Assembly: GCA_900547125.1 (NCBI GenBank)
Contig: URFU01000001.1
Span: 7,731 to 71,730 of the forward strand
Source: an uncultured Collinsella sp.
GTDB lineage: Bacteria > Actinomycetota > Coriobacteriia > Coriobacteriales > Coriobacteriaceae
Length of the DNA: 64,000 nt
Direction of reading: 5' to 3'
The position numbers were made by a program, and so were the translations under genes. Shown here piece after piece: positions 1-64,000 of this stretch (positions within the stretch are counted from its first letter, which is position 1; each line of letters starts with the position of its first letter). A model generated the notes under the pieces. The model saw only the letters and a program-made list of their open reading frames with translations. It did no database searches and had not been told where the DNA came from.

Positions 1-873
1 CGCGTCCTCAACGGCCTCAGCCATATCATCGCGAGCCAAGTCAAAGACGGAGACCTTCTGGCCGCGGGCCTCGAGCGCAGATGCGAGCTCCTCAACGGCA
101 GCCTTCAGATGCCCATACACACTCGCATAGGCAATCGTGATGCCCTTGTCCTCGGGCTGATAGCTCGACCAGGTGTTGTAGGTGTCGAGGTAATAGCCCA
201 GGTTCTCGGTAAGCACAGGACCGTGGAGCGGGCAGATGATTTGGATGTCCAGGTCGGCAGCCTTTTTGAGCACGGCCTGCACGAACTTGCCGAACTTACC
301 GACGATGCCAAAGTAGTAACGGCGAGCCTCGCAAGCCCAGCCCTCGGGATCCTCGATGTCGTTGGCGCCAAACTTGCCAAAGCCGTCGGCACTAAAGAGC
401 ACCTTGTCGGTGGACTCGTAGGAGAAGAGCACCTCGGGCCAGTGAACGTTGGGGGCGCCGATAAAGGTCAGGCTGTGGCCGCCCAGATCGAGCACATCGC
501 CCTCTTTGACGACCATTTTGCGCTCGGGGAAGTCGGTGCCAAAGTAGTTGATCATCATGCGGAAGGCGCCCATGCTGGCCACAATTTGTGCCTGGGGATA
601 GCACTCCATAAAGGCGGCGATGCCGGCGGAGTGATCGGGCTCCATGTGATGGACGACCAGGTAGTCAGGCGTACGGCCATCGAGCACGGCCTCGAGGGTG
701 CCGAGCCATTCGTCGACAAAGCCGGCGTCGACCGAATCGGCGACAGCGATTTTATCGCCCAAGATAACATAGCTGTTGTATGCCATGCCGTTCTCGGACA
801 CGTCGTACTGCCCCTCGAACAGGTCGATGTCGTGGTCGTTGACGCCAATGTAGCGGATATCCTTGGTGATCTC
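1..873 (-). CDS. Flavodiiron protein (FprA/flavorubredoxin-like: metallo-beta-lactamase-like domain plus flavodoxin-like domain). The C-terminus is truncated by the window edge.
   Basis: Minus-strand reading from the ATG (cat at 871-873) gives MEITKDIRYIGVNDHDIDLFEGQYDVSENGMAYNSYVIL... with His-rich di-iron motifs (LVVHHMEPDHSAG). The frame is open to position 1. It is absent from the ORF track because no stop lies inside the window; the listed plus ORF 109..897 is its antisense shadow. Confidence 0.75.
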
Positions 874-1005
874 CATCAGGCAAAGCCTCCTAGATAGACA
901 AAAGAACCCGTCTATCATAACACTCGCCTTCATAGCCACGGCTATCCGTCAGCATCCTTACCGATTGTAATTGAGGCGGAATATACTGCCGTTGACCTGC
1001 ACAAA

Positions 1006-2037
1006 CTATGCGCGCGGTATCGCCGTGCTATGTCGAACGATGAGCTGGCCGGGAATACGGATGGCAACGGTTTTGCCCGGCGTACCCGCCTCGGGAACCG
1101 CATGCTCAAACACCTCGCGTCCGCGCTGATGTAAATCGAATCGCACGGTCGAGAGCTCGTTGTGTGCCACAAAATCATCGAGCGAATCGTCGACGCCCAC
1201 CACGCTCACGTCCTCGGGCACACGCAGGCCGCTATCGCGCAGCGCCGCAATTGCGCCGTTTGCCATCTGGTCGTTTGCCGCGTAAATCGCCGTCATGGTG
1301 CGGTCGTGCTCGGCCAGGTACCTGCCGGCCTCGTAGCCGCTGTTGGCAGACCAGTCACCCTCGAGCGGCTCTGCCGGCTCGATGTGCTTACGCTCGAGCG
1401 CATCTTGCCAACCGGCGCGACGGAACTGCTCGTCGACCGAAAAGGACGGGCCGCCAATATAGCGAATCTGCTCGTGCCCCAGCTCAAACAGGTGATCCAT
1501 AAGCAATAGCGAGCAGCCGTAATGATCGGAGTCGACCGTGGTCACCCGCGGGTGCGCGTACATGGTAACGATGACCGTGCCAATGCCCGGCAGTGGATCA
1601 AACGTCTCAAAATCGGGCGCCATGCGGCTCATGCCGATGATGATGCCGTCCACCGGCAATGCGGCCATACGACGCGTGGCCTCGGCAAGCGAAAACTCCT
1701 CGGTCTTGGACATCTCGACCAGCGTAATGGCGCAATTATGCTCGCGAGCAGCGCTGGCGATGCCATCGATCATTGAGAGGTTGCCAAACTTGGTGACATC
1801 GTTGACGCACAGGCCGACCGAATGGTAACGGCCGTCGCGCAGCGAGCGACCGGCATAACTCGGACGAAAGCCGAGCTCCTGCATAGCAGCCTGCACGCGC
1901 TGGCGCGTCTGTTCGTTAACGTTGGGCAAGCCGTTGGCGACGCGCGAAACCGTCTGCTGCGAAACGCCAGCAGCGCGGGCGACGTCGGCCATGGAGACCG
2001 GACGCGTACCTGTATCGTTGGACGGGCGCCTTGCCAC
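1006..2037 (-). CDS. LacI/GalR-family transcriptional repressor, divergent from galK-galT.
   Basis: N-terminal HTH (MADVARAAGVSQQTVSRVANG) followed by a periplasmic-binding-protein-like sugar-binding domain. Possible later start at MADV.... Confidence 0.85.
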   Translation of the reverse strand: MARRPSNDTGTRPVSMADVARAAGVSQQTVSRVANGLPNVNEQTRQRVQAAMQELGFRPSYAGRSLRDGRYHSVGLCVNDVTKFGNLSMIDGIASAAREHNCAITLVEMSKTEEFSLAEATRRMAALPVDGIIIGMSRMAPDFETFDPLPGIGTVIVTMYAHPRVTTVDSDHYGCSLLLMDHLFELGHEQIRYIGGPSFSVDEQFRRAGWQDALERKHIEPAEPLEGDWSANSGYEAGRYLAEHDRTMTAIYAANDQMANGAIAALRDSGLRVPEDVSVVGVDDSLDDFVAHNELSTVRFDLHQRGREVFEHAVPEAGTPGKTVAIRIPGQLIVRHSTAIPRA

Positions 2038-2127
2038 AGGATCACCTCCACCCTTGCGAGATCTGAATAGCGTGAATGACGGCCCGGGCAGAAATACATC
2101 CCGCGCCGAGGCCCGCTATCGTCGGAC

Positions 2128-2343
2128 GCATGTTAACGTACTCTACTTTTTCTATCGGCGGTTCTTTTGCTCCATATGTCCATACAGCCACACCGTTCAC
2201 GGCCGAAAATCTACCGATTACCAGATTCTCAAAAATAGATATGCGTTGTGCTATGAGTACGTTAACATACCCATTAACGTGCGGCACCGCGACCGTCTGG
2301 TTTGTGGTGCTCAAAATTGTTAACGTACTCATTAACGACACGG
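2128..2343. promoter_or_regulatory. Cluster of GTTAACGTAC-type dyad operator candidates in the galR–galK intergenic region.
   Basis: tgttaacgtactc at ~2130 and again at ~2319, and its reverse complement gagtacgttaac at ~2252. LacI-type CG-centred half-sites sit between divergent repressor and operon. Confidence 0.5.
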
Positions 2344-2376
2344 ATCAGTCTCTCCGGTGTCAAGGAAAGGACCCCC

Positions 2377-3582
2377 ATGACCGCCCCCGACAAAAAGACA
2401 CTCGCCACGCTCACCAAGCTGTTTGAGGAGGAGTTTGGCCCCATCGGCGATCGCCAGGTGCTCTATGTGCACGCGCCCGGCCGTTCCGAGATCAGCGGCA
2501 ACCACACCGACCACGAGGGTGGCCACGTTATCGCCGGCTCGCTCGATGTCGCCGTCGATGGCATCGCCGTGGCAACCGACTCCAACAAGATTCGCATCGC
2601 CGACGAGGGCTATCCTACGTTTGAGATCACGCTCGACACGCTGGATGTTCAGGAGTCCGAGAAGGGCACGTCCGCAAGCCTCGTCCGCGGCATGGCGCAC
2701 GAGATTGCAGCCCTTGGCGTTGAGTCCCACGGCTTCGACTTCGCCTTCACCTGCTCCGTCCCCTCGGGTGGCGGCCTTTCCAGCTCTGCCGCCGTCGAGG
2801 CCGCGTACGGTCGTGCCATGGAGACGCTCTGGGGCGCGCCCGCCATTGAGCCCGTCACGCTCGCTCAGATGAGCCAGCGCACCGAGAACAACTACTTCGG
2901 CAAGCCCTGCGGTCTGATGGACCAGGCCGCTGTGTGCCTGGGCGGCCTTGCCTACATGGACTTTGAGGACCAGGCTCAGCCTAAAACCCAGAAGCTCGAG
3001 CTCAACTTTGAGGATCACGGCTATGCGCTCGTGCTCGTTAAGGTCGGCGCCGACCACGTGGCCGCCACCGACGATTACGCCGCCGTTCCGCGCGAGATGC
3101 AGGACGTCGCCGCCGAGTTTGGCAAGGCACGTCTGTGCGAAGTCAACGTTGCCGACTTTGATGCCAAGCTGCCCGAGCTGCGCGCCAAGCTGGGCGACCG
3201 CGCCTGCCTGCGCGCCGTTCACTACTGGTACGAGAACGGCCTGGTCGACAAGCGCTGGGCAGCCCTGAACGCCGGCGACATTGACCAGTTCCTGGTCCTG
3301 ACGCGCGAGTCCGGCGCCAGCTCTGCCATGTACCTGCAGAATGTCGTTGCCAAGCTGGGCTCCGAGCAGCCTTCCATGTATGCCCTGGCACTGGCCGAGC
3401 ACGTGCTCGACGGCCGCGGCGCCGTTCGTATTCACGGTGGCGGCTTTGGTGGCACCATCCAGGCCTTCGTGCCGCTCGACCTGGTCGACACCTTCATTGC
3501 CAAGATGAACGGCTGGCTGGGCGAGGGCTCTGCCCGCCACTACGCAATTTCTGACAAGGGGGCTTACGCGGCATGGCTGTAA
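2377..3582 (+). CDS. galK: Galactokinase (GHMP kinase family).
   Basis: RBS AGGAAAGGA precedes the ATG at 2377. GHMP ATP-binding motif PSGGGLSSSAA. N-terminal GRSEISGNHTDHEGG resembles the galactokinase signature. It overlaps the start of galT. Confidence 0.8.
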   Translation: MTAPDKKTLATLTKLFEEEFGPIGDRQVLYVHAPGRSEISGNHTDHEGGHVIAGSLDVAVDGIAVATDSNKIRIADEGYPTFEITLDTLDVQESEKGTSASLVRGMAHEIAALGVESHGFDFAFTCSVPSGGGLSSSAAVEAAYGRAMETLWGAPAIEPVTLAQMSQRTENNYFGKPCGLMDQAAVCLGGLAYMDFEDQAQPKTQKLELNFEDHGYALVLVKVGADHVAATDDYAAVPREMQDVAAEFGKARLCEVNVADFDAKLPELRAKLGDRACLRAVHYWYENGLVDKRWAALNAGDIDQFLVLTRESGASSAMYLQNVVAKLGSEQPSMYALALAEHVLDGRGAVRIHGGGFGGTIQAFVPLDLVDTFIAKMNGWLGEGSARHYAISDKGAYAAWL

Positions 3583-5201
3583 CGACTGATGTGCGCGAGG
3601 CCGCGCAGGGCCTGATTGAGTATGCCATCCACCGGTCTATGATCGGCCAGGACGATCGCATCTGGGCCTACAACACCATTTTGGAGTGCATCGGCGCCAC
3701 GGGCCCCGCGCTCGACATGGCCTGGGCGCTGCAGACCGAGAAGATTTCGCTTCTGCACCCTGACACACTCCCCTATTTTGACCTGGAGGGCACGCTTGCC
3801 GCGCTTTCCGAGGCCGCCGTTGTCAACGGTGCCGCCGAGGACACGGCATCGGGCCGCGACCGCATCGCCATGCGCATCATGGGCGTGCTGATGCCGAGGC
3901 CTTCGGTTGTAAACGAGGAATTCAACGGCCGCATGGGCGTCAACGAGCCCCGCGCCGCGACCGACTGGTTCTACGGCCTGTGCTGTGACGCCGGTTACGT
4001 GCGCCGCGCCGCCATCGCGCGCAACATCAAATGGAGCACTTCCACCAACTGGGGTGACCTGGAGATCACCATCAACCTGTCAAAGCCCGAAAAGGACCCG
4101 CGCGATATTGCCGCGGCCGGTGCCGCCAAAAACACAGGCGAGAAGTATCCCGCCTGTCAGCTCTGCATCGAAAACGAGGGCTACCCCGGACGCTCCGCCG
4201 CAGCCGACGGCGGTGCTCACCCCGCCCGCCAGAATCTGCGCGTTATCCCCATCCAGCTCGATGGCGAGCGCTGGGGTTTCCAGTACAGCCCGTATGCGTA
4301 TTTTAACGAACACTGCATTGCTATGAGCTCCGAGCATCGCCCGATGCACGTGGACCGCAAGGGCCTGACCTGCCTGCTCGACTTTGTCGACCTGTTCCCG
4401 CACTACTTTATTGGCTCCAACGCCGACCTGCCTATCGTGGGCGGCTCGATCTTGTCGCACGACCACTTCCAGGGCGGCGCGCACGAGTTCCCCATGATGC
4501 ACGCCGCCGAGATCTCGCAGTTTAGCGTGCCCGGATTTGATCAGGTTAGCGGTACCGTGCTGCAGTGGCCGCTCTCGGTGCTGCGCCTGCGCTCGCATGA
4601 CCGCGCTCAGCTGCTCAATGCCGCCGAGAAGATTATCCTCGCCTGGCGCGAGTGGACCGACGAGTCTGTGGGCGTTATCGCACACACGGCTGACGGCGTG
4701 GCCCACAACACCGTGACGCCCGTCATCCGCCGCGTCGACTCCCGCGGCAATGCCGGCGGCGAGATCTACGAGGCCTACCTGGCGCTTCGTTGCAACATCA
4801 CAACCGACGAGCATCCGCTGGGCGTATTCCACCCGCATGCCGAGTACCACCATATTAAAAAGGAGAACATCGGCCTGATTGAGGTTATGGGTCTGGCCAT
4901 TTTGCCGCCGCGTCTGGTTCCCGAGCTTGGCGCTGTCCGCGAGCACTTGCTGGCGGTCAAGGCCGATGCCAGCTACGACCTTGCCGACGCGCTCGAGGGC
5001 GACGACCTTTGCCGCAGCCATGCCGCATGGGCCGAGGACGTCTTTGCCCGCCGTGCCGAGGAGCTTACGGCCGACAACGCCATCGATATCCTGCACGAAG
5101 AAGTCGGCGTGGTGTTTGGCCACGTGCTCGACAACGCCGGCGTCTTTAAGTGGGACGAAGCAGGACGCGCCGCCCAGCAGCGCTTTATCGACTCGCTGTA
5201 G
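3573..5201 (+). CDS. galT: UDP-glucose--hexose-1-phosphate uridylyltransferase, family 2 (GalT type 2).
   Basis: ~540 aa with an SHDHFQGG motif typical of family-2 GalT. It is translationally coupled to galK by a 10-bp overlap. Confidence 0.7.
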   Translation: MAVTTDVREAAQGLIEYAIHRSMIGQDDRIWAYNTILECIGATGPALDMAWALQTEKISLLHPDTLPYFDLEGTLAALSEAAVVNGAAEDTASGRDRIAMRIMGVLMPRPSVVNEEFNGRMGVNEPRAATDWFYGLCCDAGYVRRAAIARNIKWSTSTNWGDLEITINLSKPEKDPRDIAAAGAAKNTGEKYPACQLCIENEGYPGRSAAADGGAHPARQNLRVIPIQLDGERWGFQYSPYAYFNEHCIAMSSEHRPMHVDRKGLTCLLDFVDLFPHYFIGSNADLPIVGGSILSHDHFQGGAHEFPMMHAAEISQFSVPGFDQVSGTVLQWPLSVLRLRSHDRAQLLNAAEKIILAWREWTDESVGVIAHTADGVAHNTVTPVIRRVDSRGNAGGEIYEAYLALRCNITTDEHPLGVFHPHAEYHHIKKENIGLIEVMGLAILPPRLVPELGAVREHLLAVKADASYDLADALEGDDLCRSHAAWAEDVFARRAEELTADNAIDILHEEVGVVFGHVLDNAGVFKWDEAGRAAQQRFIDSL

Positions 5202-5250
5202 CACGCGAGCTCGAACGCACGCACTTAACAAATAGCGCCTACACGACCAC

Positions 5251-5290
5251 GGCGCCCGCCGGCAACATCGCCGACGGGCGCCGTTTTCTG
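5251..5290 (+). terminator. Rho-independent terminator after galT.
   Basis: GC hairpin ggcgcccgccgg…ccgacgggcgcc followed by gttttctg. The same hairpin motif recurs after galM (33868). Confidence 0.5.
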
Positions 5291-5319
5291 ATGCAAGGGT
5301 AACTAATTTGCACCAAAAC

Positions 5320-5358
5320 AAGGAGTATCCCAAACTGCCGGCAGAAAAGGAACGTCCC
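5320..5358. repeat. 39-bp direct repeat, left copy, flanking the ATPase unit.
   Basis: aaggagtatcccaaactgccggcagaaaaggaacgtccc. It is identical to 6831-6869 apart from one a/g mismatch. Confidence 0.85.
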
Positions 5359-5374
5359 CAGGTGCCGACCTAAA

Positions 5375-5466
5375 CCCACACATTATTCGATGGAAAAACG
5401 TGGATGCCTCCCACATTATTCGATGGAAAAACGTGGTTTACTCCCACATTTTTCGATGGAAAGACC
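5375..5466. repeat. Tandem direct repeats (~34 bp, 2.7 copies) immediately upstream of the ATPase gene.
   Basis: cccacattattcgatggaaaaacgtgg[atgcct] / cccacattattcgatggaaaaacgtgg[tttact] / cccacatttttcgatggaaagacc. Confidence 0.8.
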
Positions 5467-5505
5467 AAAACGATCTTATACTAACCATGATAGTTAGGAG
5501 GCAGT

Positions 5506-6807
5506 ATGCAGCGACAGCTAATGGACGAACTCATCGCTTGGAAATCTAGGGCAAACCGCAAGCCCCTCCTGCTTAAGGGGGCCCGCCAGACGGGAAAAAC
5601 CTGGCTTCTCAACGAATTCGCAGGGCGGCAGTATCAAAACGTCATCCGTTTTGACTTTATGCTCGAACCGGGCGCACGCTCGCTGTTCGACGGAAGCCTT
5701 GACCCCAAACGCATCATCTCCCAGATAGAGCTCCTGCGCGGCCAGACCATAACGCCGACAGACACGCTCATCATCTTCGACGAAATCCAAGAGGCACCGC
5801 GTGGCATCACCTCGCTCAAATACTTCAACGAGCTGGCGCCGGAATACCATATCGTGGCAGCCGGCTCCTATATGGGGCTCGCGCTCCGACGCGAAAACGA
5901 GTCGTTCCCCGTCGGCAAGATCGACCAGCTCACCATGCGCCCCATGGGGTTTGTCGAGTTCGTTCGTGCCGTCGATGGCGATCCGCTCGCAGATGCCATC
6001 CTTGCCGCAGACATGGACCTGCTCGCAAACGTTTCCGAAAAGCTCGAGCGCCTGCTCAAGGAATACCTCGTTGTCGGTGGCATGCCAGAAGTTGTCTCCG
6101 CTTTCGCCGCCTCCCACGATTTCATCGAGGCCCGCAGGCTTCAGCAGCAAATCATCGAAGCTTATGAATCCGATTTTGGCAAGCATGCGCCAGCCCGCAT
6201 CGTCGAGCGCATGAGGCTGGTTTGGAAATCCCTTCCCGGCCAGCTCGCAAAGGAAAACAAGAAGTTCGTCTACGGCGCGCTTCGTCCCGGGGCGCGCGCA
6301 CGCGATTTTGAGGAAAGCCTCCAGTGGCTCATGGACTATGGAATCGTTCATAAGGTACCACGTGTTTCCGCCCTAAGAGCACCGCTCACAAGCTACGAGG
6401 ATCTCTCGGGCTTCAAGCTGTTCTGCATCGACACCGGCATCCTCGGAGCACTCTCCGGCCTCACGCCAGCCATTGTTCTGAACGGGCCCGCTGTTTTTAC
6501 GGAGTTCAAAGGCTCGCTGACCGAGCAATACGTCGCACAGGAGCTTTTGCTCCAAGGCAAAACTCCCGCGTATTGGTCATCCTCCTCCGGCAATGCAGAG
6601 ACTGACTTTGCCATCGACCATGCGGGGACCGTGCTTCCGCTCGAAGTCAAGGCGGCAGAGAACCTCAAAGCAAAGAGCCTGAGGATTGCCTGCGAGAAGT
6701 TCAAGCTCGAGCGCTGCGTGAGAACATCGTTAGCGGCATATAGAGACGAGGGCACGCTCGTCAACATTCCGCTCTGGGAGATTGGGCAAATCGACAAGCT
6801 GGCGTAG
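5506..6807 (+). CDS. AAA+ ATPase with C-terminal DUF4143 (AAA_14 family, COG1373-like).
   Basis: Walker A LKGARQTGKTW and Walker B LIIFDEIQ. The size and C-terminal domain are typical of the 'ATP-binding protein' family often found in accessory contexts. RBS AGGAGG. Confidence 0.8.
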   Translation: MQRQLMDELIAWKSRANRKPLLLKGARQTGKTWLLNEFAGRQYQNVIRFDFMLEPGARSLFDGSLDPKRIISQIELLRGQTITPTDTLIIFDEIQEAPRGITSLKYFNELAPEYHIVAAGSYMGLALRRENESFPVGKIDQLTMRPMGFVEFVRAVDGDPLADAILAADMDLLANVSEKLERLLKEYLVVGGMPEVVSAFAASHDFIEARRLQQQIIEAYESDFGKHAPARIVERMRLVWKSLPGQLAKENKKFVYGALRPGARARDFEESLQWLMDYGIVHKVPRVSALRAPLTSYEDLSGFKLFCIDTGILGALSGLTPAIVLNGPAVFTEFKGSLTEQYVAQELLLQGKTPAYWSSSSGNAETDFAIDHAGTVLPLEVKAAENLKAKSLRIACEKFKLERCVRTSLAAYRDEGTLVNIPLWEIGQIDKLA

Positions 6808-6830
6808 GCGCTGTGGAGGGGGTGCCCCGT

Positions 6831-6869
6831 AAGGAGTGTCCCAAACTGCCGGCAGAAAAGGAACGTCCC
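6831..6869. repeat. 39-bp direct repeat, right copy.
   Basis: aaggagtgtcccaaactgccggcagaaaaggaacgtccc, lying 1511 bp from the left copy. Confidence 0.85.
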
Positions 6870-7064
6870 TATCTGCCGCATTCCCGAAGCAAGGCAACGC
6901 CGATGTTTTGGCAACGGCAGCGAGCGGGCCGCACTTTAGACAAGGTGACATGAAACGAAAGGGCGCTGACCTTCTGGTCGCGCCCTTGAAGTTGAACGTC
7001 AGATTGTACAGGTGCGGCCCGCTCAGCGTCGGCCGGTTACGGCGTTTGGTAAAACCGCGTAACT

Positions 7065-8000
7065 CTAAAGCTCCGTTACTTCAACGCTGTTGTAGACCTC
7101 GTCCCAGCGATCCATGACCAGGTGGCCGGTCTTGGGATCCATGGCGTTGAGCTTGCCGCAGGTATTGGCGGTCTTGAGCACGGTGACGTCGTCGGCACCA
7201 GCAGCAATGGCATGCGCAAAGCCGGCGATGGTCGAGTCGCCGGAACCCGTCGCGTTCACAGCTTCAATCGCGGGAGTCTTGGCGCGGAACGCACGGCCCT
7301 CATGGAAGCCCACCGAACCGGCGGCGCCCATCGAGACGACAACCCAGGGAATACCGGCAAAGCGGCCATCGGCGGCAAGCGCCTCGCGCAGGGCATCGAC
7401 ATCATCGGTCGTAAAGGACGTACCCAGCAGGCCGTTAATCTCGGTCAGGTTGGGCTTTACGAGCTCAGGCTTAGCGTCAGACTCCAGCGCGGCCTCCAGC
7501 GATGCACCCGAGGTGTCAAGCAGCACCTTGGTGCCCGCCTCCTCGGCGATCTTGATGAGCTCGGCATAGTAGCCGGCATCGACGCCACGCGGCAGCGAGC
7601 CCGAAAGCGTCACAACGTCCGCCTTCGCTGCAAGCTCGGCAAACTTGGCCGTAAAGGCCTCGAGCTCGGCTGGGACGATCTGTGGGCCGCTCTCCAGCAG
7701 CTCGGTCTGATTACCCTCGTGCAGAATATTCAGGCAAATGCGCGTCTCACCGGCGATGGGCACAAAGTCATTCTTGACGCCATCGGCATCCATGAGCTCG
7801 GCCATATAGGCACCCATGTGACCGCCAAGCAGGCCGGTCGCAAGCACATCGTCGCCCAACTGCAGCAGCACACGACTCACGTTGAGACCCTTGCCACCAG
7901 CGGTCTTTTCGGGCGTTACGCGGTTAACATCGTCGATGACCAGCTTGTCGAGCTGATAGCGCGTATCAATCGACGGGTTCATGGTAACGGTCAGAATCAT
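7065..8000 (-). CDS. lacC: Tagatose-6-phosphate kinase (PfkB family).
   Basis: MILTVTMNPSIDTRYQLDKLVIDDVNRV… is the classic LacC N-terminus. The start is placed at the ATG (cat 7998-8000), preceded by an AGGAG RBS. The upstream in-frame extension in the ORF track is unlikely. Confidence 0.9.
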   Translation of the reverse strand: MILTVTMNPSIDTRYQLDKLVIDDVNRVTPEKTAGGKGLNVSRVLLQLGDDVLATGLLGGHMGAYMAELMDADGVKNDFVPIAGETRICLNILHEGNQTELLESGPQIVPAELEAFTAKFAELAAKADVVTLSGSLPRGVDAGYYAELIKIAEEAGTKVLLDTSGASLEAALESDAKPELVKPNLTEINGLLGTSFTTDDVDALREALAADGRFAGIPWVVVSMGAAGSVGFHEGRAFRAKTPAIEAVNATGSGDSTIAGFAHAIAAGADDVTVLKTANTCGKLNAMDPKTGHLVMDRWDEVYNSVEVTEL

Positions 8001-8085
8001 ATTGAACTCCTGTTTAGAAAACCGGCCCGCGCCCCTCACAGAAACGCGAGCCGTCAACGGACTAGTTAATTACGCCGGAACCCCA

Positions 8086-8610
8086 CTAGTCGTGGTATTC
8101 GCCGCGGTCCCACTTCTCCAGGAACTCGTCAAAGAAGTGCGGGTCAGCCTGAGCCTCGGCGTCGGCCTTATTGCAGGCATCGATCTTGGCGATCAAGGCA
8201 TCGTGCTCGGGAGTCTTGTCGTAGGGCTCCTCCAGGAAGGCAAGCATGATGTCGGCCATCAGGAACTCGCCGGTGATCTTGCCGCCAAAGCCCACGATGT
8301 TGGCGTTGAGCTCGCGACGGGCATACAGGGCAGAGGTCATGTCGCGAACCAGGGCGCAGCGGGCGCCGGGAACCTTGTTGACGGCGTTGGTGATGCCGAT
8401 GCCGGTGCCGCACAGGGCCACGCCAAAGTCGGCCTTGCCGCTGGCAACGGCCTCGCCCACGGCCTTACCGTAGATGGGATAGTGCGTACGGGTGTGGCTG
8501 TAGGTGCCGCAGTCAAGCACCTTGTAGCCAGCCTGCTCCAGGCGGTCGGCCAGATAGATCTTCTCGTCCGTAACGATATGGTCGCAACCGATTGCGATGG
8601 TCTTCTTCAT
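8086..8610 (-). CDS. lacB: Galactose-6-phosphate isomerase subunit LacB (RpiB/LacA/LacB family).
   Basis: 174 aa, [17 protein letters not shown]…[16 protein letters not shown]. This is near-canonical LacB. Confidence 0.9.
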
Positions 8611-8673
8611 CAGAACGTCCTTTCGTCCGAATTCACAAGTTGAGATAGAAGTTCGAGTTCTCGGTGGCTCTCG

Positions 8674-9102
8674 TTAGGCCATCTTATTGAGCATGTCGAC
8701 ACGGATCTGGTGACGGCCGCCGGCGTACTGGGCGCGCAGGAACTCGCGGGCGATCTTCTTGGCGACCTCGGTGCCCACAACGCCCGGGCCCATGGTGACC
8801 ATGCGCGAGCCGTTGTGCTCGCGGGTCATGTAAGCGGAACGCTCATCGGAAATGTTGGCGACGACCATGCCCTTGATCTTGACGGCGGCCATATAGGAGC
8901 CGACGCCGTACTTATCGAATGCGAAGCCCTGGGAATCCTTGTGCTCCAGCAGGTCCTTGGCAACGGCGGTCGCGGAATCGACAAAGTCCGCGGCAGGGGT
9001 CTCGGAATAGTCGACGACCTCGTGACCGTCGGCGATGAGCATCTCCTTGATGGACTCCTTCATCGACATACCGTCGGCATCGGAAGCGATTACAACCCTC
9101 AT
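8674..9102 (-). CDS. lacA: Galactose-6-phosphate isomerase subunit LacA.
   Basis: 142 aa RpiB-family protein, first gene of the lacABC operon. Confidence 0.9.
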   Translation of the reverse strand: MRVVIASDADGMSMKESIKEMLIADGHEVVDYSETPAADFVDSATAVAKDLLEHKDSQGFAFDKYGVGSYMAAVKIKGMVVANISDERSAYMTREHNGSRMVTMGPGVVGTEVAKKIAREFLRAQYAGGRHQIRVDMLNKMA

Positions 9103-9199
9103 GACATCCTCCTTGAGAGATACGCAGGTGCGCAGTTTCTGTTTGGAAGTGTTGAATCGCGTTCAGGTCCGGGCATCTGAATGTGCGGTTCTTCACTGT

Positions 9200-9290
9200 T
9201 CATGTTTATTTGAACACATTCGAACAGAGACTGCAACAATAATTTGTTTGTCTTTGTTCTTTTTTGAACAAATACCGTTCACAGATGATT
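9200..9290. promoter_or_regulatory. AT-rich promoter region of lacABC with TTTGAACA / ACCGTTCAC motifs.
   Basis: tttgaacacattcgaacag and tttgaacaaataccgttcacag. The ACCGTTCAC half-site matches the GGTGAACGGT dyads at 29661 and 45570. Confidence 0.4.
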
Positions 9291-9337
9291 GATGACCGTT
9301 TGGTCTCAGGAAAAGCCCGGCTTACCACGTATTCAAC

Positions 9338-9378
9338 AAACAAAAAGGCGGCCGAGAACGCATCTCGGCCGCCTTTCA
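9338..9378 (-). terminator. Rho-independent terminator (minus strand) after the membrane protein gene.
   Basis: Minus strand reads aggcggccgagatgcgttctcggccgcct followed by ttttgtttgtt. Confidence 0.6.
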
Positions 9379-9410
9379 GCAGTATGCCCCGGTATATACA
9401 GCTGTTTTAG

Positions 9411-10424
9411 TTACTCGGACTGCCCGCCCTTCTTGGCATGCTTGGACGGAGCACCCAGAAAGCGGCCCGTCAAATAGTTCGCCGGCCCGGAAATATCAAT
9501 CCCCAGCAGTGTGTGCCCCAGCCACAAAAACGCCGCGAGCACCAGCAATGGGATCACGCATGAGGTCACGATCATCACGATGACGCCTTCGATGAGATCG
9601 GTCACTTGCCGCACAATTTCATCGGTCATCTGCTTGGCGCCGCTGGTCACCGACGTGACGAGACCCGAGGCACCGTCGGCAAGCTGCTCAAGCACGTTCT
9701 TGGACTCTGTGGACTCGGTCTTTTTCTTGCTTGTTTTGGAGCTATCGCTATCTGCCGCGCTCGCAGCGTCGGTCGCCTTTTGCTCGGCCGCCTCGATGCT
9801 AACGCGATACGTTTCGTCGACCTTTTGCGACACCCATACGCTTGCAGGCACCAACGCCATGCCAATTATGGCGACCACCAGCACACGCGTTGCCACGCGG
9901 CGAATGACCGTGCTCGTACTCCAGCGCCCGTGAATGCCGAGCGACACCGCAAAGAGTACCAACGCAAACGGGATTAAGATGCCCAAGCCAACCGACCACA
10001 AAATCGTGAGCAAATATTTCTCTAGGTAGAGCACGGCAAGCACGATACCAAGGTTGCCTGAAAGCTGCGCGAGCTGCTCGGCAACTGGCGTTCCCGTATC
10101 GCCCGGCAGCGCAGTGATACCCGCAGATAGGGCGACGCACGAGGTCGTGAGCGCCAAAACATTGCCCTTCTTTTGATCGATGACCTCGATGGTGGAGTCC
10201 CAGGTCTTGGTATCGGCAAAATGCGGACGAGCTACAAAGCCCGACAACAGCGCCAGTACCACGAGCGCAACGATAAAGCCAATCTGCAGTTTTTTGTTTG
10301 CGCACACGACATCGGACAGGCTGGGCTGCAGCTCGGTTACCGTCGTGTGCTCGGTTATCTGGACAGGACGCCCATGAGTCATCTCGTGCGCGTCTCCCTT
10401 TTGAATCAATCCGTTGCCCGGCAT
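9411..10424 (-). CDS. Hypothetical polytopic membrane protein.
   Basis: Several hydrophobic helices and a K/S/T-rich loop. No recognisable family. Start uncertain. Confidence 0.55.
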   Translation of the reverse strand: MPGNGLIQKGDAHEMTHGRPVQITEHTTVTELQPSLSDVVCANKKLQIGFIVALVVLALLSGFVARPHFADTKTWDSTIEVIDQKKGNVLALTTSCVALSAGITALPGDTGTPVAEQLAQLSGNLGIVLAVLYLEKYLLTILWSVGLGILIPFALVLFAVSLGIHGRWSTSTVIRRVATRVLVVAIIGMALVPASVWVSQKVDETYRVSIEAAEQKATDAASAADSDSSKTSKKKTESTESKNVLEQLADGASGLVTSVTSGAKQMTDEIVRQVTDLIEGVIVMIVTSCVIPLLVLAAFLWLGHTLLGIDISGPANYLTGRFLGAPSKHAKKGGQSE

Positions 10425-10541
10425 TTGGATACCTCCTTATTCCGGCCTGTATTGCGGATGGAAGTATACCCACCCAGCGATAAACCGAACGGCACGACGA
10501 ACGGAGCGCGCCAAGACTGTCCCCAATGACTGTCTCGGGAT

Positions 10542-10612
10542 GAGTTGCGGTGGAATAGGGATTGTTTTGCGCCCGCCGGCCCCTATTCAGCCCCTATTTC
10601 ACCGCAACTTGG
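10542..10612. repeat. Palindromic element, family B (AGTTGCGGTG[G/A]AATAGGGA … TCCCTATTTCACCGCAACT).
   Basis: Arms gagttgcggtggaatagggattg and cccctatttcaccgcaacttgg with a ~25-nt spacer. Two more copies lie at 60801 and 61939. Confidence 0.7.
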
Positions 10613-10619
10613 AGGAGAA

Positions 10620-10660
10620 CAGAAAAAGCCCTGTCGCGGGTAGCGGCAGGGCTTTTGGAA
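10620..10660 (-). terminator. Rho-independent terminator for lacF.
   Basis: Minus-strand hairpin aaagccctgccgctacccgcgacagggcttt followed by ttctgttctc. Confidence 0.6.
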
Positions 10661-10683
10661 GGGGACTTGATTGTGCGGACTCG

Positions 10684-11022
10684 TTAGGCGAGCTTGGCCT
10701 CGAGCTCGGCGATGCGCTTGTAGGCATCGATGGTAAAGCGGGTCTGCTTCTCCAGGATCATAGTGGTCATGAGAGTGTCCTGAGCGTGAGCCATGATGAA
10801 GGTCATCTCCATCTCGCCACCGCCGGCCTCCTGCGAAAGCAGCTTGGTCTGCGTGTCGTGGGCACCGATGAGCGCATCGCTGGCATCCTTGTGCAGCTGC
10901 TCGGCCTTCTCAAAATCACCCTCGCGAGCAGCATCGAGCGCTGCAAGCAGATCGGTCTGGGCGTCACCTGCGTATGCGACGATCTCGAATCCAACCATCG
11001 AGATTTCTTCTTTGGTTGCCAT
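10684..11022 (-). CDS. lacF: PTS lactose/cellobiose-family IIA component.
   Basis: 112 aa, all-helical LacF/CelC-like: MATKEEISMVGFEIVAYAGDA…HAQDTLMTTM. Confidence 0.85.
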   Translation of the reverse strand: MATKEEISMVGFEIVAYAGDAQTDLLAALDAAREGDFEKAEQLHKDASDALIGAHDTQTKLLSQEAGGGEMEMTFIMAHAQDTLMTTMILEKQTRFTIDAYKRIAELEAKLA

Positions 11023-11236
11023 ATTGCGTTCCTTTCACATATGAACCAATGGAGAGCATCGCGTCCGGGCATACGCGCTGCGTTCTGTATGGCAGAAACA
11101 TTAACATTCAAACAAAAAAGAACAGCGCAAAACGTGATTTCGAGCTATGAACGGTCGCTTTTCGCCCGTGAACGGTTTTTAAACCAATCTGAACAATATC
11201 AAACACAATTATCGGCAACCCAAACAGGACCGCACC

Positions 11237-12241
11237 CTAACACAAATCGCGCACCGTATCGCCCTCGACGAGCACGCCCGGAAACAGCATGTGCTCCACA
11301 CCGGGTTCAACGCCCTCGGCGCCAGCAATCTTGTCCACCGCCCACATGCCGACGCGCTTGTTGTCAAAGCGCACCGTGGTCAGGCGACAATCGGGCACGA
11401 TATCACCCAGGCTATCGTCAACACCCACCACGCTCACGTCCTGGGGTACGCACTTCCCGCGCGACTCGAGCCCACGGATGCAGCCGTAGGCCATGGCATC
11501 GTTGGAGGCATAAATGGCCGTGCAGGTCGGATCATCCGCAAGCACCTGGCCGGCAGCATATCCACTCTGCGCCGTCCAGTCGCCGCGTACGAGCTGCGGC
11601 GGCTCAATGCCATGCGCACGCAATGTCTCGCGCCAACCTTCCTCGCGCCGCATGCCCGAAAGCGAGCGCTCGGGGCACGAGATAAAGTGCACGGTTTTGT
11701 GCCCCTGCTCCAGCAAGTACTCGACCACCTGGCGCGAGCAATCGAACTGGTCGTTATCGACCGTCGAGCACAGCGGGTGCTCCAACATCGTAACGAGCAC
11801 CGTCTGCATGCCGGGCAGCGGCTCGAAGGTTCCAAAGTCCGCCGGCATGCGGTTCATAATCACAACCATGCCATCCACCGGCAGTGCGCTCATGCGCGAC
11901 GATGCGCTCTCGAGGGTATACGGATGCCCGTCTACTTTAGTGAGGGTGATGGCATAGCCATGTTTGTCGGCGGCGGCGGCAAAGCCCTCCATACGGTCGA
12001 GATTGCCGGTGCCGGTAATGTTGAACATGGCGACGCCGACGGTCTTAAACTTACCGCGGCGCAGCGATCGACCGGCAAAATTGGGGCGATACCCCAGCTC
12101 GCGCATGGCGGCACGCACGCGTTCCTTGGTCTCGGGGCGCACGCTGGGCGAATCGTGCACCGTACGCGAGACTGTCTGCTCCGAGACGCCCGCGAGGCGC
12201 GCTACGTCTTTGACGGATACCGATTTTTTAACAGCGGCCAT
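11237..12241 (-). CDS. LacI-family repressor, module 1.
   Basis: HTH VKDVARLAGVSEQTVSRTV plus a sugar-binding domain. Divergent from the lacE1-lacG1 operon. Confidence 0.85.
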   Translation of the reverse strand: MAAVKKSVSVKDVARLAGVSEQTVSRTVHDSPSVRPETKERVRAAMRELGYRPNFAGRSLRRGKFKTVGVAMFNITGTGNLDRMEGFAAAADKHGYAITLTKVDGHPYTLESASSRMSALPVDGMVVIMNRMPADFGTFEPLPGMQTVLVTMLEHPLCSTVDNDQFDCSRQVVEYLLEQGHKTVHFISCPERSLSGMRREEGWRETLRAHGIEPPQLVRGDWTAQSGYAAGQVLADDPTCTAIYASNDAMAYGCIRGLESRGKCVPQDVSVVGVDDSLGDIVPDCRLTTVRFDNKRVGMWAVDKIAGAEGVEPGVEHMLFPGVLVEGDTVRDLC

Positions 12242-12397
12242 AGGTCGATCTTTCTATGTCAACGATGCCATTGGTGGCACCCTGCGCAGTCATTTTTAAC
12301 GCCTTCAAGTATATCCAACGCCTCCCCCACCATACGCTCACCACCCAAAACCTACCGTTCACCGACATTTTTGCTTCCCCGAACGGCTTTTGGCACC

Positions 12398-12540
12398 CAA
12401 ATGTTAACGTTGCCATTGTGCAAACACAGAGCCACCGGGCGGCTCAAACGTTTACGCATAAGGAATCGACGGTTCGCAGGCACAGGAACCACCGGTTCGC
12501 GTCTTTTTTTGTGTCGCAAAATGGCAACGTCAACATTTTG
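12398..12540. promoter_or_regulatory. Two inverted copies of the LacI-type operator ATGTTAACGTTGCCAT.
   Basis: 12400-12417 aatgttaacgttgccatt and 12519-12538 aatggcaacgtcaacatt. TGnnAACGTTnnCA symmetry. Confidence 0.55.
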
Positions 12541-12598
12541 GCAACCGAACGCCAAAAGTTACCATCGTTGCTAACCCACCGACTCTTAGGAGCATTGC

Positions 12599-14374
12599 AT
12601 GGAGCAACTCATCGCCACCATCGAAAAGGGCCAGCCCTTTTTCAACGCGATCGCCCGCAACAAGTACCTCAAGGCGATCCGCGACGGCTTTATCTCCGTC
12701 ATCCCCATCATCATCTTCTCGTCCATCTTCTGCCTGGTAGCCTCGGTCCCCAACATCTGGGGTTTCTACTGGCCCGACGACATCAATAACGCCCTGTGGA
12801 AGTGCTACAACTACTCCATGGGCATCCTGGCCATCGCCTGCGCCGCCACCACGGCCAAGCACTTCGCCGACGCTCAGAACCGCGATCTGCCCAAGAACAA
12901 CCAGATCAACTTCATCTCGTGCATGTGCGCGGCCATCATTGGCTTCTTGCTCCTTTCGAGCGACACGATCGCCACGGACGCCGCCAGCGGCTTCAACACC
13001 ACCTACCTTGGTTCCAAGGGCCTGCTGACCGCCTTCATCGCTGCGTTTGTGACCGGCATCATCTACAAGTTCTTCATTAAGCGCAACATCACCGTCAAGA
13101 TGCCCGAGCAGGTTCCGCCCAACATCTCGCAAACCTTTAAGGACATCATCCCCTTCTCCGTCTGCATCACCGTCTTTTGGGTCTTTGACATCGTCTTCCG
13201 CGCTGCCTTTGGCTTCTGCTTTGCCCAGGGCGTCATCCAGGTGTTCCAGCCCCTGTTCACCGCTGCCGACGGCTACATCGGCCTTGCTGTGATCTACGGC
13301 GCCATGAGCCTCTTCTGGTTCGTGGGCGTCCACGGCCCCTCGATCGTCGAGCCCGCCATCGCCGCCGCCCTCGTTGCCAACATGACCGACAACCTGGCTG
13401 CGTTCCAGGCTGGTCAGCACGCTTCCGCTGTCCTGACCCAGGGTGCCCAGTACTTCGTCGTCTGCATGGGCGGTACCGGCGCCACACTCGTCCTGGTCTT
13501 TATGTTCTGCTTCCTGGCCAAGTCTCAGGAGATGCGCGCCGTCGGTAAGGCCGCCATCGTCCCGGTCTGCTTTGCCGTCAACGAGCCGCTGCTGTTCGCC
13601 GCACCCATCGTGCTCAACCCCGTCTTCTTTGTCCCGTTTGTCTTTGCCCCGATCGCCAACATCTGGATCCTCAAGATCTTTATCGACTTCTTGGGCATGA
13701 ACGGCTTTATGTACACCCTGCCTTGGACCGTCCCCGGCCCCATCGGCACCATCATGGGTCTGGGCTTCCAGCCGCTCGCCTTTGTGATGCTCGCCCTTAT
13801 CCTGATCGTCGACTTCGTCCTGTACTATCCGTTCTTCCGTGCCTATGACGCCCAGAAGTGCGCCGAGGAGGCCGAGATTTCCCAGGAGGAGCTCGCCGCC
13901 AAGAACGCCGAGAAGGCTGCCAAGCTCAACGATGCCTTCCAGGGCAAGGCCGATGCCAAGAGCGTTGCCGCCGGCGCTGCTGCCGAGGCCGTGAAGGCCG
14001 ACTCCCCCGCCGCTTCTGCAGCACCCGCTGCCGAGGCAACGACCGCCAGCGACCTCAACGGCAAGCGCGTGCTCGTGCTCTGCCAGGGTGGCGGTACCTC
14101 GGGCCTGCTCGCTAACGCGCTGGCCAAGGCCGCCAAGGAGCGCGGCATCAATCTTGAGACCGCTGCCGAGGCCTATGGCAACCACGTGGACATGCTCCCC
14201 GACTTTGACCTGGTCGTCCTGGCCCCGCAAGCCGCCAGCTACCTGGCCGATTTGCAAAAGGACTGCGAGCGCGTGGGCAACAAGTGCGTCGCCTGCCGTG
14301 GTAAGCAGTACATCGAGCTCTCCCAGAACGGCGACAAGTCTCTCGCCTTCGTAAGCGAGCAACTTTCGAAGTAA
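12599..14374 (+). CDS. lacE: PTS lactose-family IICB (fused IIC and IIB), LacE-like.
   Basis: ~440-aa polytopic IIC followed by an acidic linker and a C-terminal IIB domain (VLVLCQGGGTSGLLA). RBS AGGAG. Confidence 0.9.
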   Translation: MEQLIATIEKGQPFFNAIARNKYLKAIRDGFISVIPIIIFSSIFCLVASVPNIWGFYWPDDINNALWKCYNYSMGILAIACAATTAKHFADAQNRDLPKNNQINFISCMCAAIIGFLLLSSDTIATDAASGFNTTYLGSKGLLTAFIAAFVTGIIYKFFIKRNITVKMPEQVPPNISQTFKDIIPFSVCITVFWVFDIVFRAAFGFCFAQGVIQVFQPLFTAADGYIGLAVIYGAMSLFWFVGVHGPSIVEPAIAAALVANMTDNLAAFQAGQHASAVLTQGAQYFVVCMGGTGATLVLVFMFCFLAKSQEMRAVGKAAIVPVCFAVNEPLLFAAPIVLNPVFFVPFVFAPIANIWILKIFIDFLGMNGFMYTLPWTVPGPIGTIMGLGFQPLAFVMLALILIVDFVLYYPFFRAYDAQKCAEEAEISQEELAAKNAEKAAKLNDAFQGKADAKSVAAGAAAEAVKADSPAASAAPAAEATTASDLNGKRVLVLCQGGGTSGLLANALAKAAKERGINLETAAEAYGNHVDMLPDFDLVVLAPQAASYLADLQKDCERVGNKCVACRGKQYIELSQNGDKSLAFVSEQLSK

Positions 14375-14383
14375 GTAACGCCC

Positions 14384-14420
14384 AGGGCCAGCCGACCATC
14401 CAAGACCGGCTGGCCCTTCG
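14384..14420 (+). other. Intercistronic stem-loop between lacE1 and lacG1.
   Basis: gggccagccgaccatccaagaccggctggccc without a strong U-tract. Possibly an mRNA processing or stability element. Confidence 0.4.
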
Positions 14421-14440
14421 ATTTAGACGATTGGATCATC

Positions 14441-15880
14441 ATGTCCGTTAATCCTGCTAGCGTCACCAACCCGCCCGCGCAGTTTCCCGAGGACTTTGTC
14501 TTTGGCGGCGCCACCGCTGGCTACCAGGTAGAGGGCGAGACCCGCACTCACGGTAAGGGCAAGGTTGCCTGGGACGACTTTCTGGAGGCCCAGGGGCGCT
14601 TCTCCCCCGATCCCGCTTCGGACTTCTACAACCAGTACCCCGTCGACCTGGAGCTGTGCGAGGAGTTCGGCATCAACGGCATTCGCCTCTCCATTGCCTG
14701 GAGCCGCATCTTCCCCAACGGCACCGGCGAAATCAACCCCGAGGGCGTGCAGTTCTACCACGATCTCTTCGCCGAGTGCCACAAGCACCACGTTGAGCCG
14801 TTTGTCACGCTGCATCACTTCGATACGCCGCTTGCCCTCTTTGAGAAGGGCGACTTCCTCAACCGCGAGACCATCGATGCCTTTGTGGACTTTGCCACCT
14901 TCTGCTTTAAGGAGTACGCCGACCAGGTAACCTACTGGTTCACCTTTAACGAGATCTGGGCCGACGCCTCCAACACCTACATCGAGGGCACCTTCCCCGG
15001 CGGTGTTAAGGCACATCTGGCAGAGGCCTTCCAGTGCGAGCACAACATGATGCTCGCCCACGCCAAGGCAGTACTGGCCTTCCACAACGGCGGTTTTAAG
15101 GGCAAGATCGGCGTCATCCAGTCGTTGGAGTTTAAGTATCCGCTCAACGAGAACGACCCCGCCGACATCAAGGCCGCCAACAACGAGCACGTGCTGCAGA
15201 ACCAGTTCTTGCTCGACGCCACCTTCCGCGGCGACTACGCGCCCGACACCCTCGAGTGCGCCAACCGCCTGGCTGCCGTCTCGGGCGGCACCATCGAGAT
15301 CCTGGACGAGGACCTCGAGATTATGCGCGAGGCAGCGCTCTACAACGACTACCTGGGCGTTAACAACTATCAGTGCCGTTTTTTGAAGGCTTACGATGGC
15401 GAGAACGACCTGCACCACAACGGTACGGGCGAGAAGGGCACCGGTCGCTGGCGCGTCAAGGGCATTGGCGAGCATGTGAACAAGCCCGGCATCCCCACCA
15501 CCGACTGGGACTGGATCATCTATCCCGAGGGTCTGTTCGATCTGCTCGTCTACATTAAGCAGCGCTACCCCAACTACAAGCAGGTCTTCATCACCGAGAA
15601 CGGCATGGGCTACAAGGACCCCTACAAGAACGGTTTTGTGGACGACCAGCCGCGCATCGACTACATCGAGCAGCACCTGCGTTGGCTGCTCAAGGCCATG
15701 GAGGTGGGCGTCAACGTGGGCGGCTACTTCCTGTGGAGCCTGCAGGATCAGTTCTCCTGGACCAATGGCTACAACAAGCGTTACGGCTTCTTTTACGTTG
15801 ACTTTGAAACCCAGAAGCGCACGCCCAAGGCAAGCGCCTACTGGTACAAGCACGTGGCGCAGACCCGTCGTCTGGACTAG
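14441..15880 (+). CDS. lacG: 6-phospho-beta-galactosidase (GH1).
   Basis: Strong resemblance to LacG: FVFGGATAGYQVEGE…, TLHHFDTP, FITENG and SWTNGY motifs. Confidence 0.85.
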   Translation: MSVNPASVTNPPAQFPEDFVFGGATAGYQVEGETRTHGKGKVAWDDFLEAQGRFSPDPASDFYNQYPVDLELCEEFGINGIRLSIAWSRIFPNGTGEINPEGVQFYHDLFAECHKHHVEPFVTLHHFDTPLALFEKGDFLNRETIDAFVDFATFCFKEYADQVTYWFTFNEIWADASNTYIEGTFPGGVKAHLAEAFQCEHNMMLAHAKAVLAFHNGGFKGKIGVIQSLEFKYPLNENDPADIKAANNEHVLQNQFLLDATFRGDYAPDTLECANRLAAVSGGTIEILDEDLEIMREAALYNDYLGVNNYQCRFLKAYDGENDLHHNGTGEKGTGRWRVKGIGEHVNKPGIPTTDWDWIIYPEGLFDLLVYIKQRYPNYKQVFITENGMGYKDPYKNGFVDDQPRIDYIEQHLRWLLKAMEVGVNVGGYFLWSLQDQFSWTNGYNKRYGFFYVDFETQKRTPKASAYWYKHVAQTRRLD

Positions 15881-15926
15881 TGGCTGGCGGGGTTGCCCGC
15901 TCACACAACCTGTCCCCATTTCTCAG

Positions 15927-15975
15927 CCGGGGGCGGCACGTCACACGGCGCGCCGCCCCCGGTCTTTTTGTTTTT
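15927..15975 (+). terminator. Rho-independent terminator after lacG1.
   Basis: ccgggggcggc…gccgcccccgg followed by tctttttgttttt. Confidence 0.65.
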
Positions 15976-15990
15976 GGGCTGGTCGGGAGC

Positions 15991-16140
15991 CGTTTGTCTC
16001 GATCTGTAACATCTAGCCGAGTTTTTTGGTCCTAGCTGTTACAGATTGAGACGAACAGGATTGCTCTTTCCGAAGAATCTAAATCTGTAACACGTAGCCC
16101 GCTTTTGACCGTCTACCTGTTACAAATCGAGACAAACGGA
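15991..16140. repeat. Palindromic hairpin element family A, two tandem units (A-loop and B-loop types).
   Basis: Unit 1 is cgtttgtctcgatctgtaaca[tctagccgagttttttggtcctagc]tgttacagattgagacgaacag. Unit 2 is aatctgtaaca[cgtagcccgcttttgaccgtctacc]tgttacaaatcgagacaaacg. Confidence 0.85.
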
Positions 16141-16147
16141 GTAGGAC

Positions 16148-17176
16148 CTAACCCCGTATGTCCCTAACAGTCGAGCGTTCGACCAGCGTACTCGGCACAT
16201 GAATCGCCTCGATAGACGAGCTCTCTCCAATCGCCGCCTCAAACGCAAGCTTACCGACACCGCGCAAATCAAATCGCAGCGTCGTCAGCCGATTGTGAGG
16301 AACAAGTCCCTCGAGTGCGTCGTCGATACCAACCACGCTCACGTCGTCGGGCACGGACAGGCCCGCGTTCTCGAGCGCGGCGATAACACCCAGCGCCATC
16401 TGGTCATTTGCCGCAAGCACGGCAGTCGGCGCCTGCGACCCGCCGGCAAGCACCTCGGCCGCAATCCGCTCGCCCATGGCGTACCCACTGTCCGCACTCC
16501 AATCGCCACGCAGCATCGGAGCGGCATCGACATGAGCACGACCCAGCGTATCGCGCCAACCGGCCTCACGAAAACGCGAGGAAATCGAGTTTTCCGGACC
16601 CGCCACAAACCGCATATTCGAGTGGCCATGTTCCAGCAGATAATTGGTCAACAGCTCGCACGAACCATACTGGTCGGAGTCGATCGTCGTGCAGCGCGGA
16701 TGCGCATACATGGACAGGATGACCGTTCGCACTCCCGGCTGGGGAACAAACTCCTCAAAATCGGGAGCCATGCGGTTCATGTTGAGAATCATGCCGTCGA
16801 CGGGTCGCTCGACCATGCGGCGCGAGGCATCGGCAAGTGCATAGGGCTTGTCGCCGCCCATCTCGATCATAGTGACGGCAAAATCGTGCTCGCGCGCCGC
16901 TTGCATGATACCCTCGAGCGTCGCCAGGTTACCGACACGTGTGATGTTGTACATGCACAGGCCAATAGAACGATACGACCCGCCGCGCAACGCCGTTCCA
17001 GCAAAATTGGGACGAAAGCCCAGCTCTTCCATGGCGGCCAGCACACGCTTGCGCGTCTTTTCCGTCACGTTGGGCATACCGTTGACCACGCGAGACACAG
17101 TCTGGCGGCTCACGCCAGCGAGCGCCGCAACCTCTGCCGCGCTCGCCGAACGACCATTCCTTGTCTGCTGAGCCAT
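16148..17176 (-). CDS. LacI-family repressor, module 2.
   Basis: HTH AAEVAALAGVSRQTVSRVVNG. Probable start at MAQQTRNG (cat 17174-17176, GGAAGG RBS). The ORF track extends to 17233. Confidence 0.8.
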   Translation of the reverse strand: MAQQTRNGRSASAAEVAALAGVSRQTVSRVVNGMPNVTEKTRKRVLAAMEELGFRPNFAGTALRGGSYRSIGLCMYNITRVGNLATLEGIMQAAREHDFAVTMIEMGGDKPYALADASRRMVERPVDGMILNMNRMAPDFEEFVPQPGVRTVILSMYAHPRCTTIDSDQYGSCELLTNYLLEHGHSNMRFVAGPENSISSRFREAGWRDTLGRAHVDAAPMLRGDWSADSGYAMGERIAAEVLAGGSQAPTAVLAANDQMALGVIAALENAGLSVPDDVSVVGIDDALEGLVPHNRLTTLRFDLRGVGKLAFEAAIGESSSIEAIHVPSTLVERSTVRDIRG

Positions 17177-17235
17177 GCCTTCCACGCCAACCTGCTTCCC
17201 AACTATTCCCCGCGCCCATGGCGCATCGTACATAC

Positions 17236-17410
17236 ATTGATAACGTGCTCATGATACCCGAGCCATATACCACAACATGAAAACTTCTGTCAATCAAAAC
17301 CGCTTACCGAACAAATACAACCGTTCGCGGCTGTTTGAAGTTGTTTTGTTTCTATACATCCCAGCCGGATGTTAACGTGCTCATTGTCAAATGTTCACGT
17401 GCTCATTTTG
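17236..17410. promoter_or_regulatory. Three TGTTAACGTGCTCAT-type operator candidates.
   Basis: tgataacgtgctcatga (17240), gatgttaacgtgctcattg (17368) and aaatgttcacgtgctcatt (17389). Confidence 0.5.
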
Positions 17411-17520
17411 GTTCTAATCATTTTAAGATAGTGTTTATCGGGCTTTTTCACCGCTAAACGCTAACCAGGGAGCCTCCTGAGCGCAAACGCACAATATCGA
17501 ACAGCGAGACGAGAGGGTGT

Positions 17521-18969
17521 ATGCATATGTCTTTGCTAAACCGCGTACAGCAGCTGCCGAAGGGCTTTGTTTGGGGCGCCGCAACCGCCGCGTACCAAAC
17601 GGAAGGTTCCACGAAGGTGGCAGGCAAGGGTAAGACCATGTGGGACGATTACCTTGTCGCCCAGGGTCGCTTTTTGCCCGACCCGGCCAGTGATTTCTAC
17701 AACCGCTACGAGGAGGATATCCGCCTATCAGCCGAGCATGGACTCAACGCCATCCGTGTGTCCATCGCCTGGACCCGCATCTTCCCTAACGGCGACGATG
17801 CCGCGCCCCTCGCCGAGGGCGTTAAGCACTACCACGAGTTGTTCGCCTGCTGCAAAAAGTATGGCGTCGAGCCCTATGTGTCCCTGCATCACTTTGACTC
17901 CCCCGCCGCCCTGTTCAACCAGGGCGACTGGCTCAACCGCAAGACCGTCGACGCCTATGTGCGCTATGCCGAGTTCTGCTTCCGTGAGTTCCGCGAGGTC
18001 AAGAATTGGTTCACCATCAACGAGCTCATCAGCCTCTCGCACTCCCAATACATCCAAGGCAACTTCCCGCCCAACCATCACTTTGATGTGACGAGCGGCA
18101 TCCAGAGCCAGCACAACGAGCTCGTTGCCCACGCCCGCGCCGTCAACCTGTATAAGGATCTGGACGAGACCGAGCACCTGGGCGGCCGCATTGGCATGGT
18201 CAACGTCCTGACGCCGGCATATCCTGCCACCGACTCGCCCGCCGACCAGCACGCCGCCGACCTGTACAACGCCTTCTACACCGACTTCATCATGGACGGC
18301 GCCTTCCTGGGTCACTACTCCGCGCACACCCTCTCACTCATCAACGAGATTCTGCGCGCCAACAACGCCACACTTACGGTTGAGGACGGCGACATGGAGG
18401 AGCTCGCCAAGGCGGCGCCCCGCAACGATATGTTCGGCCTCAACTACTATCAGTCGGCGTTTATCGCCGCCTACGATGGCGAGTCCACCAACAGCTTTAA
18501 CGGCACCGGTGACAAGGGCACCTCGTGCTTTAAGTTTAAGGGCGTCGGGCAGCAGGTCGATATGCCGGGTATCCCCACCACCGACTGGGATTGGCTCATC
18601 TACCCGCAAGGCCTCTACGACACGCTCAAGCACATCAGCGCCACCTATCCCAACCTCCCCGTCATCTATATCACCGAAAACGGCCTGGGCCACAAGGACC
18701 CCGAGCCCGACGCAAACGGCATCGTCGCCGATCCCGAGCGCATCGACTTTGTCGACCAGCACATGGAGAAGGTGCTCCAGGCGCGCGCCGAGGGCGTCGA
18801 CGTCCAGGGCTACTTTATCTGGAGCCTGCAGGACCAGTTCTCGTGGGCCAATGGCTATAACAAGCGCTACGGCCTGTTCTACATCGACTTCGACACGCAA
18901 AAACGCTACATCAAGCAGTCGGCACTCTGGTACAAGGAGCTCGCCGACACTATGGCGGACGCGCAGTAG
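17521..18969 (+). CDS. GH1 6-phospho-beta-galactosidase/glucosidase, module 2.
   Basis: GH1 motifs FVWGAATAAYQTEG, SLHHFDSP, YITENG and SWANGY. Alternative start at 17527. Confidence 0.85.
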   Translation: MHMSLLNRVQQLPKGFVWGAATAAYQTEGSTKVAGKGKTMWDDYLVAQGRFLPDPASDFYNRYEEDIRLSAEHGLNAIRVSIAWTRIFPNGDDAAPLAEGVKHYHELFACCKKYGVEPYVSLHHFDSPAALFNQGDWLNRKTVDAYVRYAEFCFREFREVKNWFTINELISLSHSQYIQGNFPPNHHFDVTSGIQSQHNELVAHARAVNLYKDLDETEHLGGRIGMVNVLTPAYPATDSPADQHAADLYNAFYTDFIMDGAFLGHYSAHTLSLINEILRANNATLTVEDGDMEELAKAAPRNDMFGLNYYQSAFIAAYDGESTNSFNGTGDKGTSCFKFKGVGQQVDMPGIPTTDWDWLIYPQGLYDTLKHISATYPNLPVIYITENGLGHKDPEPDANGIVADPERIDFVDQHMEKVLQARAEGVDVQGYFIWSLQDQFSWANGYNKRYGLFYIDFDTQKRYIKQSALWYKELADTMADAQ

Positions 18970-18983
18970 CGCATCGCCTCGCT

Positions 18984-19040
18984 TTCCCCCGAGAGGGGAG
19001 CGGCCCTATGCGATACAAACCCAGCCGCTCCCCTCTCTCT
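18984..19040 (+). other. Intercistronic inverted repeat between bgl2 and IICB2.
   Basis: cccgagaggggagcggc … gccgctcccctctctctggg. Confidence 0.4.
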
Positions 19041-19141
19041 GGGACCGACCCCGCCTGCACCCGGGCTTTTAGCAAGCGGGAGACCATATAGGTTTTCAAC
19101 GTCCATGCCATTAAGATTTCATGCAAAGAGGAGCGTGAACT

Positions 19142-20902
19142 ATGGAATCGATCGTTAAGTTCTTGGAGAAAGGTCAGCCGTACTTCGACAAGGTCTCTAA
19201 GAACATCTACCTTCAGGCCATTAAAGACGGCTTTTTGGCAGCAATGCCCATCATCCTGTCTTCTTCTGTCTTCCTGCTTATTTCGACCCTGCCGGGCGTT
19301 GTCGCCACGGTCGGCGGCTTTACGCTGCCCGACTGGTGGAACGTCGACGTCGTGAACTTCTGCAACAAGGTTTACAACTTCACGATGGGCGTCGTGGGCA
19401 TCATGGTCGCCGGCACCACCGCAAGCGCGCTGACCGGCTCCAAGAACCGCCGCATGCCTGCCGGCAAGGCCATCAACGCCACGAGCACCATGGTCGCCGC
19501 CATGTGCGCTATGCTCATCTTGGCCGTTACCCAGACGAGTGCCAAGATCGACGGCGCCGATGTCTCGGTGTTCTTTACCGACAACATGGGCACCAAGGGC
19601 CTGCTGAGCTCCTTTGTCGCCGCATTTGCCACGGTCAACATCTATGCCTTCTGCATTAAGCGCGACATCACCATCAAGCTGCCCAAAGAAGTCCCCGGCG
19701 CCATCGCCCAGAACTTCCGCGACATCTTCGCCTTCAGCTTCTCCATCCTGTTTGTCGCCGTCATCGACGTTATCTGCCGCACCTGCTTGGCCGTCCCGTT
19801 TGCCAACGTCATCTCCACGCTGGTGAGCCCGCTGTTCGCCGCCGCCGATTCCTACGCCGGCCTCGCCCTCATCTGGTTCATGATCCCGCTGTTCTGGTTC
19901 ATGGGCATCCACGGCCCCTCGGTCGTTAAGCCTGCCCTCAACGCTGCGCTGTTTGGCAACATCACCACCAACCTCGCCACGCTGCAGGCCGGCGGTCACC
20001 CCGCCCTCGCCCTGACCGAGAACTTCGGTAACTACATCGGCGAACTCGGCGGCACCGGCGCCACGTTCATTGTCCCGATCATTTTCCTGCTCTTTATGCG
20101 CTCCAAGCAGCTCAAGGCCGTCGGCAAAGCCTCTGTCGTACCCGTGATGTTCGCCGTCAACGAGCCGCTGCTGTTCGCCGCGCCCATCATCCTCAACCCG
20201 TACTTCCTGATCCCGTTCCTGTTTGCCCCCGTGGCCAACGTCCTCATTGGTAAGTTCTTCATCGACTTTTTGGGCATGAACGGCTTTATCTATGCCATGC
20301 CGTGGGCACTCCCCGGACCGATCGGCACCTTCATCGACACCAACTTCCAGCCGATTTCTCTGGTCCTGGTTGTCGTCCTGCTGGTCGTTGACTTCTTGAT
20401 CTACTACCCGTTCTGCAAGGCCTACGACAACGTCCTGTGCAAGCAGGAGGCCGAGACCCTGGCCGAAGAAGAGGCCGAGGAGACCAAGGCCGTCAAGACC
20501 GCTGCCGCCCCCGCCGTTGAGGCTCCCGTTGTCGAGACCGCTTCTGCCACTGAGGCCTCCGCAGCTCCGTCCGCCCTTAAGGGCAAGGATCTGAGGGTTC
20601 TGGTTCTGTGCGCTGGCGCCGGCACCTCTGCACTGCTCGCCAACGCGCTTAAGGAAGGCGCCGACGAGCTGGGCATCGACATTACCGCCAACGCCGGTGC
20701 CTACGGCAGCCACTACGCCATCATGGACCAGTACAACGTCATCGTCCTGGCTCCGCAGGTTCGCACCTATTACAACGAGATGAAGGCCGACACCGACCGC
20801 CTGGGCATCACGCTGCTGTCGCCCAAGGGCAAACAGTACATCGACCTCACTAAGGATCCCAAGGGTGCCGTCGCCTGGATCGAGGAAAACCTCGAGGCAT
20901 AA
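19142..20902 (+). CDS. PTS lactose-family IICB, module 2.
   Basis: Paralog of 12599..14374 (MESIVKFLEKGQPYFDKVSKNIYLQAIKDGF…) with a C-terminal IIB domain (RVLVLCAGAGTSALLA). RBS AGGAG. Confidence 0.9.
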   Translation: MESIVKFLEKGQPYFDKVSKNIYLQAIKDGFLAAMPIILSSSVFLLISTLPGVVATVGGFTLPDWWNVDVVNFCNKVYNFTMGVVGIMVAGTTASALTGSKNRRMPAGKAINATSTMVAAMCAMLILAVTQTSAKIDGADVSVFFTDNMGTKGLLSSFVAAFATVNIYAFCIKRDITIKLPKEVPGAIAQNFRDIFAFSFSILFVAVIDVICRTCLAVPFANVISTLVSPLFAAADSYAGLALIWFMIPLFWFMGIHGPSVVKPALNAALFGNITTNLATLQAGGHPALALTENFGNYIGELGGTGATFIVPIIFLLFMRSKQLKAVGKASVVPVMFAVNEPLLFAAPIILNPYFLIPFLFAPVANVLIGKFFIDFLGMNGFIYAMPWALPGPIGTFIDTNFQPISLVLVVVLLVVDFLIYYPFCKAYDNVLCKQEAETLAEEEAEETKAVKTAAAPAVEAPVVETASATEASAAPSALKGKDLRVLVLCAGAGTSALLANALKEGADELGIDITANAGAYGSHYAIMDQYNVIVLAPQVRTYYNEMKADTDRLGITLLSPKGKQYIDLTKDPKGAVAWIEENLEA

Positions 20903-20937
20903 TACGCTGACGCCACCTGCCGCTCGCAGAAAATAAT

Positions 20938-20978
20938 GGCCCGCGCATCGATGTGTGATGCGCGGGCCATTTTGTTTA
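20938..20978 (+). terminator. Rho-independent terminator after IICB2.
   Basis: ggcccgcgcatc gatgtgt gatgcgcgggcc followed by attttgttt. Confidence 0.65.
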
Positions 20979-20993
20979 GACCGCACCCGTCCT

Positions 20994-21064
20994 CCTGTTC
21001 ATCTCAATCTGTAACATCTAGCCGAGTTTTCGGGTCCCACCTGTTACAGATTGAGATGAACAGG
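20994..21064. repeat. Palindromic hairpin element family A, single unit.
   Basis: cctgttcatctcaatctgtaaca[tctagccgagttttcgggtcccacc]tgttacagattgagatgaacagg. The arms are perfect over 23 bp. Confidence 0.85.
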
Positions 21065-21074
21065 CCGAGCACGT

Positions 21075-22076
21075 CTACACCCGCAGGTCCTTTACGCTGG
21101 AACGCTCGACCAACACACCCGAGACAAGCGTACGGCTTCTGGAGCTCGGGGCTTCCAGACCTGCGACGACCTCGTTAAGCGCACGGATGCCCAGCTCGCG
21201 GTGGCGAAACTTCACCGACGTCAGAATCGAGTTGGGAATCGTCTTGTAGAGCTCATCGTCGAAGCCGATCACGGACACGTCGTCGGGCACACTCAGACCC
21301 TTGTCACGTAGAGCCATCATCACGCCGTTTGCCATGCAGTCGTTAGCAGCGAGGACCGCCGTACAATCGGGTTTATCGGCAAGCACAAGGCCCGCGGCAT
21401 AGCCACTATCCGCATTCCAATCGCCTTGCAGAGGCTCGGGCGGCTCAATGCCACGCGCCTCGAGTGCCGCACGCCAACCTTTCATACGACACTGGCTCGA
21501 CAGCGACTCTTTCTTACCAGAGACGAAGTATACGTTCTTGTGCCCACGATTTAAGAAGTACTCGCACGCCATGCGCGCACCACCCTCTTGATCGTCACTA
21601 ACGGTAGAGCAGGTAGGATGCTCCATCGGCGTGATAATCACCGTCTTGAGGCCCTTCGGTGCCTCAAAGGTATCAAAGTCATCGACCATCTGACGCAGGT
21701 TGAAGATCATGCCATCAACAGGCAGTTGCGACATCCTACGCGCCGCTTCGGCAAGGGTCATCTTCTCCCCCGCGCGCTTCTTAATCATCGTAAGCGCAAA
21801 ACCGCGTTCTTCGGCGGCATCGGCGATACCGTCAATCATGTCCACGGCACCGCCCGACAAGTGGAACAGCACCACGCCGATGCACCCGTAACGACCCAAT
21901 TTGAGCGAACGCGCGGCAAAGTTGGTTCGAAACCCGAGCGCCTCCATTGCGGAATGAACCTTATCGCGTGTCGACTCTCGCACGCTATCGGGCTCGTTGA
22001 TCACACGCGAAACCGTCTTGAGAGAAACACCCGCAGCAATCGCCACGTCGTTCATTGAGACATTTTTCTTGTCCAT
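21075..22076 (-). CDS. LacI-family repressor, module 3.
   Basis: HTH MNDVAIAAGVSLKTVSRVINE. Likely start at MDKKNVS (cat 22074-22076). The ORF track extends to 22154. Confidence 0.8.
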   Translation of the reverse strand: MDKKNVSMNDVAIAAGVSLKTVSRVINEPDSVRESTRDKVHSAMEALGFRTNFAARSLKLGRYGCIGVVLFHLSGGAVDMIDGIADAAEERGFALTMIKKRAGEKMTLAEAARRMSQLPVDGMIFNLRQMVDDFDTFEAPKGLKTVIITPMEHPTCSTVSDDQEGGARMACEYFLNRGHKNVYFVSGKKESLSSQCRMKGWRAALEARGIEPPEPLQGDWNADSGYAAGLVLADKPDCTAVLAANDCMANGVMMALRDKGLSVPDDVSVIGFDDELYKTIPNSILTSVKFRHRELGIRALNEVVAGLEAPSSRSRTLVSGVLVERSSVKDLRV

Positions 22077-22215
22077 CGTTGCCACTACTTCTCCAGTCGG
22101 TTTTGCATCGCTTGCTTTTTGCGTTCTAGCATACACTACCTGCCCGACTGACAAATCAGCCGTTTATCGGACGATATCGACCGTTCACCTGTAAATCCTT
22201 GTTGCTCTTCCAAAA

Positions 22216-22262
22216 ATGTCTTACGTTGTCATTAACGAAATGACAACGTTGTCATTTCGCAA
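22216..22262. promoter_or_regulatory. Perfect palindromic operator TGACAACGTTGTCA plus a flanking half-site.
   Basis: tgacaacgttgtca at 22241-22254, and ttacgttgtca at 22221-22231. Confidence 0.6.
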
Positions 22263-22360
22263 TGCCTTCCTTAATCAGGAAGGTTTCCGGGCAGTCCTGA
22301 CCATCCATCGACGACCAGTTCCATCCACATGCATCGCGCATCAAGTAGCAAAGGAGCTTT

Positions 22361-24139
22361 ATGGACGCCATCGTAAAGATGCTCGAAAAGCATCAGCCGT
22401 TCTTTGAGAAGATCTCGAGGAACATCTACCTCCAGGCTATTAAGGACGGATTCCTTGGGTGCATGCCCATCGTCCTCACCTCTTCGATCTTTCTGCTGAT
22501 CGCCACGCTTCCCGGCGTGGTCGGCATCACGCTGCCCCAGCCGCTCATCGACTGGTGCAACAAGCTGTACAACTTCACCATGGGCGTCATGGGCATCATG
22601 GTTGCCGGCACCACCGCCAAGAACTTTACGGCTTCCATGAACCGTCGCATGCCCGCCGGCAAGGTGCTCAACGACGGCTCCACCATGGTTGCCGCCCAGT
22701 GCAGCATGCTGCTGCTCGCCGTTACGCAGTTCACCACCAAGTTCAACGGCTCCGAGCTTTCTGTCTTCGATTGCACCAGCATGGGTACGCGCGGTCTGTT
22801 CTCGGCCTATATCGCCGCGTTCATTACCGTGTGGGTCTATAAGTACTGCGTCTCGCGCGATCTGACCATTAAGCTGCCCAAGGAGGTTCCGGGCGCCATC
22901 GCACAGAACTTCCGCGACATCATCCCCTTCGGTGGCGCTGTCATCATTTGCGGCATCATCGATGTGGTTGTGCGCAACCTCATGGGCGTTCCGTTCTCCG
23001 AGCTGCTTATCAAACTGCTCTCCCCGCTCTTCACTGCGGCAGAGACCTACCCCGGACTCATCCTTATTCAGGCGGCCACCGCGTTCTTCTGGTTCATCGG
23101 CGTCCACGGCCCCTCGATTGTCCAGCCGGGCATCGACCCCATCCGTCTTGCCAACCAGGCCGAGAACCTGCAGGTTCTGCTGGCAGGCGGCCACCCCGCA
23201 CACTCCCTCACCTTTAACATGTCGCTCGTGGGTGAGTTCGGCGGCACCGGCGCCACGTTCATCGTGCCGCTTCTGCTGATTCTCTTTATGAAGTCCAAGC
23301 AGCTCAAAGCCGTCGGTAAGGCCTCGATTGTTCCTGTTGCCTTCGCCGTCAACGAACCGCTGCTCTTTGGCGCGCCGATGATCCTTAACCCTTACATGCT
23401 CATCCCCTTTGTTGCCGCCGGCTGCGTCAACGTAAGCGTTGCCAAGTTCTTTATCGACAATGTGGGCATGAACGGCTTCTCCTTCGTGGTGCCTTGGGCC
23501 ACCCCTGCCCCCATCGGCATCTTCATCACCACGAACTTCCAGCTTATCGCCCTGGTATTTGTTGCAATCATCATCTTGCTGGACGCCATCATCTACCTGC
23601 CGTTCTTGAAGGCATACGATAAGCTGCTCTGCGACCAGGAGGCCGAGCGCGCCGCCGAGCTGGGTCTCGAGTCCGATGGTGCCGCTGCCATCGCCGCCAA
23701 CGCCCCTGCGCCCGCTGTCGAGCAGACCACCGCTTCCGTCGAGACGACCGCTGCCGCCGCCGGCAGCGAGCCTGTCGCCGATCAGCCCGAGCCCGCTGCC
23801 GATGCATCCGCCAAGAAGGATGTCGACGGCCTGAAGGTCCTCGTCCTGTGCGCCGGCGCCGGCACCTCTGCCATGCTTGCCAATGCCATCAAGGAAGGTG
23901 CCGCGCAGACCGGAGAGAACATCGCTTCCTCCGCAGGCGCCTATGGCCAGCACACTGCCATCATGGATCAGTACGATGTCATCGTGCTCGCCCCGCAGGT
24001 TCGTAGCTACTACAACGACATGAAGGCCGACACCGATCGTCTGGGCATTAAGCTGCTCGCTCCGCGCGGCAAGGAATATATCGACCTTACTCGCGACCCC
24101 GCTGGCGCCATCAAGTGGCTCCGCGAGAACCTCGACTAG
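22361..24139 (+). CDS. PTS lactose-family IICB, module 3.
   Basis: MDAIVKMLEKHQPFFEKISRNIYLQAIKDGF…, C-terminal IIB (LKVLVLCAGAGTSAMLA). RBS AAGGAG. Confidence 0.9.
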   Translation: MDAIVKMLEKHQPFFEKISRNIYLQAIKDGFLGCMPIVLTSSIFLLIATLPGVVGITLPQPLIDWCNKLYNFTMGVMGIMVAGTTAKNFTASMNRRMPAGKVLNDGSTMVAAQCSMLLLAVTQFTTKFNGSELSVFDCTSMGTRGLFSAYIAAFITVWVYKYCVSRDLTIKLPKEVPGAIAQNFRDIIPFGGAVIICGIIDVVVRNLMGVPFSELLIKLLSPLFTAAETYPGLILIQAATAFFWFIGVHGPSIVQPGIDPIRLANQAENLQVLLAGGHPAHSLTFNMSLVGEFGGTGATFIVPLLLILFMKSKQLKAVGKASIVPVAFAVNEPLLFGAPMILNPYMLIPFVAAGCVNVSVAKFFIDNVGMNGFSFVVPWATPAPIGIFITTNFQLIALVFVAIIILLDAIIYLPFLKAYDKLLCDQEAERAAELGLESDGAAAIAANAPAPAVEQTTASVETTAAAAGSEPVADQPEPAADASAKKDVDGLKVLVLCAGAGTSAMLANAIKEGAAQTGENIASSAGAYGQHTAIMDQYDVIVLAPQVRSYYNDMKADTDRLGIKLLAPRGKEYIDLTRDPAGAIKWLRENLD

Positions 24140-24214
24140 TTCCTCCCTCTGTTGGTGCCCGGATCCCCAGTTCGGGCACCTCTCCCTATTCGTATCCCAC
24201 AGAAAGGATGACTC

Positions 24215-25636
24215 ATGACCAACCCCATGCAGTTCCCCGACGGCTTTGTGTTTGGCGGCGCCACCGCCGCTTACCAGGTTGAGGGCGAGACCCGCACGCA
24301 CGGCAAGGGCAAAGTGCCCTGGGACGATTTCCTGGCTGCTCAGGGTCGCTTCTCCCCCGACCCCGCAAGCGATTTCTACAACAAGTATCCGGTCGATATC
24401 GACTTGTGCCAGCGCTTTGGCATCAACGGTATTCGCGTCTCCATCGCTTGGAGCCGTATCTTCCCCAGTGGCACCGGCGAGATTAACCCCGAGGGCGTCG
24501 CTTTCTATCACGAGCTTTTCGCCACCTGCAACAAAGCTGGCGTTATCCCCTATGTCACGCTCGATCACTTTGACACGCCCGAGGCCTTCTACCAGGACGG
24601 CGGCGAGGGCTTCCTGACGCGCACGACCATCGACGCCTTCGTCGAGTACGCCAAGTTCTGCTTTGCCGAGTTCACCGAGGTCAAGCACTGGTTTACCTTT
24701 AACGAGATTCCCGCAACCGCCGAGGGCAGCTTTATCGTCGGCAACTGGCCGCACGGCGAGAAGTACCGCCTGGACAAGGCCTTCCAGCTCATGCACAACA
24801 TGATGGTGGCCCACGCCAAGGCTGTCGTCGCCTTCCATGAGGGCGGCTTTGAGGGCGAGATCGGCATTGTCCAGAACCTGGAGCCCAAGTATCCCCTCGA
24901 CCCCAACAACGCCGCCGACTGCGAGGCAGCTCGCATGGCCGACGTCATCAACAACCGCTGGGTACTCGACGCCACCTTCCGCGGCCACTATGCAGCCGAC
25001 ACCATGGAGGCTGCGACCAAGCTGGCCCATATCGCCGGCGGCGAGCTCGACGTCCGCGACGAGGACATCGCCGCGCTGACCGCCGCGCTCCCCTACAACG
25101 ATTGCCTGGGCGTCAACACCTACAAGTGCCAGTTCCTGCGTGCCGCCGAGGGCGAAAACGACATCAACCACAATGGCACCGGCGACAAGGGCTCCTCGCG
25201 CTGGTTCCTCAAGGGCGTGGGCGAGTCATGCGTGCGCGAAGGCGTACCCACCACCGATTGGGACTGGATCATCTATCCCGAGGGCCTCTACGACCTGCTG
25301 CTCCGCATTAAGAACGATTACCCCAACTACAAGAAGATCTACATCACCGAGAACGGCATGGGCTATAAGGACGACTTCGAGGATGGCTTTATCGACGACG
25401 CCCCTCGCATCGACTACATGCGTCAGCATCTCGCATGGATCCTCAAGGCAATCGACGGCGGCGTAAACGTCGACGGTTACTTTGTGTGGTCGCTGCAGGA
25501 CCAGTTCTCCTGGACCAACGGCTATAACAAGCGTTACGGCCTGTTCTACATCGACTTTGAGACCCAGAAGCGCTACCCCAAGGCGAGCGCGTACTGGTAC
25601 AAGAACGTCGCGGAGACCGGCCTGCTTATGGCCTAA
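24215..25636 (+). CDS. GH1 6-phospho-beta-galactosidase, module 3.
   Basis: Very close to lacG1: FVFGGATAAYQVEGETRTHGKGKV, YITENGMGYKDD, SWTNGYNKRYGLFYIDFETQKRYPK. Confidence 0.85.
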   Translation: MTNPMQFPDGFVFGGATAAYQVEGETRTHGKGKVPWDDFLAAQGRFSPDPASDFYNKYPVDIDLCQRFGINGIRVSIAWSRIFPSGTGEINPEGVAFYHELFATCNKAGVIPYVTLDHFDTPEAFYQDGGEGFLTRTTIDAFVEYAKFCFAEFTEVKHWFTFNEIPATAEGSFIVGNWPHGEKYRLDKAFQLMHNMMVAHAKAVVAFHEGGFEGEIGIVQNLEPKYPLDPNNAADCEAARMADVINNRWVLDATFRGHYAADTMEAATKLAHIAGGELDVRDEDIAALTAALPYNDCLGVNTYKCQFLRAAEGENDINHNGTGDKGSSRWFLKGVGESCVREGVPTTDWDWIIYPEGLYDLLLRIKNDYPNYKKIYITENGMGYKDDFEDGFIDDAPRIDYMRQHLAWILKAIDGGVNVDGYFVWSLQDQFSWTNGYNKRYGLFYIDFETQKRYPKASAYWYKNVAETGLLMA

Positions 25637-25658
25637 CTTTTGCCGCATACCCCCTGTC

Positions 25659-25708
25659 GGCCGCATGCGAATCCCTCCACGGGTTCGTATGCGGCCTTTT
25701 TTGTTTTT
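25659..25708 (+). terminator. Rho-independent terminator after bgl3.
   Basis: ggccgcatgcgaa…ttcgtatgcggcc followed by ttttttgttttt. Confidence 0.65.
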
Positions 25709-25725
25709 GGTGAGCCCGTGCGGGC

Positions 25726-25870
25726 CGTTTGTCTCGATCTGTAACATCTAGCCAAGTATTTCGGCCCTAGCTGTTACAGATCAAGACAAACAGAGCGCCC
25801 GAGCAGAAATATCTCAATCTGTAACACGTAGCCCACTTTTAACCGTCTACCTGTTACAGATCAAGACAAT
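25726..25870. repeat. Palindromic hairpin element family A, two tandem units.
   Basis: ccgtttgtctcgatctgtaaca[tctagccaagtatttcggccctagc]tgttacagatcaagacaaacag, then atctcaatctgtaaca[cgtagcccacttttaaccgtctacc]tgttacagatcaagacaat. Confidence 0.85.
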
Positions 25871-25921
25871 AAGATAGTCAAATCCAAACTTTCCAAGCAG
25901 TTATGAAGCATGGTTTCTAGT

Positions 25922-25996
25922 TTTCGGTATCACGAACATGCTTTCGGTGTCATTTAATGGTATTATGATATCGAAAGTATGTTCGTGATACCGAAA
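25922..25996. promoter_or_regulatory. Dyad-symmetric promoter/operator of the Fic gene.
   Basis: 18-bp perfect inverted repeat tttcggtatcacgaacat / atgttcgtgataccgaaa. It brackets a nested imperfect inverted repeat and a TATTAT(GAT) -10-like box. GAAAGGAG RBS follows. Confidence 0.55.
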
Positions 25997-26004
25997 GGAG
26001 CCGC

Positions 26005-27237
26005 ATGCGCCAGTTCGATTACACCACAGTCCCAGCGGAACTCGAGGCAACTCCAATCACCAACCTCCTCCTCTCGATACGCGAGCATAAAGGCCGACAG
26101 CTTGCTCTGAGTCAAGTTAAACCCGAACTTCTATCGTCACTTATGGAGGAAGCTAAGATCCAAAGCACCCAATCCTCCAACGGACTTGAAGGAATTGTTA
26201 CCACCCAAAAAAGACTCAAAGCAATCATGGCGTATTCCGCCAAGCCAAGCTCCCGCGCAGAGGAAGAAATCGCTGGATACCGAGATGTGCTGTCGCTTAT
26301 TCACGAGCAACACGATTCCATTCCCGTAACGCCATCGGTCATTTTGCAGTTGCATCGTGACCTCATGGCGCACACGGCAATCTCGTATGGGGGCCATTGG
26401 AAAGATAGCGATAACGAAATCATCTCCATCGACAATCAAGGCAATCGATTTGTGCGCTTTAGGCCGCCTTCGGCCCTAGCAACCCCCGGACTTATCGAAG
26501 AAGCCTGTCGGTCCCTCAACGACGCCTTATCTCGTCAAGTTTGCGACCCCCTCCTTATATCATTCCGCTTCATCTTCGATTTTGTCAGCATTCATCCCTT
26601 CAACGATGGCAATGGCAGGATGAGCCGGCTCCTTACAACGCTGCTACTCGAAAAGACTGGATACGACGTTGCGCGTTACATCAGCATCGAACGACTTATT
26701 GAAGACAACAAGGCGCTCTACTACAACGCCCTCGCTGCAAGCTCCACTGGATGGAATGAAAATCAAAACACCGAAGTACCCTTTATCCGTTTCATGCTCG
26801 GAACAACCCTGGCCGCCTACCGACAGCTCGAGCAGCGTACCTTAATTGAATCAAGCACTCGTCCCATGTCGAAGCAAGCGCGCATCGCTGTTCTATTTCA
26901 ACAGAGACCCGGCGTCATTAAGAAATCCGACATCCGATCCAACTGCCCCGATATCAGCGAGGTTACCGTTAAACGAACCCTCGGTCAGCTTGTTAGTTGC
27001 AGCGCAATCGAAAAAACAGGAGCGGGTCGTTCGACGGGCTACATACTCAAAGACGTCCATGCTCTAGAACTATTCTTGCAATCCACAATACCCGATAGCG
27101 AGGCCGCAATAACAAAAGAGGCTCCAAAGGATAAGCTCCTTGAACGTGTAAACCACGCCGAGGATGAAAGCAGAGAGGGGCTCTATGAAGACTACGATTC
27201 ATTCTCAAGGGACATAAAGACGAAATACGGAGTCTAG
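26005..27237 (+). CDS. Fic-family protein (class II, with N-terminal inhibitory helix), putative AMPylase, with a C-terminal winged-helix-like domain.
   Basis: Fic motif HPFNDGNGRMSRLL. Upstream inhibitory motif S-x-x-x-E-G (SSNGLEGI). GC is visibly lower than in neighbouring genes. Confidence 0.85.
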   Translation: MRQFDYTTVPAELEATPITNLLLSIREHKGRQLALSQVKPELLSSLMEEAKIQSTQSSNGLEGIVTTQKRLKAIMAYSAKPSSRAEEEIAGYRDVLSLIHEQHDSIPVTPSVILQLHRDLMAHTAISYGGHWKDSDNEIISIDNQGNRFVRFRPPSALATPGLIEEACRSLNDALSRQVCDPLLISFRFIFDFVSIHPFNDGNGRMSRLLTTLLLEKTGYDVARYISIERLIEDNKALYYNALAASSTGWNENQNTEVPFIRFMLGTTLAAYRQLEQRTLIESSTRPMSKQARIAVLFQQRPGVIKKSDIRSNCPDISEVTVKRTLGQLVSCSAIEKTGAGRSTGYILKDVHALELFLQSTIPDSEAAITKEAPKDKLLERVNHAEDESREGLYEDYDSFSRDIKTKYGV

Positions 27238-27278
27238 TCATATCCCAGAATAGCCTCATCCTTGTTGCCCAAAGTTAT

Positions 27279-27686
27279 TTACGCGTCATTGTGAAGCGAT
27301 AACCCCTGCGCCGGCAGGGGGGGGCAGAAGTATCGCCTGCCGATCTTGCTGGAGTCGGCGATGAGGTAGCGCGTATCGGCCTTGCTAAAGGCGAGCTGCT
27401 GGATGCGGCCCTCGTCCATATTGGACGTAGATACGTCACCGTCCAAGATGCCGTTGGCACCGATAAACGCCGCGTCAATGCCCAGCGCACGCAGGGTATC
27501 CTCGGCCGTGGGTCCCACAAAGGCGGCGGTGCGGCGACGGTACATGCCGCCTACCAGGCACAGGTCGCAGTCTTCGCGCGTCTCGAGCAGGTTAATCACC
27601 GAGAGCGAATTGGTCACATAGATGGAAGTCAGCTTGTCGGTGACTCGGAGAGAGCGCCAATGCGATCTCACGTCGGTTGCGCTCAT
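27279..27686 (-). pseudogene. Truncated duplicate of the DeoR-family regulator 31818..32609 (C-terminal sugar-binding domain only; no HTH).
   Basis: Protein VTNSLSVINLLETREDCDLCLVGGMYRRRTAAFVGPTAEDTLRALGIDAAFIGANGILDGDVSTSNMDEGRIQQLAFSKADTRYLIADSSKIG is nearly identical to the 31818 regulator. By eye, ~90% nucleotide identity over ~270 bp (27361-27625 vs 31951-32215). Confidence 0.7.
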
Positions 27687-27781
27687 TGTCTCAACTTGAT
27701 ACTCAACGAAATACGGCCCCGCAGCTCAATAAGCTGCGGGGCCCTACTATACACCGACGAATCAACGACGGAGTGCATCCA

Positions 27782-29476
27782 CTATTTGGCCAGCTCCTGA
27801 ACGATCCAGTCAATTGCGCCTTCGGGATCGTTGGTAAGGTCGATATACTCCTTGCCCCTTGTGGTGAGCAGTTTAATTCCAAGGCGATCGGTATCGGCCT
27901 TCATAGCGTCATAGTACATGCGTGCCTGGGGTGCCAGAACAATCACGTTGTACTGATCCATCGTCTCATAGTGGCTTCCGTACGCACCGGACTGAGAAAC
28001 CAGATCGATACCCTTAGCAGCGGCACCTTCGCGAAGAGCATTTGCCAAGAGAGTCGAAGTGCCAGCACCCTGGCAAAGCACAAGCACGCGGATCTGCTCC
28101 GCCTTGTCCTTTACCGCCTCGAGAGCTTTTGCGACATTTTCCTGTGCGGCAATAGCATCTGCATCCGAGGTTCCTGCAGTCTCCTTTGCAGACTCTTCCA
28201 AACAAAGCTGATGGTCATACGCCTTGCAGAACGGATAGTAAATCACAAAGTCAACGACCAACAGCACTGCCATCAATACGAGAGAACGCAGATCGAGACC
28301 CGTGGTGAGGAATGCACCGATTGGGCCGGGAAGCGCCCACGGCATGGTATACATGGGGGCGTTCATTCCAATGACGTCAATGAAAAATTTACCGATAATG
28401 GCGTTGACCATAGGAGCCACTAGGAAGGGCACGAACATATAGGGATTGAGAACAATCGGCATACCGAAGATAACGGGCTCGTTAACTCCAAAAATCACCG
28501 GGATAATCGATGCCTTGCCCATGGCTTTAAGCTGCTTGGAGCGCATAAACATGATCAGGATAATAGGAACGATGAACGTGCAGCCAGAACCGCCCAGACC
28601 GCCGATGAAGCTTGTAAAGTCCTGCGTGAGAGCAATTGACGGGTGTCCACCTGCTTGGAAAACCTCAAGATTGGTAACGGTATTGCCGTAGAGCGCAGCA
28701 TTGATCGGACTCATGACAACCGAAGCACCGTGGATACCCATAAATTGGAAAAGCGCGACCGCGCCTTCGATAAGCGCCATGCCAGGATAGGTATCGACCG
28801 CGGAGAACAGCGGCGAGATGAGAGCGGATACCAAATTGGCGAACGGCACAGCAAGCAGCTTGCGGCTCGCAAGATCGATAAAAGCGCACGCAAGGATCGA
28901 AAACCCAAATGCAAAGATATCGCGAAAACTCTGCGCAATAGAGCCAGGGACCTCTTTGGGAAGCTTGATCGTCACATTATGGCTAATGCACACCTTATAG
29001 ATATTAACGGTCAAGAATGCGGCTACGAACGCAGCGAGAAAACCCTTGGTTCCCATATAGCCGGTTTCAAAAACAGATGTATCTGCTCCGACAATCGAGA
29101 CAACATCGTTCGTCACCGATAGCAAGAGCATGCCGCACATGGCACAAACCATGCACGAGGTGGGGTTGAGAGATTTACCCGAAGGCATGCGACGGTTCAT
29201 CGACATGGCAAGTGAGCTCGCCGTGGTGCCGGCCACCATAATGCCAAGAAGTCCCATGGTATATGCATAGATTTTATTGAAGAAATCCAGCACCTCAGAC
29301 GGAAGCGTGATGCCTACATAGGCAGGGAGCGTCGAAAGAAGAAGGAACAGGCTCGAGAACAGCACAATTGGCATATTCGAGAGAAAGCCATCCTTAATCG
29401 CCACCAGATAAATGTTCCTCGAGATTTTGTCGAAGAGGGGCTGGTGTTTTTCAAGGAATTTGACGATAGCGTCCAT
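27782..29476 (-). CDS. PTS lactose-family IICB, fourth and more divergent paralog.
   Basis: MDAIVKFLEKHQPLFDKISRNIYLVAIKDGF…, C-terminal IIB (RVLVLCQGAGTSTLLA). Start at cat 29474-29476 with an AAAGGA RBS. Lower GC than modules 1-3. Confidence 0.85.
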   Translation of the reverse strand: MDAIVKFLEKHQPLFDKISRNIYLVAIKDGFLSNMPIVLFSSLFLLLSTLPAYVGITLPSEVLDFFNKIYAYTMGLLGIMVAGTTASSLAMSMNRRMPSGKSLNPTSCMVCAMCGMLLLSVTNDVVSIVGADTSVFETGYMGTKGFLAAFVAAFLTVNIYKVCISHNVTIKLPKEVPGSIAQSFRDIFAFGFSILACAFIDLASRKLLAVPFANLVSALISPLFSAVDTYPGMALIEGAVALFQFMGIHGASVVMSPINAALYGNTVTNLEVFQAGGHPSIALTQDFTSFIGGLGGSGCTFIVPIILIMFMRSKQLKAMGKASIIPVIFGVNEPVIFGMPIVLNPYMFVPFLVAPMVNAIIGKFFIDVIGMNAPMYTMPWALPGPIGAFLTTGLDLRSLVLMAVLLVVDFVIYYPFCKAYDHQLCLEESAKETAGTSDADAIAAQENVAKALEAVKDKAEQIRVLVLCQGAGTSTLLANALREGAAAKGIDLVSQSGAYGSHYETMDQYNVIVLAPQARMYYDAMKADTDRLGIKLLTTRGKEYIDLTNDPEGAIDWIVQELAK

Positions 29477-29655
29477 AACACATCCTTTCATGATTCCCGG
29501 GCACACAACGATTTATCCGGACTCAACCGTCGTCGTCCCCGTTTGTATCCACTTATGTAAGTGAATACGTTCTTGTGCGAAATGTAATATCATTTGCGCG
29601 ATTTGTCATAACCAATTCTTTTTCCGCTTTGTCGATATGTCAAGAATTCAAATAC

Positions 29656-29752
29656 TTATTCGGTGAACGGTAGTTGATTAATATAATGTTTTCCCAGCTA
29701 AAGGCTATTTTTTCCGAGCAATACAATAAGCTTGCAACCGTTCACCGATTGG
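29656..29752. promoter_or_regulatory. Inverted pair of the GGTGAACGGTAGTT motif in the divergent promoter region.
   Basis: cggtgaacggtagtt at 29661-29675 and aaccgttcaccg at 29736-29747. The region is AT-rich. Confidence 0.55.
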
Positions 29753-29832
29753 ATATAACATATTGAATATATTGTTGTAACAATATTAGAGACAATGTCA
29801 CAAGCCTGTCGTTCTAGTCAAAGGAAGTAACA

Positions 29833-30753
29833 ATGCCCAAACGATTACTGAACATGTCCGCATCCGATTTTGCCGCCACGTCATCCATGGATCTAAAACA
29901 GGCAATTCTGGCTTCCGAGGGACGTACCATCATGGCGGAAAACGTACCCTCTTCCCAATTTCTCGGCGGCGTTACTAATGCAGAAATCGAACGTGCCGCA
30001 GGTGCCGACCTGCTTCTGTTTAACGCGCTCGATGTGTTCGATCCAGTTATTGCCGGTATTCCAGATGATCTCAATGAAAACCCGGTCACTTGGGTGAAGC
30101 GAGCATGCGGAAGGCCCATTGGCGTCAATCTGGAGCCAGTTGATAACGAGGCAGAGATGTCTGAATCCCGAACGGAAATCCCCATGGGTCGTCGCGTCTC
30201 TCCCAAGACCTTAGAAAAGGCTAACGAACTCGGATTTGATTTTATCTGCCTGACGGGCAACCCTGGAACCGGCGTCTCCAACGATGCAATCGCCCATTCG
30301 ATTAAACTCTCCAAAGAGCATTTCAATGGCCTGGTCATAGCCGGAAAAATGCATGGAGCGGGCGTTGCGGAACCTGTCATGACGCTCGAAATTGCGCGCA
30401 AGTTTGTTGACCTCGGCGTCGATATCCTTCTCGTGCCAGCCCCCTACACCGTCCCTTGCTTCCAAGAAGCAGACCTGCGCGCCATCGTAGACTTTGTACG
30501 ATCCCACAACGTAGGCAAGTCAATTGAAGAGAAGGTTCTCGTCATGGCGGCGAACGGGACGAGTCAAGACTCCTGCGACAGCGAGACCATTAAGAAAATA
30601 GGCCTTGCAGCAAAAGCAGCCGGCGCTGACCTCCAACATATCGGGGACTCCATGAACGGTATTTGCCTGCCCCAGAATATCTTCACGCTCGGACAAGCCC
30701 TTCGTGGATACAGGCATCAGATCGTCATGCTGAGCCGCTCTGTGATACGTTAA
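29833..30753 (+). CDS. Hypothetical protein, possibly a TIM-barrel sugar-phosphate enzyme. No confident family assignment.
   Basis: 306-aa ORF with good coding periodicity. Gly-rich phosphate-binding-like loops (LTGNPGTGVS, IAGKMHGAG). Sits divergent from IICB4 and upstream of a GntR regulator. Confidence 0.5.
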   Translation: MPKRLLNMSASDFAATSSMDLKQAILASEGRTIMAENVPSSQFLGGVTNAEIERAAGADLLLFNALDVFDPVIAGIPDDLNENPVTWVKRACGRPIGVNLEPVDNEAEMSESRTEIPMGRRVSPKTLEKANELGFDFICLTGNPGTGVSNDAIAHSIKLSKEHFNGLVIAGKMHGAGVAEPVMTLEIARKFVDLGVDILLVPAPYTVPCFQEADLRAIVDFVRSHNVGKSIEEKVLVMAANGTSQDSCDSETIKKIGLAAKAAGADLQHIGDSMNGICLPQNIFTLGQALRGYRHQIVMLSRSVIR

Positions 30754-30807
30754 GGTTACCTTGCCCACGTTACATCCCGACTGAGGCAACCATCAGGTAT
30801 AACCAAC

Positions 30808-31545
30808 ATGCAAACTGAGGCTCTAATGCTCGATACACACGAAAAACGGCCACTCTATTTACAGCTCACCGACGCGCTGCTCAAGCAGATCGTCGATGAA
30901 TATCAAGCAGACGATAAACTTCCAACAGAAATGGAACTCTGCGACGAATACGCCGTAAGCAGAACAACCGTCCGACTTGCCATGAGTGAGCTGGAGCGTC
31001 GTGGAAGTATCTATCGAATCCAAGGTAAGGGGTCGTTTGTTGCACCGAAACGCGTTAGCGAGCTCAATTCACTTTTAGACTTTGACTTTGCAAGCCATTG
31101 CGATGGCGTTGATCCAGATGCCATTACCAAACATTTCGGCGGCCTCACATCAGGTCGTCCAATTTCCGTAATGATGCTCCAACAATTTGGATGTCAAAGT
31201 CGCGACAAAATTCAGCGTCTTGAATTGACCTACGAACTTGAAGGCAGCTTCATAGGCGCTGATACGTTCTTCATTTCAAAGTCGCGCGTTCCAAATAACC
31301 AGTTAGATTTTCAGGCATTTAGCAGAATCATGGACGACTTGTCCAAGTCTATCCAATCTGTTAGGGAAAGCTATAGAGCACGTCAGCTTAGCGATTCCGA
31401 AGCCAGTAATTATGGTGTTGCAAAACTTCCGGTCATCGAACTGACTCATTATGCTTACGACTCCGGAGGCAAACTAATCTCAATTGTCTGCCGCACCGTC
31501 TTAACTGGGCGAATCCCTTATCAAAACTTTATTTTCAAGTCCTAA
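30808..31545 (+). CDS. GntR/HutC-family transcriptional regulator (UTRA effector domain).
   Basis: N-terminal winged [43 protein letters not shown]. Possible start at 30826. Confidence 0.8.
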
Positions 31546-31556
31546 TGTTCTTTTTC

Positions 31557-31700
31557 TTTTGTCTCGATCTGTAACACGTAGCCGAGTTTTTAAGTCCTAA
31601 CCGTTACAGATCGAGACAAACAAGGTAGGCCCCGCCGAATTGTCTCAATCTGTAACATCTGGTTGGTGGTTTCACCCCTACCTGTTACAGGTTGAGACGA
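31557..31700. repeat. Palindromic hairpin element family A, two tandem units.
   Basis: ttttgtctcgatctgtaaca[cgtagccgagtttttaagtcctaacc]gttacagatcgagacaaac, then ttgtctcaatctgtaaca[tctggttggtggtttcacccctacc]tgttacaggttgagacga. Confidence 0.85.
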
Positions 31701-31817
31701 TTTGATAGTGGAGTCCTTATTTGCGCGTCATATCGCGTAGCGCTGACGCGCTGGTTTCCACAATGACAGGAGGTAAAAGTCCTCCCGCATCACCCGTTGG
31801 CAATCCCGTAGCGATAA

Positions 31818-32609
31818 CTAGCAAATAACCTGCGTGTGTTCCTCGATGGCGGCACGATCCTCGGCGGCGATGCCCGGCTCGCACACCACGGCGTCCAAAT
31901 TGTCCAGGCGGCAGAAGGTGTAGAAGTCGCGCTTGCCGATCTTGCTGGAGTCGGCGATCAGATAGCGCGAGTCGGCCTTGCTAAAGGCGAGCTGCTGGAT
32001 GCGGCCCTCTTCCATATTGGATGTAGACACGTCGCCGTCCAGAATGCCGTTGGCACCGATAAACGCCGCGTCGATGCCCAGCGCACGCAGGGTATCCTCG
32101 GCCGTTGGTCCCACAAAAGCGGCGGTGCGGCGACGGTACATGCCGCCCACCAGGCACAGGTCGCAGTCTTCGCGCGCCTCGAGCAGGTTAAACACCGAAA
32201 GCGAATTGGTCACAATGCGCAGGCGAAACGCCGGCAGCATCGAGGCCATCTGCTCAACCGTGGTGCCCGTGCCCAAAAAGATGGTCGAGCCTTCCTCGAT
32301 AAGCTCCACAGAACGGCGCGCAATCTGCAACTTTTCCTCGGCATGCTTCGTGCGCTTTTCGCTGTGCGAATACTCATGGCGCAGCATAGCGTGTGGACGG
32401 CCCTGCGCACTGCGGGCTCCGCCGTGCACGCGCTCGATCTCGCCCAGGCTCGCAAGCTCCTCAAGGTCACGGCGGATCGTCATATCCGAGACACCTAACG
32501 CATCCGAAATCTCCTTGACCGAGACCGTTCCCTGTTCCTCGAGCAGCTGCCGAACCTTATCCTGTCGCTCCGCTTTAATCACGATGAGTCCTCGCTGTTC
32601 CACGCTCAC
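31818..32609 (-). CDS. DeoR-family transcriptional regulator (LacR/AgaR-like).
   Basis: N-terminal DeoR HTH (VSVKEISDALGVSDMTIRRDLEEL) plus a C-terminal DeoR sugar-phosphate-binding domain. It is the parent copy of the 27279 fragment. Confidence 0.85.
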   Translation of the reverse strand: MSVEQRGLIVIKAERQDKVRQLLEEQGTVSVKEISDALGVSDMTIRRDLEELASLGEIERVHGGARSAQGRPHAMLRHEYSHSEKRTKHAEEKLQIARRSVELIEEGSTIFLGTGTTVEQMASMLPAFRLRIVTNSLSVFNLLEAREDCDLCLVGGMYRRRTAAFVGPTAEDTLRALGIDAAFIGANGILDGDVSTSNMEEGRIQQLAFSKADSRYLIADSSKIGKRDFYTFCRLDNLDAVVCEPGIAAEDRAAIEEHTQVIC

Positions 32610-32787
32610 GTCAATTCAAACAATAACGAACAAATTGTATCAGACTCGCGCGCGTCAGAAATGAACGCCCGCACAGCTCCAATCATCACTTTTTTGAGAA
32701 AAATACCCCCTGCTTTAGTGGGGTGTAGTGATAATCTCGCCTGTTCGCGCTACAGTTTGTCCGAAATACCTCGATGTTAGGAACCAA

Positions 32788-33840
32788 ATGATCACTTCCG
32801 AGCTTTTCGGCACCGCGCCGTGCGGTACCCCCGTTCATTGTTACACCCTCAACGGGCCCGAGATCTGCGTTCGCATTATGGACTATGGCGCCACCGTGTT
32901 GGGCATCGACGTGCCCGACATCCCCGGCAACGCGCGCGATGTGGTGCTGGGCTTCGATAAGCTCGAGGATTACTTTGACAACCCCGCCTGCTTTGGCGCG
33001 ACCATCGGACCTGTGGCCAACCGCACTGCAGGTGCCACGATCACCATCGCCGGCACGGACTGGCATATGCCCGCCAACGAGGGCACCAACAACCTGCACA
33101 GCGATCTTGAGCATGGTCTGCACAAGCGCGTATGGGACGTTGAGCTCGACGAGGTCCACAATGCCGTGCGCATGACCACCTCGCTTGAGGACGGTGAGCT
33201 GGGCCTTCCCGGCAACCGCACCTTTACGGCCGTGTTTACCGTGACGCGCACCGGCTGCTTCCGTATCGAATATGGCTGTGAGAGCGACCGCGCCACGTAC
33301 GTGTCCATGACCAACCACACGTACTTTAACCTTGCCGGTCACAACGCCGGCATGGACTGTGAGCACTTCTTTGTTGCTAACGCTGCCCACTACCTGCCCA
33401 TCAACGAGCAGAATATCCCCACCGGAGAGATCGCTCCGGTCGAGGGCACGCCGTTTGACTTCCGTGAGCTGCGCCCCGTCGCGCCCGGCATGGAAGCCGA
33501 CGACCCGCAGATTAAGCAGGCCCGTGGCTACGACCACTGCCTGTGCATCGATGACTATCAATACGGTCGCAACCTGCGCCGCGCCCTGCATGTCGAGGAG
33601 ATGTGGACCGGCCGCGAGCTGGACTACTACACCACCGCCCCGGGCGTGCAGCTCTACACTGGCAATTGGCTGGGCGACGAGCACGCCAAGGACGATGCCA
33701 ACTATAGCTGGGGCGCCGGCTTTGCCCTCGAGGCAGAGATGTACCCCGACACGCCGCACCAGCCGCTGTTCCCGCAGGGCATTGTGGGCCCCGGTCATCC
33801 CTACAGCAATGTGATCGAATACCACTTTATGAGGCACTAG
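32788..33840 (+). CDS. galM: Aldose 1-epimerase (galactose mutarotase).
   Basis: ~350 aa mutarotase-fold protein (…NRTAGATITIAGTDWHMPANEGTNNLHSDLEHGL…). ATG at 32788 preferred over the GTG at 32728 used by the ORF track. Confidence 0.75.
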   Translation: MITSELFGTAPCGTPVHCYTLNGPEICVRIMDYGATVLGIDVPDIPGNARDVVLGFDKLEDYFDNPACFGATIGPVANRTAGATITIAGTDWHMPANEGTNNLHSDLEHGLHKRVWDVELDEVHNAVRMTTSLEDGELGLPGNRTFTAVFTVTRTGCFRIEYGCESDRATYVSMTNHTYFNLAGHNAGMDCEHFFVANAAHYLPINEQNIPTGEIAPVEGTPFDFRELRPVAPGMEADDPQIKQARGYDHCLCIDDYQYGRNLRRALHVEEMWTGRELDYYTTAPGVQLYTGNWLGDEHAKDDANYSWGAGFALEAEMYPDTPHQPLFPQGIVGPGHPYSNVIEYHFMRH

Positions 33841-33867
33841 GCCCACAACGCGACATATTGCACAGCA

Positions 33868-33903
33868 ACGCCCGCCGGCACCACCGCCGACGGGCGTTTT
33901 TTC
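33868..33903 (+). terminator. Rho-independent terminator after galM. Same motif as 5251.
   Basis: aacgcccgccggcaccaccgccgacgggcg followed by ttttttcat. Confidence 0.55.
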
Positions 33904-33954
33904 ATCTTTTGGGCTCAATTTCGCTGAGACTGTATGAGTGACATATCAAAACTA

Positions 33955-34092
33955 TGCCCATTTACTACGTTTAGCCCGGGATGCTCGACCATGCACCGGT
34001 TTTTGCTAAATTCGCGAGCCGCCTACCTGCGGTTTTGTTTTTCTCAAATTCGACATGCTCGGCGATAGCCGATCAAACGTAGTAAATGGGCA
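33955..34092. repeat. 138-bp element bounded by 18-bp perfect inverted repeats.
   Basis: tgcccatttactacgttt (33955-33972) and aaacgtagtaaatgggca (34075-34092). Contains ctacctgcggttttg, which is also found at 45394. Confidence 0.7.
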
Positions 34093-34166
34093 TTGTTTTT
34101 GACAGGCAGCATCGCACGCGTCCCTCGCAAGGGCAAAATGATTCGTTTTTCTCCGTCCCCAAGGGA

Positions 34167-34649
34167 TCAGTTGAACAGATTGCCGATGGGGTCGGGGTTG
34201 GAGCTGGGGAGGTAGCGGATCTCCAGCTCTACTCCGAGCTTTTGCAGTTCTCTGAGAGCAGCGACATCTGCGTCGTCTACGGCAACTGCGGGCGTTGCAG
34301 GACGCTTGCCCTCCCCTGCCTGCATATGGCCAATGCTGATCTTGGTAATCGGCACACCACCCTTAACCAGCGCGAGTGCATCGGCGGGTGAGGCCACCAT
34401 GATCAGAATCCATTGACGCGGCGTTGCGGTATGGATGATGTCGATGGTCCTTTGCACCGAGAAAAACCGTGTCCACACGCCCTCGGGCGCCGCGACCCTC
34501 ATAGGCGCCCATTGGCGCGAATCCGCCGCAATCTCGTCGTTAACGATCAGGACAAGATTGGAACCAATCGCCTCGTTCCACAGCTCAACGTCTTGCCCGT
34601 AAATAAACCGGTCATCGATACGTGTAAGAAGGATCCTGGGTTGAGCCAT
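34167..34649 (-). CDS. PTS mannose/sorbose-family IIB component (orphan copy).
   Basis: MAQPRILLTRIDDRFIYGQ… with the conserved phospho-His region. Paralog of 43903..44385. No adjacent IIA/IIC/IID. Confidence 0.8.
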   Translation of the reverse strand: MAQPRILLTRIDDRFIYGQDVELWNEAIGSNLVLIVNDEIAADSRQWAPMRVAAPEGVWTRFFSVQRTIDIIHTATPRQWILIMVASPADALALVKGGVPITKISIGHMQAGEGKRPATPAVAVDDADVAALRELQKLGVELEIRYLPSSNPDPIGNLFN

Positions 34650-34806
34650 GGCAGCCCCATTCTGTTTGAGACCCATAAGAGCAAGACTTCGCGTTTCCAA
34701 TATTAGTGCATTTAAAGTGAGAAAAGCCGTCAGAACACTTGCGCGGATGTGCGATGTCCCGTATCATAGACAGCCGTTGACGCCTCAGTTGCGTCATCAC
34801 ATGGCC

Positions 34807-34882
34807 GCCAGCGTAGCTCAGTTGGTAGAGCACCGCTCTCGTAAAGCGGGGGTCACCGGTTCGAGCCCGGTCGCTGGCTCCA
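34807..34882 (+). tRNA. tRNA-Thr (anticodon CGT).
   Basis: Cloverleaf GCCAGCG-TA-GCTCAGTTGGTAGAGC-A-CCGCT-CTCGTAA-AGCGG-GGGTC-ACCGG-TTCGAGC-CCGGT-CGCTGGC-T-CCA, with the 7-bp acceptor stem paired and CCA encoded. Confidence 0.85.
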
Positions 34883-34894
34883 TTGCACAAGATA

Positions 34895-34917
34895 GCCGCC
34901 CTCGGGCGGCTTTTTTG
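34895..34917 (+). terminator. Terminator after tRNA-Thr.
   Basis: agccgccctcgggcggct followed by tttttg. Confidence 0.7.
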
Positions 34918-35089
34918 TTGCTGATTTCGGGCGCGCTTCCGCCAATCCAAGCACAACGCCGCCGGAAACTCTCCTACTCAACAAAAGCCCCGCCAACCGC
35001 AATCCCCAAGGGAACCGCGATTAACGGGGCTCAAGCGCGCTCCTCAATGGAATCACGTCATCAGACGAGCAGCTCAGCCGAGCAGTGCG

Positions 35090-35563
35090 TTACTCCTCCC
35101 AGTAAGCGTCTGCAAGCAGCTTAAAGCAGATCTTCTTGACCGGCTGTGCGCCATCGCCCGGGAACTCGAGCGTGGGCATGTGAGGCTCGCCGGCAACAAA
35201 CAGCGCGAACTTGTCGTCGGCAAGATCGCCGGCGATCGAAGCGTCGGAATCGACCAGATCGTAGTCGTCCTTCTCGTCAAACTCCTGAACCAGCGTCAGG
35301 CTGCCCGTGGCAACCTTAAAGGCCTCGCGACCCTCGACGTCGATCTGCAGGTCGTGATAGCGCTGATGCGTCTCATAGTGAGCCTCGGCTTCGGGACGCG
35401 TCGTGGGAGCCATGACGTTCGCAAAGACCTTGTCGCCCAGAATCGGATGGCTGCCGACCTCGAGCTTCGCCGGATCGTTCTCCTCGAGCCAGTCGATCAG
35501 CACGTCGAGGCCCTTGAGCATTCCACGGTACTCCTCGATATCGCCCAATGCACCGTAAATCAT
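35090..35563 (-). CDS. YhcH/YjgK/YiaL-family protein (DUF386, sugar-metabolism associated).
   Basis: 157 aa cupin-like protein, MIYGALGDIEEYRGMLKGLDVLIDWLEEND…. Assignment is from family memory. Confidence 0.6.
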   Translation of the reverse strand: MIYGALGDIEEYRGMLKGLDVLIDWLEENDPAKLEVGSHPILGDKVFANVMAPTTRPEAEAHYETHQRYHDLQIDVEGREAFKVATGSLTLVQEFDEKDDYDLVDSDASIAGDLADDKFALFVAGEPHMPTLEFPGDGAQPVKKICFKLLADAYWEE

Positions 35564-35760
35564 CTAAATCCCCTCTCGGATCGTTTCTTTGGCGGCTACT
35601 CGGCAAACGCATTACCGACGCTGTTGCCACCCACATGCGTCTCGACCAGGGTAAGGTCGGGATTGAACACGACAACGTCGGCGTCGCGCCCCGACATAAT
35701 GCTATCGCACTTGTCGTCGACATGAGCTAGCAACCGATGCCGGGGCCGCAGCACAAGCTC

Positions 35761-36696
35761 CTACAGCTCGGTCACGACAACGCCGTTGTAAACCTCGTCC
35801 CAACGATCCATAACCAAGTGGCCAGTCATGGGATCCATGGCATTGAGCTTGCCGCAGGTGTTGGCGGTACGCAGCACCGTCTCGTCGTCGGCGCCGGCAG
35901 CAATCGCATGTGCGAAACCGGCAATGGTCGAATCGCCAGAGCCCGTAGCGTTAACGGCGGGGATATCGGGGGTCTTGGCGCGGAACGCACGGCCGTTATG
36001 GAAACCAACGGAGCCGGCAGCGCCCATGGATACGACGACCCAGGGGATATCGGAGAAGCGGGCGTCAGAGGCGAGCGCGGAACGGAGCTCGTCCACATCG
36101 TCGGTGGTAAAGCTCGTGCCCAGAAGGCCGTTAATTTCGGTCAGGTTAGGCTTAACCAGCTCAGGCTTGACCTTGGACTTGAGCGCAGCCTCGAGCGAGG
36201 CGCCCGAGGTATCGAGCAGCACCTTGGCGCCGGCGTTCTCGGCAATGCCCGTGATCTTGGCATAGTAGTCTGCCTCGACACCGCGGGGCAGAGAACCCGA
36301 AATGGTGACAACGTCGGCCTTGCCCGCAAGCTCAGTAAATTTGGCGGTAAAGGCATCGAGCTCCTCGGGGGCAATTGTCGGGCCGCTCTCGAGCAGCTCG
36401 GTCTGGTTGCCGGCGTGGAGAATGTTGAGGCAAATTCGAGTCTCGCCCTTGATGGGCACAAAGTCGTTGTTAATACCGTTGGCGTCCATGAGCTCAGCCA
36501 TGTAGGCGCCCATGTGGCCGCCGAGTAGACCGGTTGCCACAACGTCGTCGCCCAGCTGACCCAGCACACGGGCCACGTTGAGGCCCTTGCCGCCGGCGGT
36601 CTTTTCGGGCGTCACGCGGTTGACGTCGTCGATAATGAGCTCATCGAGCTGATAGCGCGTATCGACAGACGGGTTCATCGTAACGGTGAGGATCAT
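35761..36696 (-). CDS. lacC: Tagatose-6-phosphate kinase, second paralog.
   Basis: 311 aa, ~85% identical to 7065..8000 (MILTVTMNPSVDTRYQLDELIIDDVNRV…). Confidence 0.9.
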   Translation of the reverse strand: MILTVTMNPSVDTRYQLDELIIDDVNRVTPEKTAGGKGLNVARVLGQLGDDVVATGLLGGHMGAYMAELMDANGINNDFVPIKGETRICLNILHAGNQTELLESGPTIAPEELDAFTAKFTELAGKADVVTISGSLPRGVEADYYAKITGIAENAGAKVLLDTSGASLEAALKSKVKPELVKPNLTEINGLLGTSFTTDDVDELRSALASDARFSDIPWVVVSMGAAGSVGFHNGRAFRAKTPDIPAVNATGSGDSTIAGFAHAIAAGADDETVLRTANTCGKLNAMDPMTGHLVMDRWDEVYNGVVVTEL

Positions 36697-36755
36697 TTTT
36701 AGCTCCTTATCTCGCAGGCTCCTTGTGCCTCGCGATACGAGTCGACAAAACGGAA

Positions 36756-37637
36756 TTACAGAATCTCAATCGTGAACGAGCGTACGATGGTCTCCTTGGG
36801 CTTGGCGACAAGGCAGCCGCGCTTATGCTCAAGTACGTCGTCCTCATCGGAGCAGGTCGAGAGGCCGCCCCAGGGTTCAACTGCAACAAAATCGCCCTCG
36901 GGCTTACTCCACACAATGAGATACGGGAAGCCCTCAAAGCTCAGGCGGACGCCCTTGTCCTCCCCCTTCTTAGAAAGCGTAACCTGACGGCTCTCGAGCA
37001 CGTCAAAGATGGTCTCCGCAAAATCGAAGAGCTCGTGCGACAGGGGCAGCGTCTTTCCCACCATGGGGTTCTTGGAGCGGTTTGCCACGTCAATCAAGCC
37101 AGTCGAGGGAACGGCGGTGCAGAGCTCCGCAGCCTCGTCTTTCTCAAAGCGCAACTCGTAGTCCGTATAGGCCTCGCCCTCATCGAGCGGACACCTAAAG
37201 CCGGGATGACCGCCGATAAAGAACGGCATGTCCTCGGTCCCCTCGTTGGTCACCTCATAGGAGACGCGCACGGCGGTATCCTCGAGCGTATAACGAGCGA
37301 CAAGCTTAAACGGGTACGGATAATCGCTCAGCAGCGCGGCGTTATCCTCCGAAGCCAGGCACATCGCCAGCTCGTTCTCGCCTTGGCTCAGCAGCTTCCA
37401 CTCCTGTTTGCGCGCAAACCCGTGGCGAGCGAGCTTTACATGATGCCCGGCAAACGTCATGGCGCTGTTGTCCCGCAAGCCTGCGCAAATCGGGAAGCAA
37501 ATCGGTGCCTGGCCAGACCACACGGCGGGATCGCCCTGCCACAGATACTCGCGACCTCCGGCCTCAATCGAGGTAAACGAACCGCCAGCCGTGGACACCT
37601 TAATAGAAATCGAATCGTTGGAGAGAGCGTATTCCAT
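36756..37637 (-). CDS. Aldose 1-epimerase-family protein (LacX-like).
   Basis: MEYALSNDSISIKVSTAGGSFTSIEAGGREYLWQGDPAVW… is typical of the LacX/YihR family. Start at cat 37635-37637 with an AAAGGA RBS. The long N-terminal extension in the ORF track is rejected. Confidence 0.75.
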   Translation of the reverse strand: MEYALSNDSISIKVSTAGGSFTSIEAGGREYLWQGDPAVWSGQAPICFPICAGLRDNSAMTFAGHHVKLARHGFARKQEWKLLSQGENELAMCLASEDNAALLSDYPYPFKLVARYTLEDTAVRVSYEVTNEGTEDMPFFIGGHPGFRCPLDEGEAYTDYELRFEKDEAAELCTAVPSTGLIDVANRSKNPMVGKTLPLSHELFDFAETIFDVLESRQVTLSKKGEDKGVRLSFEGFPYLIVWSKPEGDFVAVEPWGGLSTCSDEDDVLEHKRGCLVAKPKETIVRSFTIEIL

Positions 37638-37794
37638 TGCCCATCCTTTCGAACAACTGCTTTTTTGCTCGCAAGAACCCGTCTCGGCCCTGACCAAAGG
37701 ACAAACCCGCACGTTCATCGACGCGTCCGGTATCCCAGCCATGTAACGGGGTACCATACAGACATTGATGCAATTACAGCTGAAAGGCCTTCTT

Positions 37795-38379
37795 ATGCGA
37801 ACCATCATCCTCTACGCCTCGCGCCATCACGGCAATACGAAAAAGCTCGTGGACGCCATCGTCGAGGCACACCCCGAGATCGATACCCTCGACGTCAAGG
37901 CGCTTGGCAAAAACGAGTATCCCAACCTGCACGAATATCATCTGATCGGTGTCGCCACGGGAATCTATTACTCCGAGATCGACAAGGACATGGCACGCGT
38001 GCTCACGAACGTGCTGCAGCCGCAGGACAAGGTGTTTGGCCTTATGACCTACGGTGGCAAAAACAAGTGGTACGGCAAGGATATCGATGGCATCTGCCGC
38101 ATGAGGCAGGCCATCTTTATGGGTGTCTACGGCTGCCCCGGCTTTGATACGTGGGGGCCGTTCAAGCTCGCCGGCGGTGTCCAAAAGGGACACCCGACCG
38201 CCGAGGAAATTAAGGGCGCCGTCGACTTCTTCGACAAGATCGAAGACGAGTATGGCGACATCATCGTCGAAGAGTACGCCAAGCGTGAGAAGCGTCTAGC
38301 CTACGAAAAGGAGCATCCTGCGGGAGGTCTTGTGGCCGGCGTCAAGCGCACGGCAAAGAAGATCGCTAACAAGCTGTAA
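37795..38379 (+). CDS. Flavodoxin-family protein.
   Basis: MRTIILYASRHHGNTKKLVDAIVE…. Short-chain flavodoxin-like fold; ~195 aa. Confidence 0.65.
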   Translation: MRTIILYASRHHGNTKKLVDAIVEAHPEIDTLDVKALGKNEYPNLHEYHLIGVATGIYYSEIDKDMARVLTNVLQPQDKVFGLMTYGGKNKWYGKDIDGICRMRQAIFMGVYGCPGFDTWGPFKLAGGVQKGHPTAEEIKGAVDFFDKIEDEYGDIIVEEYAKREKRLAYEKEHPAGGLVAGVKRTAKKIANKL

Positions 38380-38412
38380 CTGTGAAGGTGCTTTTGAGCG
38401 TTTAACCCATAC

Positions 38413-38448
38413 GGCGGGTCCGAGCAGATTCGGGCCCGCCGTCTTTTT
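38413..38448 (+). terminator. Bidirectional-type terminator between the flavodoxin gene and nagA.
   Basis: acggcgggtccgagcagattcgggcccgccgt followed by ctttttct. Confidence 0.6.
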
Positions 38449-38454
38449 CTATCG

Positions 38455-39630
38455 TTACTCGGTAAAGGCGTTGCCGACGCTCTGGCCGCCAACATACGTC
38501 TCGACGAGGGTGAGCTCATGGTCGAACACGACAAAGTCGGCGTCGCGACCCGGCATGATGCTGCCGCACTTATCCTCGATGTGCGCGGAGCGTGCCGGCA
38601 CCTCGGTTGCCATGCGAATGGCGATATCGGCGCTGGCGATGCCCCAGTCGACGATGTTCTTGACGCCCTGGGCAAGCGTGAGCACCGAGCCGGCAATGCT
38701 CTTGCCGTCAGCGAGCCAGCACAGGTTGTCCTTCATGATGACGTCCATGCCACCACTGGTGTAGCTGCCCTCGGGCATGCCGCCGCAACCCAGGCAGTCG
38801 GTGATGAGCACCGTGTGCTGCCAGCCCTTTGCCTGCAGCAGTGCCTTGATGGCGGCAGGGTTTACGTGCTTGCCGTCACAGATGATCTCGGCGTAGGTCT
38901 CGGGCGTGGACATGGCAGCGCCCACGACACCGGGCTCACGGTGATGCAGCCCGCGCTGACCGTTATAGGTATGCGTAAAGCAGCTGGCACCGGCGTTGAT
39001 GGCGGCGATGCACTCATCGTAGGTGGCGTCGGAGTGACCGATGCTGGTCACCACACCCTTGGCGTTCAGAGCAGCCGCATAAGCAGCGGCACCGTCGCGC
39101 TCGGCCGCCATGGCGCGCTTAACGATGCGACCACCCGCAGCCTCCTGCCACTGATCGAAGACCTCCTCGGAGGGATCGATAAGATAAGCGGGGTTCTGCG
39201 CACCCACGTGCTTCATGGTAAAGAAGGGGCCCTCCAGGTAGATGCCCTGAATGCGAGCACCGCAGAAGTCGGGGCCGCGACCCTCGTCCGCCTGAGCGAT
39301 GGCGGCGCAGGCGTCCTTGATCTGCTCGACGCCATCGGTGAACGTCGTGGGCAGCCAGCTGGTGGTGCCGCGACGGGCGAGCTCGGTCGAGCTGATATCG
39401 ATGCCCTCGGGATCGTTATCGGTAGTTGAGTGGTTGTAGAAGCCATGGATGTGAGTATCGACCATACCCGGCGCGATCCACGATCCCGTGTAGTCCTTAA
39501 TCTCGCAAGAGGGCTCGTCGGCCTGCCAGGCGCCAAAGACGCCATCCTCGACCATAAGATAGCCGCCCAGTTGCGGGCCTGCCGGCAAGAAGAACTTGTC
39601 AGCCTTAATTGCGTACGTGCTCATATGCAC
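38455..39630 (-). CDS. nagA: N-acetylglucosamine/galactosamine-6-phosphate deacetylase.
   Basis: Amidohydrolase with metal ligands MVDTHIHG. ~390 aa; NagA/AgaA family. Confidence 0.85.
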   Translation of the reverse strand: MHMSTYAIKADKFFLPAGPQLGGYLMVEDGVFGAWQADEPSCEIKDYTGSWIAPGMVDTHIHGFYNHSTTDNDPEGIDISSTELARRGTTSWLPTTFTDGVEQIKDACAAIAQADEGRGPDFCGARIQGIYLEGPFFTMKHVGAQNPAYLIDPSEEVFDQWQEAAGGRIVKRAMAAERDGAAAYAAALNAKGVVTSIGHSDATYDECIAAINAGASCFTHTYNGQRGLHHREPGVVGAAMSTPETYAEIICDGKHVNPAAIKALLQAKGWQHTVLITDCLGCGGMPEGSYTSGGMDVIMKDNLCWLADGKSIAGSVLTLAQGVKNIVDWGIASADIAIRMATEVPARSAHIEDKCGSIMPGRDADFVVFDHELTLVETYVGGQSVGNAFTE

Positions 39631-39741
39631 TCCTTGCTTCTAAAGCAGTTGACTGTAGTGATGCTTATACCCAGCTCACGGAAAACAAAAAGCGCCCGCC
39701 CGCCGTTATGAGCGGACGGGCGCCCTTACAGGGGGACGCGA

Positions 39742-40908
39742 TTAAGCGGTGAAGGGGTGAATCGTCACGCCCTTAACCACGCGGTTGACCGTGCCGGTGG
39801 GGCTCGGCGTATCGGGCGTGTTGCCCACGCGCACGGAGTTGAGCAGGCTGATAGCCTGGGCAAACATCACGAACGGCAGAGCAAGGTAGCCCTCGGGAAG
39901 TGCCTCGTAGCCCTTAAAGGTGAAGGACTCACCCTCATAGACGGTGGCACCTTCCTGCTGAACGGCGATGGTGTGCTGAGCGATTTCGTCGCCACCGATC
40001 TCGTTGAGGATGTCGATGTCGTACTGACGGGTGTAGGCGTCGTTGTTGACGAACACGAAGACGAGCGTCTTATCGTCGACGAAGGACTTAGGTCCGTGAC
40101 GATAGCCCATGGAGGTGTCGTAGGAAGTAGCGACCAGACCGTGAGCGAGCTCGAGGATCTTGAGCTGGCTCTCCTGGGCAAGGCCACCGAAGGAGCCAGA
40201 ACCCAAGTAGGTCACGCGGTTGAAGTCGCCAGCCAGGTAATCGGCGATCTCGGGCTCACGGGAGATGACCTCCTCGCCCATCTTGGCAATCGTCTCGACC
40301 CACTCGGCCTTCTGCTCGTCAGAGGCAGTGTCGAAAATAAGGGTAGAGAGCAGGGTCATGCAGGAATAAGAACCGGTCATGGCGAAGCCCTTGTCGTTGG
40401 CGCGCGGAATGAGCAGCGTCAGCGCGTTGGGATCATCGGCAGATTCGACGGCGAGCTTGCCCTCGGGAGCGCAGGTGATGTTGAGGAACTTGACGTTGTG
40501 GACGAGCTCCTTGGCAACGGCAACGGCGGCAAGGCTCTCGGGGCTGTTGCCAGAGCGGGCGAAGGAAACCACGAGCGTGGGATCCTCGGCGCGCAGGAAG
40601 TCGCGCGGGGCGCTCACGATGTCGGTCGTGGCGATGGGCTTAAAGTCGTAGAGATCAGTGTTGCCAGCGTGACGCAGGTACGGGGCGCAGGTATCGCCAA
40701 CGTAGTCGGACGTACCGGCACCGGTGAAGACAACGGACAGACGACCCTCGCCCATAGCGCGAGCCTCGGCCAGGAAGGCCTCGATGGCCTCCTTGTTCTC
40801 GCGATAGATGTTGAGCGTATCACGCCAAAGCTCGGGCTGCTGAGCAATCTCGGCCGTGGTGATCTGGGCGCCGAGCTCGGTGAGCTCCTCGACACTCTTC
40901 TCGAACAT
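39742..40908 (-). CDS. agaS: SIS-domain sugar isomerase/deaminase AgaS (galactosamine-6-phosphate deaminase-type).
   Basis: 388 aa, two SIS domains. The N-terminus MFEKSVEELTELGAQITTAEIAQQPELW is characteristic of AgaS. Confidence 0.8.
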   Translation of the reverse strand: MFEKSVEELTELGAQITTAEIAQQPELWRDTLNIYRENKEAIEAFLAEARAMGEGRLSVVFTGAGTSDYVGDTCAPYLRHAGNTDLYDFKPIATTDIVSAPRDFLRAEDPTLVVSFARSGNSPESLAAVAVAKELVHNVKFLNITCAPEGKLAVESADDPNALTLLIPRANDKGFAMTGSYSCMTLLSTLIFDTASDEQKAEWVETIAKMGEEVISREPEIADYLAGDFNRVTYLGSGSFGGLAQESQLKILELAHGLVATSYDTSMGYRHGPKSFVDDKTLVFVFVNNDAYTRQYDIDILNEIGGDEIAQHTIAVQQEGATVYEGESFTFKGYEALPEGYLALPFVMFAQAISLLNSVRVGNTPDTPSPTGTVNRVVKGVTIHPFTA

Positions 40909-41022
40909 TTTTAATACCTCTCTCTAGAAGTAATCCTCTGACGTGCAATTATACACTTCGGTTGGTTATCTGGTAGTAACCAGTTAAATGCAAAGAATCA
41001 TCATATGGAAACGATGCGGACA

Positions 41023-41754
41023 CTAATCGCTACGCTGGTGGTAAACCTTGTATTTAAACTGATCGGCACGAGCAACCGAGAGTGTGTACTCCACAACCTC
41101 GTTTGACTCGTTATACGTAGTCCTGACCAAATCGAGCACAGGCGAGCCCTCGACAATTCCCAAAAGGTGGGCGTCGGTGGGACGGGCTATGCTCGCATAG
41201 AACTCCTCTTCGGCCACGCGTATCTTTTGCTGAAAGTCTTGCTCAATCACATCGTAAAGCGGCTTACGCTCCAGCAGCGGTCGCTTTAGGGACAGAAATT
41301 GACGAACTGGTAGATAGCTGCGTTCGACCATCATGGGCATGTTGTCGGCAGAACGAAGGCGCTTAAGCTTAAAAATGCGATCACCGATACGCAATCCCAT
41401 ATGCTCGGCCAGATTTTTATCGGCCTCCATCTCGCAAAACTCGAGAATCGTGGTCTCGGGGTCGCGACCCATCGCGCGCATCTGCTCGGTAAAGCTGTAG
41501 GACTGCATAAGATTGGTTGCTTTTGCCGAACGGTCGGTCACAAAGGTACCGCGACCGTGCTGCCGAACCACCAGTCCTAAACGCTCCAGTTCCTGCAAAG
41601 CCAGGCGCACCGTGGTGCGCGAGAGACCATAGCGCTCCGAAAGTTCGCGCTCGGAAGGAATCATGTCACCGGCGCGATATTCATGGTCGATCTTTTCGGT
41701 CAGAATATCGACCAGCTGATCGTACAGCGGTTGCTTACGCGCTCCGATCGCCAT
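41023..41754 (-). CDS. GntR/HutC-family regulator (AgaR/NagR-like) of the amino-sugar cluster.
   Basis: [33 protein letters not shown] plus a UTRA domain. Confidence 0.85.
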   Translation of the reverse strand: MAIGARKQPLYDQLVDILTEKIDHEYRAGDMIPSERELSERYGLSRTTVRLALQELERLGLVVRQHGRGTFVTDRSAKATNLMQSYSFTEQMRAMGRDPETTILEFCEMEADKNLAEHMGLRIGDRIFKLKRLRSADNMPMMVERSYLPVRQFLSLKRPLLERKPLYDVIEQDFQQKIRVAEEEFYASIARPTDAHLLGIVEGSPVLDLVRTTYNESNEVVEYTLSVARADQFKYKVYHQRSD

Positions 41755-41839
41755 CCTATCCTCCCTTTTGCTCGAATTCGGCTAACTACCTAGGGTGTTT
41801 AGCATTATCTGTCTGCCACACCCGAATCATCAAGAAAAC

Positions 41840-41880
41840 AAAAGCCGCGCGCTCTTTCGAGCACGCGGCTTTTAACATAC
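41840..41880 (-). terminator. Terminator after the PTS IID gene.
   Basis: Minus strand reads aaaagccgcgtgctcgaaagagcgcgcggctttt followed by gttttc. Confidence 0.6.
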
Positions 41881-41939
41881 ACATGGCTTAAGGGGTCGGG
41901 GTGTGAGCCGCGTAGGGACACACCCCTCAAGCTAGAGCC

Positions 41940-43022
41940 TTACCAGATGCTCGGCCAGAGACCAAGCGGGCCGGCGCCCAGGATGCCAAGGACGAAGAGC
42001 AGGAGAATGCCCTTGGTCGGGGTCCAGCTGTGCTTAGCGAACATGTAGTAAAGCAGCAGCGTAAGCATAAGCGGGACGAGCTTCGGGACGATGGTGTTGA
42101 GGGTGTCGGCAACAGAGAAGTTGACCGGATCCTCGGTAACGGTAGCGTAGGTCACGGACTCCATGCCGTTGCCCAGATCGGCGACGCCGCACTTGACCTC
42201 GTTGCCGTCGGCATCGGTGGCGGTGAGGGCGTTGCCGTCCTCATCGGTCATGGCGATGGTACCGGCCTCAGCGGTCTCGGTATCGATGCCCTCCATACCG
42301 GTGAAGTTCTCGGCCTCCTTCTCGGAGACGATCACGGTAGTAGGGGCAAGGCCACGGGTGGTGCCGTTGGGGATCTGGAGGTTGATCTGGGTGCCACCCA
42401 TGGTGACGACCAGGCAACCGACGACGAAGACGCCCATGATGGAAGCGGCACGCGTGAAGGCCTGCATGTTGGCGGGCAGAGCGTCAATAGCGCTGGTGCC
42501 AAGCTTGTAGGACCAGTTCATGAGCCAGAAGCGCAGAGCGAACTGGACGGCGTTGAAGATCACCAGGAAGATGATCGGCGCAGCGGCGTTGCCGTTGATG
42601 GCCATGTTGGAGGTGATGCCGGCCGTGATAGGCACGAGCGTCAGCCAGAACAGGGCGTCACCGATACCACCGAGCGGGCCCATTGCGGCGACGCGGACGG
42701 CGCGGATCGTGGGGATGTCAACCTTGTTCTGCTCGAGCGAAAGCACGATGCCCATAACAAAGGTGACGAGGAACGGGTGGGTGTTGAAGAACTCCAGGTT
42801 GTGGCTCATGGAAGCCGCGAGGTCGTTCTTGTTGGTGTGGATCTTCTCCAGACCGGGGATGATGGAGTAGAGCCAGCCAGCGGCCTGCATACGCTCGTAG
42901 TTGAACGAGGCCTGCAGGAAGCAGGAGCGCCAAGCCATCTTGTTGAGGGTCTTCTGGTCGAGCTGCGGAGCAGGAGTGAGATCCTCGTAGTGCTCCGGGA
43001 TCACATACTCATTAGATGCCAT
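41940..43022 (-). CDS. PTS mannose-family IID component, with an unusual ~80-90 aa acidic/Thr-rich insertion.
   Basis: ManZ/AgaD-like (WRSCFLQASFNYERMQAAGW…). Start at cat 43020-43022 with a GGAGGTG RBS; 10-bp overlap with IIC. Insertion at roughly 42077-42347 (GTTRGLAPTTVIVSEKEAENFTGMEGIDTETAEAGT…). Confidence 0.85.
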   Translation of the reverse strand: MASNEYVIPEHYEDLTPAPQLDQKTLNKMAWRSCFLQASFNYERMQAAGWLYSIIPGLEKIHTNKNDLAASMSHNLEFFNTHPFLVTFVMGIVLSLEQNKVDIPTIRAVRVAAMGPLGGIGDALFWLTLVPITAGITSNMAINGNAAAPIIFLVIFNAVQFALRFWLMNWSYKLGTSAIDALPANMQAFTRAASIMGVFVVGCLVVTMGGTQINLQIPNGTTRGLAPTTVIVSEKEAENFTGMEGIDTETAEAGTIAMTDEDGNALTATDADGNEVKCGVADLGNGMESVTYATVTEDPVNFSVADTLNTIVPKLVPLMLTLLLYYMFAKHSWTPTKGILLLFVLGILGAGPLGLWPSIW

Positions 43023-43812
43023 CTTCGAAGTCACCTCCGTCAGAAACAGCTGCACCCTTCAGCTCGGTCTGCTGCTGGAAGTCCCAGAAAGCGATGCCGA
43101 AGCCGATGAGAGCGAGGATGAGCAGAGCAGGGGTTGCCAGCGAATCGTTGGCAACGGTGATGAGCGCGAGGCCGAAGCCCATGAGGAAGAAGCCCCACAT
43201 ATCGCGGTTCATCATAACCTTGAGCAGGACGGCGAAGCCGACGAAGCGCATCATGCCGCCTGCAGCGGACAGACCGGTCTGCAGCCACGTCGGGATGGCA
43301 GAAGCGATGGTCTGACCGATGGTAGCGCCAGCGATGAAGAACAGTGTGACGACGACAGCGAAGATCAGGCCGAGCAGAGCCATGGCGAAGTAGTTCAGGC
43401 GCTCGATGCCCTTGGTGTCCGCGTTGTGAGCCATGTTATCGGCCGTGGACATAAGCGGGGACATAAGCGTGAAGACCAGGGTAACGCCAAGCTGGCCAAG
43501 CAGAGCGAACGGAATGGCGAGGCCGACTGCCGCGTTGGGCTCGAGGCCCGTGGCGATAGCGAGAATGGCTGCCATGATGCCGCCGATGACGGCGTTAGGC
43601 GGCTGAGCGCCTCCGATCGGCATGTTGCCGATCGTCATGAGCTGATAGGTACCACCCACGAGAAGACCGGTGTTGAGGTCGCCAAGGATAAGACCGATGA
43701 CGGCGCCGGTGACGATGGGCTGATAGAGAGACTCGAGGAAGTCAAACTGGTCGATTGCCGCGATGAACGTGACAACGAAGACCAGAGCGATCTGGATGAT
43801 CGAGTATTCCAT
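43012..43812 (-). CDS. PTS mannose-family IIC component.
   Basis: 266 aa polytopic ManY/AgaC-like protein. Confidence 0.85.
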   Translation of the reverse strand: MEYSIIQIALVFVVTFIAAIDQFDFLESLYQPIVTGAVIGLILGDLNTGLLVGGTYQLMTIGNMPIGGAQPPNAVIGGIMAAILAIATGLEPNAAVGLAIPFALLGQLGVTLVFTLMSPLMSTADNMAHNADTKGIERLNYFAMALLGLIFAVVVTLFFIAGATIGQTIASAIPTWLQTGLSAAGGMMRFVGFAVLLKVMMNRDMWGFFLMGFGLALITVANDSLATPALLILALIGFGIAFWDFQQQTELKGAAVSDGGDFEDGI

Positions 43813-43902
43813 CTTGCTCCTCCTTTCAAAATGTATGTACGCACTTTGGATATCACGTACAGAACGTCAGGGTTTCACTCCTGACAACGTGGATCACGAG
43901 GA

Positions 43903-44385
43903 TTACGAGAAGAGCTTGCTCGTGTCCTCAACAGGCGTGCTCGGAACGCGCCTGATCTCCAACTCCACCCCCAATTCCTGCAGCTCTTTAAACGCAGCGA
44001 CATCCTCGTCGTTAACTGCGACGGAGGTGGCGACTTGGCGCTTTCCTTCCGACATGTGCATGTTGCCGATGTTTACCTTCTTTATAGGCACACCGCCCTT
44101 GACGAGCGTAAGCACGTCTTCCGGTGTTTCGGCCACGATGAAGATCTTCTGGCGCGGGCTCGCCTTGCCAATGACGTCGATGGTCTTCTGCAGGGAGAAG
44201 AAACGCGTAGCGACGCCGGCGGGAGCGGCCATCTTCATGAGGTTCTGGCGCATGGTGTTGGACGCCACGTCGTCGTTGGCGACGAGGATGAGGTTGGAGC
44301 CCAGAGTGGAGTTCCACTGGGTGGCAACCTGACCATGAACCAGTCGGTTATCGATGCGGGTAAGAAGAATGTTGGGTTCTGCCAT
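43903..44385 (-). CDS. PTS mannose-family IIB component.
   Basis: MAEPNILLTRIDNRLVHGQVATQW…. Confidence 0.85.
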   Translation of the reverse strand: MAEPNILLTRIDNRLVHGQVATQWNSTLGSNLILVANDDVASNTMRQNLMKMAAPAGVATRFFSLQKTIDVIGKASPRQKIFIVAETPEDVLTLVKGGVPIKKVNIGNMHMSEGKRQVATSVAVNDEDVAAFKELQELGVELEIRRVPSTPVEDTSKLFS

Positions 44386-44421
44386 GTTGATCAGCTTCCT
44401 TTCGATATTTGCTGACGACAG

Positions 44422-44703
44422 TTACTTGATCTCCTGAATCGCGTAACGCGAAACATCTACGACGGCTCCGGATCGGACTTTGATCTGGACCTTCTCGCCT
44501 TCGAAGCCTTTGACGGTTCCGTAGATACCGCCGGCGAAAAGAACCTCCTGACCCGGCTTGAGCTCGGTGTGCAGCTCCTTGAAGTACTTCTGCTTCTTCT
44601 TCATGTTGATTTGCGACCAGATGGTGTAAATCAAGCCCATGATGACAAGCAGGCCTAAAAGAGCGACCGAGGAGCTCAGGACGTTGGCTCCGAAATCGGC
44701 CAT
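44422..44703 (-). CDS. YajC-like small membrane protein (preprotein translocase YajC family) embedded in the PTS operon.
   Basis: 93 aa with a single N-terminal TM helix, then KPGQEVLFAGGIYGTVKGFEGEKVQIKV. YajC-like genes occur in GalNAc/mannose-type PTS operons. Confidence 0.65.
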   Translation of the reverse strand: MADFGANVLSSSVALLGLLVIMGLIYTIWSQINMKKKQKYFKELHTELKPGQEVLFAGGIYGTVKGFEGEKVQIKVRSGAVVDVSRYAIQEIK

Positions 44704-45146
44704 TAGATGCCGTCCTCGTCGCCGAAGATATCCTCTTCCTCGGAGTCGGCAACGGATGCGACCGTCTGGGCGGTGACGCCCGTCTGGCCAACGGTCACGG
44801 CCTGCTCGCCAAGCTCGGCGAGCGTGGCATTGCCGCGGAGGAACAGAAGCTCAATAACCATGGGAAGGTTGGTGCCAGTCAGAACCTCGACGTTATCGAC
44901 ATCCTGGGCAATCATCATCGACTGGTTGAACGGGGTGCCGCCAAGCAGGTCGGTAAAGACGAGCACGCCATCGCACTCCTCGCGCATAGCGGTAATAGCG
45001 GCGCGGAGATCCTCACCGTAGGATGCAGCCTGGTCGCCCTCAAAAGGAACGACGGTAAAAGCAGGCTGGTCGCCAGCAACCATAGCGATAGCGCTTGCAA
45101 GGCCGGGTGCGAACTGTCCATGACCGGTAAGAATAAAGCCAACCAT
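44703..45146 (-). CDS. PTS mannose-family IIA component.
   Basis: 147 aa, MVGFILTGHGQFAPGLASAIAMVAG…. First gene of the operon, with a 1-nt overlap onto yajC. Confidence 0.85.
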   Translation of the reverse strand: MVGFILTGHGQFAPGLASAIAMVAGDQPAFTVVPFEGDQAASYGEDLRAAITAMREECDGVLVFTDLLGGTPFNQSMMIAQDVDNVEVLTGTNLPMVIELLFLRGNATLAELGEQAVTVGQTGVTAQTVASVADSEEEDIFGDEDGI

Positions 45147-45339
45147 TCAAATTTCCCTTCCGAAGGTGTGTACAATCTGAGTCCGATGATTTTCGGAAGC
45201 CAGCGGGCGCTCGCCCTTAAAGCTTCTTGGAAAGCGTTCTTTGAAGACCAGTGGTTTCTAAACTGGTAGTAACCACGTGACGTGTTGTTGTCACTATATC
45301 ACCCCAGAAGAGGTCGCTTTCGTTGATTCATACGGTAAA

Positions 45340-45603
45340 ACGTTTTTGCACCGCTCACGGTGATAAATCGACCGTTTACCGCTCGTTAATACTTCTACCT
45401 GCGGTTTTGAAACCGTTTCGAAATGCTTTGGAAAAAGATCAGAACTTTTATTGTGTCTAAACAACGCAGGGCGGCTATAAATAGCGTAAAGAAAAATTGC
45501 AGGTCATTGTGAAGATATGTGAATTGGTCTTTTTGTCTTAATACCAGTTAGAACCAGTTTTGAGATTATCGGTGAACGGTAGTTTTCGACCGTTCACCGG
45601 TTA
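45340..45603. promoter_or_regulatory. Regulatory region of the mannose-type PTS operon containing the perfect dyad CGGTGAACGGTAGTTTTCGACCGTTCACCG.
   Basis: The dyad lies at 45570-45600. A weaker variant lies at 45349-45380. ctacctgcggttttg lies at 45394-45408. Confidence 0.55.
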
Positions 45604-45810
45604 CTTGTAATCGTTTGCAGCTGTTTTCCCAGATGAATTAGGGAAGCGCGATGGAGCGCTTGCGCGATCACGGGAAGTTTTTGGCATTTGTCCTCATCCC
45701 CCGAACGCCAAACTCCGGCATCCAAAATGAGCTAATAGCTCACGCTAATCGTTTTCAATCATTACTTACACAGTATACGTAATTATTTATCGTTTATCGT
45801 TAATTTTGAT

Positions 45811-46488
45811 ATGATACAAGTATCATCCAAAACGCCGATTGGAGGGGTTATGGTCCACCGAAACGCATCTATATCGAATGAAACCATCAGCCGCGAACAG
45901 ACGATAGCCAAACTGAGGAAGCTCGCTCGCATCTGCAAATGGGCCACAATCTGCATTACCACAGCGCTCGCTCTGGGACTCCTCGCAGTCATTGCGATTG
46001 ACCTTCTACTTATATTGCCCGGCCTCTCCCAAGGGTCGTGCCTCCAATCCGTAGAACTTCAAGCCGGCGAAGGGCCGTGCCTGGCTATTGTCGGTACCGA
46101 TGCGCAGGCCCCACTTATGCTCGTCGCACACGATGGTCACACTGCCATAGGAAGCCTCTTGATGACATGTCTCGCGCTTACCATCGCGATAAGCGTGCGC
46201 AGGCTTTTCTTCAACATTGAAAAGGAAGGCAGACCCTTTGACCTTGAATGCAACCAGACGCTTCGTCGAGTAGGACATTTATTCCTTATCGGCGGCGTTG
46301 CCGTGAGGCTTCTTGGTGCCGTAATCACGGGAATAATACTCTCAGGATTTGGCGGCAGCTTTACGGATGCGTTCGTCGGCCAGTTATTCGAGCCCTCCAT
46401 GCTCTTTGCAGGCCTGATTATTTGCCTGATTGCCAGCATCTTCCGCTACGGGTATATCCTGCAAAAACAAGATGACGAGTTGCTCTAG
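45811..46488 (+). CDS. DUF2975-like membrane protein.
   Basis: Four predicted TM helices. It pairs with a small XRE HTH gene, as is typical for this family. AT-rich context. Confidence 0.6.
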   Translation: MIQVSSKTPIGGVMVHRNASISNETISREQTIAKLRKLARICKWATICITTALALGLLAVIAIDLLLILPGLSQGSCLQSVELQAGEGPCLAIVGTDAQAPLMLVAHDGHTAIGSLLMTCLALTIAISVRRLFFNIEKEGRPFDLECNQTLRRVGHLFLIGGVAVRLLGAVITGIILSGFGGSFTDAFVGQLFEPSMLFAGLIICLIASIFRYGYILQKQDDELL

Positions 46489-46497
46489 GGGGAATCC

Positions 46498-46737
46498 ATG
46501 ATTATTCTGCGGCTTGACCGCATGCTCGCCGAACGCAAGATCTCATCCAAAGAGCTTGCAGAACGCGTGGGCATCTCCCAGGTCAATATGTCACGCATTA
46601 AGACGGGCAAGGTTTCTGCCATACGTTTTTCAACTCTTGACGCGATATGCCGGGCACTCGACTGCCAACCGGGCGATGTGCTGGAATATATGCCTGACGA
46701 TGAAGCCGATAATCTTTTTGGACTTAAAGATTCATAG
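46498..46737 (+). CDS. XRE-family (YozG-like) HTH transcriptional regulator.
   Basis: 79 aa, MIILRLDRMLAERKISSKELAERVGISQVNMSRIKTGKVSAIRFSTLDAICRALDCQPGDVLEY. Confidence 0.8.
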   Translation: MIILRLDRMLAERKISSKELAERVGISQVNMSRIKTGKVSAIRFSTLDAICRALDCQPGDVLEYMPDDEADNLFGLKDS

Positions 46738-46845
46738 GCATAATTTAGCCACCAGCGCCTAAACGCAAATAGCCCGCTAGAACAACATCCGTTCTAGCGG
46801 GCTATTCAGATATTTCAGCTACGCGCTCGGCGGCTCGGGCAGCCC

Positions 46846-47931
46846 TTACGCAAACAGACCGTAAATGCTGATGTTGGCCTTGGCGTAGAGGCCGTTGGCG
46901 TACTCGGTCCACTTGGAGCTGGCGCTCGAAGCCTGCGAGGAATACTGCTGATAAGCAGTGTAGTAGGCGGTCATGGCCTGCTTATAGGTAGCGCTATCGG
47001 CCGTAAAGGCATCGTCGGCAAAGGCCTTGGCGTAGGTGCTGTCGGCGTCCTTCCAGGTGCCCTTCTCGCTATCCCACTCGTCACCGGCAAGGTTGATGAT
47101 GTAATCGGCGTAGTCCTTGCTCGCGGTCTCCTCGTTGCCGTCAGCAGGCTCGGTCGGGGCGGTCGGCATGCTTGCGGAGCTGTCTCCGACCTTCTTCTTG
47201 TAGAGCTTCTGCAGCGTCGCGGACTGACGGACGATCTGCTTGGCCTGGTCCTTGGACACGCCGTACTGCGTGGCCATGGTCTTGTAGTCGGAGGTGCCGA
47301 TGGAATCCTCGGCGTACTTCTTCATCTCCTTGGAAGAGACGGTGATGCCCTCGTCCTCGGCAGCATCGAGCAGAATCTTGTTGCGCACGTAGGACAGGAT
47401 GACGTCGGCAGAAGGAGCGGTGTAGTTGCCATCGCTATCCTTGACGGTATCAAGGCTGTACTGGCTCTCGATGGCCTCGCGCGCGGTGATGTCGCTCTTC
47501 TTGCCGTTGTAGCTGTAGCTTGCCACGGTCGAATCGAGCTGGTCCTCGGTGAGGGTCGCCGAGCCGACGCCCTTGCCGCCAAAGCCGCCATTGCCGATAA
47601 AGAAGCCGACCACGGCAGCGATCACGACTGCAACCACAAAGGCGGCAATCATCGTCTTCTTGTGCTTGGATGCGCGGTCGTCCACGTCGGAGTCGTCGTC
47701 CTCGTCTTGCTCCTCGGGCATCAGATTCTCGTCAGCGGCATCCGCGGCAATCTGAGCCTCCAGGCGGGCGTCCTCCTCCTCGGCGGTCGTGCCGGCAGCA
47801 ATGTGCTCGGCAGACGTGCCGGCGACCAGGTCGATCTTCTCGTCCTCGTCACCGTCGGGGCCTTCGCCGCGCTCGATGATCTGGATGCCGTCGATCTCGT
47901 CCTTCTCGTCCTTCTTTTGAATCAGACCCAT
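46846..47931 (-). CDS. Hypothetical membrane-anchored protein with an acidic N-terminal region.
   Basis: Asp/Glu-rich N-terminus, one TM helix (MIAAFVVAVVIAAVVGFFIG), then a ~250-aa extracytoplasmic domain. No confident family. Confidence 0.5.
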   Translation of the reverse strand: MGLIQKKDEKDEIDGIQIIERGEGPDGDEDEKIDLVAGTSAEHIAAGTTAEEEDARLEAQIAADAADENLMPEEQDEDDDSDVDDRASKHKKTMIAAFVVAVVIAAVVGFFIGNGGFGGKGVGSATLTEDQLDSTVASYSYNGKKSDITAREAIESQYSLDTVKDSDGNYTAPSADVILSYVRNKILLDAAEDEGITVSSKEMKKYAEDSIGTSDYKTMATQYGVSKDQAKQIVRQSATLQKLYKKKVGDSSASMPTAPTEPADGNEETASKDYADYIINLAGDEWDSEKGTWKDADSTYAKAFADDAFTADSATYKQAMTAYYTAYQQYSSQASSASSKWTEYANGLYAKANISIYGLFA

Positions 47932-48057
47932 ATCAGTTACTCCTTGTTAGGAAACATAGTCCGCAATAGAATACGCCCGACAGAGCGCCGGGCGTATTGA
48001 TTCTTAGGTTATACGCAAACACTTAAGTACTATTTAGGCATTTGCAGCGTGCATTCC

Positions 48058-49143
48058 TTAGGCCAGGTGCGCGATAACGGCATCGGCAAAGGCCTGAGTG
48101 CCCACAGCGCCCTCGACGGAGCCGGTCTGGGCACGACGCACGTCACCGGTAACCTGCTCGCCCTCGTCGAGCGTGGCAGATACCGCAGCGCGGATACGAT
48201 TGGCCGCATCGTTCTCGCCCAGGTGATCGAGCATCATCGCAGCAGAGAGGATCTCGGCCGTGGGGTTGGCGATATCCTGGCCGGCGATATCGGGCGCGGA
48301 GCCGTGCGTTGCCTCGAAGATTGCGCAGTCGGCACCGATGTTGGAGCCGGGGGCCATCCCTAAGCCGCCCACCAGGCCGGCGCACAAGTCACTCACGATG
48401 TCGCCGTACAGGTTGGGCAGCACCAGGACATCGAAGTCGTTGGGGTTCTGGACCAGGCCCATGCAGGTGGCGTCGACGATCTTGTCGTTGAACTCGATAT
48501 CAGGATAGTTGGCGGCCACCTCGCGCGCCACGCGCAGGAACAGGCCGTCGGTCGCCTTCATGATGTTGGCCTTGTGCACGGCCGTCACCTTTTTGCGGCC
48601 GCAGCGGCGGGCATACTCAAAGGCATACTCCACAATGCGGCGGCTCTTGGCGATAGAGATCGGCTTGATCGAGATCGCGGAATCGACGGCGAAGGTCTTT
48701 TGGCCCGAGCGCTCGACAAGCTGCGAGAGCTCCTCGACCTCGACAGCACCCTCATCGAACTCGATGCCGGCGTAGAGGTCTTCAGTGTTCTCGCGCACGA
48801 TGACCAGGTCGACGTCACGGAAGCGCGAGCCGTCGCCCGGCTGCGACAGGCAGGGGCGCACGCAGGCGTACAGGTCGAAGTGCTTGCGCAGGGCCACGTT
48901 GACGCTGCGGAAACCCGTGCCGACCGGCGTGGTGATGGGACCCTTGATGGCGACCTTGGTCTCGGCGACCGCATCGAGCACGTGCTGGGGCAGCGGCGTG
49001 CCAAACTCGTCCATGACGCCGGCACCGGCCTCCTGGACATTCCAATTGATCTGGACACCGGTGGCCTCGACCACGCGGCGCATGGCCTGCGTAATCTCGG
49101 GACCAATACCGTCACCGGGAATCAGGACTACATCGTGCGCCAT
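48058..49143 (-). CDS. Isocitrate/isopropylmalate dehydrogenase-family enzyme (NAD-dependent isocitrate dehydrogenase-like).
   Basis: [18 protein letters not shown]…, [10 protein letters not shown], ~360 aa. Confidence 0.8.
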
Positions 49144-49149
49144 AATCTG

Positions 49150-49848
49150 TTACTCCTCGTTTTCGGCGTCGTCAGATTTTTTAACGCTAGCACGCTTCTT
49201 CTTTTTGGAGAGATCCAGGCCAAAACGTTTAACAAGCATTTCGCAAATCTCGCTCGAACGGGCCTTGAGATAGCTGCCCTTGCCGTTCTCGGCGTCGAAC
49301 TTAAGGCGCAGCGCGAGCTTCTCGGCGACCTCGGCGTCAATCTCGCCCTGGCCAAACTCGTACAGGCAACCGAGCATGTCACGATACTCGAGGTCGCCGT
49401 GGTAGCACTGGATGGCCTCGTCCAGGATGGGCCAAGCCTCGCGCGAACGCTCGACGCCCGTGGCGCCCCACACGCACAGCAGGCGGAAGGCGGCATAGCG
49501 CAGCGTGGAGGAAATCTCGTCGAACAGCGCGGTCTCGGCGCCCTCAAAGGCATCGCCCAGCTGCTCGGGGCAGGTGGTGGCGAGCGCCGTCAGGGCATCG
49601 AGGGCCTCCCAGCGGGTCTGCGCCTCGGGGCGGTCGAGCGCCTCGATCAGCGCGGGCACGCAGGGCACGACGCGCTGCGGATCGCGCTCGGCGAGCAGGT
49701 GCAGCACGCGGGCGGCAAACTGGCGGATGCGGCGCGTGGGGCAGCCGAGCTCCTGGACCAGACGGTCGACGGCGTTCTCGTTCTCCTCTGCCAGCTGAAG
49801 CTGTGCCAGCTCCTCGTCGGTGAGCTGTTCGTCTTTGTTTTCTGCCAT
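49150..49848 (-). CDS. Hypothetical protein, possibly HEAT-repeat-like.
   Basis: All-helical, acidic. No confident family. Confidence 0.45.
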   Translation of the reverse strand: MAENKDEQLTDEELAQLQLAEENENAVDRLVQELGCPTRRIRQFAARVLHLLAERDPQRVVPCVPALIEALDRPEAQTRWEALDALTALATTCPEQLGDAFEGAETALFDEISSTLRYAAFRLLCVWGATGVERSREAWPILDEAIQCYHGDLEYRDMLGCLYEFGQGEIDAEVAEKLALRLKFDAENGKGSYLKARSSEICEMLVKRFGLDLSKKKKRASVKKSDDAENEE

Positions 49849-49863
49849 AATTACCTCTTCTTA

Positions 49864-50292
49864 CTATTTCTTAGCGTGCTTGCCAGCACCCTTGCTGTCA
49901 TCGGTGACCGAGATGAGCTGTCGGTCGGCAGCGCCATTACGACGCGCACGGCGGCGTTCCTCGGCATCGCCCGCGTCGGCGGCTGCGCGGTGTGCCTTGT
50001 TGACGTTAAAGACCTCGTCGTGCTTGCGCCACGGACCGACGGACTCGCCAAAGCTCATCTTAAGGCCGGCGATAAAGCCGCCGAGCCAGCCGATCGGCGC
50101 AAACTGCACCAGCGGGAACAGCGAGAACACCCAGGTCAGCAGGACGACTGCCGCAGCTCCCGCAAAGTTGGCAATCCAGTAGTCGCGCTTGGTGATGACG
50201 CGCTTTTCGCACGCCCACTGGCCGCACAAAAAGCCGATGTAGATCGCGAAGAGAAAGAGCGCCAGCGCAAGCACCACGAACGTCCAGCTCAT
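49864..50292 (-). CDS. Small hypothetical membrane protein.
   Basis: Three hydrophobic helices. Start placed at MSWTF (cat 50290-50292), just after the upstream stop. Confidence 0.45.
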   Translation of the reverse strand: MSWTFVVLALALFLFAIYIGFLCGQWACEKRVITKRDYWIANFAGAAAVVLLTWVFSLFPLVQFAPIGWLGGFIAGLKMSFGESVGPWRKHDEVFNVNKAHRAAADAGDAEERRRARRNGAADRQLISVTDDSKGAGKHAKK

Positions 50293-50297
50293 GGGCG

Positions 50298-51377
50298 CTA
50301 CTCCCCGTGATGGTGGCCGCAGCAGCACTCGTGGCCGTCGTCATGACCGTGACCGCCGCAGCACTCGTGGTCCTCGCCATGGTGGTGTCCACAACCGCAC
50401 TCGTGGTCGTCGCCATGCTCGCCGCAACCGCAGCCTTCCTCGTGAGCACCGTGCTCCTCGGGACGATACTGCGACCAGTCCAGACCGGCGGCGATGGCAT
50501 CGGCCTCCTCCTTATAGAGGACCGTGACGGCCTGGGTGCCCAGCTTGGCGCCACCGATGGCATCGAGCATGTCGTAAAGCGTAAAGGCCACGTCGGCGCC
50601 GGGCAGCGCAAGCTCGCGGTCGTCGGCATAGGCGAGCGCCAAGCGCAGGTCCTTAATGAAGTGCTCGACCATAAAGCCGGGCTTGTAGTCGCCGTCGAGC
50701 GCCTTGGGCGCCAGGCTCTCCATGGCACCGGACTTGCCGGTACCGCCCAGAATCATCTGACGGGTCTTCTCAAGATCAAGGCCGCTCAGCTCGGCAAATG
50801 CCATGGCGTCTGCCATGCCGACCATGCAGGCGCCCAGCGACACCTGGTTGGCGAGCTTGGCAGCCTGGCCCTTGCCGGCGCCGTCGAAGCAGCAGATGGT
50901 TGCCGCAAAGGTGGAAAGGATGTCGCGGACCGGCGCGATGTCGTTCTCGGTGGCGCCCACGATAGCCGTGAGCGTGCCGGCGATGGCACCCGACTCGCCG
51001 CCGGTGACGGGACAGTCAAACGCCATGCGGCCGGAAACCTGGGCGGCCTCGGCAATGTCGCGCGCCAGCTCAGGCGAGCTCGTGGTGAGGTCGATCAAGA
51101 CCGCGCCGGGCTTAGTGCACGCGAGCAGGCCGTCGCCTGCCAGGTAGAGCTCCTCGACCTCGGAGGGATAACCCACCATGGTAAAGACGACGTCGGCGTT
51201 CGCCGCGGCATCTGCCGGCGTATCGGCCCAGACGGCACCGCGCTCGATAAGCGCGGCAGCCTTGGACTTGGTGCGGTTGTTGACCGTGACGGGATAGCCA
51301 GCGTCCAGAATGTGGCCGGCAATGGGGGCACCCATAATTCCGGTGCCGATAAATGCGACAGAGAGCTTGTTTGCCAT
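50298..51377 (-). CDS. NAD(P)-binding beta-hydroxyacid dehydrogenase (3-hydroxyisobutyrate dehydrogenase family) with a His/Cys-rich C-terminal tail.
   Basis: Rossmann AFIGTGIMGAPIA. Start at cat 51375-51377 with an AAAGGAAAGG RBS. The C-terminal ~50 aa read HEEGCGCGEHGDDHECGCGHHHGEDHECCGGHGHDDGHECCCGHHHGE. Confidence 0.8.
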   Translation of the reverse strand: MANKLSVAFIGTGIMGAPIAGHILDAGYPVTVNNRTKSKAAALIERGAVWADTPADAAANADVVFTMVGYPSEVEELYLAGDGLLACTKPGAVLIDLTTSSPELARDIAEAAQVSGRMAFDCPVTGGESGAIAGTLTAIVGATENDIAPVRDILSTFAATICCFDGAGKGQAAKLANQVSLGACMVGMADAMAFAELSGLDLEKTRQMILGGTGKSGAMESLAPKALDGDYKPGFMVEHFIKDLRLALAYADDRELALPGADVAFTLYDMLDAIGGAKLGTQAVTVLYKEEADAIAAGLDWSQYRPEEHGAHEEGCGCGEHGDDHECGCGHHHGEDHECCGGHGHDDGHECCCGHHHGE

Positions 51378-51475
51378 GAAACCTTTCCTTTTGGGTTGGG
51401 TGTTATTACCAGGTTGAATACTCGGTGCCAGCGTTTGGGCTGTGAGTCGAGGGCGATTACGGACGCATCGCTTGC

Positions 51476-52432
51476 CTACTGCCCGCGCACGCGGCGAGCG
51501 ATGCGGTCGGAAAGCGAGGCTTTCTCGGCGCGGTTCTTGCCCCAAAACGCGCAGGCCACCATGCCGGGGCCCACGTGCGAGCCGATGGTGGGGCCCACGG
51601 AGCCGCGAATGATCGTGACGTCGGCGCAGCCCTCCTCCTTGCGGATGGCGGCTTCGAGCCAGTCGCCGTCCTTTTCGGCATCGGCCGTCATGATGGCGAT
51701 GGGCATGGTGCGGTCGGGCACGTAGTTCTCGCGGAACGACTTGAGGATGGACTTGAGCGCCTTCTTGCGGCCGCGGTTGACGCCGATCAGCGACAGCGAG
51801 CCGGCCAGGTCGTAGGAGAGCTCGGGCTTGACATCGAGCTTTGCCGTGAGCTGCGCCGCCGCGGGCGGAATGCGGCCGCCAGCAGCCAGTGCGTCGAAGC
51901 TCTCGAGCGTAAAGTAGCCGTGGACGTAGGTCTTTGCCTCGTTTGCCCAATCGACCAGCTGCTTGGCGGTCAGTCCCGCCGAACGCTGGCGCACGGCCTC
52001 GAGCGCCAAGAGCGCGCCAGTCGCGCAGGGCAGAGCGTTGTCGACCACGTACAGCTCAAAGTTGGGATACTCGGCGCGCACGGCATCTGCCGCCTGGCAC
52101 GCGGAGTTGTAGCTCGACGACAGCGCCGAGGTAAAGCACAGGTAGACCGTGGGCGTGCCCTCTTTGGCGCACTCGGTAAAGAACTCGATATAGCGACCGA
52201 GCGACACAGCCGAGGTGGACACGCGGGCGCCGGCGCGCATGCGGTCGTAGAACTCCTTAGGGCTCATGCTCGACCAGATATCGTCCGTGCGCTCCTCGCC
52301 ATCGATAATGAAGGGGAAACCCAGGATATCGACATCGAGGTTCGCGGCGACCTCGGGGCTAAAGTCGCAGCAGGTATCGACGACGTTGCTGCATCTGTTC
52401 GAATGACCGGTAGATGCGGCCTTGTCCATCAA
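51476..52432 (-). CDS. DegV-family fatty-acid-binding protein.
   Basis: Typical DegV N-terminal domain; ~318 aa. Confidence 0.75.
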   Translation of the reverse strand: MMDKAASTGHSNRCSNVVDTCCDFSPEVAANLDVDILGFPFIIDGEERTDDIWSSMSPKEFYDRMRAGARVSTSAVSLGRYIEFFTECAKEGTPTVYLCFTSALSSSYNSACQAADAVRAEYPNFELYVVDNALPCATGALLALEAVRQRSAGLTAKQLVDWANEAKTYVHGYFTLESFDALAAGGRIPPAAAQLTAKLDVKPELSYDLAGSLSLIGVNRGRKKALKSILKSFRENYVPDRTMPIAIMTADAEKDGDWLEAAIRKEEGCADVTIIRGSVGPTIGSHVGPGMVACAFWGKNRAEKASLSDRIARRVRGQ

Positions 52433-52508
52433 AGCGACTCCTTACGTAAAAAGGCGGCCACCCGCATGGGATGGCCGCCAACCGTTAACTCATGCAAGTT
52501 AACGTATT

Positions 52509-53093
52509 TTACTCGTCAAGTGTTTCGATGCGGGGCTTGATGATGCCATATCCACCATTCTTACGGTGATACACCACATTGATGAGGCCAGTCGTCGCGT
52601 TCTCGAACACGTAGAAGTCGTGGCCGAGCAGATCGGTCTGCACCAGCGCCTGCTCCTCAGTCATCGGGGTGACGTCGATAACCTTCTCGCGGACAAGCAG
52701 GTCGTCCTCTTCCTCGGGCAGCAGCAGGTCGGCCAGATCCTCGACGCGCTCGACCGGTGCGACATCCGCCGCGCTGGCACCGCCCTGGCGGTTGTCCACG
52801 ACCTTGGTCTTGAACTTACGCAGCTGGCGGGTGACCTTATCGGCGGAGAGGTCGATGGCAGCGTACATATCTGCACCGTGCTCGGCAACGCGAATCACCG
52901 AACCGCGGGCACGACCCGTAACCTCGACGATTGCCGGGTTGGGGTTCGAGGGGTTCTTCTCATAGCGAAGTACAACGTCGACCGTCATGGGCTCGATATC
53001 GAAAACCTTGAGCGCCTCGCCGATCTTCTCATCCACATGCGCACGCAGAGCATCGGTTACCGTCGTCTTGCGTCCAGAAACCTTGATATCCAT
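52509..53093 (-). CDS. hpf: Ribosome hibernation-promoting factor, long form.
   Basis: MDIKVSGRKTTVTDALRAHVDEKIG… plus the C-terminal dimerisation domain. Start at cat 53091-53093. Confidence 0.85.
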   Translation of the reverse strand: MDIKVSGRKTTVTDALRAHVDEKIGEALKVFDIEPMTVDVVLRYEKNPSNPNPAIVEVTGRARGSVIRVAEHGADMYAAIDLSADKVTRQLRKFKTKVVDNRQGGASAADVAPVERVEDLADLLLPEEEDDLLVREKVIDVTPMTEEQALVQTDLLGHDFYVFENATTGLINVVYHRKNGGYGIIKPRIETLDE

Positions 53094-53315
53094 ACGTGGC
53101 TCCAATCTGCCTCGGGGACTTACTGTACTGGCTATGTACCCATTGCCGTGCATTTAATCACGCGGATTCCTAAAGACCCGAATAACGATTGCTTGATACC
53201 GCATACCGAAGTCTCGCACTTTTCCATGGCAAAGTGCGCTATAGGAGGGAGCCCACAGATTTGTATTTGGTCTCGAAAATTGGCTTTGACCTGCTGGTTT
53301 TATAGGGATGAAAAA

Positions 53316-53352
53316 GCCGGGCTCCCCTATTGGGGAAACCCGGCAGTGCGTG
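53316..53352 (-). terminator. Terminator after the SBP lipoprotein gene.
   Basis: Minus strand reads gccgggtttccccaataggggagcccggc followed by tttttcat. Confidence 0.6.
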
Positions 53353-53410
53353 TTGAAACCGTGAAGAGGTGTCCTTTTCAACGTATAGGAGACACCACCC
53401 CTAGCAATAA

Positions 53411-54418
53411 CTAGCTATTGAGTTTGTTAATGTCGTCGTCGGTGATGGCGCCTTCCTGGCTGGACGATTTGTCCTCGGAGGATGCGGTCTCATTGCCGGA
53501 ATCGGAGGACTCGCTGCCGGAGGACGTGGTCTCACTGGACTCAGAGTCGCCCGGCTGCACGATAGCGCCCGAAACCGTCTTAGTGGTGAGGTCGTAGGGC
53601 ATCGTGCCATACCAGACAGAGTGGACCGCCTCGAGCGTACCGTCGACCGTGATGTCGTCGAGGGCATCGCTCACAGCACGACACAGTTCGTCATTGGACG
53701 AGAGGCCCGCAACACCAAGCGTCGAGGGCGCCTCGAGCGAACCGACATAGGAGACCTCGCTCATCAGGCGTGCAAGGTAGCCGCCGGCCGTGGAGTCGCA
53801 GATCACATAGTCGACCTCGCCGGACTCAAGCGCCTCAAAGCACTCGTTGATGTTGGAGTAGGTCTTTTGATTGGCGGTGATGCTCTGCTTAGCAAGCGCC
53901 TCCTGCGAGGCCGAGGACATTTGGACACCCAGAGTAGACGCGTTAAGGGTATCGGTGGAAACGCTTAGCGACCCACCATCGCTAGTTTTACCGAACACGG
54001 AAGTGGCATCGTACAGGCAGGTGCCGAGCGAGCTAATGTCCCCGTCCGTGGAGTTAATCTCGCCGATAAAGATATCGGCCTTTTTGTCGCCGAGCGCGGA
54101 ATCTGCCGAAGACGCATCGACAAAGGCGACCTTAAGGCCCATGCGGCTTGCGAGGGCGCGGGCGGCGTCAACCGCATACCCCGTGAGCTCGCCGTCGGCG
54201 TCCTGCATGGCCTGCGGCGCATCGGAAGTATCGAGGGCGACCGTCAGGGTTCCGGAAGTGACCAGGGCATCGTCCGACACCGCCGGCGTGACGGTCTCGT
54301 ACTCGATCTGGTCGATCGTGGGAGTCGTGAACGTAGACAGCGGGTTGAACGCGCATCCGCTCAGGCCCAAAACGGCGATGACCGCTGCGGTCCCAGCACC
54401 TAACCGAGCCGCGTGCAT
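53411..54418 (-). CDS. Lipoprotein, amino-acid ABC transporter substrate-binding-protein family, with a Ser-rich C-terminal tail.
   Basis: Signal peptide plus lipobox MHAARLGAGTAAVIAVLGLSGC. SBP_bac_3-like core. Alternative start 54439. Confidence 0.7.
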   Translation of the reverse strand: MHAARLGAGTAAVIAVLGLSGCAFNPLSTFTTPTIDQIEYETVTPAVSDDALVTSGTLTVALDTSDAPQAMQDADGELTGYAVDAARALASRMGLKVAFVDASSADSALGDKKADIFIGEINSTDGDISSLGTCLYDATSVFGKTSDGGSLSVSTDTLNASTLGVQMSSASQEALAKQSITANQKTYSNINECFEALESGEVDYVICDSTAGGYLARLMSEVSYVGSLEAPSTLGVAGLSSNDELCRAVSDALDDITVDGTLEAVHSVWYGTMPYDLTTKTVSGAIVQPGDSESSETTSSGSESSDSGNETASSEDKSSSQEGAITDDDINKLNS

Positions 54419-54770
54419 CAAGCTGCCCCTCACCATGTCCACTACCCTGCCTTCTGTGTCGTATACAATCCGTGCGTTGCGCGGAATATCAGGTTGTTCC
54501 CACCAGCTGACCTGGTATTTGACCCCACACTTGCGCACCGGGGTGTTTGCTCGGGAGGCCGCAGCCACCTTCACGACTGACCCGCTCGCCCGCGAGGCGG
54601 TATTGCCCCAAAGAAAGTAGAACGGACGGTGCGGCTTACATCTAGGACGCGCCATGATCGCGCCGCGCGCACGCGGTCGCTTACGTGGATCCCTTTGACC
54701 GCGTCTGTCTTGGACTAGGACGGGCATTTCGTCCGTCCGCAACCACAGCCTGGTAGGAACGAAGCGCATT
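54419..54770 (-). promoter_or_regulatory. Long (~340 nt) structured 5' leader of the SBP gene with a TATAAT -10 box and several stable hairpins.
   Basis: Minus-strand TATAAT at ~54763-54768. Hairpins ggacggacgaaatgcccgtcc and ggcgcgtcctagatg…. A T-box-like GAAGGUGGCUGCGGCC sits ~120 nt upstream of the start. Confidence 0.4.
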
Positions 54771-54917
54771 ATAGCTAAGTTCAAGCTAAAGTTTAAGGTT
54801 AGGGGCGTCATTCGCATCGCGAGTACAGATTTTGCGGGTCGGAGCGGACCATTCGTGCCCCTATGAAGCCCGGAGCTTCCCTACGGGGAGCTCCGGGGCA
54901 CCCGTCTCAGGGTGCCG

Positions 54918-55134
54918 TGTGCAAAAAACGGCAAATATGAGTACTGTTACCAATTTAGTAGCAGCGTATTACCGCCTCACGAGCCCTTTTTGAGTTCCGC
55001 ACAGCCTGCTTGGCGCCAAGATATTCCACATTCGTTTATTATCTCTTCGCTGAATCCAGATTATCGGCCCAAGTTTCTTTGTTTTTGCTGTCACTAATCT
55101 AGTAACAGTACTCATATTTGCCGTTTTTTGCACA
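54918..55134. repeat. 217-bp element with 33-bp perfect terminal inverted repeats (MITE-like).
   Basis: tgtgcaaaaaacggcaaatatgagtactgttac (54918-54950) and gtaacagtactcatatttgccgttttttgcaca (55102-55134). The interior is AT-richer, with a second imperfect inverted repeat (tagtagcagc / gctgtcactaatcta). Confidence 0.75.
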
Positions 55135-55169
55135 GAGCATATAAACAGACCCCCTATAAAGCCATAGTT

Positions 55170-56195
55170 TTACGCTGGTTTGAGCCCAAAGCACGCTCGG
55201 AGCGTATTCAGCAGAGCATCTTGCCTCTTTCGACGAGCCTCTACGCGATTCTGATATCGCTTACCCATACGCTGGTGGATGCGCCATGCGAGTGCTTCCA
55301 TCGCTTCCATGTCACAGAGCATTTCGTTGTTGACCGTCGCGACCTCGATTCCCATAGTAATCAAGCCCGTGTTGCGCTTTTCATCATGGATACGTCCCCT
55401 CCGAGAGGAATGGCCCAGCTCACCGTTGTATTCCAAGTCAAACCGGGCTGCTTCCTGAAAGGCATCGCAAACCGCATGCGGCATCCCCGAGATCGCCTGT
55501 GCACGGTCGTTGAACTCGATCTTGTAGTCGGTCTTAAAGGGACCACAGGCAAATCCGCCATAGGAAAACGGAAGCGAAAACATGGCAAGCATGATGCACT
55601 CCATGGGTGAACGCAGGTTTTCCGACAGATAGGGACACAGCCGCCGCAGCTGCTTGGCCGCGCTCCCCTTGCATGCCGCGAGGTAATCTACCAGGCAATC
55701 GGGTGTCAGCACGGACTCGACCTCAAAGTAACCGACATCTGGCGGCTGGTCTTTGTCCTTTGCCAATTTGTTCACGACAGGCGAGGTGTAGGGAGGCAGA
55801 TACTTCCCGCGGTCACTCAGTGAAATCTTAGAGCACAGCTCCTGGGCCAGGGCAAATGCCTGGATGCAGCCGACCTCGCGCGCAACGGCTACGCAGAGGG
55901 CCTCGGGAGACAAGCTGTACACCCCCGGCTCCACCTCCAGAATCGAACCAACCGGCAGTCCTGCAGAACAAACGGACCAGCTTGCACTAGGCATGCGGCG
56001 ACGCTGCTTCGCCGACCCCACCAGCAGGCACAGGTCCTCTTGAACCTCGCCACTCACGGCCCCGATCCTCACCAAATCGGGAAGATAGATGTCCTCGGCC
56101 GAGGGCGACGATGCGTGCAGCACACGGCGCGCTTCATCGGGATCGAGGTCTCTCCAACTGATGTAACCCATTTGTCGACGCTCGGCGCGCATCAT
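55170..56195 (-). CDS. Hypothetical protein.
   Basis: Good coding periodicity. No recognisable motifs. Start chosen downstream of the comF stop; the ORF-track extension overlaps comF. Confidence 0.45.
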   Translation of the reverse strand: MMRAERRQMGYISWRDLDPDEARRVLHASSPSAEDIYLPDLVRIGAVSGEVQEDLCLLVGSAKQRRRMPSASWSVCSAGLPVGSILEVEPGVYSLSPEALCVAVAREVGCIQAFALAQELCSKISLSDRGKYLPPYTSPVVNKLAKDKDQPPDVGYFEVESVLTPDCLVDYLAACKGSAAKQLRRLCPYLSENLRSPMECIMLAMFSLPFSYGGFACGPFKTDYKIEFNDRAQAISGMPHAVCDAFQEAARFDLEYNGELGHSSRRGRIHDEKRNTGLITMGIEVATVNNEMLCDMEAMEALAWRIHQRMGKRYQNRVEARRKRQDALLNTLRACFGLKPA

Positions 56196-56292
56196 GCGCA
56201 GTGCCGAGGCGCCAGTCAGGATTACGGAGGCCGCCAGTTGCTCGCTTGTCGGCTCGGTGCGTCGCGCAATCTTCACTGCCACAAAACCACCC

Positions 56293-57099
56293 CTACCAAA
56301 CGCGTGCGATAGCGAGACCATCGACTGCCGCGGCGCCGGCACGCTTGAGCTCCGCCGAGGCCGCTGCCATGGTCGCGCCCGTGGTAATGACATCATCGAT
56401 GAGCAGCAGACGGCAGCCGCGCACATCCTCGACCGTCTCATACATGCCCCGGGCATGTTCCCGGCGCTCATCGCGACCGAGCTCTCGCTGGTCACCGTGA
56501 CCGTACTTAACGAGGGCGTCGAGCAGCGGAACACCCGACAGCTCGCAAAACGAGCGCGCGATTGCTTCCATGTGATCGAACCCACGCCGCCGAAACGCCG
56601 CCGCAGTCGCGGGCACAAACACCACCGCATCGGCACCGGACAACACGCCGCCATAGCGATTGGGAGCTGCGACTTGAGCGTTTAAGGCGGTGTCATAGAG
56701 CAGCTCCGCCAGATACGAAGCCAGGCGTCGCTCGCCCGCGTCCTTGTACGCCTTAATGATGCGCGGCAGCGGATGCGCGTAGACGGCGCACGCCAAACAG
56801 CGATCGAGCGCCTCGGCCATTGCCGAGGACTCCCCCTCGACCGAGCACTCGGTGCACAGCAAATCCCCATACGGAGCACCACACCGGGTGCAGCTATGGC
56901 ACGGGTCGATGAGCGCGAGCGAGGCCAGACAATCCTGGCAAATCAGTGCACCGGCGCGTTCGCAGCCGGCACAGCGCGTGGGCGACAACGCCTCAAGCGC
57001 CTCGTATGTCGCGCGCTCGGCAAGCGGTAGCAATTCGTCCGCAAACGGTAGGACTCCTGCGCCCCGCAAGCGAGTCAATACGTTCAGATGTCTCTTCAT
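56293..57099 (-). CDS. comF: ComF-family protein (phosphoribosyltransferase domain, N-terminal Zn-ribbon).
   Basis: CxxC pairs, then the PRTase motif LLIDDVITTGAT. Start at cat 57097-57099 with a GGGAGGG RBS. Confidence 0.75.
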   Translation of the reverse strand: MKRHLNVLTRLRGAGVLPFADELLPLAERATYEALEALSPTRCAGCERAGALICQDCLASLALIDPCHSCTRCGAPYGDLLCTECSVEGESSAMAEALDRCLACAVYAHPLPRIIKAYKDAGERRLASYLAELLYDTALNAQVAAPNRYGGVLSGADAVVFVPATAAAFRRRGFDHMEAIARSFCELSGVPLLDALVKYGHGDQRELGRDERREHARGMYETVEDVRGCRLLLIDDVITTGATMAAASAELKRAGAAAVDGLAIARVW

Positions 57100-57200
57100 G
57101 ACACAACCCTCCCTACGCAAAGGCGAAGGGAGGGTTGTCGGTGTAGAGCCATGATACCCAGAGGTGCTGGGGTCAGGCGGGTTACATCCGCTTACGGACG

Positions 57201-58895
57201 TTATTCGCCGGCAGGCGGTTGCGGTGCGGACGAGGTGTGGGTCGAGCCTTCACCACCGTCCTGGCGCGGCTTGCGGGAGCGACGGCGACGGCGGCGCTTT
57301 TGACCCTGGTCGGTCGAGCCCTCGCCACCGCGATCCTCACGCGGTTCGCGCTCGTCGCGAGTACCGCCGCGCGAAGCCTTGGCGGCAGCTCCTCCACCAT
57401 CGCCGGGGCGACGGCGCGTGACCTTGACTTCTTCATCCGAAACCTGATCGGCCACAGAAGGAACCGAGGGCTTCTGCTGCGTGCCCGAGGAATGGCGACG
57501 GCGCGGACGCGGCGCGCGCTCCTCCTCGCCACGCGGCTTGCCGCCCTTGTCGGCAGGCGCGTCGGAGGCCGAGGCGCCCTTGGGAGCGGCACCGGCCTCG
57601 CGAGCAGCTGCGGCGCGGAAGGCGTCCTCGCGCTCCTCGCTCGACAGGTGACGGCGACGACGGCGCGTGGGGTTCATGCCACCGCCACGGTTTTGCAGCT
57701 GGGGCTGCTGAGCCTCGCGCTCGCGGGAAGCGTTCTTACCCGCGGCCTCGCCATTGTCGACGGACGCCGCGCGCTTGCGGCGGCGACGACCACCGGCTGC
57801 CTCCTCGGCCTCGGGTGCCTCGGTCTTGCCGCGGCCCTTTCCGCGGCCACGGCCCTCGGCCTGGCCCTGAGCGGCGCGAGCATCGGATTCGGCATCGCGA
57901 CGGCGGCGCTTGGACATCGACGTGCCGGCCAGACGGTCGGCACTCGACAGGCCATCGCCCACGTCGACGCCGTTCTCGCGATCGAGCTCCATGAGCGCCA
58001 GGCGCATCTCGGGCGACTCGATGCGTTCGAGCACATCGCGCGTCACGCAGTCGGGGCGGCAGTTGCAGCCCTGCTCGGCGGCCTTCTTTTTGCAGCCCTC
58101 CGAGCACGTCATATCGGCCAGGTTGACCTTAAAGACTTTGCCGTTCTCCAGGCGCAGCACCAGCTGCTCACGCGGCGTATCATATTCCTGAATACGCGCC
58201 TTGCCAAGCGGCGTATCGATGAGCGTCTTCTTTTTGGGCGCGCGGCTCTTAAAGTCCTTGTACGCCTCGAACTCATAGCGCAGGCAGCACATCAGGCGGC
58301 CGCATACGCCGCTGATCTTGGACGAGTTGAGCGGCAGGTCTTGCTCTTTTGCCATGCGAATCGAGACGGGCTCAAACTGTCCGCCAAAGCGTGTGCAGCA
58401 GAGCTCCTGTCCGCACTGGGCATAGCCGCCCACCAGGCGGGTCTCGTCGCGCACGCCAATCTGGCGCATGTCGACGCGAATGTGCAGCGTCGAGGACAGA
58501 TCCTTGACGAGCTGACGAAAATCGACGCGCTCCTCGGCCGCAAAGTAGAACACGGCCTTCTCGCCGCCAAACAGGTACTCGACGCCGACCGGCTTCATCT
58601 CGAGGTCGAGCTCTTTGACCAGACGGCGGAAATCGACCATCGCCTCGTCGCCCTGGATGGCCAGGTCGTCGGCAAGCTGCAGGTCGATGTCGCTCGCCAC
58701 GCGCAGCACGGGCTTGAGCGGCTGGCCGATCTCGTCTTGCGGCACCTCGAAGGGATCGGCCGTGACCAGGCCGATCTCGGTTCCGCGCTCGGTGGAGCAG
58801 ATAGCGTAATCTGCCTCGAGGATATCCAGATCCTGCGGGTCGAACCACAGGTCGCGCGAGGCGTAGGTAAACTTAACGGGTACGACTAACGGCAT
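57201..58895 (-). CDS. PSP1/RicT (YaaT)-domain protein with a long Arg/Gly/Glu-rich low-complexity C-terminal extension.
   Basis: PSP1 domain over the N-terminal ~280 aa (Cys-rich …GVCGRLMCCLRYE…), then ~280 aa of disordered RG-rich sequence. Conserved holB-yaaT adjacency. Confidence 0.8.
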   Translation of the reverse strand: MPLVVPVKFTYASRDLWFDPQDLDILEADYAICSTERGTEIGLVTADPFEVPQDEIGQPLKPVLRVASDIDLQLADDLAIQGDEAMVDFRRLVKELDLEMKPVGVEYLFGGEKAVFYFAAEERVDFRQLVKDLSSTLHIRVDMRQIGVRDETRLVGGYAQCGQELCCTRFGGQFEPVSIRMAKEQDLPLNSSKISGVCGRLMCCLRYEFEAYKDFKSRAPKKKTLIDTPLGKARIQEYDTPREQLVLRLENGKVFKVNLADMTCSEGCKKKAAEQGCNCRPDCVTRDVLERIESPEMRLALMELDRENGVDVGDGLSSADRLAGTSMSKRRRRDAESDARAAQGQAEGRGRGKGRGKTEAPEAEEAAGGRRRRKRAASVDNGEAAGKNASREREAQQPQLQNRGGGMNPTRRRRRHLSSEEREDAFRAAAAREAGAAPKGASASDAPADKGGKPRGEEERAPRPRRRHSSGTQQKPSVPSVADQVSDEEVKVTRRRPGDGGGAAAKASRGGTRDEREPREDRGGEGSTDQGQKRRRRRRSRKPRQDGGEGSTHTSSAPQPPAGE

Positions 58896-60013
58896 TTCAG
58901 TGCCTTCCTGATATCGAACAGCATGACCTCGATGGCCAGCTGGGGAGTAACGTTTCTGGCGATGTTGCGCTCGGCGGTCGCGACTGCCTCGAGCGCCCGG
59001 GTGGCACCCGCAACATTCGTCGCGGCGGCAAGCCGCCCGATCGTGTCGCGCACGTCTTCGTTCACTACGTCGGCTGCCTCGTCCTGAAGCGTCAGCAGCA
59101 CGTCGCGCATGAGCGTCCGCGCACTCGCCAGCGCTTCCATGATACCCGAACGCTCGCGCGCGTTGAGTTCGCGCTTGTTGCGGTCCTCAAGCTGCTTCAA
59201 TGCTCCACGCGACAGGTAGTCGGCGTTTTGCTCGAGCACCTTTTCCTGTGTGGACTTGACCTCGGCGAGCGGCGCCTTAACGGCGACGATGAGCGACTTG
59301 GCGCGGCTGAGCACATCAGCCTCGTCGGCAGCGATGAGCGAATCGATGGCGCGGACCATCTGGCGGCGAGCATCCTGGCGCTCGGCGCTCTTAAGGAACT
59401 CGATGCCGCGCGTGGGACTCCCCGCCACGGCGACCGCCATGCAGCAGCGTGCGAGATCCTGACCCGTCGCGCGACTCACGGCCTGCGCGGCAACGGCGGG
59501 CGACACCAGCCGAAACGGCACGCACTGGCAGCGGCTCACGATGGTAGGCAGCATCACGTCTGCCGAGGTGCCCAGCAAGATGAACATAACGCCCTCGGGC
59601 GGCTCCTCGAGTGTCTTGAGCAGTGCGTTGGCGGTGTTAGCACGCAGCTGCTCGGCACGGTCGATGATGTAGACCTTGGCCTTGGCACGGATGGGCGCCA
59701 GCGGCACGTCATCGAGCAGCTCGCGGGTCTGGGCAATGAGGTAGCCCGTGGCGCTCACGGGCGTGTAATAGTGCACGTCGGGATGCGTATGCCGAGCAAC
59801 GCGTACGCAGCTGTCGCATGCTCCGCAGCCGTCCTGCTCGCACAGGAAGGCCTGGGCGAGCGCCCATGCGGCATCGAGCTTGCCGGCACCGGGAGCGCCC
59901 AAAAACAGGTAGGCGTGCGATGCGCGGCCGCTGGCGACGGCGTTGGTCAAAAAATCGCGCACGCGCTGTTGGGTGTCGAGCTTGGCCAGCAGGCTTGTCT
60001 GAGCGGGGGCCAT
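58886..60013 (-). CDS. holB: DNA polymerase III subunit delta'.
   Basis: AAA+ YLFLGAPGAGKLDAA, zinc module CEQDGCGACDSC, SRCQ sensor. Start at cat 60011-60013 with a GGAGG RBS, abutting the tmk stop. Confidence 0.85.
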   Translation of the reverse strand: MAPAQTSLLAKLDTQQRVRDFLTNAVASGRASHAYLFLGAPGAGKLDAAWALAQAFLCEQDGCGACDSCVRVARHTHPDVHYYTPVSATGYLIAQTRELLDDVPLAPIRAKAKVYIIDRAEQLRANTANALLKTLEEPPEGVMFILLGTSADVMLPTIVSRCQCVPFRLVSPAVAAQAVSRATGQDLARCCMAVAVAGSPTRGIEFLKSAERQDARRQMVRAIDSLIAADEADVLSRAKSLIVAVKAPLAEVKSTQEKVLEQNADYLSRGALKQLEDRNKRELNARERSGIMEALASARTLMRDVLLTLQDEAADVVNEDVRDTIGRLAAATNVAGATRALEAVATAERNIARNVTPQLAIEVMLFDIRKALKCR

Positions 60014-60014
60014 G

Positions 60015-60698
60015 TTACTCGGCCTCCTTAGCAAGCGCGCCGACGACGGCGTCTTGCGGAATGTCGAGACCGTACGCGCGAATCTGCTCGACCGTCTTCT
60101 CGAAGACTTCCTCGATGGTCGCGGTAGCGTCGATGAGCTTTACGCGGGCGGGTTCCTCGGCAGCAATGGCGCAAAAGCCCTGGTAGACACGCTCTTGGAA
60201 TGCCACTCCCTTCGCCTCCATGCGGTCCGCCGCGCCACGGGCTGCCATGCGCAGCGCCGCCTGCTCGGGTGTGATGTGGTAGACGAGCGTGAGCGCCGGA
60301 TGCGTACCGGCGACAGCCAGGTTGTTGGCATCGCGTACCATCTGACGGTCGAGGCCATCGGCAAACGCCTGGTAGCAGGTCGTGGAATCGTAGAAGCGAT
60401 CGCACAGGACTACCTCGCCGGCCGCGAGGGCGGGAGCTATGACCTCGTGCACCAACTGGGCGCGCGCCGCCTCGTAGAGCAGCAACTCGCAGGTGTCTCC
60501 CATCGCCGTATTGGCGGGGTCGAGCAGCAGAGCACGGATCTTTTCGCTGATGGCGGTGCCGCCCGGCTCGCGCAGGCTCACAACCTGGTAGCCAGCGAGT
60601 TCGAGCGCGCGGGCAAGCAGACGCGCCTGCGTGGACTTGCCGGCACCATCGACGCCCTCGAGCGTGATAAAGCTATGTTGAGCGGGCTCAAAAGCCAT
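60015..60698 (-). CDS. tmk: Thymidylate kinase.
   Basis: P-loop EGVDGAGKSTQ, DRF motif. Confidence 0.9.
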   Translation of the reverse strand: MAFEPAQHSFITLEGVDGAGKSTQARLLARALELAGYQVVSLREPGGTAISEKIRALLLDPANTAMGDTCELLLYEAARAQLVHEVIAPALAAGEVVLCDRFYDSTTCYQAFADGLDRQMVRDANNLAVAGTHPALTLVYHITPEQAALRMAARGAADRMEAKGVAFQERVYQGFCAIAAEEPARVKLIDATATIEEVFEKTVEQIRAYGLDIPQDAVVGALAKEAE

Positions 60699-60800
60699 GA
60701 GCGCAGCCCCTTCCTACAAGGCGCGTAAATGCAGATATACCAACCAAGCCATGATACCCCAGTGCTCGGCGCGTCCCCAATGGCTAAAGGTGTCTTTCCA

Positions 60801-60869
60801 AAGTTGCGGTGAAATAGGGACTGATTGAAGCTCTGAGACCGCCAAACAGTCCCTATTTCACCGCAACTT
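60801..60869. repeat. Palindromic element family B, copy 2.
   Basis: aagttgcggtgaaatagggactg[attgaagctctgagaccgccaaa]cagtccctatttcaccgcaactt. The arms are perfect over 23 bp. Confidence 0.85.
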
Positions 60870-60937
60870 ATGATGGGGACTTTTGGACGCTGGGTATAAT
60901 CGTCGTATTGATTTGAAATGTGGCGAAAGGAGTGGCA

Positions 60938-61921
60938 ATGTCTCGGTATTGCGCCTCGTGCGGCAAGCTTCTTGCAGATGATGCCAAGTTCTGCACCTCG
61001 TGCGGTGCACCCGTTGAGCAGACAACCGCAAGCAATGGCCAACCCACGTTTGAGAAGACCGGCTCCCTCGATACGCCGCAAGCTAAGCCGGACGACCCCC
61101 TCGCCTATCGCCCCGACCCCGCCGCCGGCCCTGCAGCGGTCGAAACGACGCAGCGCATACCCGTCGCGGACACCCCGCCCCAACAGCAACCGGCGTCTAC
61201 ATACGCGTCTGGTTCACCGCAGGCCCCCGCCGCAAAAAAGAGCGCTACCAGGGCGCTTGTCGCCGTTATCGTTGTGCTGTTGGCAATCATCATCGCCTTG
61301 GTCATCTTTTTTGTGATCAAGCCGTTCGACAACTCCGCTACGCAGACGACTGCCGAGGTAGCTAAGCTGCACCATGACGTCGACGACGATGATCTAAAGC
61401 CTCTCGGCAATCCCAACAGCCTGTACGACGATGATGACGATGACGACGAGGATGGCGGCGAAGCAAGCCTCTCCGAACAGAACCTCTACCGTCGCCTGAG
61501 TGAATACTACGACCTGCTGGAAGATCTCGATAGCCAGGTCCGTGCCTGCGCAGAGACGTTTAATGGCAGCTATCTGGAAGAGGATCGTACCACCCGTCAA
61601 AATCTCGCTGACGTCGCCGAGCGCACGGAGGACACCATCGAGCAGTATTACGACATCGTCGAGGACCTGGACGTCCCGACGAGCTCCAAGAACTACAGCT
61701 CCTGGAAAGACATCGTTGCCCTGTATGACGACCTGGACCACCGCATTGACGCGATCTGCGATGCCTGGGAGATCAGCCTGAAGTACGCAAAGCCCGCGGA
61801 CCACAAGAATGAGATCGTGGCGCCGCTGTCACGCGACAACGTGGCGGGCACCAATGACAATAAGTACCGCCTAGACTTTGAGGACCGTTATCCCGGCGCC
61901 AAGCCCGTCGAGGTGAACTAA
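60938..61921 (+). CDS. Zinc-ribbon-domain membrane-anchored protein (hypothetical).
   Basis: N-terminal CASCGK…CTSCGA zinc ribbon, a Pro/Gln-rich linker, a TM helix, then an acidic (D-run) extracytoplasmic domain. ATG at 60938 with an AAAGGAG RBS; the ORF track uses an upstream GTG. Confidence 0.6.
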   Translation: MSRYCASCGKLLADDAKFCTSCGAPVEQTTASNGQPTFEKTGSLDTPQAKPDDPLAYRPDPAAGPAAVETTQRIPVADTPPQQQPASTYASGSPQAPAAKKSATRALVAVIVVLLAIIIALVIFFVIKPFDNSATQTTAEVAKLHHDVDDDDLKPLGNPNSLYDDDDDDDEDGGEASLSEQNLYRRLSEYYDLLEDLDSQVRACAETFNGSYLEEDRTTRQNLADVAERTEDTIEQYYDIVEDLDVPTSSKNYSSWKDIVALYDDLDHRIDAICDAWEISLKYAKPADHKNEIVAPLSRDNVAGTNDNKYRLDFEDRYPGAKPVEVN

Positions 61922-61938
61922 TCCCAACAACTGATCAA

Positions 61939-62007
61939 AACTTGCGGTGAAATAGGGATTAGTTAGGACTTTTGCCAGCAAAAACAGTCCCTATTTCACC
62001 GCAACTT
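61939..62007. repeat. Palindromic element family B, copy 3.
   Basis: aacttgcggtgaaatagggatt[agttaggacttttgccagcaaaaa]cagtccctatttcaccgcaactt. Confidence 0.85.
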
Positions 62008-62072
62008 AGAAGTGGGGCCGGGCTCGCATTTGCATTTGCGCGCCCGGCCCCGCCGTGTCTATATGTGCTCGG

Positions 62073-64000
62073 TTACTTGTCGGCGGCCGCCTTCTTGGTG
62101 GTCGTCTTTTTCGCGGCAGTCTTCTTGGCGGTCGACTTCTTGGCGGTCGAAGTCTTCTTGGCTGCCGTGGTCTTCTTCGTCGTGCTCGCCTTGGTCGCAG
62201 CCTTGCGGCCGCGGGCGGGCTTCTTCTCCTTGGTCGGGCAATCCATGTTGACGCAGATACGCCACGGACCGCGCGCCGTGTTGACCACCACGATGGGGGC
62301 GCCGCACTCGGGGCAGGTCTCGCCCGTCGCCTCGAGCTTGCCGCGCGCCGGCAGCGGATAGCTCACGCCGCAGTCATCGTAGTTGGTGCAGCGGATAAAG
62401 CGCTTGCCGCTCTTCTCGCTCTTGTGTGCAATCAGATCACCATGGCGTCCGGCCTCGGCGCACACCTTGCACTCGCCCACCTTAAGGTCGGGCTCGTAGT
62501 TGGTGGGGCACGTCGGGTTCACGCAGATCTCGAAGGCCTTCTGGCGGAACGGCTGGCACTTAATGCGCGGTGCACCGCATTCGGGGCACACGGCCGCCTC
62601 GCCCTCGAGCGGGCTCACCTTGACGCCGCTCGGCACCGGATAGGTCACGTCGCAGTCGGGCCAGCCCATGCAGCCGATAAAGCTGCCGCGGGTCTTGGCG
62701 CTCGTCTTCATAACCAAGTCCTTGCCGCACTTGGGGCAGGCGCCCACGCGCGCATCGGCCGTGACGGCGTCGCTGATGGCGTCGCCCAGCTCCTGCGTAT
62801 GCTTGAGCAGCTCGTCGAGCACGCCGGCCAGCAGCGCGCGCGAGTGCGTCACGACATGCTCTTCGGTGTCCTCGCCGCGCTCCACACGGGTCATATCGCC
62901 ATCGAGCTCGCTGGTCATATCGGGGCTCGTGATGCGCGGGGCAAACTGCGTCAGTGCGTCGATGATGGCGATGCCCAGCTGACTCGGCTCCACGGGATCA
63001 TTTTTGAGATAGCGCACGGCATACAGGCGCTCGATGATGCTCGCGCGCGTTGACTTGGTACCCAGGCCGCGCTTTTCCATCTCCTGCACGAGCTTGCCCT
63101 GGCTGTAGCGCGCGGGCGGCTCGGTCTGCTTGGCCTCGAGCTTAATGTCGAACACGTCGACCGTATCGCCCTGCTCAAGCGGCGGCATCTGCTCGTCGCG
63201 CTTGAGTCCATACGGGTACGCCTCACGGAAGCCGGGGGTCACGAGCACGTCGCCCGAGGCCACGAACGGCTCGCCGTTCACGTCGAGCTCGAGCTTGGTG
63301 TTCTCGATGGTCGCGGGACCCATGAGCGTTGCCAGGAAGCGACGGGCGATGAGGTCGTAGAGCTTGCGCTGGCCACCGTCGAGCGTGGACGGATCGCCCT
63401 CGCCCGTAGGATAGATAGGCGGGTGGTCGGTGGTCTCGACCTTGCCGCGCGTGGGCTTCATGGGACCGGCGAGCACCTTTTTGCATACGGGCGCCAGCGC
63501 CGGGTTGATCTTTGCCAGGTCGCTCACCACGGCGCCCAGATCGAGCGTCGCAGGGTACACGGTATTGTCGACACGCGGGTAGCTGATGAGACCGGCCATG
63601 TAGAGGGACTCGGCGATGCGCATGGTACGCGCAGGTGAGATGCCCTCGGCTGCGGCGGCAGCCTGCAGCGAGGTGGTCGCAAACGGCGTGGGCGGCTGCT
63701 GCTTGCGCGAACGCTTGGTCACCGCGGCGACGGTTGCCGTCGCAACGCCGTCGACATGGCCGTACGCCGCCTCAGCAGCATCCTTGTCGGTAAAGCGCGC
63801 CGTCTTGTGCGCAATCTTAAAGCGGTCGTCCTCGGCAGCACCCTGTGCGGCGCCCATGCCGCGGATCTGCCAATAGTCCTCGGGCACAAACGCCATGCGC
63901 TCGCGCTCGCGCTCGACCACCAGGGCAAGCGTCGGCGTCTGCACACGGCCGGCAGAGCGCACGTTACCAAAGCCGCCAAACTTGGCGAGCGTCAGGTAGC
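62073..64000 (-). CDS. topA: DNA topoisomerase I. The N-terminus lies beyond the window edge.
   Basis: Topo IA core motifs, C-terminal Zn-ribbon repeats (CPKCG…, CPECG…) and a lysine-rich tail (KKTTAAKKTSTAKK…) typical of actinobacterial TopA. The frame is open past 64000. Confidence 0.9.
   Translation of the reverse strand, partial: YLTLAKFGGFGNVRSAGRVQTPTLALVVERERERMAFVPEDYWQIRGMGAAQGAAEDDRFKIAHKTARFTDKDAAEAAYGHVDGVATATVAAVTKRSRKQQPPTPFATTSLQAAAAAEGISPARTMRIAESLYMAGLISYPRVDNTVYPATLDLGAVVSDLAKINPALAPVCKKVLAGPMKPTRGKVETTDHPPIYPTGEGDPSTLDGGQRKLYDLIARRFLATLMGPATIENTKLELDVNGEPFVASGDVLVTPGFREAYPYGLKRDEQMPPLEQGDTVDVFDIKLEAKQTEPPARYSQGKLVQEMEKRGLGTKSTRASIIERLYAVRYLKNDPVEPSQLGIAIIDALTQFAPRITSPDMTSELDGDMTRVERGEDTEEHVVTHSRALLAGVLDELLKHTQELGDAISDAVTADARVGACPKCGKDLVMKTSAKTRGSFIGCMGWPDCDVTYPVPSGVKVSPLEGEAAVCPECGAPRIKCQPFRQKAFEICVNPTCPTNYEPDLKVGECKVCAEAGRHGDLIAHKSEKSGKRFIRCTNYDDCGVSYPLPARGKLEATGETCPECGAPIVVVNTARGPWRICVNMDCPTKEKKPARGRKAATKASTTKKTTAAKKTSTAKKSTAKKTAAKKTTTKKAAADK

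Follow-up and report, generated by a model that had tools for sequence, protein, structure and literature searches.

A conserved His/Cys-rich repeat tail on a Collinsella beta-hydroxyacid dehydrogenase, a candidate SlyD-type metal-binding extension on an apparently new carrier

Metal-binding protein extensions rich in histidine and cysteine have been described on several bacterial carriers. In SlyD proteins, the tail is described as unstructured, can hold as many as 7 Ni(II) and varies from one SlyD to another (PMC7055735). Ni(II) bound to this tail reversibly inhibits the PPIase activity of SlyD (PMC7055735), and HypB receives its nickel from SlyD (PMC7055735, PMC3856676). In Helicobacter pylori, nickel is stored by the His/Cys-rich extension of HspA (GroES), in which Cys-Cys pairs are the anchoring sites (PMC3856676). 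Finally, about 40% of the COG0523 proteins have His-rich regions, and the metal-binding, His-rich inserts of G3E GTPases have been read as pointing to a metallochaperone capacity (PMC2770081).

We analysed a 64-kb stretch of Collinsella DNA (the window) in which a tail recalling these extensions ends an enzyme of a different kind (Table 1). Most likely, the tail is a metal-binding addition of the kind known from SlyD, on a new carrier protein. Residues 1-290 form a complete two-domain beta-hydroxyacid dehydrogenase (PF03446 and PF14833), as had been proposed in an earlier reading of the bare sequence (hereafter, the sequence-only reading). The GxGxxG motif GTGIMG (residues 11-16) is invariant in an alignment of 35 Collinsella sequences, as is K174 in GQAAKLANQ, which stands opposite GQAMKLVNQ of 3W6U and which we take to be the conserved catalytic lysine of the HIBADH/TSR family. 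The Rossmann domain was predicted by AlphaFold2 with a pLDDT mostly >90. This Collinsella aerofaciens gene encodes an ordinary-looking, probably active NAD(P)-dependent beta-hydroxyacid dehydrogenase. The NCBIfam equivalog models, including those for tartronate semialdehyde reductase, HIBADH, L-threonate dehydrogenase and sulfolactaldehyde reductase, all scored under their cut-offs (TIGR01505, the best, reached 200.2 bits for a cut-off of 340.75, and TIGR01692 reached 173.3 for 291.6), so that no specific enzyme is assigned.

Table 1. Position of the tailed dehydrogenase gene, its parts and its neighbours in the window
Feature	Position	Strand	Basis or remark
Terminator-like hairpin preceding the DegV gene	52453-52479		terminator scan
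DegV-family gene, upstream	51476..52429	(-)	PF02645, E 1e-53; TIGR00762 above cut-off
Beta-hydroxyacid dehydrogenase gene with His/Cys-rich tail	50298..51377	(-)	single uninterrupted ORF, 359 aa, start MANKLSV
NAD(P)-binding Rossmann domain, residues 7-162	50892..51359	(-)	PF03446, E 7.6e-46
All-alpha C-terminal HIBADH domain, residues 168-285	50523..50876	(-)	PF14833, E 2.7e-27
Linker, residues 286-311	50445..50522	(-)	AAGLDWS (A296-S302), then variable QYRPEEHGA
His/Cys-rich tail, residues 312-359, four 12-aa units	50301..50444	(-)	translation, 36-nt tandem repeat
Tail unit 1	50409-50444	(-)	HEEGCGCGEHGD
Tail unit 2	50373-50408	(-)	DHECGCGHHHGE
Tail unit 3	50337-50372	(-)	DHECCGGHGHDD
Tail unit 4	50301-50336	(-)	GHECCCGHHHGE
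Last two dehydrogenase codons, GGG GAG	50301..50306	(-)	GGAG, Shine-Dalgarno-like site for the next gene
Dehydrogenase stop codon	50298-50300	(-)	TAG
142-aa predicted membrane protein, downstream	49864..50292	(-)	ORF; no known family
232-aa HEAT-repeat-like protein	49150..49848	(-)	weak HEAT_2 and HEAT_EZ matches under Pfam cut-offs
Isocitrate-dehydrogenase-like gene (Iso_dh)	48058..49143	(-)	PF00180, E 6e-107
Terminator-like hairpin following Iso_dh	47973-47988		terminator scan

The end of the protein has no counterpart among the solved or profiled members of this class (3-hydroxyisobutyrate dehydrogenase, tartronate semialdehyde reductase, L-serine dehydrogenase), of which 3W6U is the nearest structure. 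The 21 solved relatives are 287-320 aa long, and in all 21 the alignment stops at query residues 255-294; no comparable tail was present in these or in the NCBIfam-profiled members, in line with the earlier suspicion that such a tail is unusual for the enzyme class. In our protein, the predicted helix ends near residue 296, pLDDT is <50 from residue 290 on, and the linker segment A296-S302 is invariant in the 35 Collinsella sequences. The last 48 residues are identical to the string quoted in the sequence-only reading, whose interval, 50298-50460 on the minus strand, covers the stop codon and residues 307-359. A direct count over these 48 residues gives 13 H, 9 C, 13 G and 13 D/E, and no other residue type. 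The four units follow the consensus D-H-E-C-C/G-G/C-G-H-x-H-G/D-E/D, each with about 2 Cys, 3-4 His and 2-4 carboxylates as possible ligands. The DNA underneath, which the sequence-only reading had called triplet-repetitive, was recovered as a 36-nt tandem repeat by Tandem Repeats Finder (period 36 nt, 2.9 copies, 79% matches, score 126, at 50313-50417), and a second repeat search gave three copies spaced 36 nt apart. When the whole 64 kb was translated in six frames, the tail was the one 30-residue stretch with at least 11 His plus Cys in a plausible coding frame. The AlphaFold2 model has a pLDDT of 29-41 over residues 300-359, which lack secondary structure and lie away from structured contacts, and the tail is predicted to be disordered.

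How close is this tail to that of SlyD? Both are C-terminal, unstructured (here by prediction) and rich in His, Cys, Asp, Glu and Gly, and the 8-mer CCGGHGHD is common to the Collinsella tail and that of Escherichia coli SlyD (residues ~147-196, PDB 2KFW). After confirming the sequence of SlyD against 2KFW, we set the two tails directly against each other, with shuffled sequences as controls. A shared 8-mer was reached in 9 of 2000 shuffles, and the local alignment score was 116, compared with 93 +/- 12 for shuffled SlyD tails, 71 of 2000 shuffles reaching 116; the likeness is largely compositional. The Collinsella tail is, unlike that of SlyD, a regular 12-residue tandem array. The carriers also differ, since SlyD is an FKBP/IF-domain prolyl isomerase, and SlyD has a link to HypB and hydrogenase whereas none is known for the Collinsella tail. 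The Pfam scan gave no FKBP_C match in the window protein; therefore the protein is not a SlyD, and the tail alone is SlyD-like.

HspA has a His/Cys-rich C-terminal extension as well, but on a co-chaperonin of another lineage, and this extension is shorter (about 27 aa), non-repetitive and without detectable sequence match to the Collinsella tail beyond composition. Moreover, HspA expression is controlled by NikR, whereas no regulator site was found upstream of the Collinsella gene, where a three-species alignment shows nothing conserved beyond the ribosome-binding site. The G3E GTPases (COG0523/CobW, HypB, UreG) resemble the tailed dehydrogenase in having low-complexity inserts that bind metal, as the tail putatively does, but the COG0523 tract is internal and that of the dehydrogenase terminal, and neither a GTPase domain nor the GCxCC motif, PF02492 or PF07683 was matched in the window protein. 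Like the bacterial metallothioneins of the SmtA/BmtA type, the tail is rich in Cys and His and has the Cys-Cys and Cys-x-Cys spacings that metal-thiolate clusters typically show. However, it is not free-standing, is predicted to be disordered rather than zinc-finger-like, and contains far more His and acidic residues; Pfam returned only dehydrogenase-type families for the whole 359-aa protein, and no metallothionein family.

The repeat unit has a wide distribution. HECCGGH repeats identical to the Collinsella unit are present on SlyD-type FKBPs of Campylobacter, Arcobacteraceae, Sulfurospirillum, Proteus, Vibrio, Actinobacillus and Bacteroidales. When 185,579 species genomes were scanned for HECCGGH encoded by low-GC codons, 87 loci were obtained, 49 of which encode SlyD-type FKBP (FKBP_C) isomerases and two COG0523 GTPases (one in a Lachnospiraceae and one in an Erysipelatoclostridium genome) with the motif before CobW_C; DUF1292 proteins, histidyl-tRNA synthetases (HisRS), YlbF-like and SIMPL proteins are other carriers. 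The motif is found mainly on SlyD-type proteins, and the likeness to metal-chaperone tails that had been noticed at first sight is borne out by these carriers together with the 8-mer common to E. coli SlyD. Among the non-Collinsella carriers at these 87 low-GC-codon loci there was no beta-hydroxyacid dehydrogenase, a further sign that the tail is unusual for its class. A phmmer search with the tail alone against 1.84 billion representatives gave 12 matches, mostly Collinsella fragments, and two additional carriers, a DUF7309 + DUF6930 protein (P0127) and a DUF1292 protein (P0130). A search of PDB sequences with the tail alone gave no match up to E<=10, an outcome that composition filtering probably explains. 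In the literature, we found nothing relevant on histidine-rich Collinsella proteins or on a histidine-rich hydroxyisobutyrate dehydrogenase.

The explanation that we favour, with moderate confidence, is that a portable SlyD-type tail able to bind several metal ions has been added, as a buffer or reservoir, to a new carrier protein. Composition and analogy suggest that the tail binds metal and acts as a store or a sensor. Each 12-residue unit of the disordered tail would hold roughly one soft or borderline ion, presumably Ni(II), Zn(II), Co(II) or Cu(I), and therefore a four-unit monomer would hold several ions and an oligomer a multiple of that number. Buffering or storage of metals in the cytosol, with the enzyme as carrier, would be the most likely role, and metal might also be handed over to metallochaperones. 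Such use of a carrier has precedents in the GroES of H. pylori (HspA) and in the PPIase SlyD of many bacteria. Slippage at the 36-nt repeats, or recombination between them, may add or remove units in frame, and as the unit number changes, the metal capacity would differ between strains.

Alternatively, the tail could be a sensor and not a store, the metal occupancy or the thiol/disulfide state of its nine Cys switching the activity or the oligomeric state of the enzyme. The reversible inhibition of the SlyD PPIase by Ni(II) on its own tail (PMC7055735) would be a model for such a switch, and the tail is covalently tied to one enzyme throughout the genus, behind the invariant linker AAGLDWS. 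Nevertheless, the module also occurs on FKBP, COG0523, DUF1292, HisRS, YlbF-like and SIMPL proteins, and so many unrelated carriers favour a carrier-independent function. Moreover, a range of 2-6 units within one species is hard to square with a tuned allosteric switch, and AlphaFold2 puts the tail away from any structured contact. We consider this regulatory role unlikely.

How well is the tail conserved? The homologue set consisted of the best 120 of 2,047 matches, all of at least 67% identity and, where a source name was given, all from Collinsella. All 102 selected homologues (67-99% identity, Collinsella spp.), chosen for a retained AAGLDW[ST] anchor and an H/C-rich end, have a His/Cys-rich tail, with 44-89 residues after the anchor and an overall tail composition of H 26%, G 21.5%, C 15%, E 15% and D 11%. 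The commonest tail motif is DHECCGGHGH (36 times), DHECCHGEGH and DHECGCGHHH being found too, and the last residue is Glu in 85 of these 102 tails. Codon choice and unit number vary between species and the reading frame is retained, a pattern that speaks for selection on the tail. At the level of C. aerofaciens, alleles of 335, 347, 359 and 383 aa correspond to 2, 3, 4 and 6 units, all in frame. The tail is thus conserved across the genus Collinsella, polymorphic in unit number and translated in frame with an intact enzyme; orthologues in this genus carry it, and the variable region that the sequence-only reading had proposed as one possibility is borne out.

A polymorphic tandem repeat of this sort might also be a low-complexity expansion of no selective value, the slippage-prone 36-nt repeat drifting without function, and one homologue (P0117) indeed has a degraded tail, poorer in His and Cys. 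Against such drift, >100 sequence clusters, with core identity down to 67%, retain both the composition and the HEC..GH motif in different codons, and the HECCGGH peptide recurs in distant phyla with very different codon usage. In addition, the common alleles are all in frame, and frameshifted or truncated versions are rare singletons, in clusters of 1-6 members compared with 18,899 and 2,088. Neutral expansion is therefore, in our opinion, highly improbable.

The same data bear on whether the tail is real. A frameshift, a mis-assembly or a sequencing artefact, with a true protein ending near residue 300, was a fair concern, because the tract contains frameshifts in a few database entries (read-through forms of 438-439 aa) and other entries are chimeric with a CobW C-terminal domain. 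The tailed form is, however, one continuous ORF in the window; the identical 359-aa protein was found on 29 independent contigs of public assemblies (NCBI, ENA, Logan), the 90% cluster to which it belongs counts 18,899 members, and the tail is kept in frame in thousands of member sequences and in every Collinsella species examined. The contigs, the cluster sizes and the tailed homologues refute the artefact reading, to which we leave practically no chance; the orthologues do not end some 50 aa earlier, the outcome by which the sequence-only reading would have recognized a frameshift or artefact. An apparently tail-less 291-aa allele (P0023), a truncated form with 30 members, was traced to a hybrid assembly that is error-prone, the DegV gene being split there as well, and is not evidence of natural tail loss. 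Two apparent dehydrogenase::CobW_C fusions (P0016, P0062) are probable chimeras, found on short contigs with the junction inside the tract; one of these contigs, 3.2 kb long and of 1.5x coverage, continues into the normal neighbours of a COG0523 gene. Such frameshifted and chimeric entries show that the tract does cause assembly errors. The two contigs joining the dehydrogenase to a CobW C-terminal domain also indicate that the Collinsella COG0523 protein seems to carry a similar tract.

The genetic context was compared with that of two other Collinsella loci, L001 and L003. The DegV gene is a conserved upstream neighbour in both and, with a terminator-like hairpin in front of it, may open the transcription unit. 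Downstream, the gene for the 142-aa membrane protein is a conserved neighbour in L001 and L003, and both loci have a 232-aa gene in the position of the HEAT-like one. The Iso_dh gene, for which the NCBIfam isocitrate dehydrogenase models score best, yet under their cut-offs, is the last gene before the second hairpin; it is present in L001 and absent from L003. The context counts against the metal-binding reading rather than for it: these neighbours (DegV, membrane protein, HEAT-like and isocitrate-dehydrogenase-like) say nothing about metals, and the 64-kb window contains no metal transporter, metalloregulator or metallochaperone gene near the dehydrogenase gene, nor any hyp or other maturation gene.

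Dedicated delivery to a specific partner, namely the H/C-rich Collinsella COG0523 GTPase, a hydrogenase maturation factor or the translationally coupled membrane protein, has to be weighed in this context. SlyD supplies nickel to HypB, and the Collinsella COG0523 protein appears to have a similar tract. The membrane-protein gene is a conserved neighbour whose ATG lies 5 nt past the dehydrogenase stop codon and whose ribosome-binding site is made of the last tail codons, in an arrangement (xxG GAG TAG, then 3-6 nt, then ATG) common to the window, L001 and L003. Nevertheless, the membrane protein has no Pfam or NCBIfam match and no conserved Cys/His cluster, and the maturation genes that such a route might involve are missing from the window. 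A dedicated partner is, to our mind, a doubtful proposition.

Going further than the portable buffering tail that we favour, one could imagine that the dehydrogenase is the principal cytosolic Ni/Zn buffer of Collinsella, a genus abundant in the human gut, replacing a tailed SlyD, that the 2-6 units tune its capacity from strain to strain and hence fitness, and that the HECCGGH 12-mer is a mobile cassette convergently recruited on abundant housekeeping proteins (dehydrogenase, HisRS, DUF1292, YlbF). We regard this as speculative and improbable; fitness would then be at stake under metal limitation or excess imposed by the host.

Few Actinobacteria of the human gut are commoner than Collinsella aerofaciens and, to our knowledge, very little is known of its transition-metal handling. 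Should the tail bind metal, each subunit of a metabolic enzyme would store several ions, with a capacity that depends on the strain; this would matter for nutritional immunity, for metal supplements and for the exposure of the gut to bismuth or nickel. In practice, the tailed dehydrogenase is expected to co-purify on IMAC resins, and the tract yields mis-assemblies and frameshifted gene calls in metagenomes. More generally, the presence of the cassette on HisRS, DUF1292, YlbF-like and other proteins suggests that housekeeping proteins have been given SlyD-type tails more widely than the few cases studied so far, SlyD and HspA, would indicate.

The gene that carries the tail is publicly named 'NAD(P)-dependent oxidoreductase', and its product matches PF03446 at residues 7-162 (E 7.6e-46) and PF14833 at residues 168-285 (E 2.7e-27) in Pfam. 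Judged by these profile matches, its two domains are arranged as in the 3-hydroxyisobutyrate dehydrogenase / tartronate semialdehyde reductase family, in agreement with the sequence-only reading, and it is an otherwise ordinary beta-hydroxyacid dehydrogenase. The protein scored below every NCBIfam equivalog cut-off (top model TIGR01505, with 200 bits where 341 are required), and no substrate is therefore assigned to it. The closest solved structure is 3W6U (E 1.2e-58). Since the 21 solved relatives, which are 287-320 aa long, cease to align at query residues 255-294, everything beyond approximately residue 295 is an addition. Counted directly, the 48-residue tail holds 13 His, 9 Cys, 13 Gly and 13 Asp/Glu and no other residue. 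It is encoded by a tandem repeat with a 36-nt period (TRF: 2.9 copies, 79% matches, score 126), and a second repeat search agreed. The earlier description of a His/Cys/Asp-rich tail encoded by repetitive DNA was correct in every detail. The tail is the sole such tract in any plausible coding frame of the 64-kb window. AlphaFold2 (35 sequences) gave a confident dehydrogenase core (pLDDT mostly >90) and, for residues 300-359, pLDDT values of 29-41 without secondary structure. This predicted disorder agrees with the tail of SlyD, an FKBP prolyl isomerase, which is described as unstructured (PMC7055735).

Features of the tailed dehydrogenase locus (window positions unless a locus is named)
Feature	Position	Strand	Remark
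Dehydrogenase, 359 aa	51377 (ATG, MANKLSV...) to TAG stop 50298-50300	minus	single ORF
Linker with invariant AAGLDWS	residues 286-311	minus	motif invariant in sequence alignment
Four 12-residue units, HEEGCGCGEHGD / DHECGCGHHHGE / DHECCGGHGHDD / GHECCCGHHHGE	50301-50444 (residues 312-359)	minus	translation
GGAG Shine-Dalgarno site at tail end/TAG	50290-50306; L001:7051-7068; L003:7093-7107	minus (window)	
Membrane protein, 142 aa	49864-50292	minus	no assigned family; conserved neighbour in three Collinsella species
232-aa protein	49150-49848	minus	sub-threshold HEAT-repeat matches, no assigned family; conserved neighbour in three Collinsella species
Shadow ORF, 222 aa	50060-50728	minus, alternative frame	overlaps downstream gene; read through by 438-441-aa variants
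Terminator-like hairpin	52453-52479		upstream of DegV
Terminator-like hairpin	47973-47988		downstream of isocitrate-dehydrogenase-like gene

Were the tail a frameshift or sequencing artefact, orthologues would end some 50 aa earlier; they do not, and the tail is no artefact. The identical 359-aa protein occurs on 29 contigs of NCBI, ENA and Logan assemblies, and 102 of the best 120 homologues (from 2,047 matches; 67-99% identity) carry both the AAGLDW[ST] anchor of the linker and an H/C-rich end. The 90% cluster of the protein holds 18,899 member sequences; a sister cluster includes WP_271740272.1 ('NAD(P)-binding domain-containing protein [Collinsella aerofaciens]'), and further named homologues come from C. 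tanakaei, C. intestinalis and Collinsella spp. The window accordingly belongs to C. aerofaciens or to a very near relative. In the 102 tailed homologues, 44-89 residues follow the anchor, with a pooled composition of 26% H, 21.5% G, 15% C, 15% E and 11% D, and the motifs DHECCGGHGH, DHECCHGEGH and DHECGCGHHH occur 36, 20 and 16 times, respectively. Moreover, at two loci of approximately 70% identity (L001 and L003), codons and unit numbers differ, and the motif and the reading frame are retained. The tail is under selection. Two entries, P0019 and P0117, have less H/C-rich tails, and the remaining ones are frameshifted, truncated or chimeric, nearly all in clusters of 1-6 members. Among them, variants of 438-441 aa (P0005, P0006, P0009, P0010, P0022, P0025, P0049) shift frame at differing points within the tail; as each cluster has only 1-6 members, sequencing or assembly indels are the most likely explanation, rather than a programmed event. 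A 30-member 'tail-less' form was rejected as a natural loss, as the hybrid assembly that contains it is error-prone and has the adjacent DegV gene broken as well. In two metagenomic gene calls, P0016 (L091:305-1516) and P0062, a CobW C-terminal domain is fused to the dehydrogenase. The junction lies within the His/Cys tract, and L091, which has 1.5x coverage, continues into a cobW/DUF1980_C gene and then FeoA; these are probably chimeric assemblies. Such joins imply that the Collinsella COG0523 (CobW-family GTPase) protein has a similar tract, which probably caused them.

The sequence-only reading had also raised a slippage-prone variable region, and length polymorphism was indeed found. Among clusters of at least 90% identity to the protein, alleles of 335, 347, 359 and 383 aa have 2, 3, 4 and 6 units, and the 3-unit alleles are of two kinds (P0143 and P0160), lacking different units. 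Every length change is a multiple of 36 nt, so the tract varies in copy number and the variation is held in frame.

The suggestion that such tails belong to metal chaperones was borne out by the company of the motif. The E. coli SlyD tail (...HDHDGCCGGHGHDHGHEHGGEGCCGGKGNGGCGCH; full sequence confirmed against PDB 2KFW) has the 8-mer CCGGHGHD in common with ours. The alignment score of the two tails, 116 against 93 +/- 12 for shuffled sequences, was reached by 71 of 2000 shuffles, and the rarer shared 8-mer by 9 of 2000; the overall similarity is mostly compositional, a resemblance and not proof of common descent. The likeness to SlyD is confined to the tail, as the dehydrogenase lacks an FKBP domain; nor is it a COG0523 protein or a metallothionein, having neither the GTPase domain nor a metallothionein profile match. 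We searched one genome per species (185,579 species) for HECCGGH in low-GC codons, since the many Collinsella species would otherwise swamp the census, and assigned carriers by Pfam on 30 representatives and by BLAST for the remainder. Of 87 loci, 49 encode SlyD-type FKBP_C proteins (Campylobacter, Arcobacteraceae, Sulfurospirillum, Proteus, Vibrio, Actinobacillus, Bacteroidales), 11 DUF1292 proteins, 5 HSDR_N_2-like proteins (Paraclostridium, Romboutsia), 4 histidyl-tRNA synthetases with C-terminal tails, 3 YlbF-like proteins (Akkermansiaceae), 2 COG0523 GTPases with the tract before CobW_C and 1 a SIMPL protein; no family was assigned to 4 carriers, and the other 8 are ORFs that are short, cut or spurious. 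Beta-hydroxyacid dehydrogenases are absent from the 87, and the solved relatives end by 287-320 aa, so the tail is unusual for this class, as had been noted. In the small DUF1292 proteins, the cassette is N-terminal in Clostridium (L008, L014, L024, L046, L050, L061, L063) and C-terminal in Erysipelotrichales (L028, L057, L062; also P0130), which suggests independent acquisitions. The synthetases, which charge tRNA-His, make a curious pairing with a His-rich metal-binding-type tail (L032:1540-2943(-), Bacilli MAG; L064:6012-7472(+), Turicibacter MAG; L069:3694-5112(+), MAG labelled Gammaproteobacteria; L056:66-506(+), Bacillales MAG). A further carrier came from searching 1.84 billion representatives with the tail alone: P0127, a 475-aa DUF7309/DUF6930 protein from a low-GC organism, whose six near-perfect HEC(G/S/C)(C/G)GHHHEDG units (residues ~365-440) are internal, not terminal.

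The gene order HPF, DegV, tailed dehydrogenase, ~145-aa membrane protein and 232-aa HEAT-like protein is common to the window, L001 (72% identity) and C. tanakaei L003 (70%), with an isocitrate-dehydrogenase-like gene next in two of them. In each species, the membrane-protein ATG lies 3-6 nt past the dehydrogenase stop, and the final two tail codons (GGG GAG, GAG GAG, GCG GAG) provide its GGAG ribosome-binding site, which implies translational coupling of the two genes. This site probably accounts for the terminal Glu found in 85 of the 102 tails; the conserved residue may be constrained by the next gene's translation initiation as much as by protein function. In the membrane protein, the motifs IAGLKMxFGESxGPW and FNVN are invariant and a C-terminal segment is rich in Arg; the protein matches no known family in Pfam or NCBIfam and lacks a conserved Cys/His cluster. 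No recognisably metal-related gene was found in the window, nor a conserved operator-like sequence upstream of the dehydrogenase. Elsewhere, a crude ORF survey of ~12600-29500 showed four long genes whose N-termini are nearly identical (M..IVKFLEKGQPYF...). Genes with GH1-like N-termini come after three of the four, and regulator genes beside them have N-termini that look LacI-like; the region resembles an amplified locus for the uptake and hydrolysis of beta-glucosides.

The best-supported reading, by analogy, is that an otherwise ordinary dehydrogenase has acquired a portable SlyD-type multi-metal-binding tail. A 12-residue unit offers roughly 2 Cys and 3-4 His, together with several carboxylates. 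The SlyD tail binds up to 7 Ni(II) (PMC7055735), and HspA, the H. pylori GroES with a His/Cys-rich extension, stores Ni and has Cys-Cys anchoring sites (PMC3856676); on these models, a four-unit monomer would have room for several ions of Ni(II), Zn(II), Co(II) or Cu(I). The main rivals are that the tail regulates the dehydrogenase or hands metal over to a specific partner. As the cassette works on many carriers that are unrelated to one another, and 2-6 units are tolerated, we infer that metal storage or buffering is the most likely role. Our literature search found no paper on such a tail in enzymes of this class, nor one on such a tail in Collinsella. That housekeeping proteins can bear His/Cys-rich extensions which bind metal is already established; what is new here is the carrier. 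The tail is mechanistically not surprising; it is real, selected and polymorphic, in a very common gut bacterium.

Follow-up and report, generated by a model that had tools for sequence, protein, structure and literature searches.

Features of the locus

The window, by which we mean the entire 64,000-nucleotide stretch of Collinsella DNA that was analysed, contains a long palindrome situated between an orphan gene and the promoter of a raiA RNA. The features of this interval, in order of position, are:

54498..54758, minus strand: raiA motif RNA (Rfam RF03072, full-length match 1-209)
54869..54897, minus strand: small G+C-rich hairpin with a 13-bp stem (92%) and a 3-nt loop, from the inverted-repeat search
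54913..54965, no strand: left arm (head arm) of the palindrome, perfect over 54918-54950, from the inverted-repeat search and arm profile
54966..55086, no strand: AT-rich core, fast-evolving, without conserved structure or maintained open reading frame (ORF)
55023..55044, no strand: conserved unpaired core block ATTCCACATTCGTTTATTATCT, from the ortholog alignment
55087..55139, no strand: right arm, perfect over 55102-55134, from the inverted-repeat search and arm profile
55170..56246, minus strand: orphan ORF, with its stop codon 31 nt before the element

The raiA match scores 149.5 bits against a gathering score of 101.3 (E=3.4e-37), and on the minus strand the RNA lies 160 nt downstream of the element, from which a conserved promoter region of its own separates it. 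An earlier interpretation made from the letters alone, here called the sequence-only reading, had taken it for the long leader of an SBP lipoprotein gene; it is in fact the raiA RNA, and its context—ComFC upstream, PBP and RaiA downstream—is the published one (PMC5737381). The small G+C-rich hairpin lies between the element and the raiA promoter region, is not a member of the repeat family described below, and is conserved in the orthologous loci L244-L246; it is possibly a terminator that lacks a U-tract. At another locus, L060, the end of a related IS abuts this hairpin.

The start codon of the orphan ORF is uncertain, its RefSeq ortholog being called at 340 aa. The predicted protein has no sequence match in Pfam, NCBIfam or PDB; its homologs come only from Collinsella-type metagenomes, without a source name or Pfam domain, and the ortholog in NZ_OY725717.1 is annotated as 'hypothetical protein'. 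The gene was rejected as a partner of the element because no homolog lies beside the other classes of element.

The palindrome

The sequence TGTGCAAAAAACGGCAAATATGAGTACTGTTAC at 54918-54950 (plus strand) recurs as its exact reverse complement at 55102-55134, and together these bound an element of 217 bp that begins with TG and ends with CA, so that the perfect 33-nt terminal inverted repeats of the sequence-only reading are borne out. No further match to this arm with up to three mismatches is present in the 64-kb window, and none is expected by chance (100 dinucleotide shuffles). The pairing continues imperfectly to 54913-54965 and 55087-55139, giving arms of 53 nt with 87% complementarity and 121 nt between them; this extension corresponds to the inner imperfect inverted repeat that had been noticed earlier. 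The left arm runs on into the family motif TTTAGTAGCAGC (plus strand), and an nhmmer arm profile recovers the left arm with E=6e-19 and the right with E=2e-16. As read from the sequence, the only palindrome within the arm itself is the 6-nt AGTACT.

The GC content is 0.43-0.46 over 54900-55199, versus about 0.55-0.68 in the surroundings, in agreement with the AT-richer core proposed previously. Single-strand folding energies are -102.7 kcal/mol for the minus strand and -94.0 kcal/mol for the plus strand, with z of about -11 on both strands and none of 200 shuffles equally stable.

A repeat family in Collinsella

The element is a member, designated class A, of an undescribed and Collinsella-specific family of palindromic intergenic repeats. 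Stretches with the family number at least 120 in genomes and at least 120 in metagenomes, every one of them belonging to Collinsella or Coriobacteriaceae. The family unit is about 210-230 bp long, with two arms of 40-53 nt around an AT-rich core of about 120 nt and the arm consensus CCC-n-GTGG-n-CAAAAAA-nnn-CAAATATGAGTACTG-nn-AC.... The 225 complete copies fall into 17 core clusters, each with its own flanks, and these reduce to about 14 loci because cluster pairs have the same neighbour genes; five loci lie in the finished, RefSeq-annotated replicon NZ_OY725717.1 (899,693 bp). The additional copies that the sequence-only reading suggested looking for thus form a dispersed family, and the element is not single copy.

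The arms are common to all loci and about 90% identical, a conservation that is partly inflated because the loci were collected by exact arm matches; each locus has a private core. Arm spacing is about 150-195 nt in all 225 copies unless they are split by IS256. The related cores of cluster 2 occupy three loci that differ on both flanks, and we therefore conclude that entire units have undergone duplication at some earlier time. How far the repeat continues outward depends on the locus: L085 has a further 13-18 nt and cluster 10 an outer 15-nt pair; A, B and c3 have no extension. NZ_OY725717.1 contains, at about 802,960-803,030, a core-less miniature belonging to the family.

Two loci, L131 and L236, have junctions at which the flank of one locus is joined to the core of another by a crossover inside the shared arm; such chimeric contigs may have arisen where low-coverage metagenome assemblies were wrongly joined at shared k-mers. 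Homology at rearranged loci stops exactly at the outer arm end. What looked like a clean inversion beside cluster 5 is a complex rearrangement that ends in another palindrome.

The genes adjoining the elements were rejected as a source of partners, being unrelated housekeeping genes that differ at every locus, and no reverse transcriptase domain, as would mark a retron, was found in the neighbours at any locus. RVT_1 genes are present in L121 and L122, 3-4 kb distant and inside prophages integrated at a tRNA. A phage or prophage element was also rejected: both viral matches are host flank beside prophages integrated at the tRNA-Gln 3' end, and their homology to the prophage-free locus begins at the tRNA end. 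Searches of a viral collection with the arm variants of distant lineages returned nothing, or chance matches in an unrelated phage of 45% GC.

Constraint on the arms and the core

Among orthologs the left arm varies at 9 of 33 columns and the right arm at 12 of 33, compared with 88 of 121 (73%) in the core and with 19 of 20 and 29 of 35 in the adjacent non-coding DNA. Positions 3-4 and -2 of the arms covary between partner arms. Five loci (L243-L247) were sampled via the neighbouring protein rather than via the arms, and the palindrome is present in all of them; it is kept in lineages where that protein is only 56-57% identical. L243 has arms of 53 nt, 72% complementary, around a 117-nt spacer, and L247 has arms of 49 nt, 76% complementary, around a 121-nt spacer. 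In these two loci the arms are about 66-69% identical to the consensus, and the two arms of one locus are 77-80% identical to each other, with an arm-to-arm identity of about 49% expected under independent divergence (P=8e-5 for L243 and 5e-6 for L247). In lineages with about 66-69% arm identity the neighbouring non-coding DNA is not alignable, and an arm length of 49-53 nt with a spacer of 117-121 nt is retained in three deep lineages. Judged from these sequence comparisons, the geometry and arm complementarity of the class A locus are kept through compensatory changes over deep divergence. The earlier suggestion of strong selection for a long hairpin fits this compensatory evolution of the arms. 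In class B, CAT has become CGG on one arm, a multi-base change that raises the likeness of the arms.

Nothing favours RNA over DNA pairing, since the imperfect arm positions have no excess of G-U-compatible changes and lean only weakly to the transcribed strand (125 versus 177, with 240 transversion mismatches). The CAAAAAA and CAAATATGAGTACTG blocks are near-identical among loci whose cores are unalignable, which suggests a sequence-specific reader.

The cores drift at a near-neutral rate with the exception of one short motif. No alignment is possible between the core of the window's element and the cores at the other loci of the family, and RNAalifold predicts almost no conserved pairs within the core of class A orthologs, so that a conserved core structure was rejected. 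The block ATTCCACATTCGTTTATTATCT shows little or no variation across 39 distinct orthologs, a divergent sub-lineage included, and is also kept in L244-L246; the related motifs TGTTCATTA and TAATGAACA are found in other classes. Readings of the core motif as a LexA box or an IHF-like site were dropped, the match being too weak. The element has no match to the Rfam 15 covariance models at the gathering threshold—its best permissive match has E=0.12 and 20 bits, versus a gathering score of 88—and a known RNA family was rejected on these grounds. A promoter scan found no promoter-like site inside the element, and the -10-like strings that can be read by hand were set aside, differing inconsistently from class to class. 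The earlier observation that the element has no convincing ORF also stands, as ORFs opening at the arm ATG keep neither length nor frame in 68 orthologous copies.

IS256 insertions

The elements are strong insertion hot spots for IS256. Eight of the nine sampled IS256 insertions lie within elements, as do two of the three copies in the finished replicon, compared with a share of 0.1-3% of the DNA for element sequence. IS256 interrupts the element in about 6% of the sampled loci, and in one isolate two of the four full-length copies are interrupted; loss of the element is therefore tolerated. A recurrent insertion site, TATTATCTC at 55037-55045, lies in part within the core block 55023..55044, and IS256 junctions are located at this block in L006, L014, L017 and L038.

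Fixity of the copies

All 92 copies with the class A core occupy the same orthologous position in the same orientation. Today each copy has a fixed locus and a single orientation, and its inheritance is vertical. Direct repeats immediately next to the arms are absent from every class, and the search for target-site duplications proposed in the sequence-only reading thus returned nothing; the sole candidate, a repeat of 13 nt situated 15-45 nt from the copy in the window (local p of about 0.01), has no counterpart in the other classes and only partial ones in the orthologs L244-L246. The arm profile, run over all 899,693 bp of NZ_OY725717.1, matches arms in hairpin elements only: no annotated copy of IS3, IS21, IS30, IS110, IS200/605, IS256, IS1249 or IS1595 carries them, no gene is bounded by an arm pair, and neither of the two IS200/IS605 tnpA genes (at 422,883 and 533,435) has an arm-profile match nearby. 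The cognate transposase whose presence had been suggested as a check, one with matching arms, was found neither here nor among other contigs totalling about 2 Mb, and these 0.9 Mb of a single genome contain no RAYT-like gene flanked by arms. A clean empty site was absent from about 2 Mb of contigs; the class B locus of NZ_OY725717.1 is without an element, but as a replacement of 578 nt versus 65 nt and not as a clean empty site.

None of the 225 copies, in 17 clusters, has a core flipped relative to its flanks, and the element is on this account not an inverton. Inverted class A junctions number zero in the metagenome collection, a scan that is modestly powered as its strict pattern, applied in the native form, recovered only 3 of 24 sampled copies, and zero in 120 GTDB loci versus 34 native junctions. 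No recombinase gene lies near the element loci.

The element has the inverted repeats, the small size and the lack of coding capacity of a MITE, and does not have the target-site duplication, the presence at many unrelated sites with insertion polymorphism, or the cognate IS. An active MITE is not supported. The MITE-like label of the sequence-only reading holds for the form (a dispersed, AT-rich unit of about 220 bp that is non-coding and has long terminal inverted repeats) and fails for active or recent transposition: with 92 of 92 copies orthologous, the palindrome present in deep lineages, and neither duplication nor cognate transposase found, recent transposition is contradicted. The orthologous position is conserved, and the element nonetheless has relatives at other loci.

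Placement at gene ends

At nearly all loci a stop codon precedes the element by 4-130 nt, and the heuristic classification of gene pairs gave no more than one 'divergent' case; the five loci of NZ_OY725717.1 have their elements 7-180 nt after stop codons. The elements sit in tandem or convergent gene pairs. Their orientation relative to the upstream gene is mixed among loci, which fits a symmetric function.

A6 and T6 tracts and a G+C-rich stem base (CGGC/GCCG) are visible in the sequence. A terminator scan finds no terminator in the full-length element, which fails on account of its long loop of about 150 nt. The core-less miniature lies between convergent genes, 7 nt beyond a stop codon; the scan calls it terminator-like (15 pairs, loop of 6 nt, T-rich tail), and a separate canonical terminator follows it.

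Interpretation

We tentatively propose, at a probability of roughly 0.4, that the element is a domesticated repeat of MITE- or REPIN-like origin that now serves as an orientation-independent transcript-boundary hairpin. Transcription crossing the element from the upstream gene, or from either side, would allow the arms to pair in a stem of at least 33 bp, ending in the G+C-rich base (CGGC/GCCG) followed by U6, with A6 mirroring U6 on the other side. Such a hairpin could act as a bidirectional terminator or insulator, and could in addition protect 3' ends or be sensitive to RNase III; within the window it would form a boundary between the orphan gene and the promoter of the raiA RNA. The MITE- or REPIN-like repeat would have become an immobile hairpin. 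Counting against this proposal are the loop of about 120 nt, which is atypical for intrinsic terminators, the separate candidate terminators that follow both the element (54869-54897) and the miniature, and the near-identical CAAAAAA and CAAATATGAGTACTG blocks, which a pure stem function leaves unexplained. The tolerance of IS256 interruptions, the lack of any sign that favours RNA over DNA pairing and the negative terminator scan of the full-length element weigh in the same direction.

A first alternative, unlikely in our estimation, is a true MITE that can still be mobilised: a transposase supplied in trans would bind the arms as terminal inverted repeats, and the arm sequence would be conserved because a copy needs intact ends in order to be moved. 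It would account for the TG...CA ends, for arms of 33-53 nt common to about 14 dispersed loci, for a small, AT-rich, non-coding unit with related cores at three loci, and for the homology that breaks exactly at the outer arm end of rearranged loci; conservation of the arm blocks across loci fits the protein reader that it requires. It is at odds with the lack of a target-site duplication in any class and of an arm-flanked gene or IS copy in the 0.9-Mb replicon, with a spacing of about 150-195 nt (or an IS256 split) in all 225 copies, and with the absence of a clean empty site from about 2 Mb of contigs and from the class B locus of the 0.9-Mb replicon. In addition, many species share the copies at fixed, orthologous positions, and even very distant lineages retain them.

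A DNA-level site is likewise an improbable reading, though a credible one: a host protein—a partner of REPIN/RAYT type, or a recombination or nucleoid factor—would read the arms as two matching sites or as a cruciform, and not as RNA. The search for a partner gene was negative, neither of the two IS200/IS605 tnpA copies in the replicon is arm-flanked, the neighbour genes differ at every locus, the arms are without the short internal palindrome typical of REP sequences, and about 14 copies are far fewer than in typical REPIN populations. Such a site would nevertheless explain why the arm blocks are near-identical despite unalignable cores, with a few positions varying only in pairs, and why there is no RNA-type strand asymmetry; the family is inherited vertically and is long-lived, as has been reported for REPINs (10.1101/2021.07.10.451892, PMC3116915), and the elements attract IS256. 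The crossovers inside the shared arm at the L131 and L236 flank/core junctions point the same way, but these chimeric contigs may be mis-joins of the kind noted above. A bolder version, which we regard as doubtful, is that a dedicated trans-acting protein reads the arms in a vertically inherited repeat-protein partnership, either REPIN/RAYT-like or involving processing that releases locus-specific RNAs of about 120 nt, the structure being in addition a preferred landing pad for IS256. If true, such a partnership would be new to Actinomycetota.

It is also rather unlikely that the element is a functionless relic, an old insertion in neutral DNA whose arms are kept alike by arm-to-arm correction through template switching at quasi-palindromes or gene conversion. 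The arm mismatches do look mutationally unbiased, multi-base changes such as the class B CAT to CGG on one arm raise arm likeness, the core drifts freely, IS256 interruptions are tolerated, and the class B element is missing from one genome. Correction between arms cannot, however, explain the identity of about 90% among some 14 separate loci, nor that of about 66-69% where the neighbouring non-coding DNA is unalignable; the arm length of 49-53 nt and spacer of 117-121 nt kept in three deep lineages, and the non-random placement after stop codons, also stand against it.

Long 5'-3' pairing occurs in type I toxin mRNAs, and a small-protein, type I toxin-antitoxin-like or small-RNA locus, in which pairing would control translation of an ORF opened by the arm ATG (MSTVT.LVAA...), was rejected as very improbable. 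The ATG at arm position 20 and the following MSTVT.LVAA are conserved in all classes and some of the peptides are short and hydrophobic, but past the arm-encoded residues the ortholog frames shift, truncate or run through, the variable arm positions have no codon periodicity, neither a Shine-Dalgarno sequence nor a promoter-like site is present, and the core is without conserved structure or Rfam match.

Bacteroides invertons occur as several loci with the same inverted repeats around private sequence. A promoter segment flipped by a shared site-specific recombinase acting on the arms would resemble them, with several loci sharing inverted repeats around about 150 bp of private sequence and with arm positions 3-4 that vary yet match between partners, as crossover regions must, but this is largely refuted and scarcely tenable given no flipped core or inverted junction, no promoter-like site in the element and no recombinase gene nearby.

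Returning to the boundary hairpin, if these structures do delimit transcripts they matter for operon annotation and expression engineering in Coriobacteriia; if they are instead IS traps or protein-bound sites, they bear on the repeat tolerance of compact genomes. Few actinobacterial genera are as prevalent in the human gut as Collinsella, whose non-coding genome has hardly been explored; an undescribed repeat family now has a searchable consensus, and one member of the family lies directly upstream of a raiA RNA. The class A locus indicates that a long palindrome can persist at one position across very deep divergence via compensatory arm changes, and the family exposes a strong target preference of the IS256 family, previously unnoticed. 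In metagenome assemblies of Collinsella, the arms also explain why contigs break and why some joins may be chimeric.

Comparison with known systems

The CREE of Neisseria are 100-155 bp long, with arms of about 26 bp and a TA target duplication. Like these and ERIC-type elements, the Collinsella repeats have terminal inverted repeats around a core, form a long hairpin and lie beside genes. CREE and ERIC-type repeats are small intergenic elements that form long RNA hairpins on co-transcription with nearby genes and influence the expression of those genes, for CREE with binding and cleavage by RNase III and protein binding in the core (PMC2649163, PMC2229807); CREE are present in hundreds of copies, and mobilisation between strains has been reported (PMC2649163). 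The Collinsella family resembles them further in its short conserved core motif, and differs in its arms of 33-53 nt, its approximately 14 loci without duplication, its fixed positions, its cores that differ by locus and the lack of promoter-like sites.

REPINs consist of inverted conserved units that form a hairpin, and are non-autonomous, mostly vertically inherited and very long-lived (PMC3116915, PMC3337134, 10.1101/2021.07.10.451892). The Collinsella element shares with them two inverted conserved units around a less conserved spacer, a hairpin and vertical inheritance, and the lack of a target-site duplication, which is not expected for REPINs either. REP units are G+C-rich imperfect palindromes of about 20-25 nt, whereas the Collinsella arm is AT-rich with only AGTACT inside, and REP units number in the tens to hundreds and come with a RAYT gene that is itself single-copy and has REPs on either side, whereas no RAYT-like gene with flanking arms was seen in 0.9 Mb for the Collinsella family. 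The REPIN work cited concerns Pseudomonas and enterobacteria; Collinsella is an actinobacterium.

Bacterial MITEs are elements of <300 bp that are AT-rich, non-coding, intergenic and hairpin-forming, with terminal inverted repeats (PMC10969869). The Collinsella element has all of these features of form, and departs from a strict MITE in having a private core at each locus and neither target-site duplication, parent IS nor insertion polymorphism. From ordinary terminators it is set apart by a stem of at least 33 bp enclosing about 120 nt and by an arm sequence conserved between loci; with bidirectional intrinsic terminators it has in common the A-tract, the G+C-rich stem base, the T-tract and a symmetric arrangement between genes.

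The palindrome and its gene neighbourhood

The element at 54918-55134 had been described in the sequence-only reading as a pair of 33-bp perfect terminal inverted repeats around an AT-richer core, and this is right in every detail, coordinates and base composition included: the GC content of the element stretch is 43–46%, compared with ~55–68% in the surrounding region. The inner imperfect inverted repeat also reported there corresponds to a continuation of the arms to 53 nt (54913-54965 and 55087-55139; 87% complementarity, spacer of 121 nt). No further arm match with up to three mismatches is present elsewhere in the 64-kb window, and shuffles give zero. Single-strand folding gives −102.7 and −94.0 kcal/mol for the two strands (z ~ −11 for each), far below shuffles.

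Features of the element and its surroundings
54498-54758, minus strand: full-length raiA motif RNA (Rfam RF03072, 149.5 bits)
54869-54897: 13-bp G+C-rich hairpin, between the element and the raiA RNA
54918-54950, plus strand: left perfect arm, 33 nt, TGTGCAAAAAACGGCAAATATGAGTACTGTTAC
55102-55134: right perfect arm, 33 nt, exact reverse complement of TGTGCAAAAAACGGCAAATATGAGTACTGTTAC
55170-56246, minus strand: orphan gene, between ComFC and the raiA RNA; stop codon at 55170

The order on the minus strand is PSP1/RicT, a ComFC-like phosphoribosyltransferase, the orphan ORF, the element, the G+C-rich hairpin, the raiA RNA, an SBP_bac_3 lipoprotein and HPF/RaiA. What had been read as a long leader of the SBP lipoprotein gene is actually the raiA RNA, given the Rfam match and the published context of this RNA, in which ComFC precedes it and PBP and RaiA follow (PMC5737381). 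The RefSeq annotation of C. aerofaciens has the same synteny, with the element itself unannotated. A mechanical 468-aa ORF (53411-54817) overlaps the raiA RNA, so the lipoprotein start must be further downstream; RefSeq gives the ortholog as 336 aa. A TATAAT and a conserved upstream string, AGCTTGA(A/G)CTT, lie at ~54770-54800 and are retained even in the distant homologous stretches L243 and L247. A 13-nt direct repeat (CCCCTATGAAGCC at 54858-54870, CCCCTATAAAGCC at 55151-55163; local p ~0.01) flanks the G+C-rich hairpin and the element; it has no counterpart at loci with other core types, and only a partial one in the orthologs L244-L246.

The orphan gene matches nothing in Pfam, NCBIfam or PDB sequences, and has only 140 homologs among 5.8 billion proteins, all without a name or Pfam domain. 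GC near its 3′ end is ~53–55%, below that of the surroundings. Its C-terminal region may be reminiscent of DUF559/Vsr-like nucleases, a likeness which no search supported.

A family of hairpin repeats in Collinsella

A 22-mer from the arm, scanned against GTDB genomes, matches at least 120 genome stretches, all of Collinsella or Coriobacteriaceae, with one arm pair per locus at a spacing of 184 or 195 nt. The core of the window's type (class A) is present in 68 copies, all 68 of which also have both its flanks (85–100% identity) in the same orientation; the other copies have the same arms and cores unmatched by BLAST, every core type having its own conserved flanks. With a second scan, for the arm-pair pattern on metagenome contigs, the number of complete copies rises to 225, grouped into 17 core clusters. 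Cluster pairs 9/12, 3/16, 7/8, 6/14 and 10/13 are diverged orthologs, since their neighbour genes are identical and they align by eye at ~65–70% identity, which leaves about 14 loci. The terminal repeat, for which further copies in the genome and its relatives had been thought worth seeking, is thus dispersed and not single copy. Full-text searches of the literature turned up no account of repeats of this kind in Collinsella.

The arm consensus across loci is CCC-n-GTGG-n-CAAAAAA-nnn-CAAATATGAGTACTG-nn-AC, often followed by TTTAGTAGCAGC; the sole feature common to the cores is a short motif, TGTTCATTA / TAATGAACA, with ATTCCACATTYGTTTATTATCT as the class A version. With an nhmmer profile built on the arms, those of the window score E ~1e-16 to 1e-19, and even the diverged arms of distant lineages are detected. 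On NZ_OY725717.1, a finished 899,693-bp C. aerofaciens replicon, the profile hits amount to two intact elements, two more interrupted by IS256, and a core-less miniature.

Features of NZ_OY725717.1
338,980-340,442: IS256 copy within an element
616,645-620,401: IS256 copy within an element
~802,960-803,030 (L268 2960-3030): core-less miniature with abutting arms, AAACGCCGTTTGTGA-cagtg-CTCACAAACGGCGTTTTTT

This replicon is listed as 'plasmid 6' (PLSDB) of strain TSDC17.2-1.1; it carries recA, rpoB/C, ribosomal protein operons, rho, dnaE and aminoacyl-tRNA synthetases, and is chromosomal sequence deposited as a plasmid. A different G+C-rich long inverted repeat (arms ~32 nt, spacer ~70 nt) adjoins the locus of class B, another core type (L022 6130-6266; NZ_OY725717.1 ~887,540-887,680), and further palindromes exist, such as L123 8633-8700 with 25-nt arms; there seem to be several palindromic repeat families in Collinsella intergenic regions.

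Position and likely role

By GC3-based gene calls the elements follow a stop codon at a distance of 4–130 nt, the gene pair being tandem or convergent and only 1 of ~45 calls 'divergent'; by RefSeq annotation the five loci of NZ_OY725717.1 lie 7–180 nt past stop codons. The asymmetric inner arm faces the upstream gene at some loci and away from it at others, consistent with a symmetric function. The arm layout is that of a bidirectional terminator—A6, a stem with a CGGC/GCCG base, and T6. The standard terminator scan does not call the full-length element because the loop is large; it does call the core-less miniature, a 15-bp hairpin with a T-tract. The miniature sits between convergent genes, 7 nt past a stop codon, and a second canonical terminator comes after it. 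Analysis of G-U pairs for strand asymmetry favoured neither RNA nor DNA as the level at which the arms pair.

Our leading but tentative reading, with a probability of roughly 0.4, is that the element is a domesticated MITE- or REPIN-like palindromic repeat acting as an orientation-independent transcript-boundary hairpin. The hairpin would serve as terminator or insulator, and as a 3′-end or RNase III structure; in the window, the boundary would fall between the orphan gene and the raiA promoter.

Mobility, past and present

The perfect repeats had also suggested recent transposition, and a MITE that can still be mobilised is an unlikely alternative, what was found being signs of past spread only. 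Target-site duplications are absent in every class. Family loci are bordered by unrelated genes with housekeeping functions, none of which encodes a transposase or recombinase, and none of the eight annotated IS families of NZ_OY725717.1 carries the arms (nhmmer profile, 899,693 bp), so that no cognate transposase sharing the terminal repeat was found there. No empty site occurs in ~2 Mb of contigs; the single locus without its element has a replacement instead (578 nt versus 65 nt). In cluster 2, three loci with both flanks different contain related cores, and at rearranged loci homology ends exactly at the outer arm end; on these grounds the family arose through duplication of a MITE- or REPIN-like unit, with no sign of present transposition.

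In the contigs L131 and L236 one family locus's flank runs into a different locus's core and flank through a crossover in the shared arm, and at the ABC-exporter/DAHP-synthase locus (cluster 5; L123 versus L160 and L213) a gene-sized segment beside the element is rearranged from the arm end exactly. Both patterns come either from genuine recombination at the arms or from mis-assembly. Tandemly duplicated tRNA 3′-end fragments with terminator modules, which look like scars of repeated integration, follow tRNA-Gln and tRNA-Leu and also adjoin argD (L022 5478-5700, L102 4915-5220, L009 1-300), and the L121 prophage is integrated precisely at the tRNA-Gln 3′ end. Prophages beside two family loci encode RVT_1 reverse transcriptases (L122 7784-9022, L121 8379-9953), the former preceded by an RT-2 RNA (L122 7583-7807; Rfam RF03077, 141 bits).

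IS256 insertions into the elements

The hairpin elements are preferred insertion sites of an IS256-family element. Its termini, GGT(A/C)GCGCGC..AGA..GTGGTGTAAGAG, were found within elements of L006, L011, L014, L017, L038, L072, L091 and L113, and its transposase belongs to the Mutator (IS256) family (Pfam E=4e-50). Of the nine termini seen in 950 kb of sampled sequence, eight fall within elements, although these account for just 2.8% of it; on NZ_OY725717.1 the figure is two of three copies, in elements that make up ~0.1% of the replicon, and one of these two contains a nested IS21. Each of the three replicon copies is flanked by a clean 8-bp duplication of AT-rich sequence (TAATGGAT, ATTTCGAC, TATGCAGA). 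Class A insertions concentrate at an invariant core block (insertion site equivalent to window 55037-55045) and are independent events, since both IS orientations occur. Contigs frequently terminate in this IS.

Constraint on the arms

Variable columns in class A number 9/33 and 12/33 in the arms, 88/121 in the core, and 19/20 and 29/35 in adjoining non-coding DNA, a contrast partly inflated because loci were sampled by exact arm matches. The locus was for this reason sampled again through homologs of the orphan protein, independently of arm sequence. In L244-L246 (78–84% protein identity) the element is present, with arms and core block conserved and the remaining core diverged. In L243 and L247 (57% and 56%) a palindrome stands at the same place, with 53-nt arms, 72% complementarity and a 117-nt spacer in the former, and 49-nt arms, 76% and 121 nt in the latter. 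Their arms are ~66–69% identical to the main-clade consensus and 77–80% to each other, arm versus arm, where independent divergence would give ~49% (P=8e-5 and 5e-6), which argues that the arms have been kept matched, by pairing or by arm-to-arm correction, throughout a very deep divergence.

Arm blocks are nearly identical between loci whose cores are unalignable, which points to an extra sequence-specific constraint; recognition of the DNA by a dedicated protein is unlikely to the same degree as a mobilisable MITE. The strong selection for a long hairpin that had been proposed fits the pairing geometry kept at L243 and L247, for which arm-to-arm correction could also account; a functionless palindrome preserved in this way is a rather improbable reading.

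A small ORF or small-RNA locus is very unlikely. An ATG in each arm does open ORFs with a common, arm-encoded MSTVT.LVAA, but beyond it orthologs show frame shifts, truncations and run-through, and variable arm positions have no codon periodicity, in agreement with the sequence-only reading, which saw no convincing ORF. Rfam gives no credible match for the element with E-values as high as 10 allowed, the best permissive hit reaching 20 bits (E=0.12) against a gathering score of 88; an RNAalifold consensus of 39 distinct orthologs gives the arm stem only, with compensatory changes at arm positions 3–4 and 30, a core nearly without conserved pairs, and the invariant block unpaired. An inverton is hardly credible: several loci do share inverted repeats around private ~150-bp segments, and some arm positions vary only in pairs, but the core is flipped relative to its flanks in 0/225 copies, the inverted junction occurs in no GTDB locus (native junction in 34), and the whole metagenome collection contains no inverted class A junction, in a scan of modest power: of 24 sampled class A copies, a native pattern of equal strictness picked up just 3.

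Comparison with known systems

Unlike a strict MITE, the family shows no target-site duplication or insertion polymorphism, and no parent IS on NZ_OY725717.1; unlike the REPIN/RAYT system it is without the REP palindrome, and without an arm-flanked RAYT gene on that replicon. In its most likely role it is nearest to Correia and ERIC-type hairpin repeats (PMC2649163, PMC2229807), and in mode of inheritance to REPINs (PMC3116915, 10.1101/2021.07.10.451892).

Follow-up and report, generated by a model that had tools for sequence, protein, structure and literature searches.

The ERIC (IRU) elements of Enterobacteria are imperfect palindromes of about 127 bp, and the Correia elements of Neisseria occur as hundreds of near-identical copies with a TA target duplication. 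In Mycobacterium, the "Tuberculosis Rho-independent terminator" (TRIT) motif is represented by 147 palindromic, sequence-conserved copies that are restricted to the genus and lie narrowly at stop codons (PMC3152330, Gardner et al. 2011). REPs have GC-rich stems of 20-40 nt with a 2-4 nt interruption, carry a 5' GT(A/G)G head, and usually number more than 100 copies (PMC2817692); two REPs in inverted orientation flank an accompanying RAYT gene (PMC2817692, PMC3333891). They are targeted by insertion sequences (ISs) of the IS3 family (IS1397 and ISKpn1) and of the IS110 family (IS621 and ISPpu9) (PMC1525189). The general features of MITEs have likewise been described (PMC3184786).

We compared these systems with a repeat, here called E, that occurs three times in the window, i.e., the whole 64,000-nucleotide stretch of Collinsella DNA that was analysed (Table 1). 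E is best read as a newly described Collinsella family of the REP/ERIC/TRIT-like kind. More specifically, we consider E, with a probability of roughly 0.55, to be a genus-specific interspersed palindromic gene-end hairpin that is also an IS target and a preferred breakpoint. A search with the arm AGTTGCGGTGAAATAGGGA at up to three mismatches returned six occurrences (three inverted pairs) against 0.02 expected in shuffled sequences, and a covariance model of E, built from 55 relatives and run over the window, found exactly three copies at 70-85 bits (E-values of about 1e-19 to 1e-23). Both searches find the repeats where an earlier note on this DNA had placed them. That note described perfect 23-bp arms for copies 1 and 2, which is true of copy 1; the left arm of copy 2 (AACTTGCGGTGAAATAGGGATTA) deviates from the complement of the right arm at 3 of 23 positions. 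Its third copy, reported at 10542-10612 with a diverged left arm, exists as well, but ends at 10610 and is diverged in both arms. For the 69-mers, hairpin energies are predicted at -42.6 (copy 1), -31.7 (copy 2), and -37.3 kcal/mol (copy 3).

Table 1. Positions of the E copies, neighbouring hairpins, and flanking genes in the window
Feature	Positions	Strand	Description
E copy 1	60801-60869	no strand	69-nt palindrome; perfect 23-bp arms AAGTTGCGGTGAAATAGGGACTG / CAGTCCCTATTTCACCGCAACTT; 23-nt loop
Extended imperfect palindrome around copy 1	about 60776-60894	no strand	59-nt arms; 75% complementarity
E copy 2	61939-62007	no strand	69-nt palindrome; imperfect left arm
GC-rich hairpin	62012-62053	no strand	between copy 2 and topA stop; terminator-like, without clear T tract
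E copy 3	10542-10610	no strand	both arms slightly diverged: GTGG left, GGGGC right
Membrane-protein gene	9411-10424	-	
Intrinsic terminator of PTS IIA gene	10624-10656	-	canonical, stem plus T run; adjoins copy 3
PTS IIA gene	10684-11022	-	
tmk (dTMP kinase)	60015-60698	-	left neighbour; start codon 102 nt from copy 1
Zinc-ribbon gene	60938-61921	+	327 aa; N-terminal zinc ribbon (PF13240), transmembrane segment, C-terminal domain
topA (DNA topoisomerase I)	62073-63962	-	right neighbour, cut by window end; stop 65 nt from copy 2

Copy 1 lies in the divergent intergenic region between tmk and the zinc-ribbon gene, copy 2 begins 17 nt past the zinc-ribbon stop codon in the convergent spacer shared with topA, and copy 3 sits between the terminator of the PTS IIA gene and the start of the membrane-protein gene. 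The element is larger than the earlier note had it. Around copy 1 the palindrome extends outward, with outer motifs GTCCCCAATGGCT at 60773-60785 and GGGGAC at 60875 and a fold z-score of -8 to -10. The 15-19 nt between stop codon and hairpin are also conserved and read outward CTTATGAGGGGATGG, followed by the stop codon, so that hairpin and gene-side spacer (~15 nt) together measure roughly 95-100 nt.

The earlier note would have taken it as a refutation had these copies been the only ones, and they clearly are not: E is a family of 69-nt palindromes across the genus, with about 30 copies per genome. The genome scan matched at least 120 stretches (loci), nearly all from Collinsella. Among the 120 loci listed there are 141 paired copies, which fall into 32 distinct chromosomal sites as defined by their flanks (about 34 in total by the Chao1 estimate), and 137 of the 141 have an identical core length of 63 nt. 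A C. aerofaciens replicon of 0.9 Mb carries 12 copies, compared with 3 in the 64-kb window. Many Collinsella species carry E at the same chromosomal sites, and the family is old. Orthologues of copy 1 were found in L049, L058, L092, L096, L097, L109, and L201-L220, with a further one in L070 that is split by an IS3-family element, and copy 1 is missing from locus L061; copy 3 has orthologues in L008, L013, L041, L068, L080, and L104. Arms are 98.3% identical between orthologous copies and 90% between sites, loops 95.5% and 44%, respectively; the flanks of orthologous copies, at 91.8%, are less conserved than either. The loop of ~23 nt is specific to the site in sequence, while the total length of E is fixed.

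An alignment of 55 diverse copies has stem pairs 2-23 about 95% paired and contains one compensated subfamily, in which GGGAC is changed to GTTCC together with GTCCC to GGAAC; beyond this one propagated subfamily, the alignment yielded no covariation. Fold z-scores range from -5 to -10 and GC content from 42% to 57%. We found the repeat content of Collinsella described neither in Rfam 15 nor in the publications returned by a targeted full-text literature search. When E was compared with Rfam 15, no family reached its gathering score, the best matches being generic microRNA-precursor models (20-30 bits vs. cut-offs of 45-105), and across the window only raiA and a tRNA passed the gathering threshold. 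Fifteen viral matches to E proved to be single-arm chance hits on contigs of unrelated GC content, and the sole "plasmid" match is a 0.9-Mb piece of chromosome with recA, ftsK, and topA.

The position of the sites relative to genes was determined with a crude GC3-based gene caller. All 32 are intergenic; 16 lie between convergent genes, 13 between tandem genes, and 1 between divergent genes (convergent plus tandem, 29-31 of 32). The sole divergent site is copy 1 of the window (P for at most one divergent site = 0.0012). The nearest inward-facing stop codon is at a median distance of about 16 nt per site and within 24 nt at 20 of the 32, and in some convergent pairs only E separates the two stops (spacers of 12/12 and 9/8 nt). 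The suggestion that the repeats are REP-like structural elements is borne out in the broad sense, E being multi-copy, extragenic, palindromic, genus-wide, and located at gene 3' ends. E shares much with TRIT: each is restricted to one genus of Actinobacteria, and both are palindromic and so usable from either side, are conserved in sequence and structure, occur in tens to hundreds of copies per genome, and have a narrow position at the stop codon. They differ in that the centre of TRIT falls within the coding sequence, at about 8 nt, whereas E starts 2-25 nt after the stop, in copy number (147 vs. about 30), and in the long, site-specific loop of E; neither has been proved to terminate transcription. 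E has the properties of a TRIT-like gene-end hairpin, an assignment to a functional class that carries no claim of homology and takes TRIT from its published description.

We suggest that transcription out of either flanking gene would give the message a 3' end with a very stable hairpin of 23-26 bp; E being palindromic, the hairpin would form from both genes. Such a hairpin may serve as a 3'-end barrier that protects against 3' exonucleases, as a processing site, or in factor-assisted termination or insulation. Every role at the RNA level is one that we infer. E is no canonical intrinsic terminator because a U tract after the stem is absent, with at most three T among the first eight nucleotides in the window copies and an outward flank consensus of CTTATGAGGGG; a simple terminator scan did not call E. 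By one account, mycobacterial RNA polymerase reportedly requires a U tract (PMC3993855). Since canonical terminators adjoin E at several copies (window copy 3 and sites 3, 16, and 28), termination does not need E in at least some cases. Copy 1 precedes both of its divergent neighbours, a position in which a 3'-end role would be meaningless. Near-invariant arms around a free loop of fixed length suggest that a protein may read the arms, possibly a host factor or the enzyme that once spread E. We ruled out wobble asymmetry as a sign of RNA-level selection, since G:U and A:C mismatches occur without sense-strand bias (16.1 vs. 12.1). With unbiased mismatches, and covariation from a single propagated subfamily, the alignment lends no support to selection for an RNA stem as such; gene conversion between the copies, or a protein that binds the DNA, could instead account for the conservation of E. 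As a marker of ~30 gene ends per genome, E offers a handle on transcript ends in Coriobacteriia, in parallel with the TRIT question in mycobacteria.

REPs (also PUs) and BIMEs resemble E in being extragenic palindromes at gene 3' ends that form mosaics with other short motifs. E shares the extragenic 3'-end location of REPs and departs from them in size (69 nt, two arms of 23 bp around a ~23-nt loop), in abundance (about 30 rather than more than 100 per genome), and in the REP head: neither GTAG nor GTGG is present at either end in the 55-copy alignment, where the arms begin AAGTTGCGG. A tblastn search for a RAYT with an approximate IS200 TnpA query over 8-kb pieces gave a best E-value of 1.8. 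ERIC elements share with E a length greater than that of REPs, a low to moderate copy number, high conservation, a transcribed intergenic location, and an obscure route of spread; they differ in phylum, have no sequence similarity to E, and have no reported hypervariable centre of fixed length.

The behaviour of ISs at E matches that of IS1397, ISKpn1, and IS621 at REPs. An IS3-family element, with an rve_2 C-terminus and inverted repeats that start GGGGGTGCGGAC, occupies the loop of E in L023, L037, L070, L071, and L116; its position in L023, L070, and L116 is the TTT/AAA stem-loop junction. Two further loci (L009 and L113) have this inverted repeat inside a variant E with no transposase following. 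E palindromes may be read as preferred landing sites of IS3-family elements, which enter the loop. We also considered a group II intron, as the interrupting DNA starts GTGCG, but no intron model matched; the DNA encodes rve_2, the C-terminus of an IS3-type integrase, which identifies it as an IS. At the copy-2 site, relatives have a compensated E variant (L049) or a palindrome of a different family, family C (L109), and in L058 this related palindrome is split by an IS110-family element (DEDD_Tnp_IS110 plus Transposase_20). Several of the IS-disrupted copies lie at contig ends. E copies break metagenome assemblies.

Like REPs, E palindromes are found at recombination junctions next to strain-specific DNA. 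Among our loci, all of which were chosen for containing an E, 7 of 8 distinct large presence/absence events abut E within 20 nt, as do 15 of 16 pairwise indels (P = 8e-5). Where two E copies enclose accessory genes, relatives with a single E at the same site lack these genes; the cargo includes a HipA-like protein, DUF4143 ATPases, a TOTE AEP-helicase, and a second zinc-ribbon/TM protein. In three samples (ERR13988455, ERR14075290, and SRR31096301), a junction joins the E of site 17 to the E of site 8 exactly at the arm end. A 450-aa DUF4143 gene that adjoins E at site 8 is joined to the site-17 E in these samples, and a 433-aa DUF4143 gene lies between two E copies at site 11 but has U repeats on both sides in the window, where its chromosomal context differs. 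With these gain/loss events and the E-E junction, the suspected recombination hotspot is supported for the family as a whole, and E palindromes may be the points at which neighbouring accessory genes are preferentially gained, lost, or rearranged. We rejected duplication of E upon cargo insertion, as the likeness of flanking copies is specific to the genome (L050 vs. L079) and better fits gene conversion; the pair of copies that flanks the cargo at site 11 has neither loop nor subfamily in common. By drawing IS3/IS110 elements and bounding most of the observed gains and losses, E sites help explain where strain-specific genes enter Collinsella genomes. Collinsella is an abundant, extremely micro-diverse genus of the human gut, and E could help predict where strain-specific genes, defence genes included, enter its genomes.

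The gene that first drew attention to the repeats is not such a cargo. The open reading frame between copies 1 and 2, whose coordinates had been given correctly, has 2135 homologues at an E-value of at most 1e-5, the best 120 of which are at least 89% identical. The zinc-ribbon gene lies between tmk and topA in all relatives examined, and it keeps this place in L061, which lacks copy 1, and in L109 and L058, where another palindrome stands in for copy 2. Given this fixed place, with or without the repeats, we rejected the mobilised cassette that the earlier note had raised as a possibility. What had looked like a cassette inserted at copy 2 in L202, L208, L226, and L230 is actually a joint between two E sites. 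The zinc-ribbon gene is a conserved Collinsella resident, and the E copies fill both flanking spacers and do not mobilise it. For annotation, two E-like repeats that bracket a gene do not turn it into a mobile cassette.

Could E itself be mobile? It might be a MITE, its 23-bp arms being terminal inverted repeats on which a transposase encoded elsewhere acts and its gene-end bias reflecting tolerated insertions, which we regard as unlikely. Like MITEs and Correia elements, E is short and intergenic, with terminal inverted repeats of ~25 bp and a potential to affect transcript ends. The inverted 23-bp ends keep their 90% identity between sites around a freely varying interior, dozens of copies are dispersed, and occupancy is polymorphic at site 28 (L043 vs. 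L055), at copy 1 (absent in L061), and at copy 2 (another family in L109); several sites share the compensated subfamily, as would be expected after the spread of a variant master copy. Yet at L043/L055, the sole filled/empty pair, ~30 nt are replaced by ~110 nt with no clean direct repeat, and among the 120 loci there is no longer element with E ends, each arm either having its partner at a distance of 47 nt or being cut by an unrelated IS. No loop is common to two different sites, and hence nothing points to recent copying. Orthologous copies are conserved above background rather than decaying, copy number is low at about 30 per genome, and no E lies on phage contigs. Lacking a clean duplication, recent copies, and a parent IS in the 120 loci, E is unlike Correia elements. 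A different kind of mobility would make E, with its neighbouring U and W motifs, a portable recombination site in an integron-like or pdif-module-like system of Coriobacteriia; E sites would exchange single-gene cassettes, either with the help of a dedicated recombinase or through short-homology recombination. We think this distinctly unlikely. The E pairs that bracket single accessory genes, missing where relatives have one E, would fit it, as would the two different DUF4143 genes that each occur in more than one setting, the concentration of indel boundaries at E, and the location at the 3' end of ORFs, as in attC. The core sites of attC are R'' RYYYAAC, then R' GTTRRRY. E resembles attC as an imperfect palindrome whose outer boxes are conserved and whose centre varies; both directly follow the stop codon of the upstream ORF and are associated with single accessory genes. 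Its polarity, however, is 5'-GTTGCGG ... CCGCAAC-3' on both strands, opposite to that of attC (5 of 7 consensus positions), with GTT/AAC at the outer stem end, and its length is fixed where that of attC is cassette-specific. We found neither attC arrays nor intI: the copies are single and dispersed, with pairs at most 0.3-3.7 kb apart and no integron integrase, and no integrase or recombinase gene recurs beside E in the 120 loci. With the wrong core polarity and no arrays, we rejected E as an attC site. The junctions vary from event to event, falling at the end of an arm, within the spacer, or next to a U unit, which suggests opportunistic recombination rather than one site-specific reaction; the site-17/site-8 joint is a rearrangement between two E copies and not a cassette hop, the similarity of flanking copies is genome-specific, consistent with gene conversion, and the zinc-ribbon gene of the window is immobile. 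That E and U units, the family-C palindrome, and the W hairpin are sites of hairpin-based gene exchange in Coriobacteriia is likewise a long shot. If true, some enzyme would insert and remove accessory or defence genes one at a time and shift them from one gene-end palindrome to another, in a functional analogue of integron attC cassettes or Acinetobacter pdif modules, with TOTE primase-helicase, HipA-like, DUF4143 ATPase-nuclease-like, and zinc-ribbon membrane proteins as the would-be movers; we know of no integrons in the phylum of the Coriobacteriia.

The remaining explanations replace mobility with binding or with a known RNA. E could be the DNA site of a chromosome-organising or topology protein, such as gyrase or a nucleoid protein, at convergent supercoils, as proposed for the BIMEs of E. 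coli; we judge this improbable, and less probable than either form of mobility. Invariant arms, a free spacer of fixed length, and unbiased mismatches are the signature of symmetric protein-DNA contact, the ~30 sites per genome lie preferentially between convergent genes, and REPs bind gyrase, Pol I, and IHF (PMC1525189). Against this, there is no candidate protein so far, half-sites of 23 bp are unusually long, and the compensated GTTCC/GGAAC subfamily argues that pairing of the arms matters. Least probable of all, and very improbable in our view, is that E belongs to a known family of small RNA genes or cis-regulatory RNAs: its hairpin is very stable, but E reaches the gathering score of no Rfam family, has no covariation beyond sequence conservation, and is symmetric on both strands, and no promoter-like site was seen around copies 1 and 2 (positions 60500-62300 of the window). 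Rfam searches at gathering and at permissive thresholds returned nothing relevant, and we set this candidate aside. The gene-end hairpin that also serves as IS target and breakpoint is the reading that we prefer to these four.

Three smaller candidates were rejected. The uptake signal sequence (USS) of Haemophilus is AAGTGCGGT, and the arm start of E, AAGTTGCGGT, resembles it; ~30 copies of a 69-nt unit are unlike the pattern of an uptake signal. For an origin of the loop by fold-back, inner loop positions pair in ~35% of cells, about chance by our own estimate, and for a loop copied from the flank, a single 7-nt coincidence was seen. As a separate observation, E, U, and W have a TWGGGAC-like core in common, and the family-C palindrome is made of two U units.

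The arm of the palindrome E, AGTTGCGGTGAAATAGGGA, occurs six times in the window as three inverted pairs (chance expectation, 0.02), and a search of the 64 kb with a covariance model of the relatives' copies picks out exactly these three and no others. The earlier note had ascribed perfect 23-bp arms to both copies that flank the zinc-ribbon gene. Copy 1 does have them, but three positions in the left arm of copy 2 are non-complementary to the right arm. The third copy, which the same note placed at 10542-10612 with a diverged left arm, is real but ends at 10610, and both of its arms are changed. Predicted folding energies of the 69-mers are -42.6 (copy 1), -31.7 (copy 2), and -37.3 kcal/mol (copy 3), and the regions around the copies fold far more stably than shuffles on both strands (z = -5 to -10). 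The top non-E match of the model (19 bits) is an AT-rich palindrome (TTTCGGTATCACGAACATGCTTTCGGTGTCAT; 32-nt arms, 91% complementary) that is probably unrelated to E. The window also holds a raiA RNA (Rfam RF03072, 149.5 bits) and, directly upstream of it, an inverted repeat with 53-nt arms (87% complementary).

Coordinates of E copies, companion repeats, and associated segments (positions without a locus name are those of the window; L-numbers are loci from relatives' genomes or samples; sites are chromosomal E sites defined by their flanks)
Feature	Position or locus	Structure or content	Context
E copy 1	60801-60869	perfect 23-bp arms, 23-nt loop	divergent tmk/zinc-ribbon spacer
E copy 2	61939-62007		convergent spacer with topA; begins 17 nt past zinc-ribbon stop codon; adjoins GC-rich hairpin
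E copy 3	10542-10610	one change per arm	immediately downstream of canonical terminator of PTS IIA gene
Gene neighborhood of copies 1 and 2		ricT/PSP1 (-), holB (-), tmk (-), zinc-ribbon gene (+), topA (-)	
Family C	L109:4740-4830, L058:2790-2830	arms GGCAGTTAGGGACGTTCC, loop AAACTGCCGGCAGAAA	
U units	5320-5375, 6831-6885	related to family C	
W hairpin	L066:1880-1954, L112:5290-5349, L074:2770-2800, L054:2630-2666; L004, L017, L107		flanks of E
Motif GTCCCCAATGRCT	60773-60785, 10519-10531	fuller form TAGTCRTTGGGGACRKTCTT	by E copies 1 and 3
First palindrome family	15991-16135, 20996-21059, 25726-25869, 31556-31700	arms GTCTCGATCTGTAACA	
AT-rich palindrome	25919-25999		
raiA RNA and upstream inverted repeat	entry coordinates 54498-54758 (minus strand), 54913-55139		
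DUF4143 gene	5506-6807		
Tandem ~33-nt units	5379-5470	3 units, partly palindromic (CCCACATTATTCGATGGAAAAACGTGG)	just upstream of DUF4143 gene
Beta-lactamase-like gene	L061:3534-4661	class A	between tmk and zinc-ribbon gene
Site 0		273 nt, apparently non-coding	E-bracketed
Site 1		TOTE-type AEP primase-helicase, 3.5 kb	E-bracketed
Site 6		HTH and HipA_C-like gene	E-bracketed
Site 11		AAA_14 + DUF4143 ATPase	E-bracketed
Site 16		second zinc-ribbon/TM protein	E-bracketed
Copy-2 E/site-8 joint contigs	L226, L230, L202, L208		samples ERR13988455, SRR31096301, ERR14075290

A search for TTGCGGTGRAATAGGG in one genome per species returned at least 120 matches, and nearly all of those listed are Collinsella. 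Among the few that bear other names, at least one contig is 94% identical to the window, suggesting that it was mis-binned. Requiring paired arms with up to three mismatches each, we counted 141 complete E elements among the matches listed, 137 of exactly equal length. Clustering by flanking sequence resolved them into 32 distinct chromosomal sites (capture-recapture estimate, ~34). In a C. aerofaciens replicon of 899,693 bp (PLSDB), 24 BLAST places correspond to 12 elements because the palindrome is matched on both strands; this density of ~1 per 75 kb scales to ~30 per genome. Hence, the genome-wide count that the earlier note proposed answers its own worry that only the window copies might exist, with 141 elements at 32 sites across Collinsella. 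This PLSDB replicon (NZ_OY725717.1; L246/L247; C. aerofaciens TSDC17.2-1.1 "plasmid 6"; 0.9 Mb) carries recA, ftsK, rny, topA, tmk, and holB, and is a piece of chromosome, not a plasmid. No Rfam family matches E, true copies are absent from IMG/VR (where the matches are single-arm chance matches), and a full-text literature search on intergenic palindromes in Collinsella turned up no account of the element.

Aligned without gaps, 55 diverse copies show near-invariant arms around a variable center of 17-23 nt. Stem pairs 2-23 are paired in ~95% of cells and the loop interior in ~35%, the latter near chance by our own estimate. Apart from one compensated subfamily (GGGAC/GTCCC to GTTCC/GGAAC) and some isolated pairs, the stem has no double-sided changes of any note, and G:T and A:C mismatches are unbiased relative to the sense strand. 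Between sites, arms are 90% and loops 44% identical, whereas orthologous copies across genomes agree at 98.3% in arms and 95.5% in loops, with 91.8% in the partly coding flanks. By these identities, each copy is old, has a loop of its own, and is kept more constant than the surrounding DNA. The outward flank consensus reads CTTATGAGGGG(AT)GG and then the reverse complement of a stop codon, so the E unit really spans stop codon through hairpin.

This link to gene ends recurs in the gene context, called with a simple GC3-based gene caller that was checked on the window. Sixteen of the 32 sites are convergent, 13 tandem, and only one, that of window copy 1, divergent (P = 0.0012 for at most one in 32). 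The nearest inward-facing stop codon lies at a per-site median of ~16 nt, and within 24 nt at 20/32 sites; some convergent pairs have a spacer wholly taken by E, leaving 12 + 12 nt or 9 + 8 nt. A canonical terminator adjoins E at some sites, and neither the flank consensus nor the window copies have a T tract following the stem.

The earlier note had asked whether the pair around the zinc-ribbon gene marks a mobilized cassette or a recombination hotspot. The protein has 2135 homologs at an E-value of at most 1e-5 (the best 120 of the 2135 are 89-99% identical), and 20/20 places examined for two of these homologs keep the arrangement tmk - E - gene - E - topA. In one Collinsella lineage (L061), the position of copy 1 is occupied by a beta-lactamase-like gene (Pfam Beta-lactamase2, E-value 5e-65); copy 1 is missing, and the zinc-ribbon gene is still there, with the N-terminal half of its protein diverged. 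At two other loci (L109 and L058), a different palindrome, family C, stands in place of copy 2 and the gene is again retained. Judged from these gene orders, the zinc-ribbon gene is the resident and the flanking repeats are the part that comes and goes, which argues against the cassette.

The hotspot fares better. Several sites have one E in some genomes and two E around an extra, lower-GC segment in others. When all orthologous locus pairs were compared without bias, 15/16 large presence/absence segments, or 7/8 distinct events, proved to end no more than 20 nt from an E (P = 8e-5 for the events versus a 20% expectation, every compared locus having been chosen for containing E). Furthermore, contigs from three independent samples run from the zinc-ribbon gene through copy-2 E and, precisely where the right arm stops, switch to the cassette side of site 8. 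At that site, a stop codon and E are separated by an inserted second DUF4143 gene (450 aa). We rejected a cassette insertion here; the joint is an E-E recombinant exactly at the arm end, and it implies that, in some strains, two E copies have taken part in an inversion or translocation. Paired E around cargo could also reflect a hairpin-based cassette-exchange system. However, how closely the two E flanking a cargo gene resemble each other depends on the genome (L050 versus L079), which fits gene conversion of neighbors rather than duplication at insertion, and we consider such a system improbable.

Most other Collinsella carry the AAA_14 + DUF4143 gene of site 11 elsewhere on the chromosome between two E, and in L102 and L117 that site is empty. 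The window gene, 87% identical in nucleotides, is flanked by direct U repeats (AAGGARYGTCCC...CTGCCGGCAG) and no E. The ~33-nt tandem units accompany the gene in its other settings as well, and they may form an operator or an iteron array. Separately, four loci (L012, L013, L041, and L104) have an extra 1-1.8 kb segment at window position ~8015, 75-78% identical to window 35760-37593; the segment is a paralogous gene copy absent from the window.

Unpartnered E arms at seven loci adjoin intruding sequence starting GGGGGTGCGGAC or GGGGATGCGGAC. In L023, L037, L070, L071, and L116, the E loop is cut by an element whose inverted repeats start GGGGGTGCGGAC, and in L023, L070, and L116 the cut falls at the TTT or AAA where stem meets loop. 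The element encodes the C terminus of an IS3-type integrase (rve_2) at one end and a short OrfA-like start at the other; the inverted repeats of this IS3-family insertion sequence are GGGGGTGCGGACAGAAAGTTGGACCG and GGGGGTGCGGACGATTTCTTGGACCG. The split E of L070 is the ortholog of window copy 1. L009 and L113 have the inverted repeat within a variant E; since no transposase follows it in L009, that repeat may be a remnant, a solo end, or a derived MITE. The IS3-family element terminates many metagenome contigs, and all five cut loci lie at contig ends. Family C is also a target, split in L058 by an IS110-family element (DEDD_Tnp_IS110 + Transposase_20). REP sequences are known targets of IS1397, ISKpn1, and IS621 (PMC1525189), which these insertions parallel.

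By analogy, the behavior of E resembles that of a REP, a MITE, an attC site, and an intrinsic terminator alike, and E departs from each of the four. Length, GTAG head, and copy number failed the REP tests, and no RAYT was seen among E loci; the one filled/empty pair gave no clean target duplication, and no parent IS of a MITE appeared among those loci; polarity and layout are wrong for attC; and a terminator's U tract is lacking. Compared by description, the closest match is TRIT of Mycobacterium, likewise a palindrome of Actinobacteria that is confined to one genus, conserved in sequence, and pinned to stop codons. After it rank REP/BIME, which share the IS targeting and recombination, and ERIC, which is similar in size, in its low copy number, and in conservation. 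Given the failed tests and the likeness to TRIT, we filed E as a new interspersed gene-end palindrome family. We suggest, at a probability of about 0.55, that it is most likely a bidirectional 3'-end hairpin, which would act at the 3' ends of messages from both directions and would be read by some protein, with IS targeting and recombination as a side effect of the hairpin.

Several companion repeats share features with E. Two U units in inverted orientation make up family C, which has 11/16 arm positions in common with E, including the TAGGGAC core; a TWGGGAC-like core is common to E arms and the U, W, and U2 motifs. The W hairpin lies close to many E copies and also turns up repeatedly where inserted segments, several of them, have their far junction. 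Its loop TTTGGGACGGGGCTTTT is conserved and its stem varies by copy yet stays complementary (GGTAGCTAA/TTAGCTACC or AGTCAA/TTGACT); with such a loop inside a covarying stem, W resembles an independent structured element. The motif GTCCCCAATGRCT also lies beside E in the flanks of L012, L016, and L068. The first palindrome family is built like E (~64 nt, ~20-bp arms, variable loop), occurs singly or paired 81 nt apart, and sits between paralogous PTS/beta-glucosidase gene blocks at a spacing of 4.7-5.8 kb.
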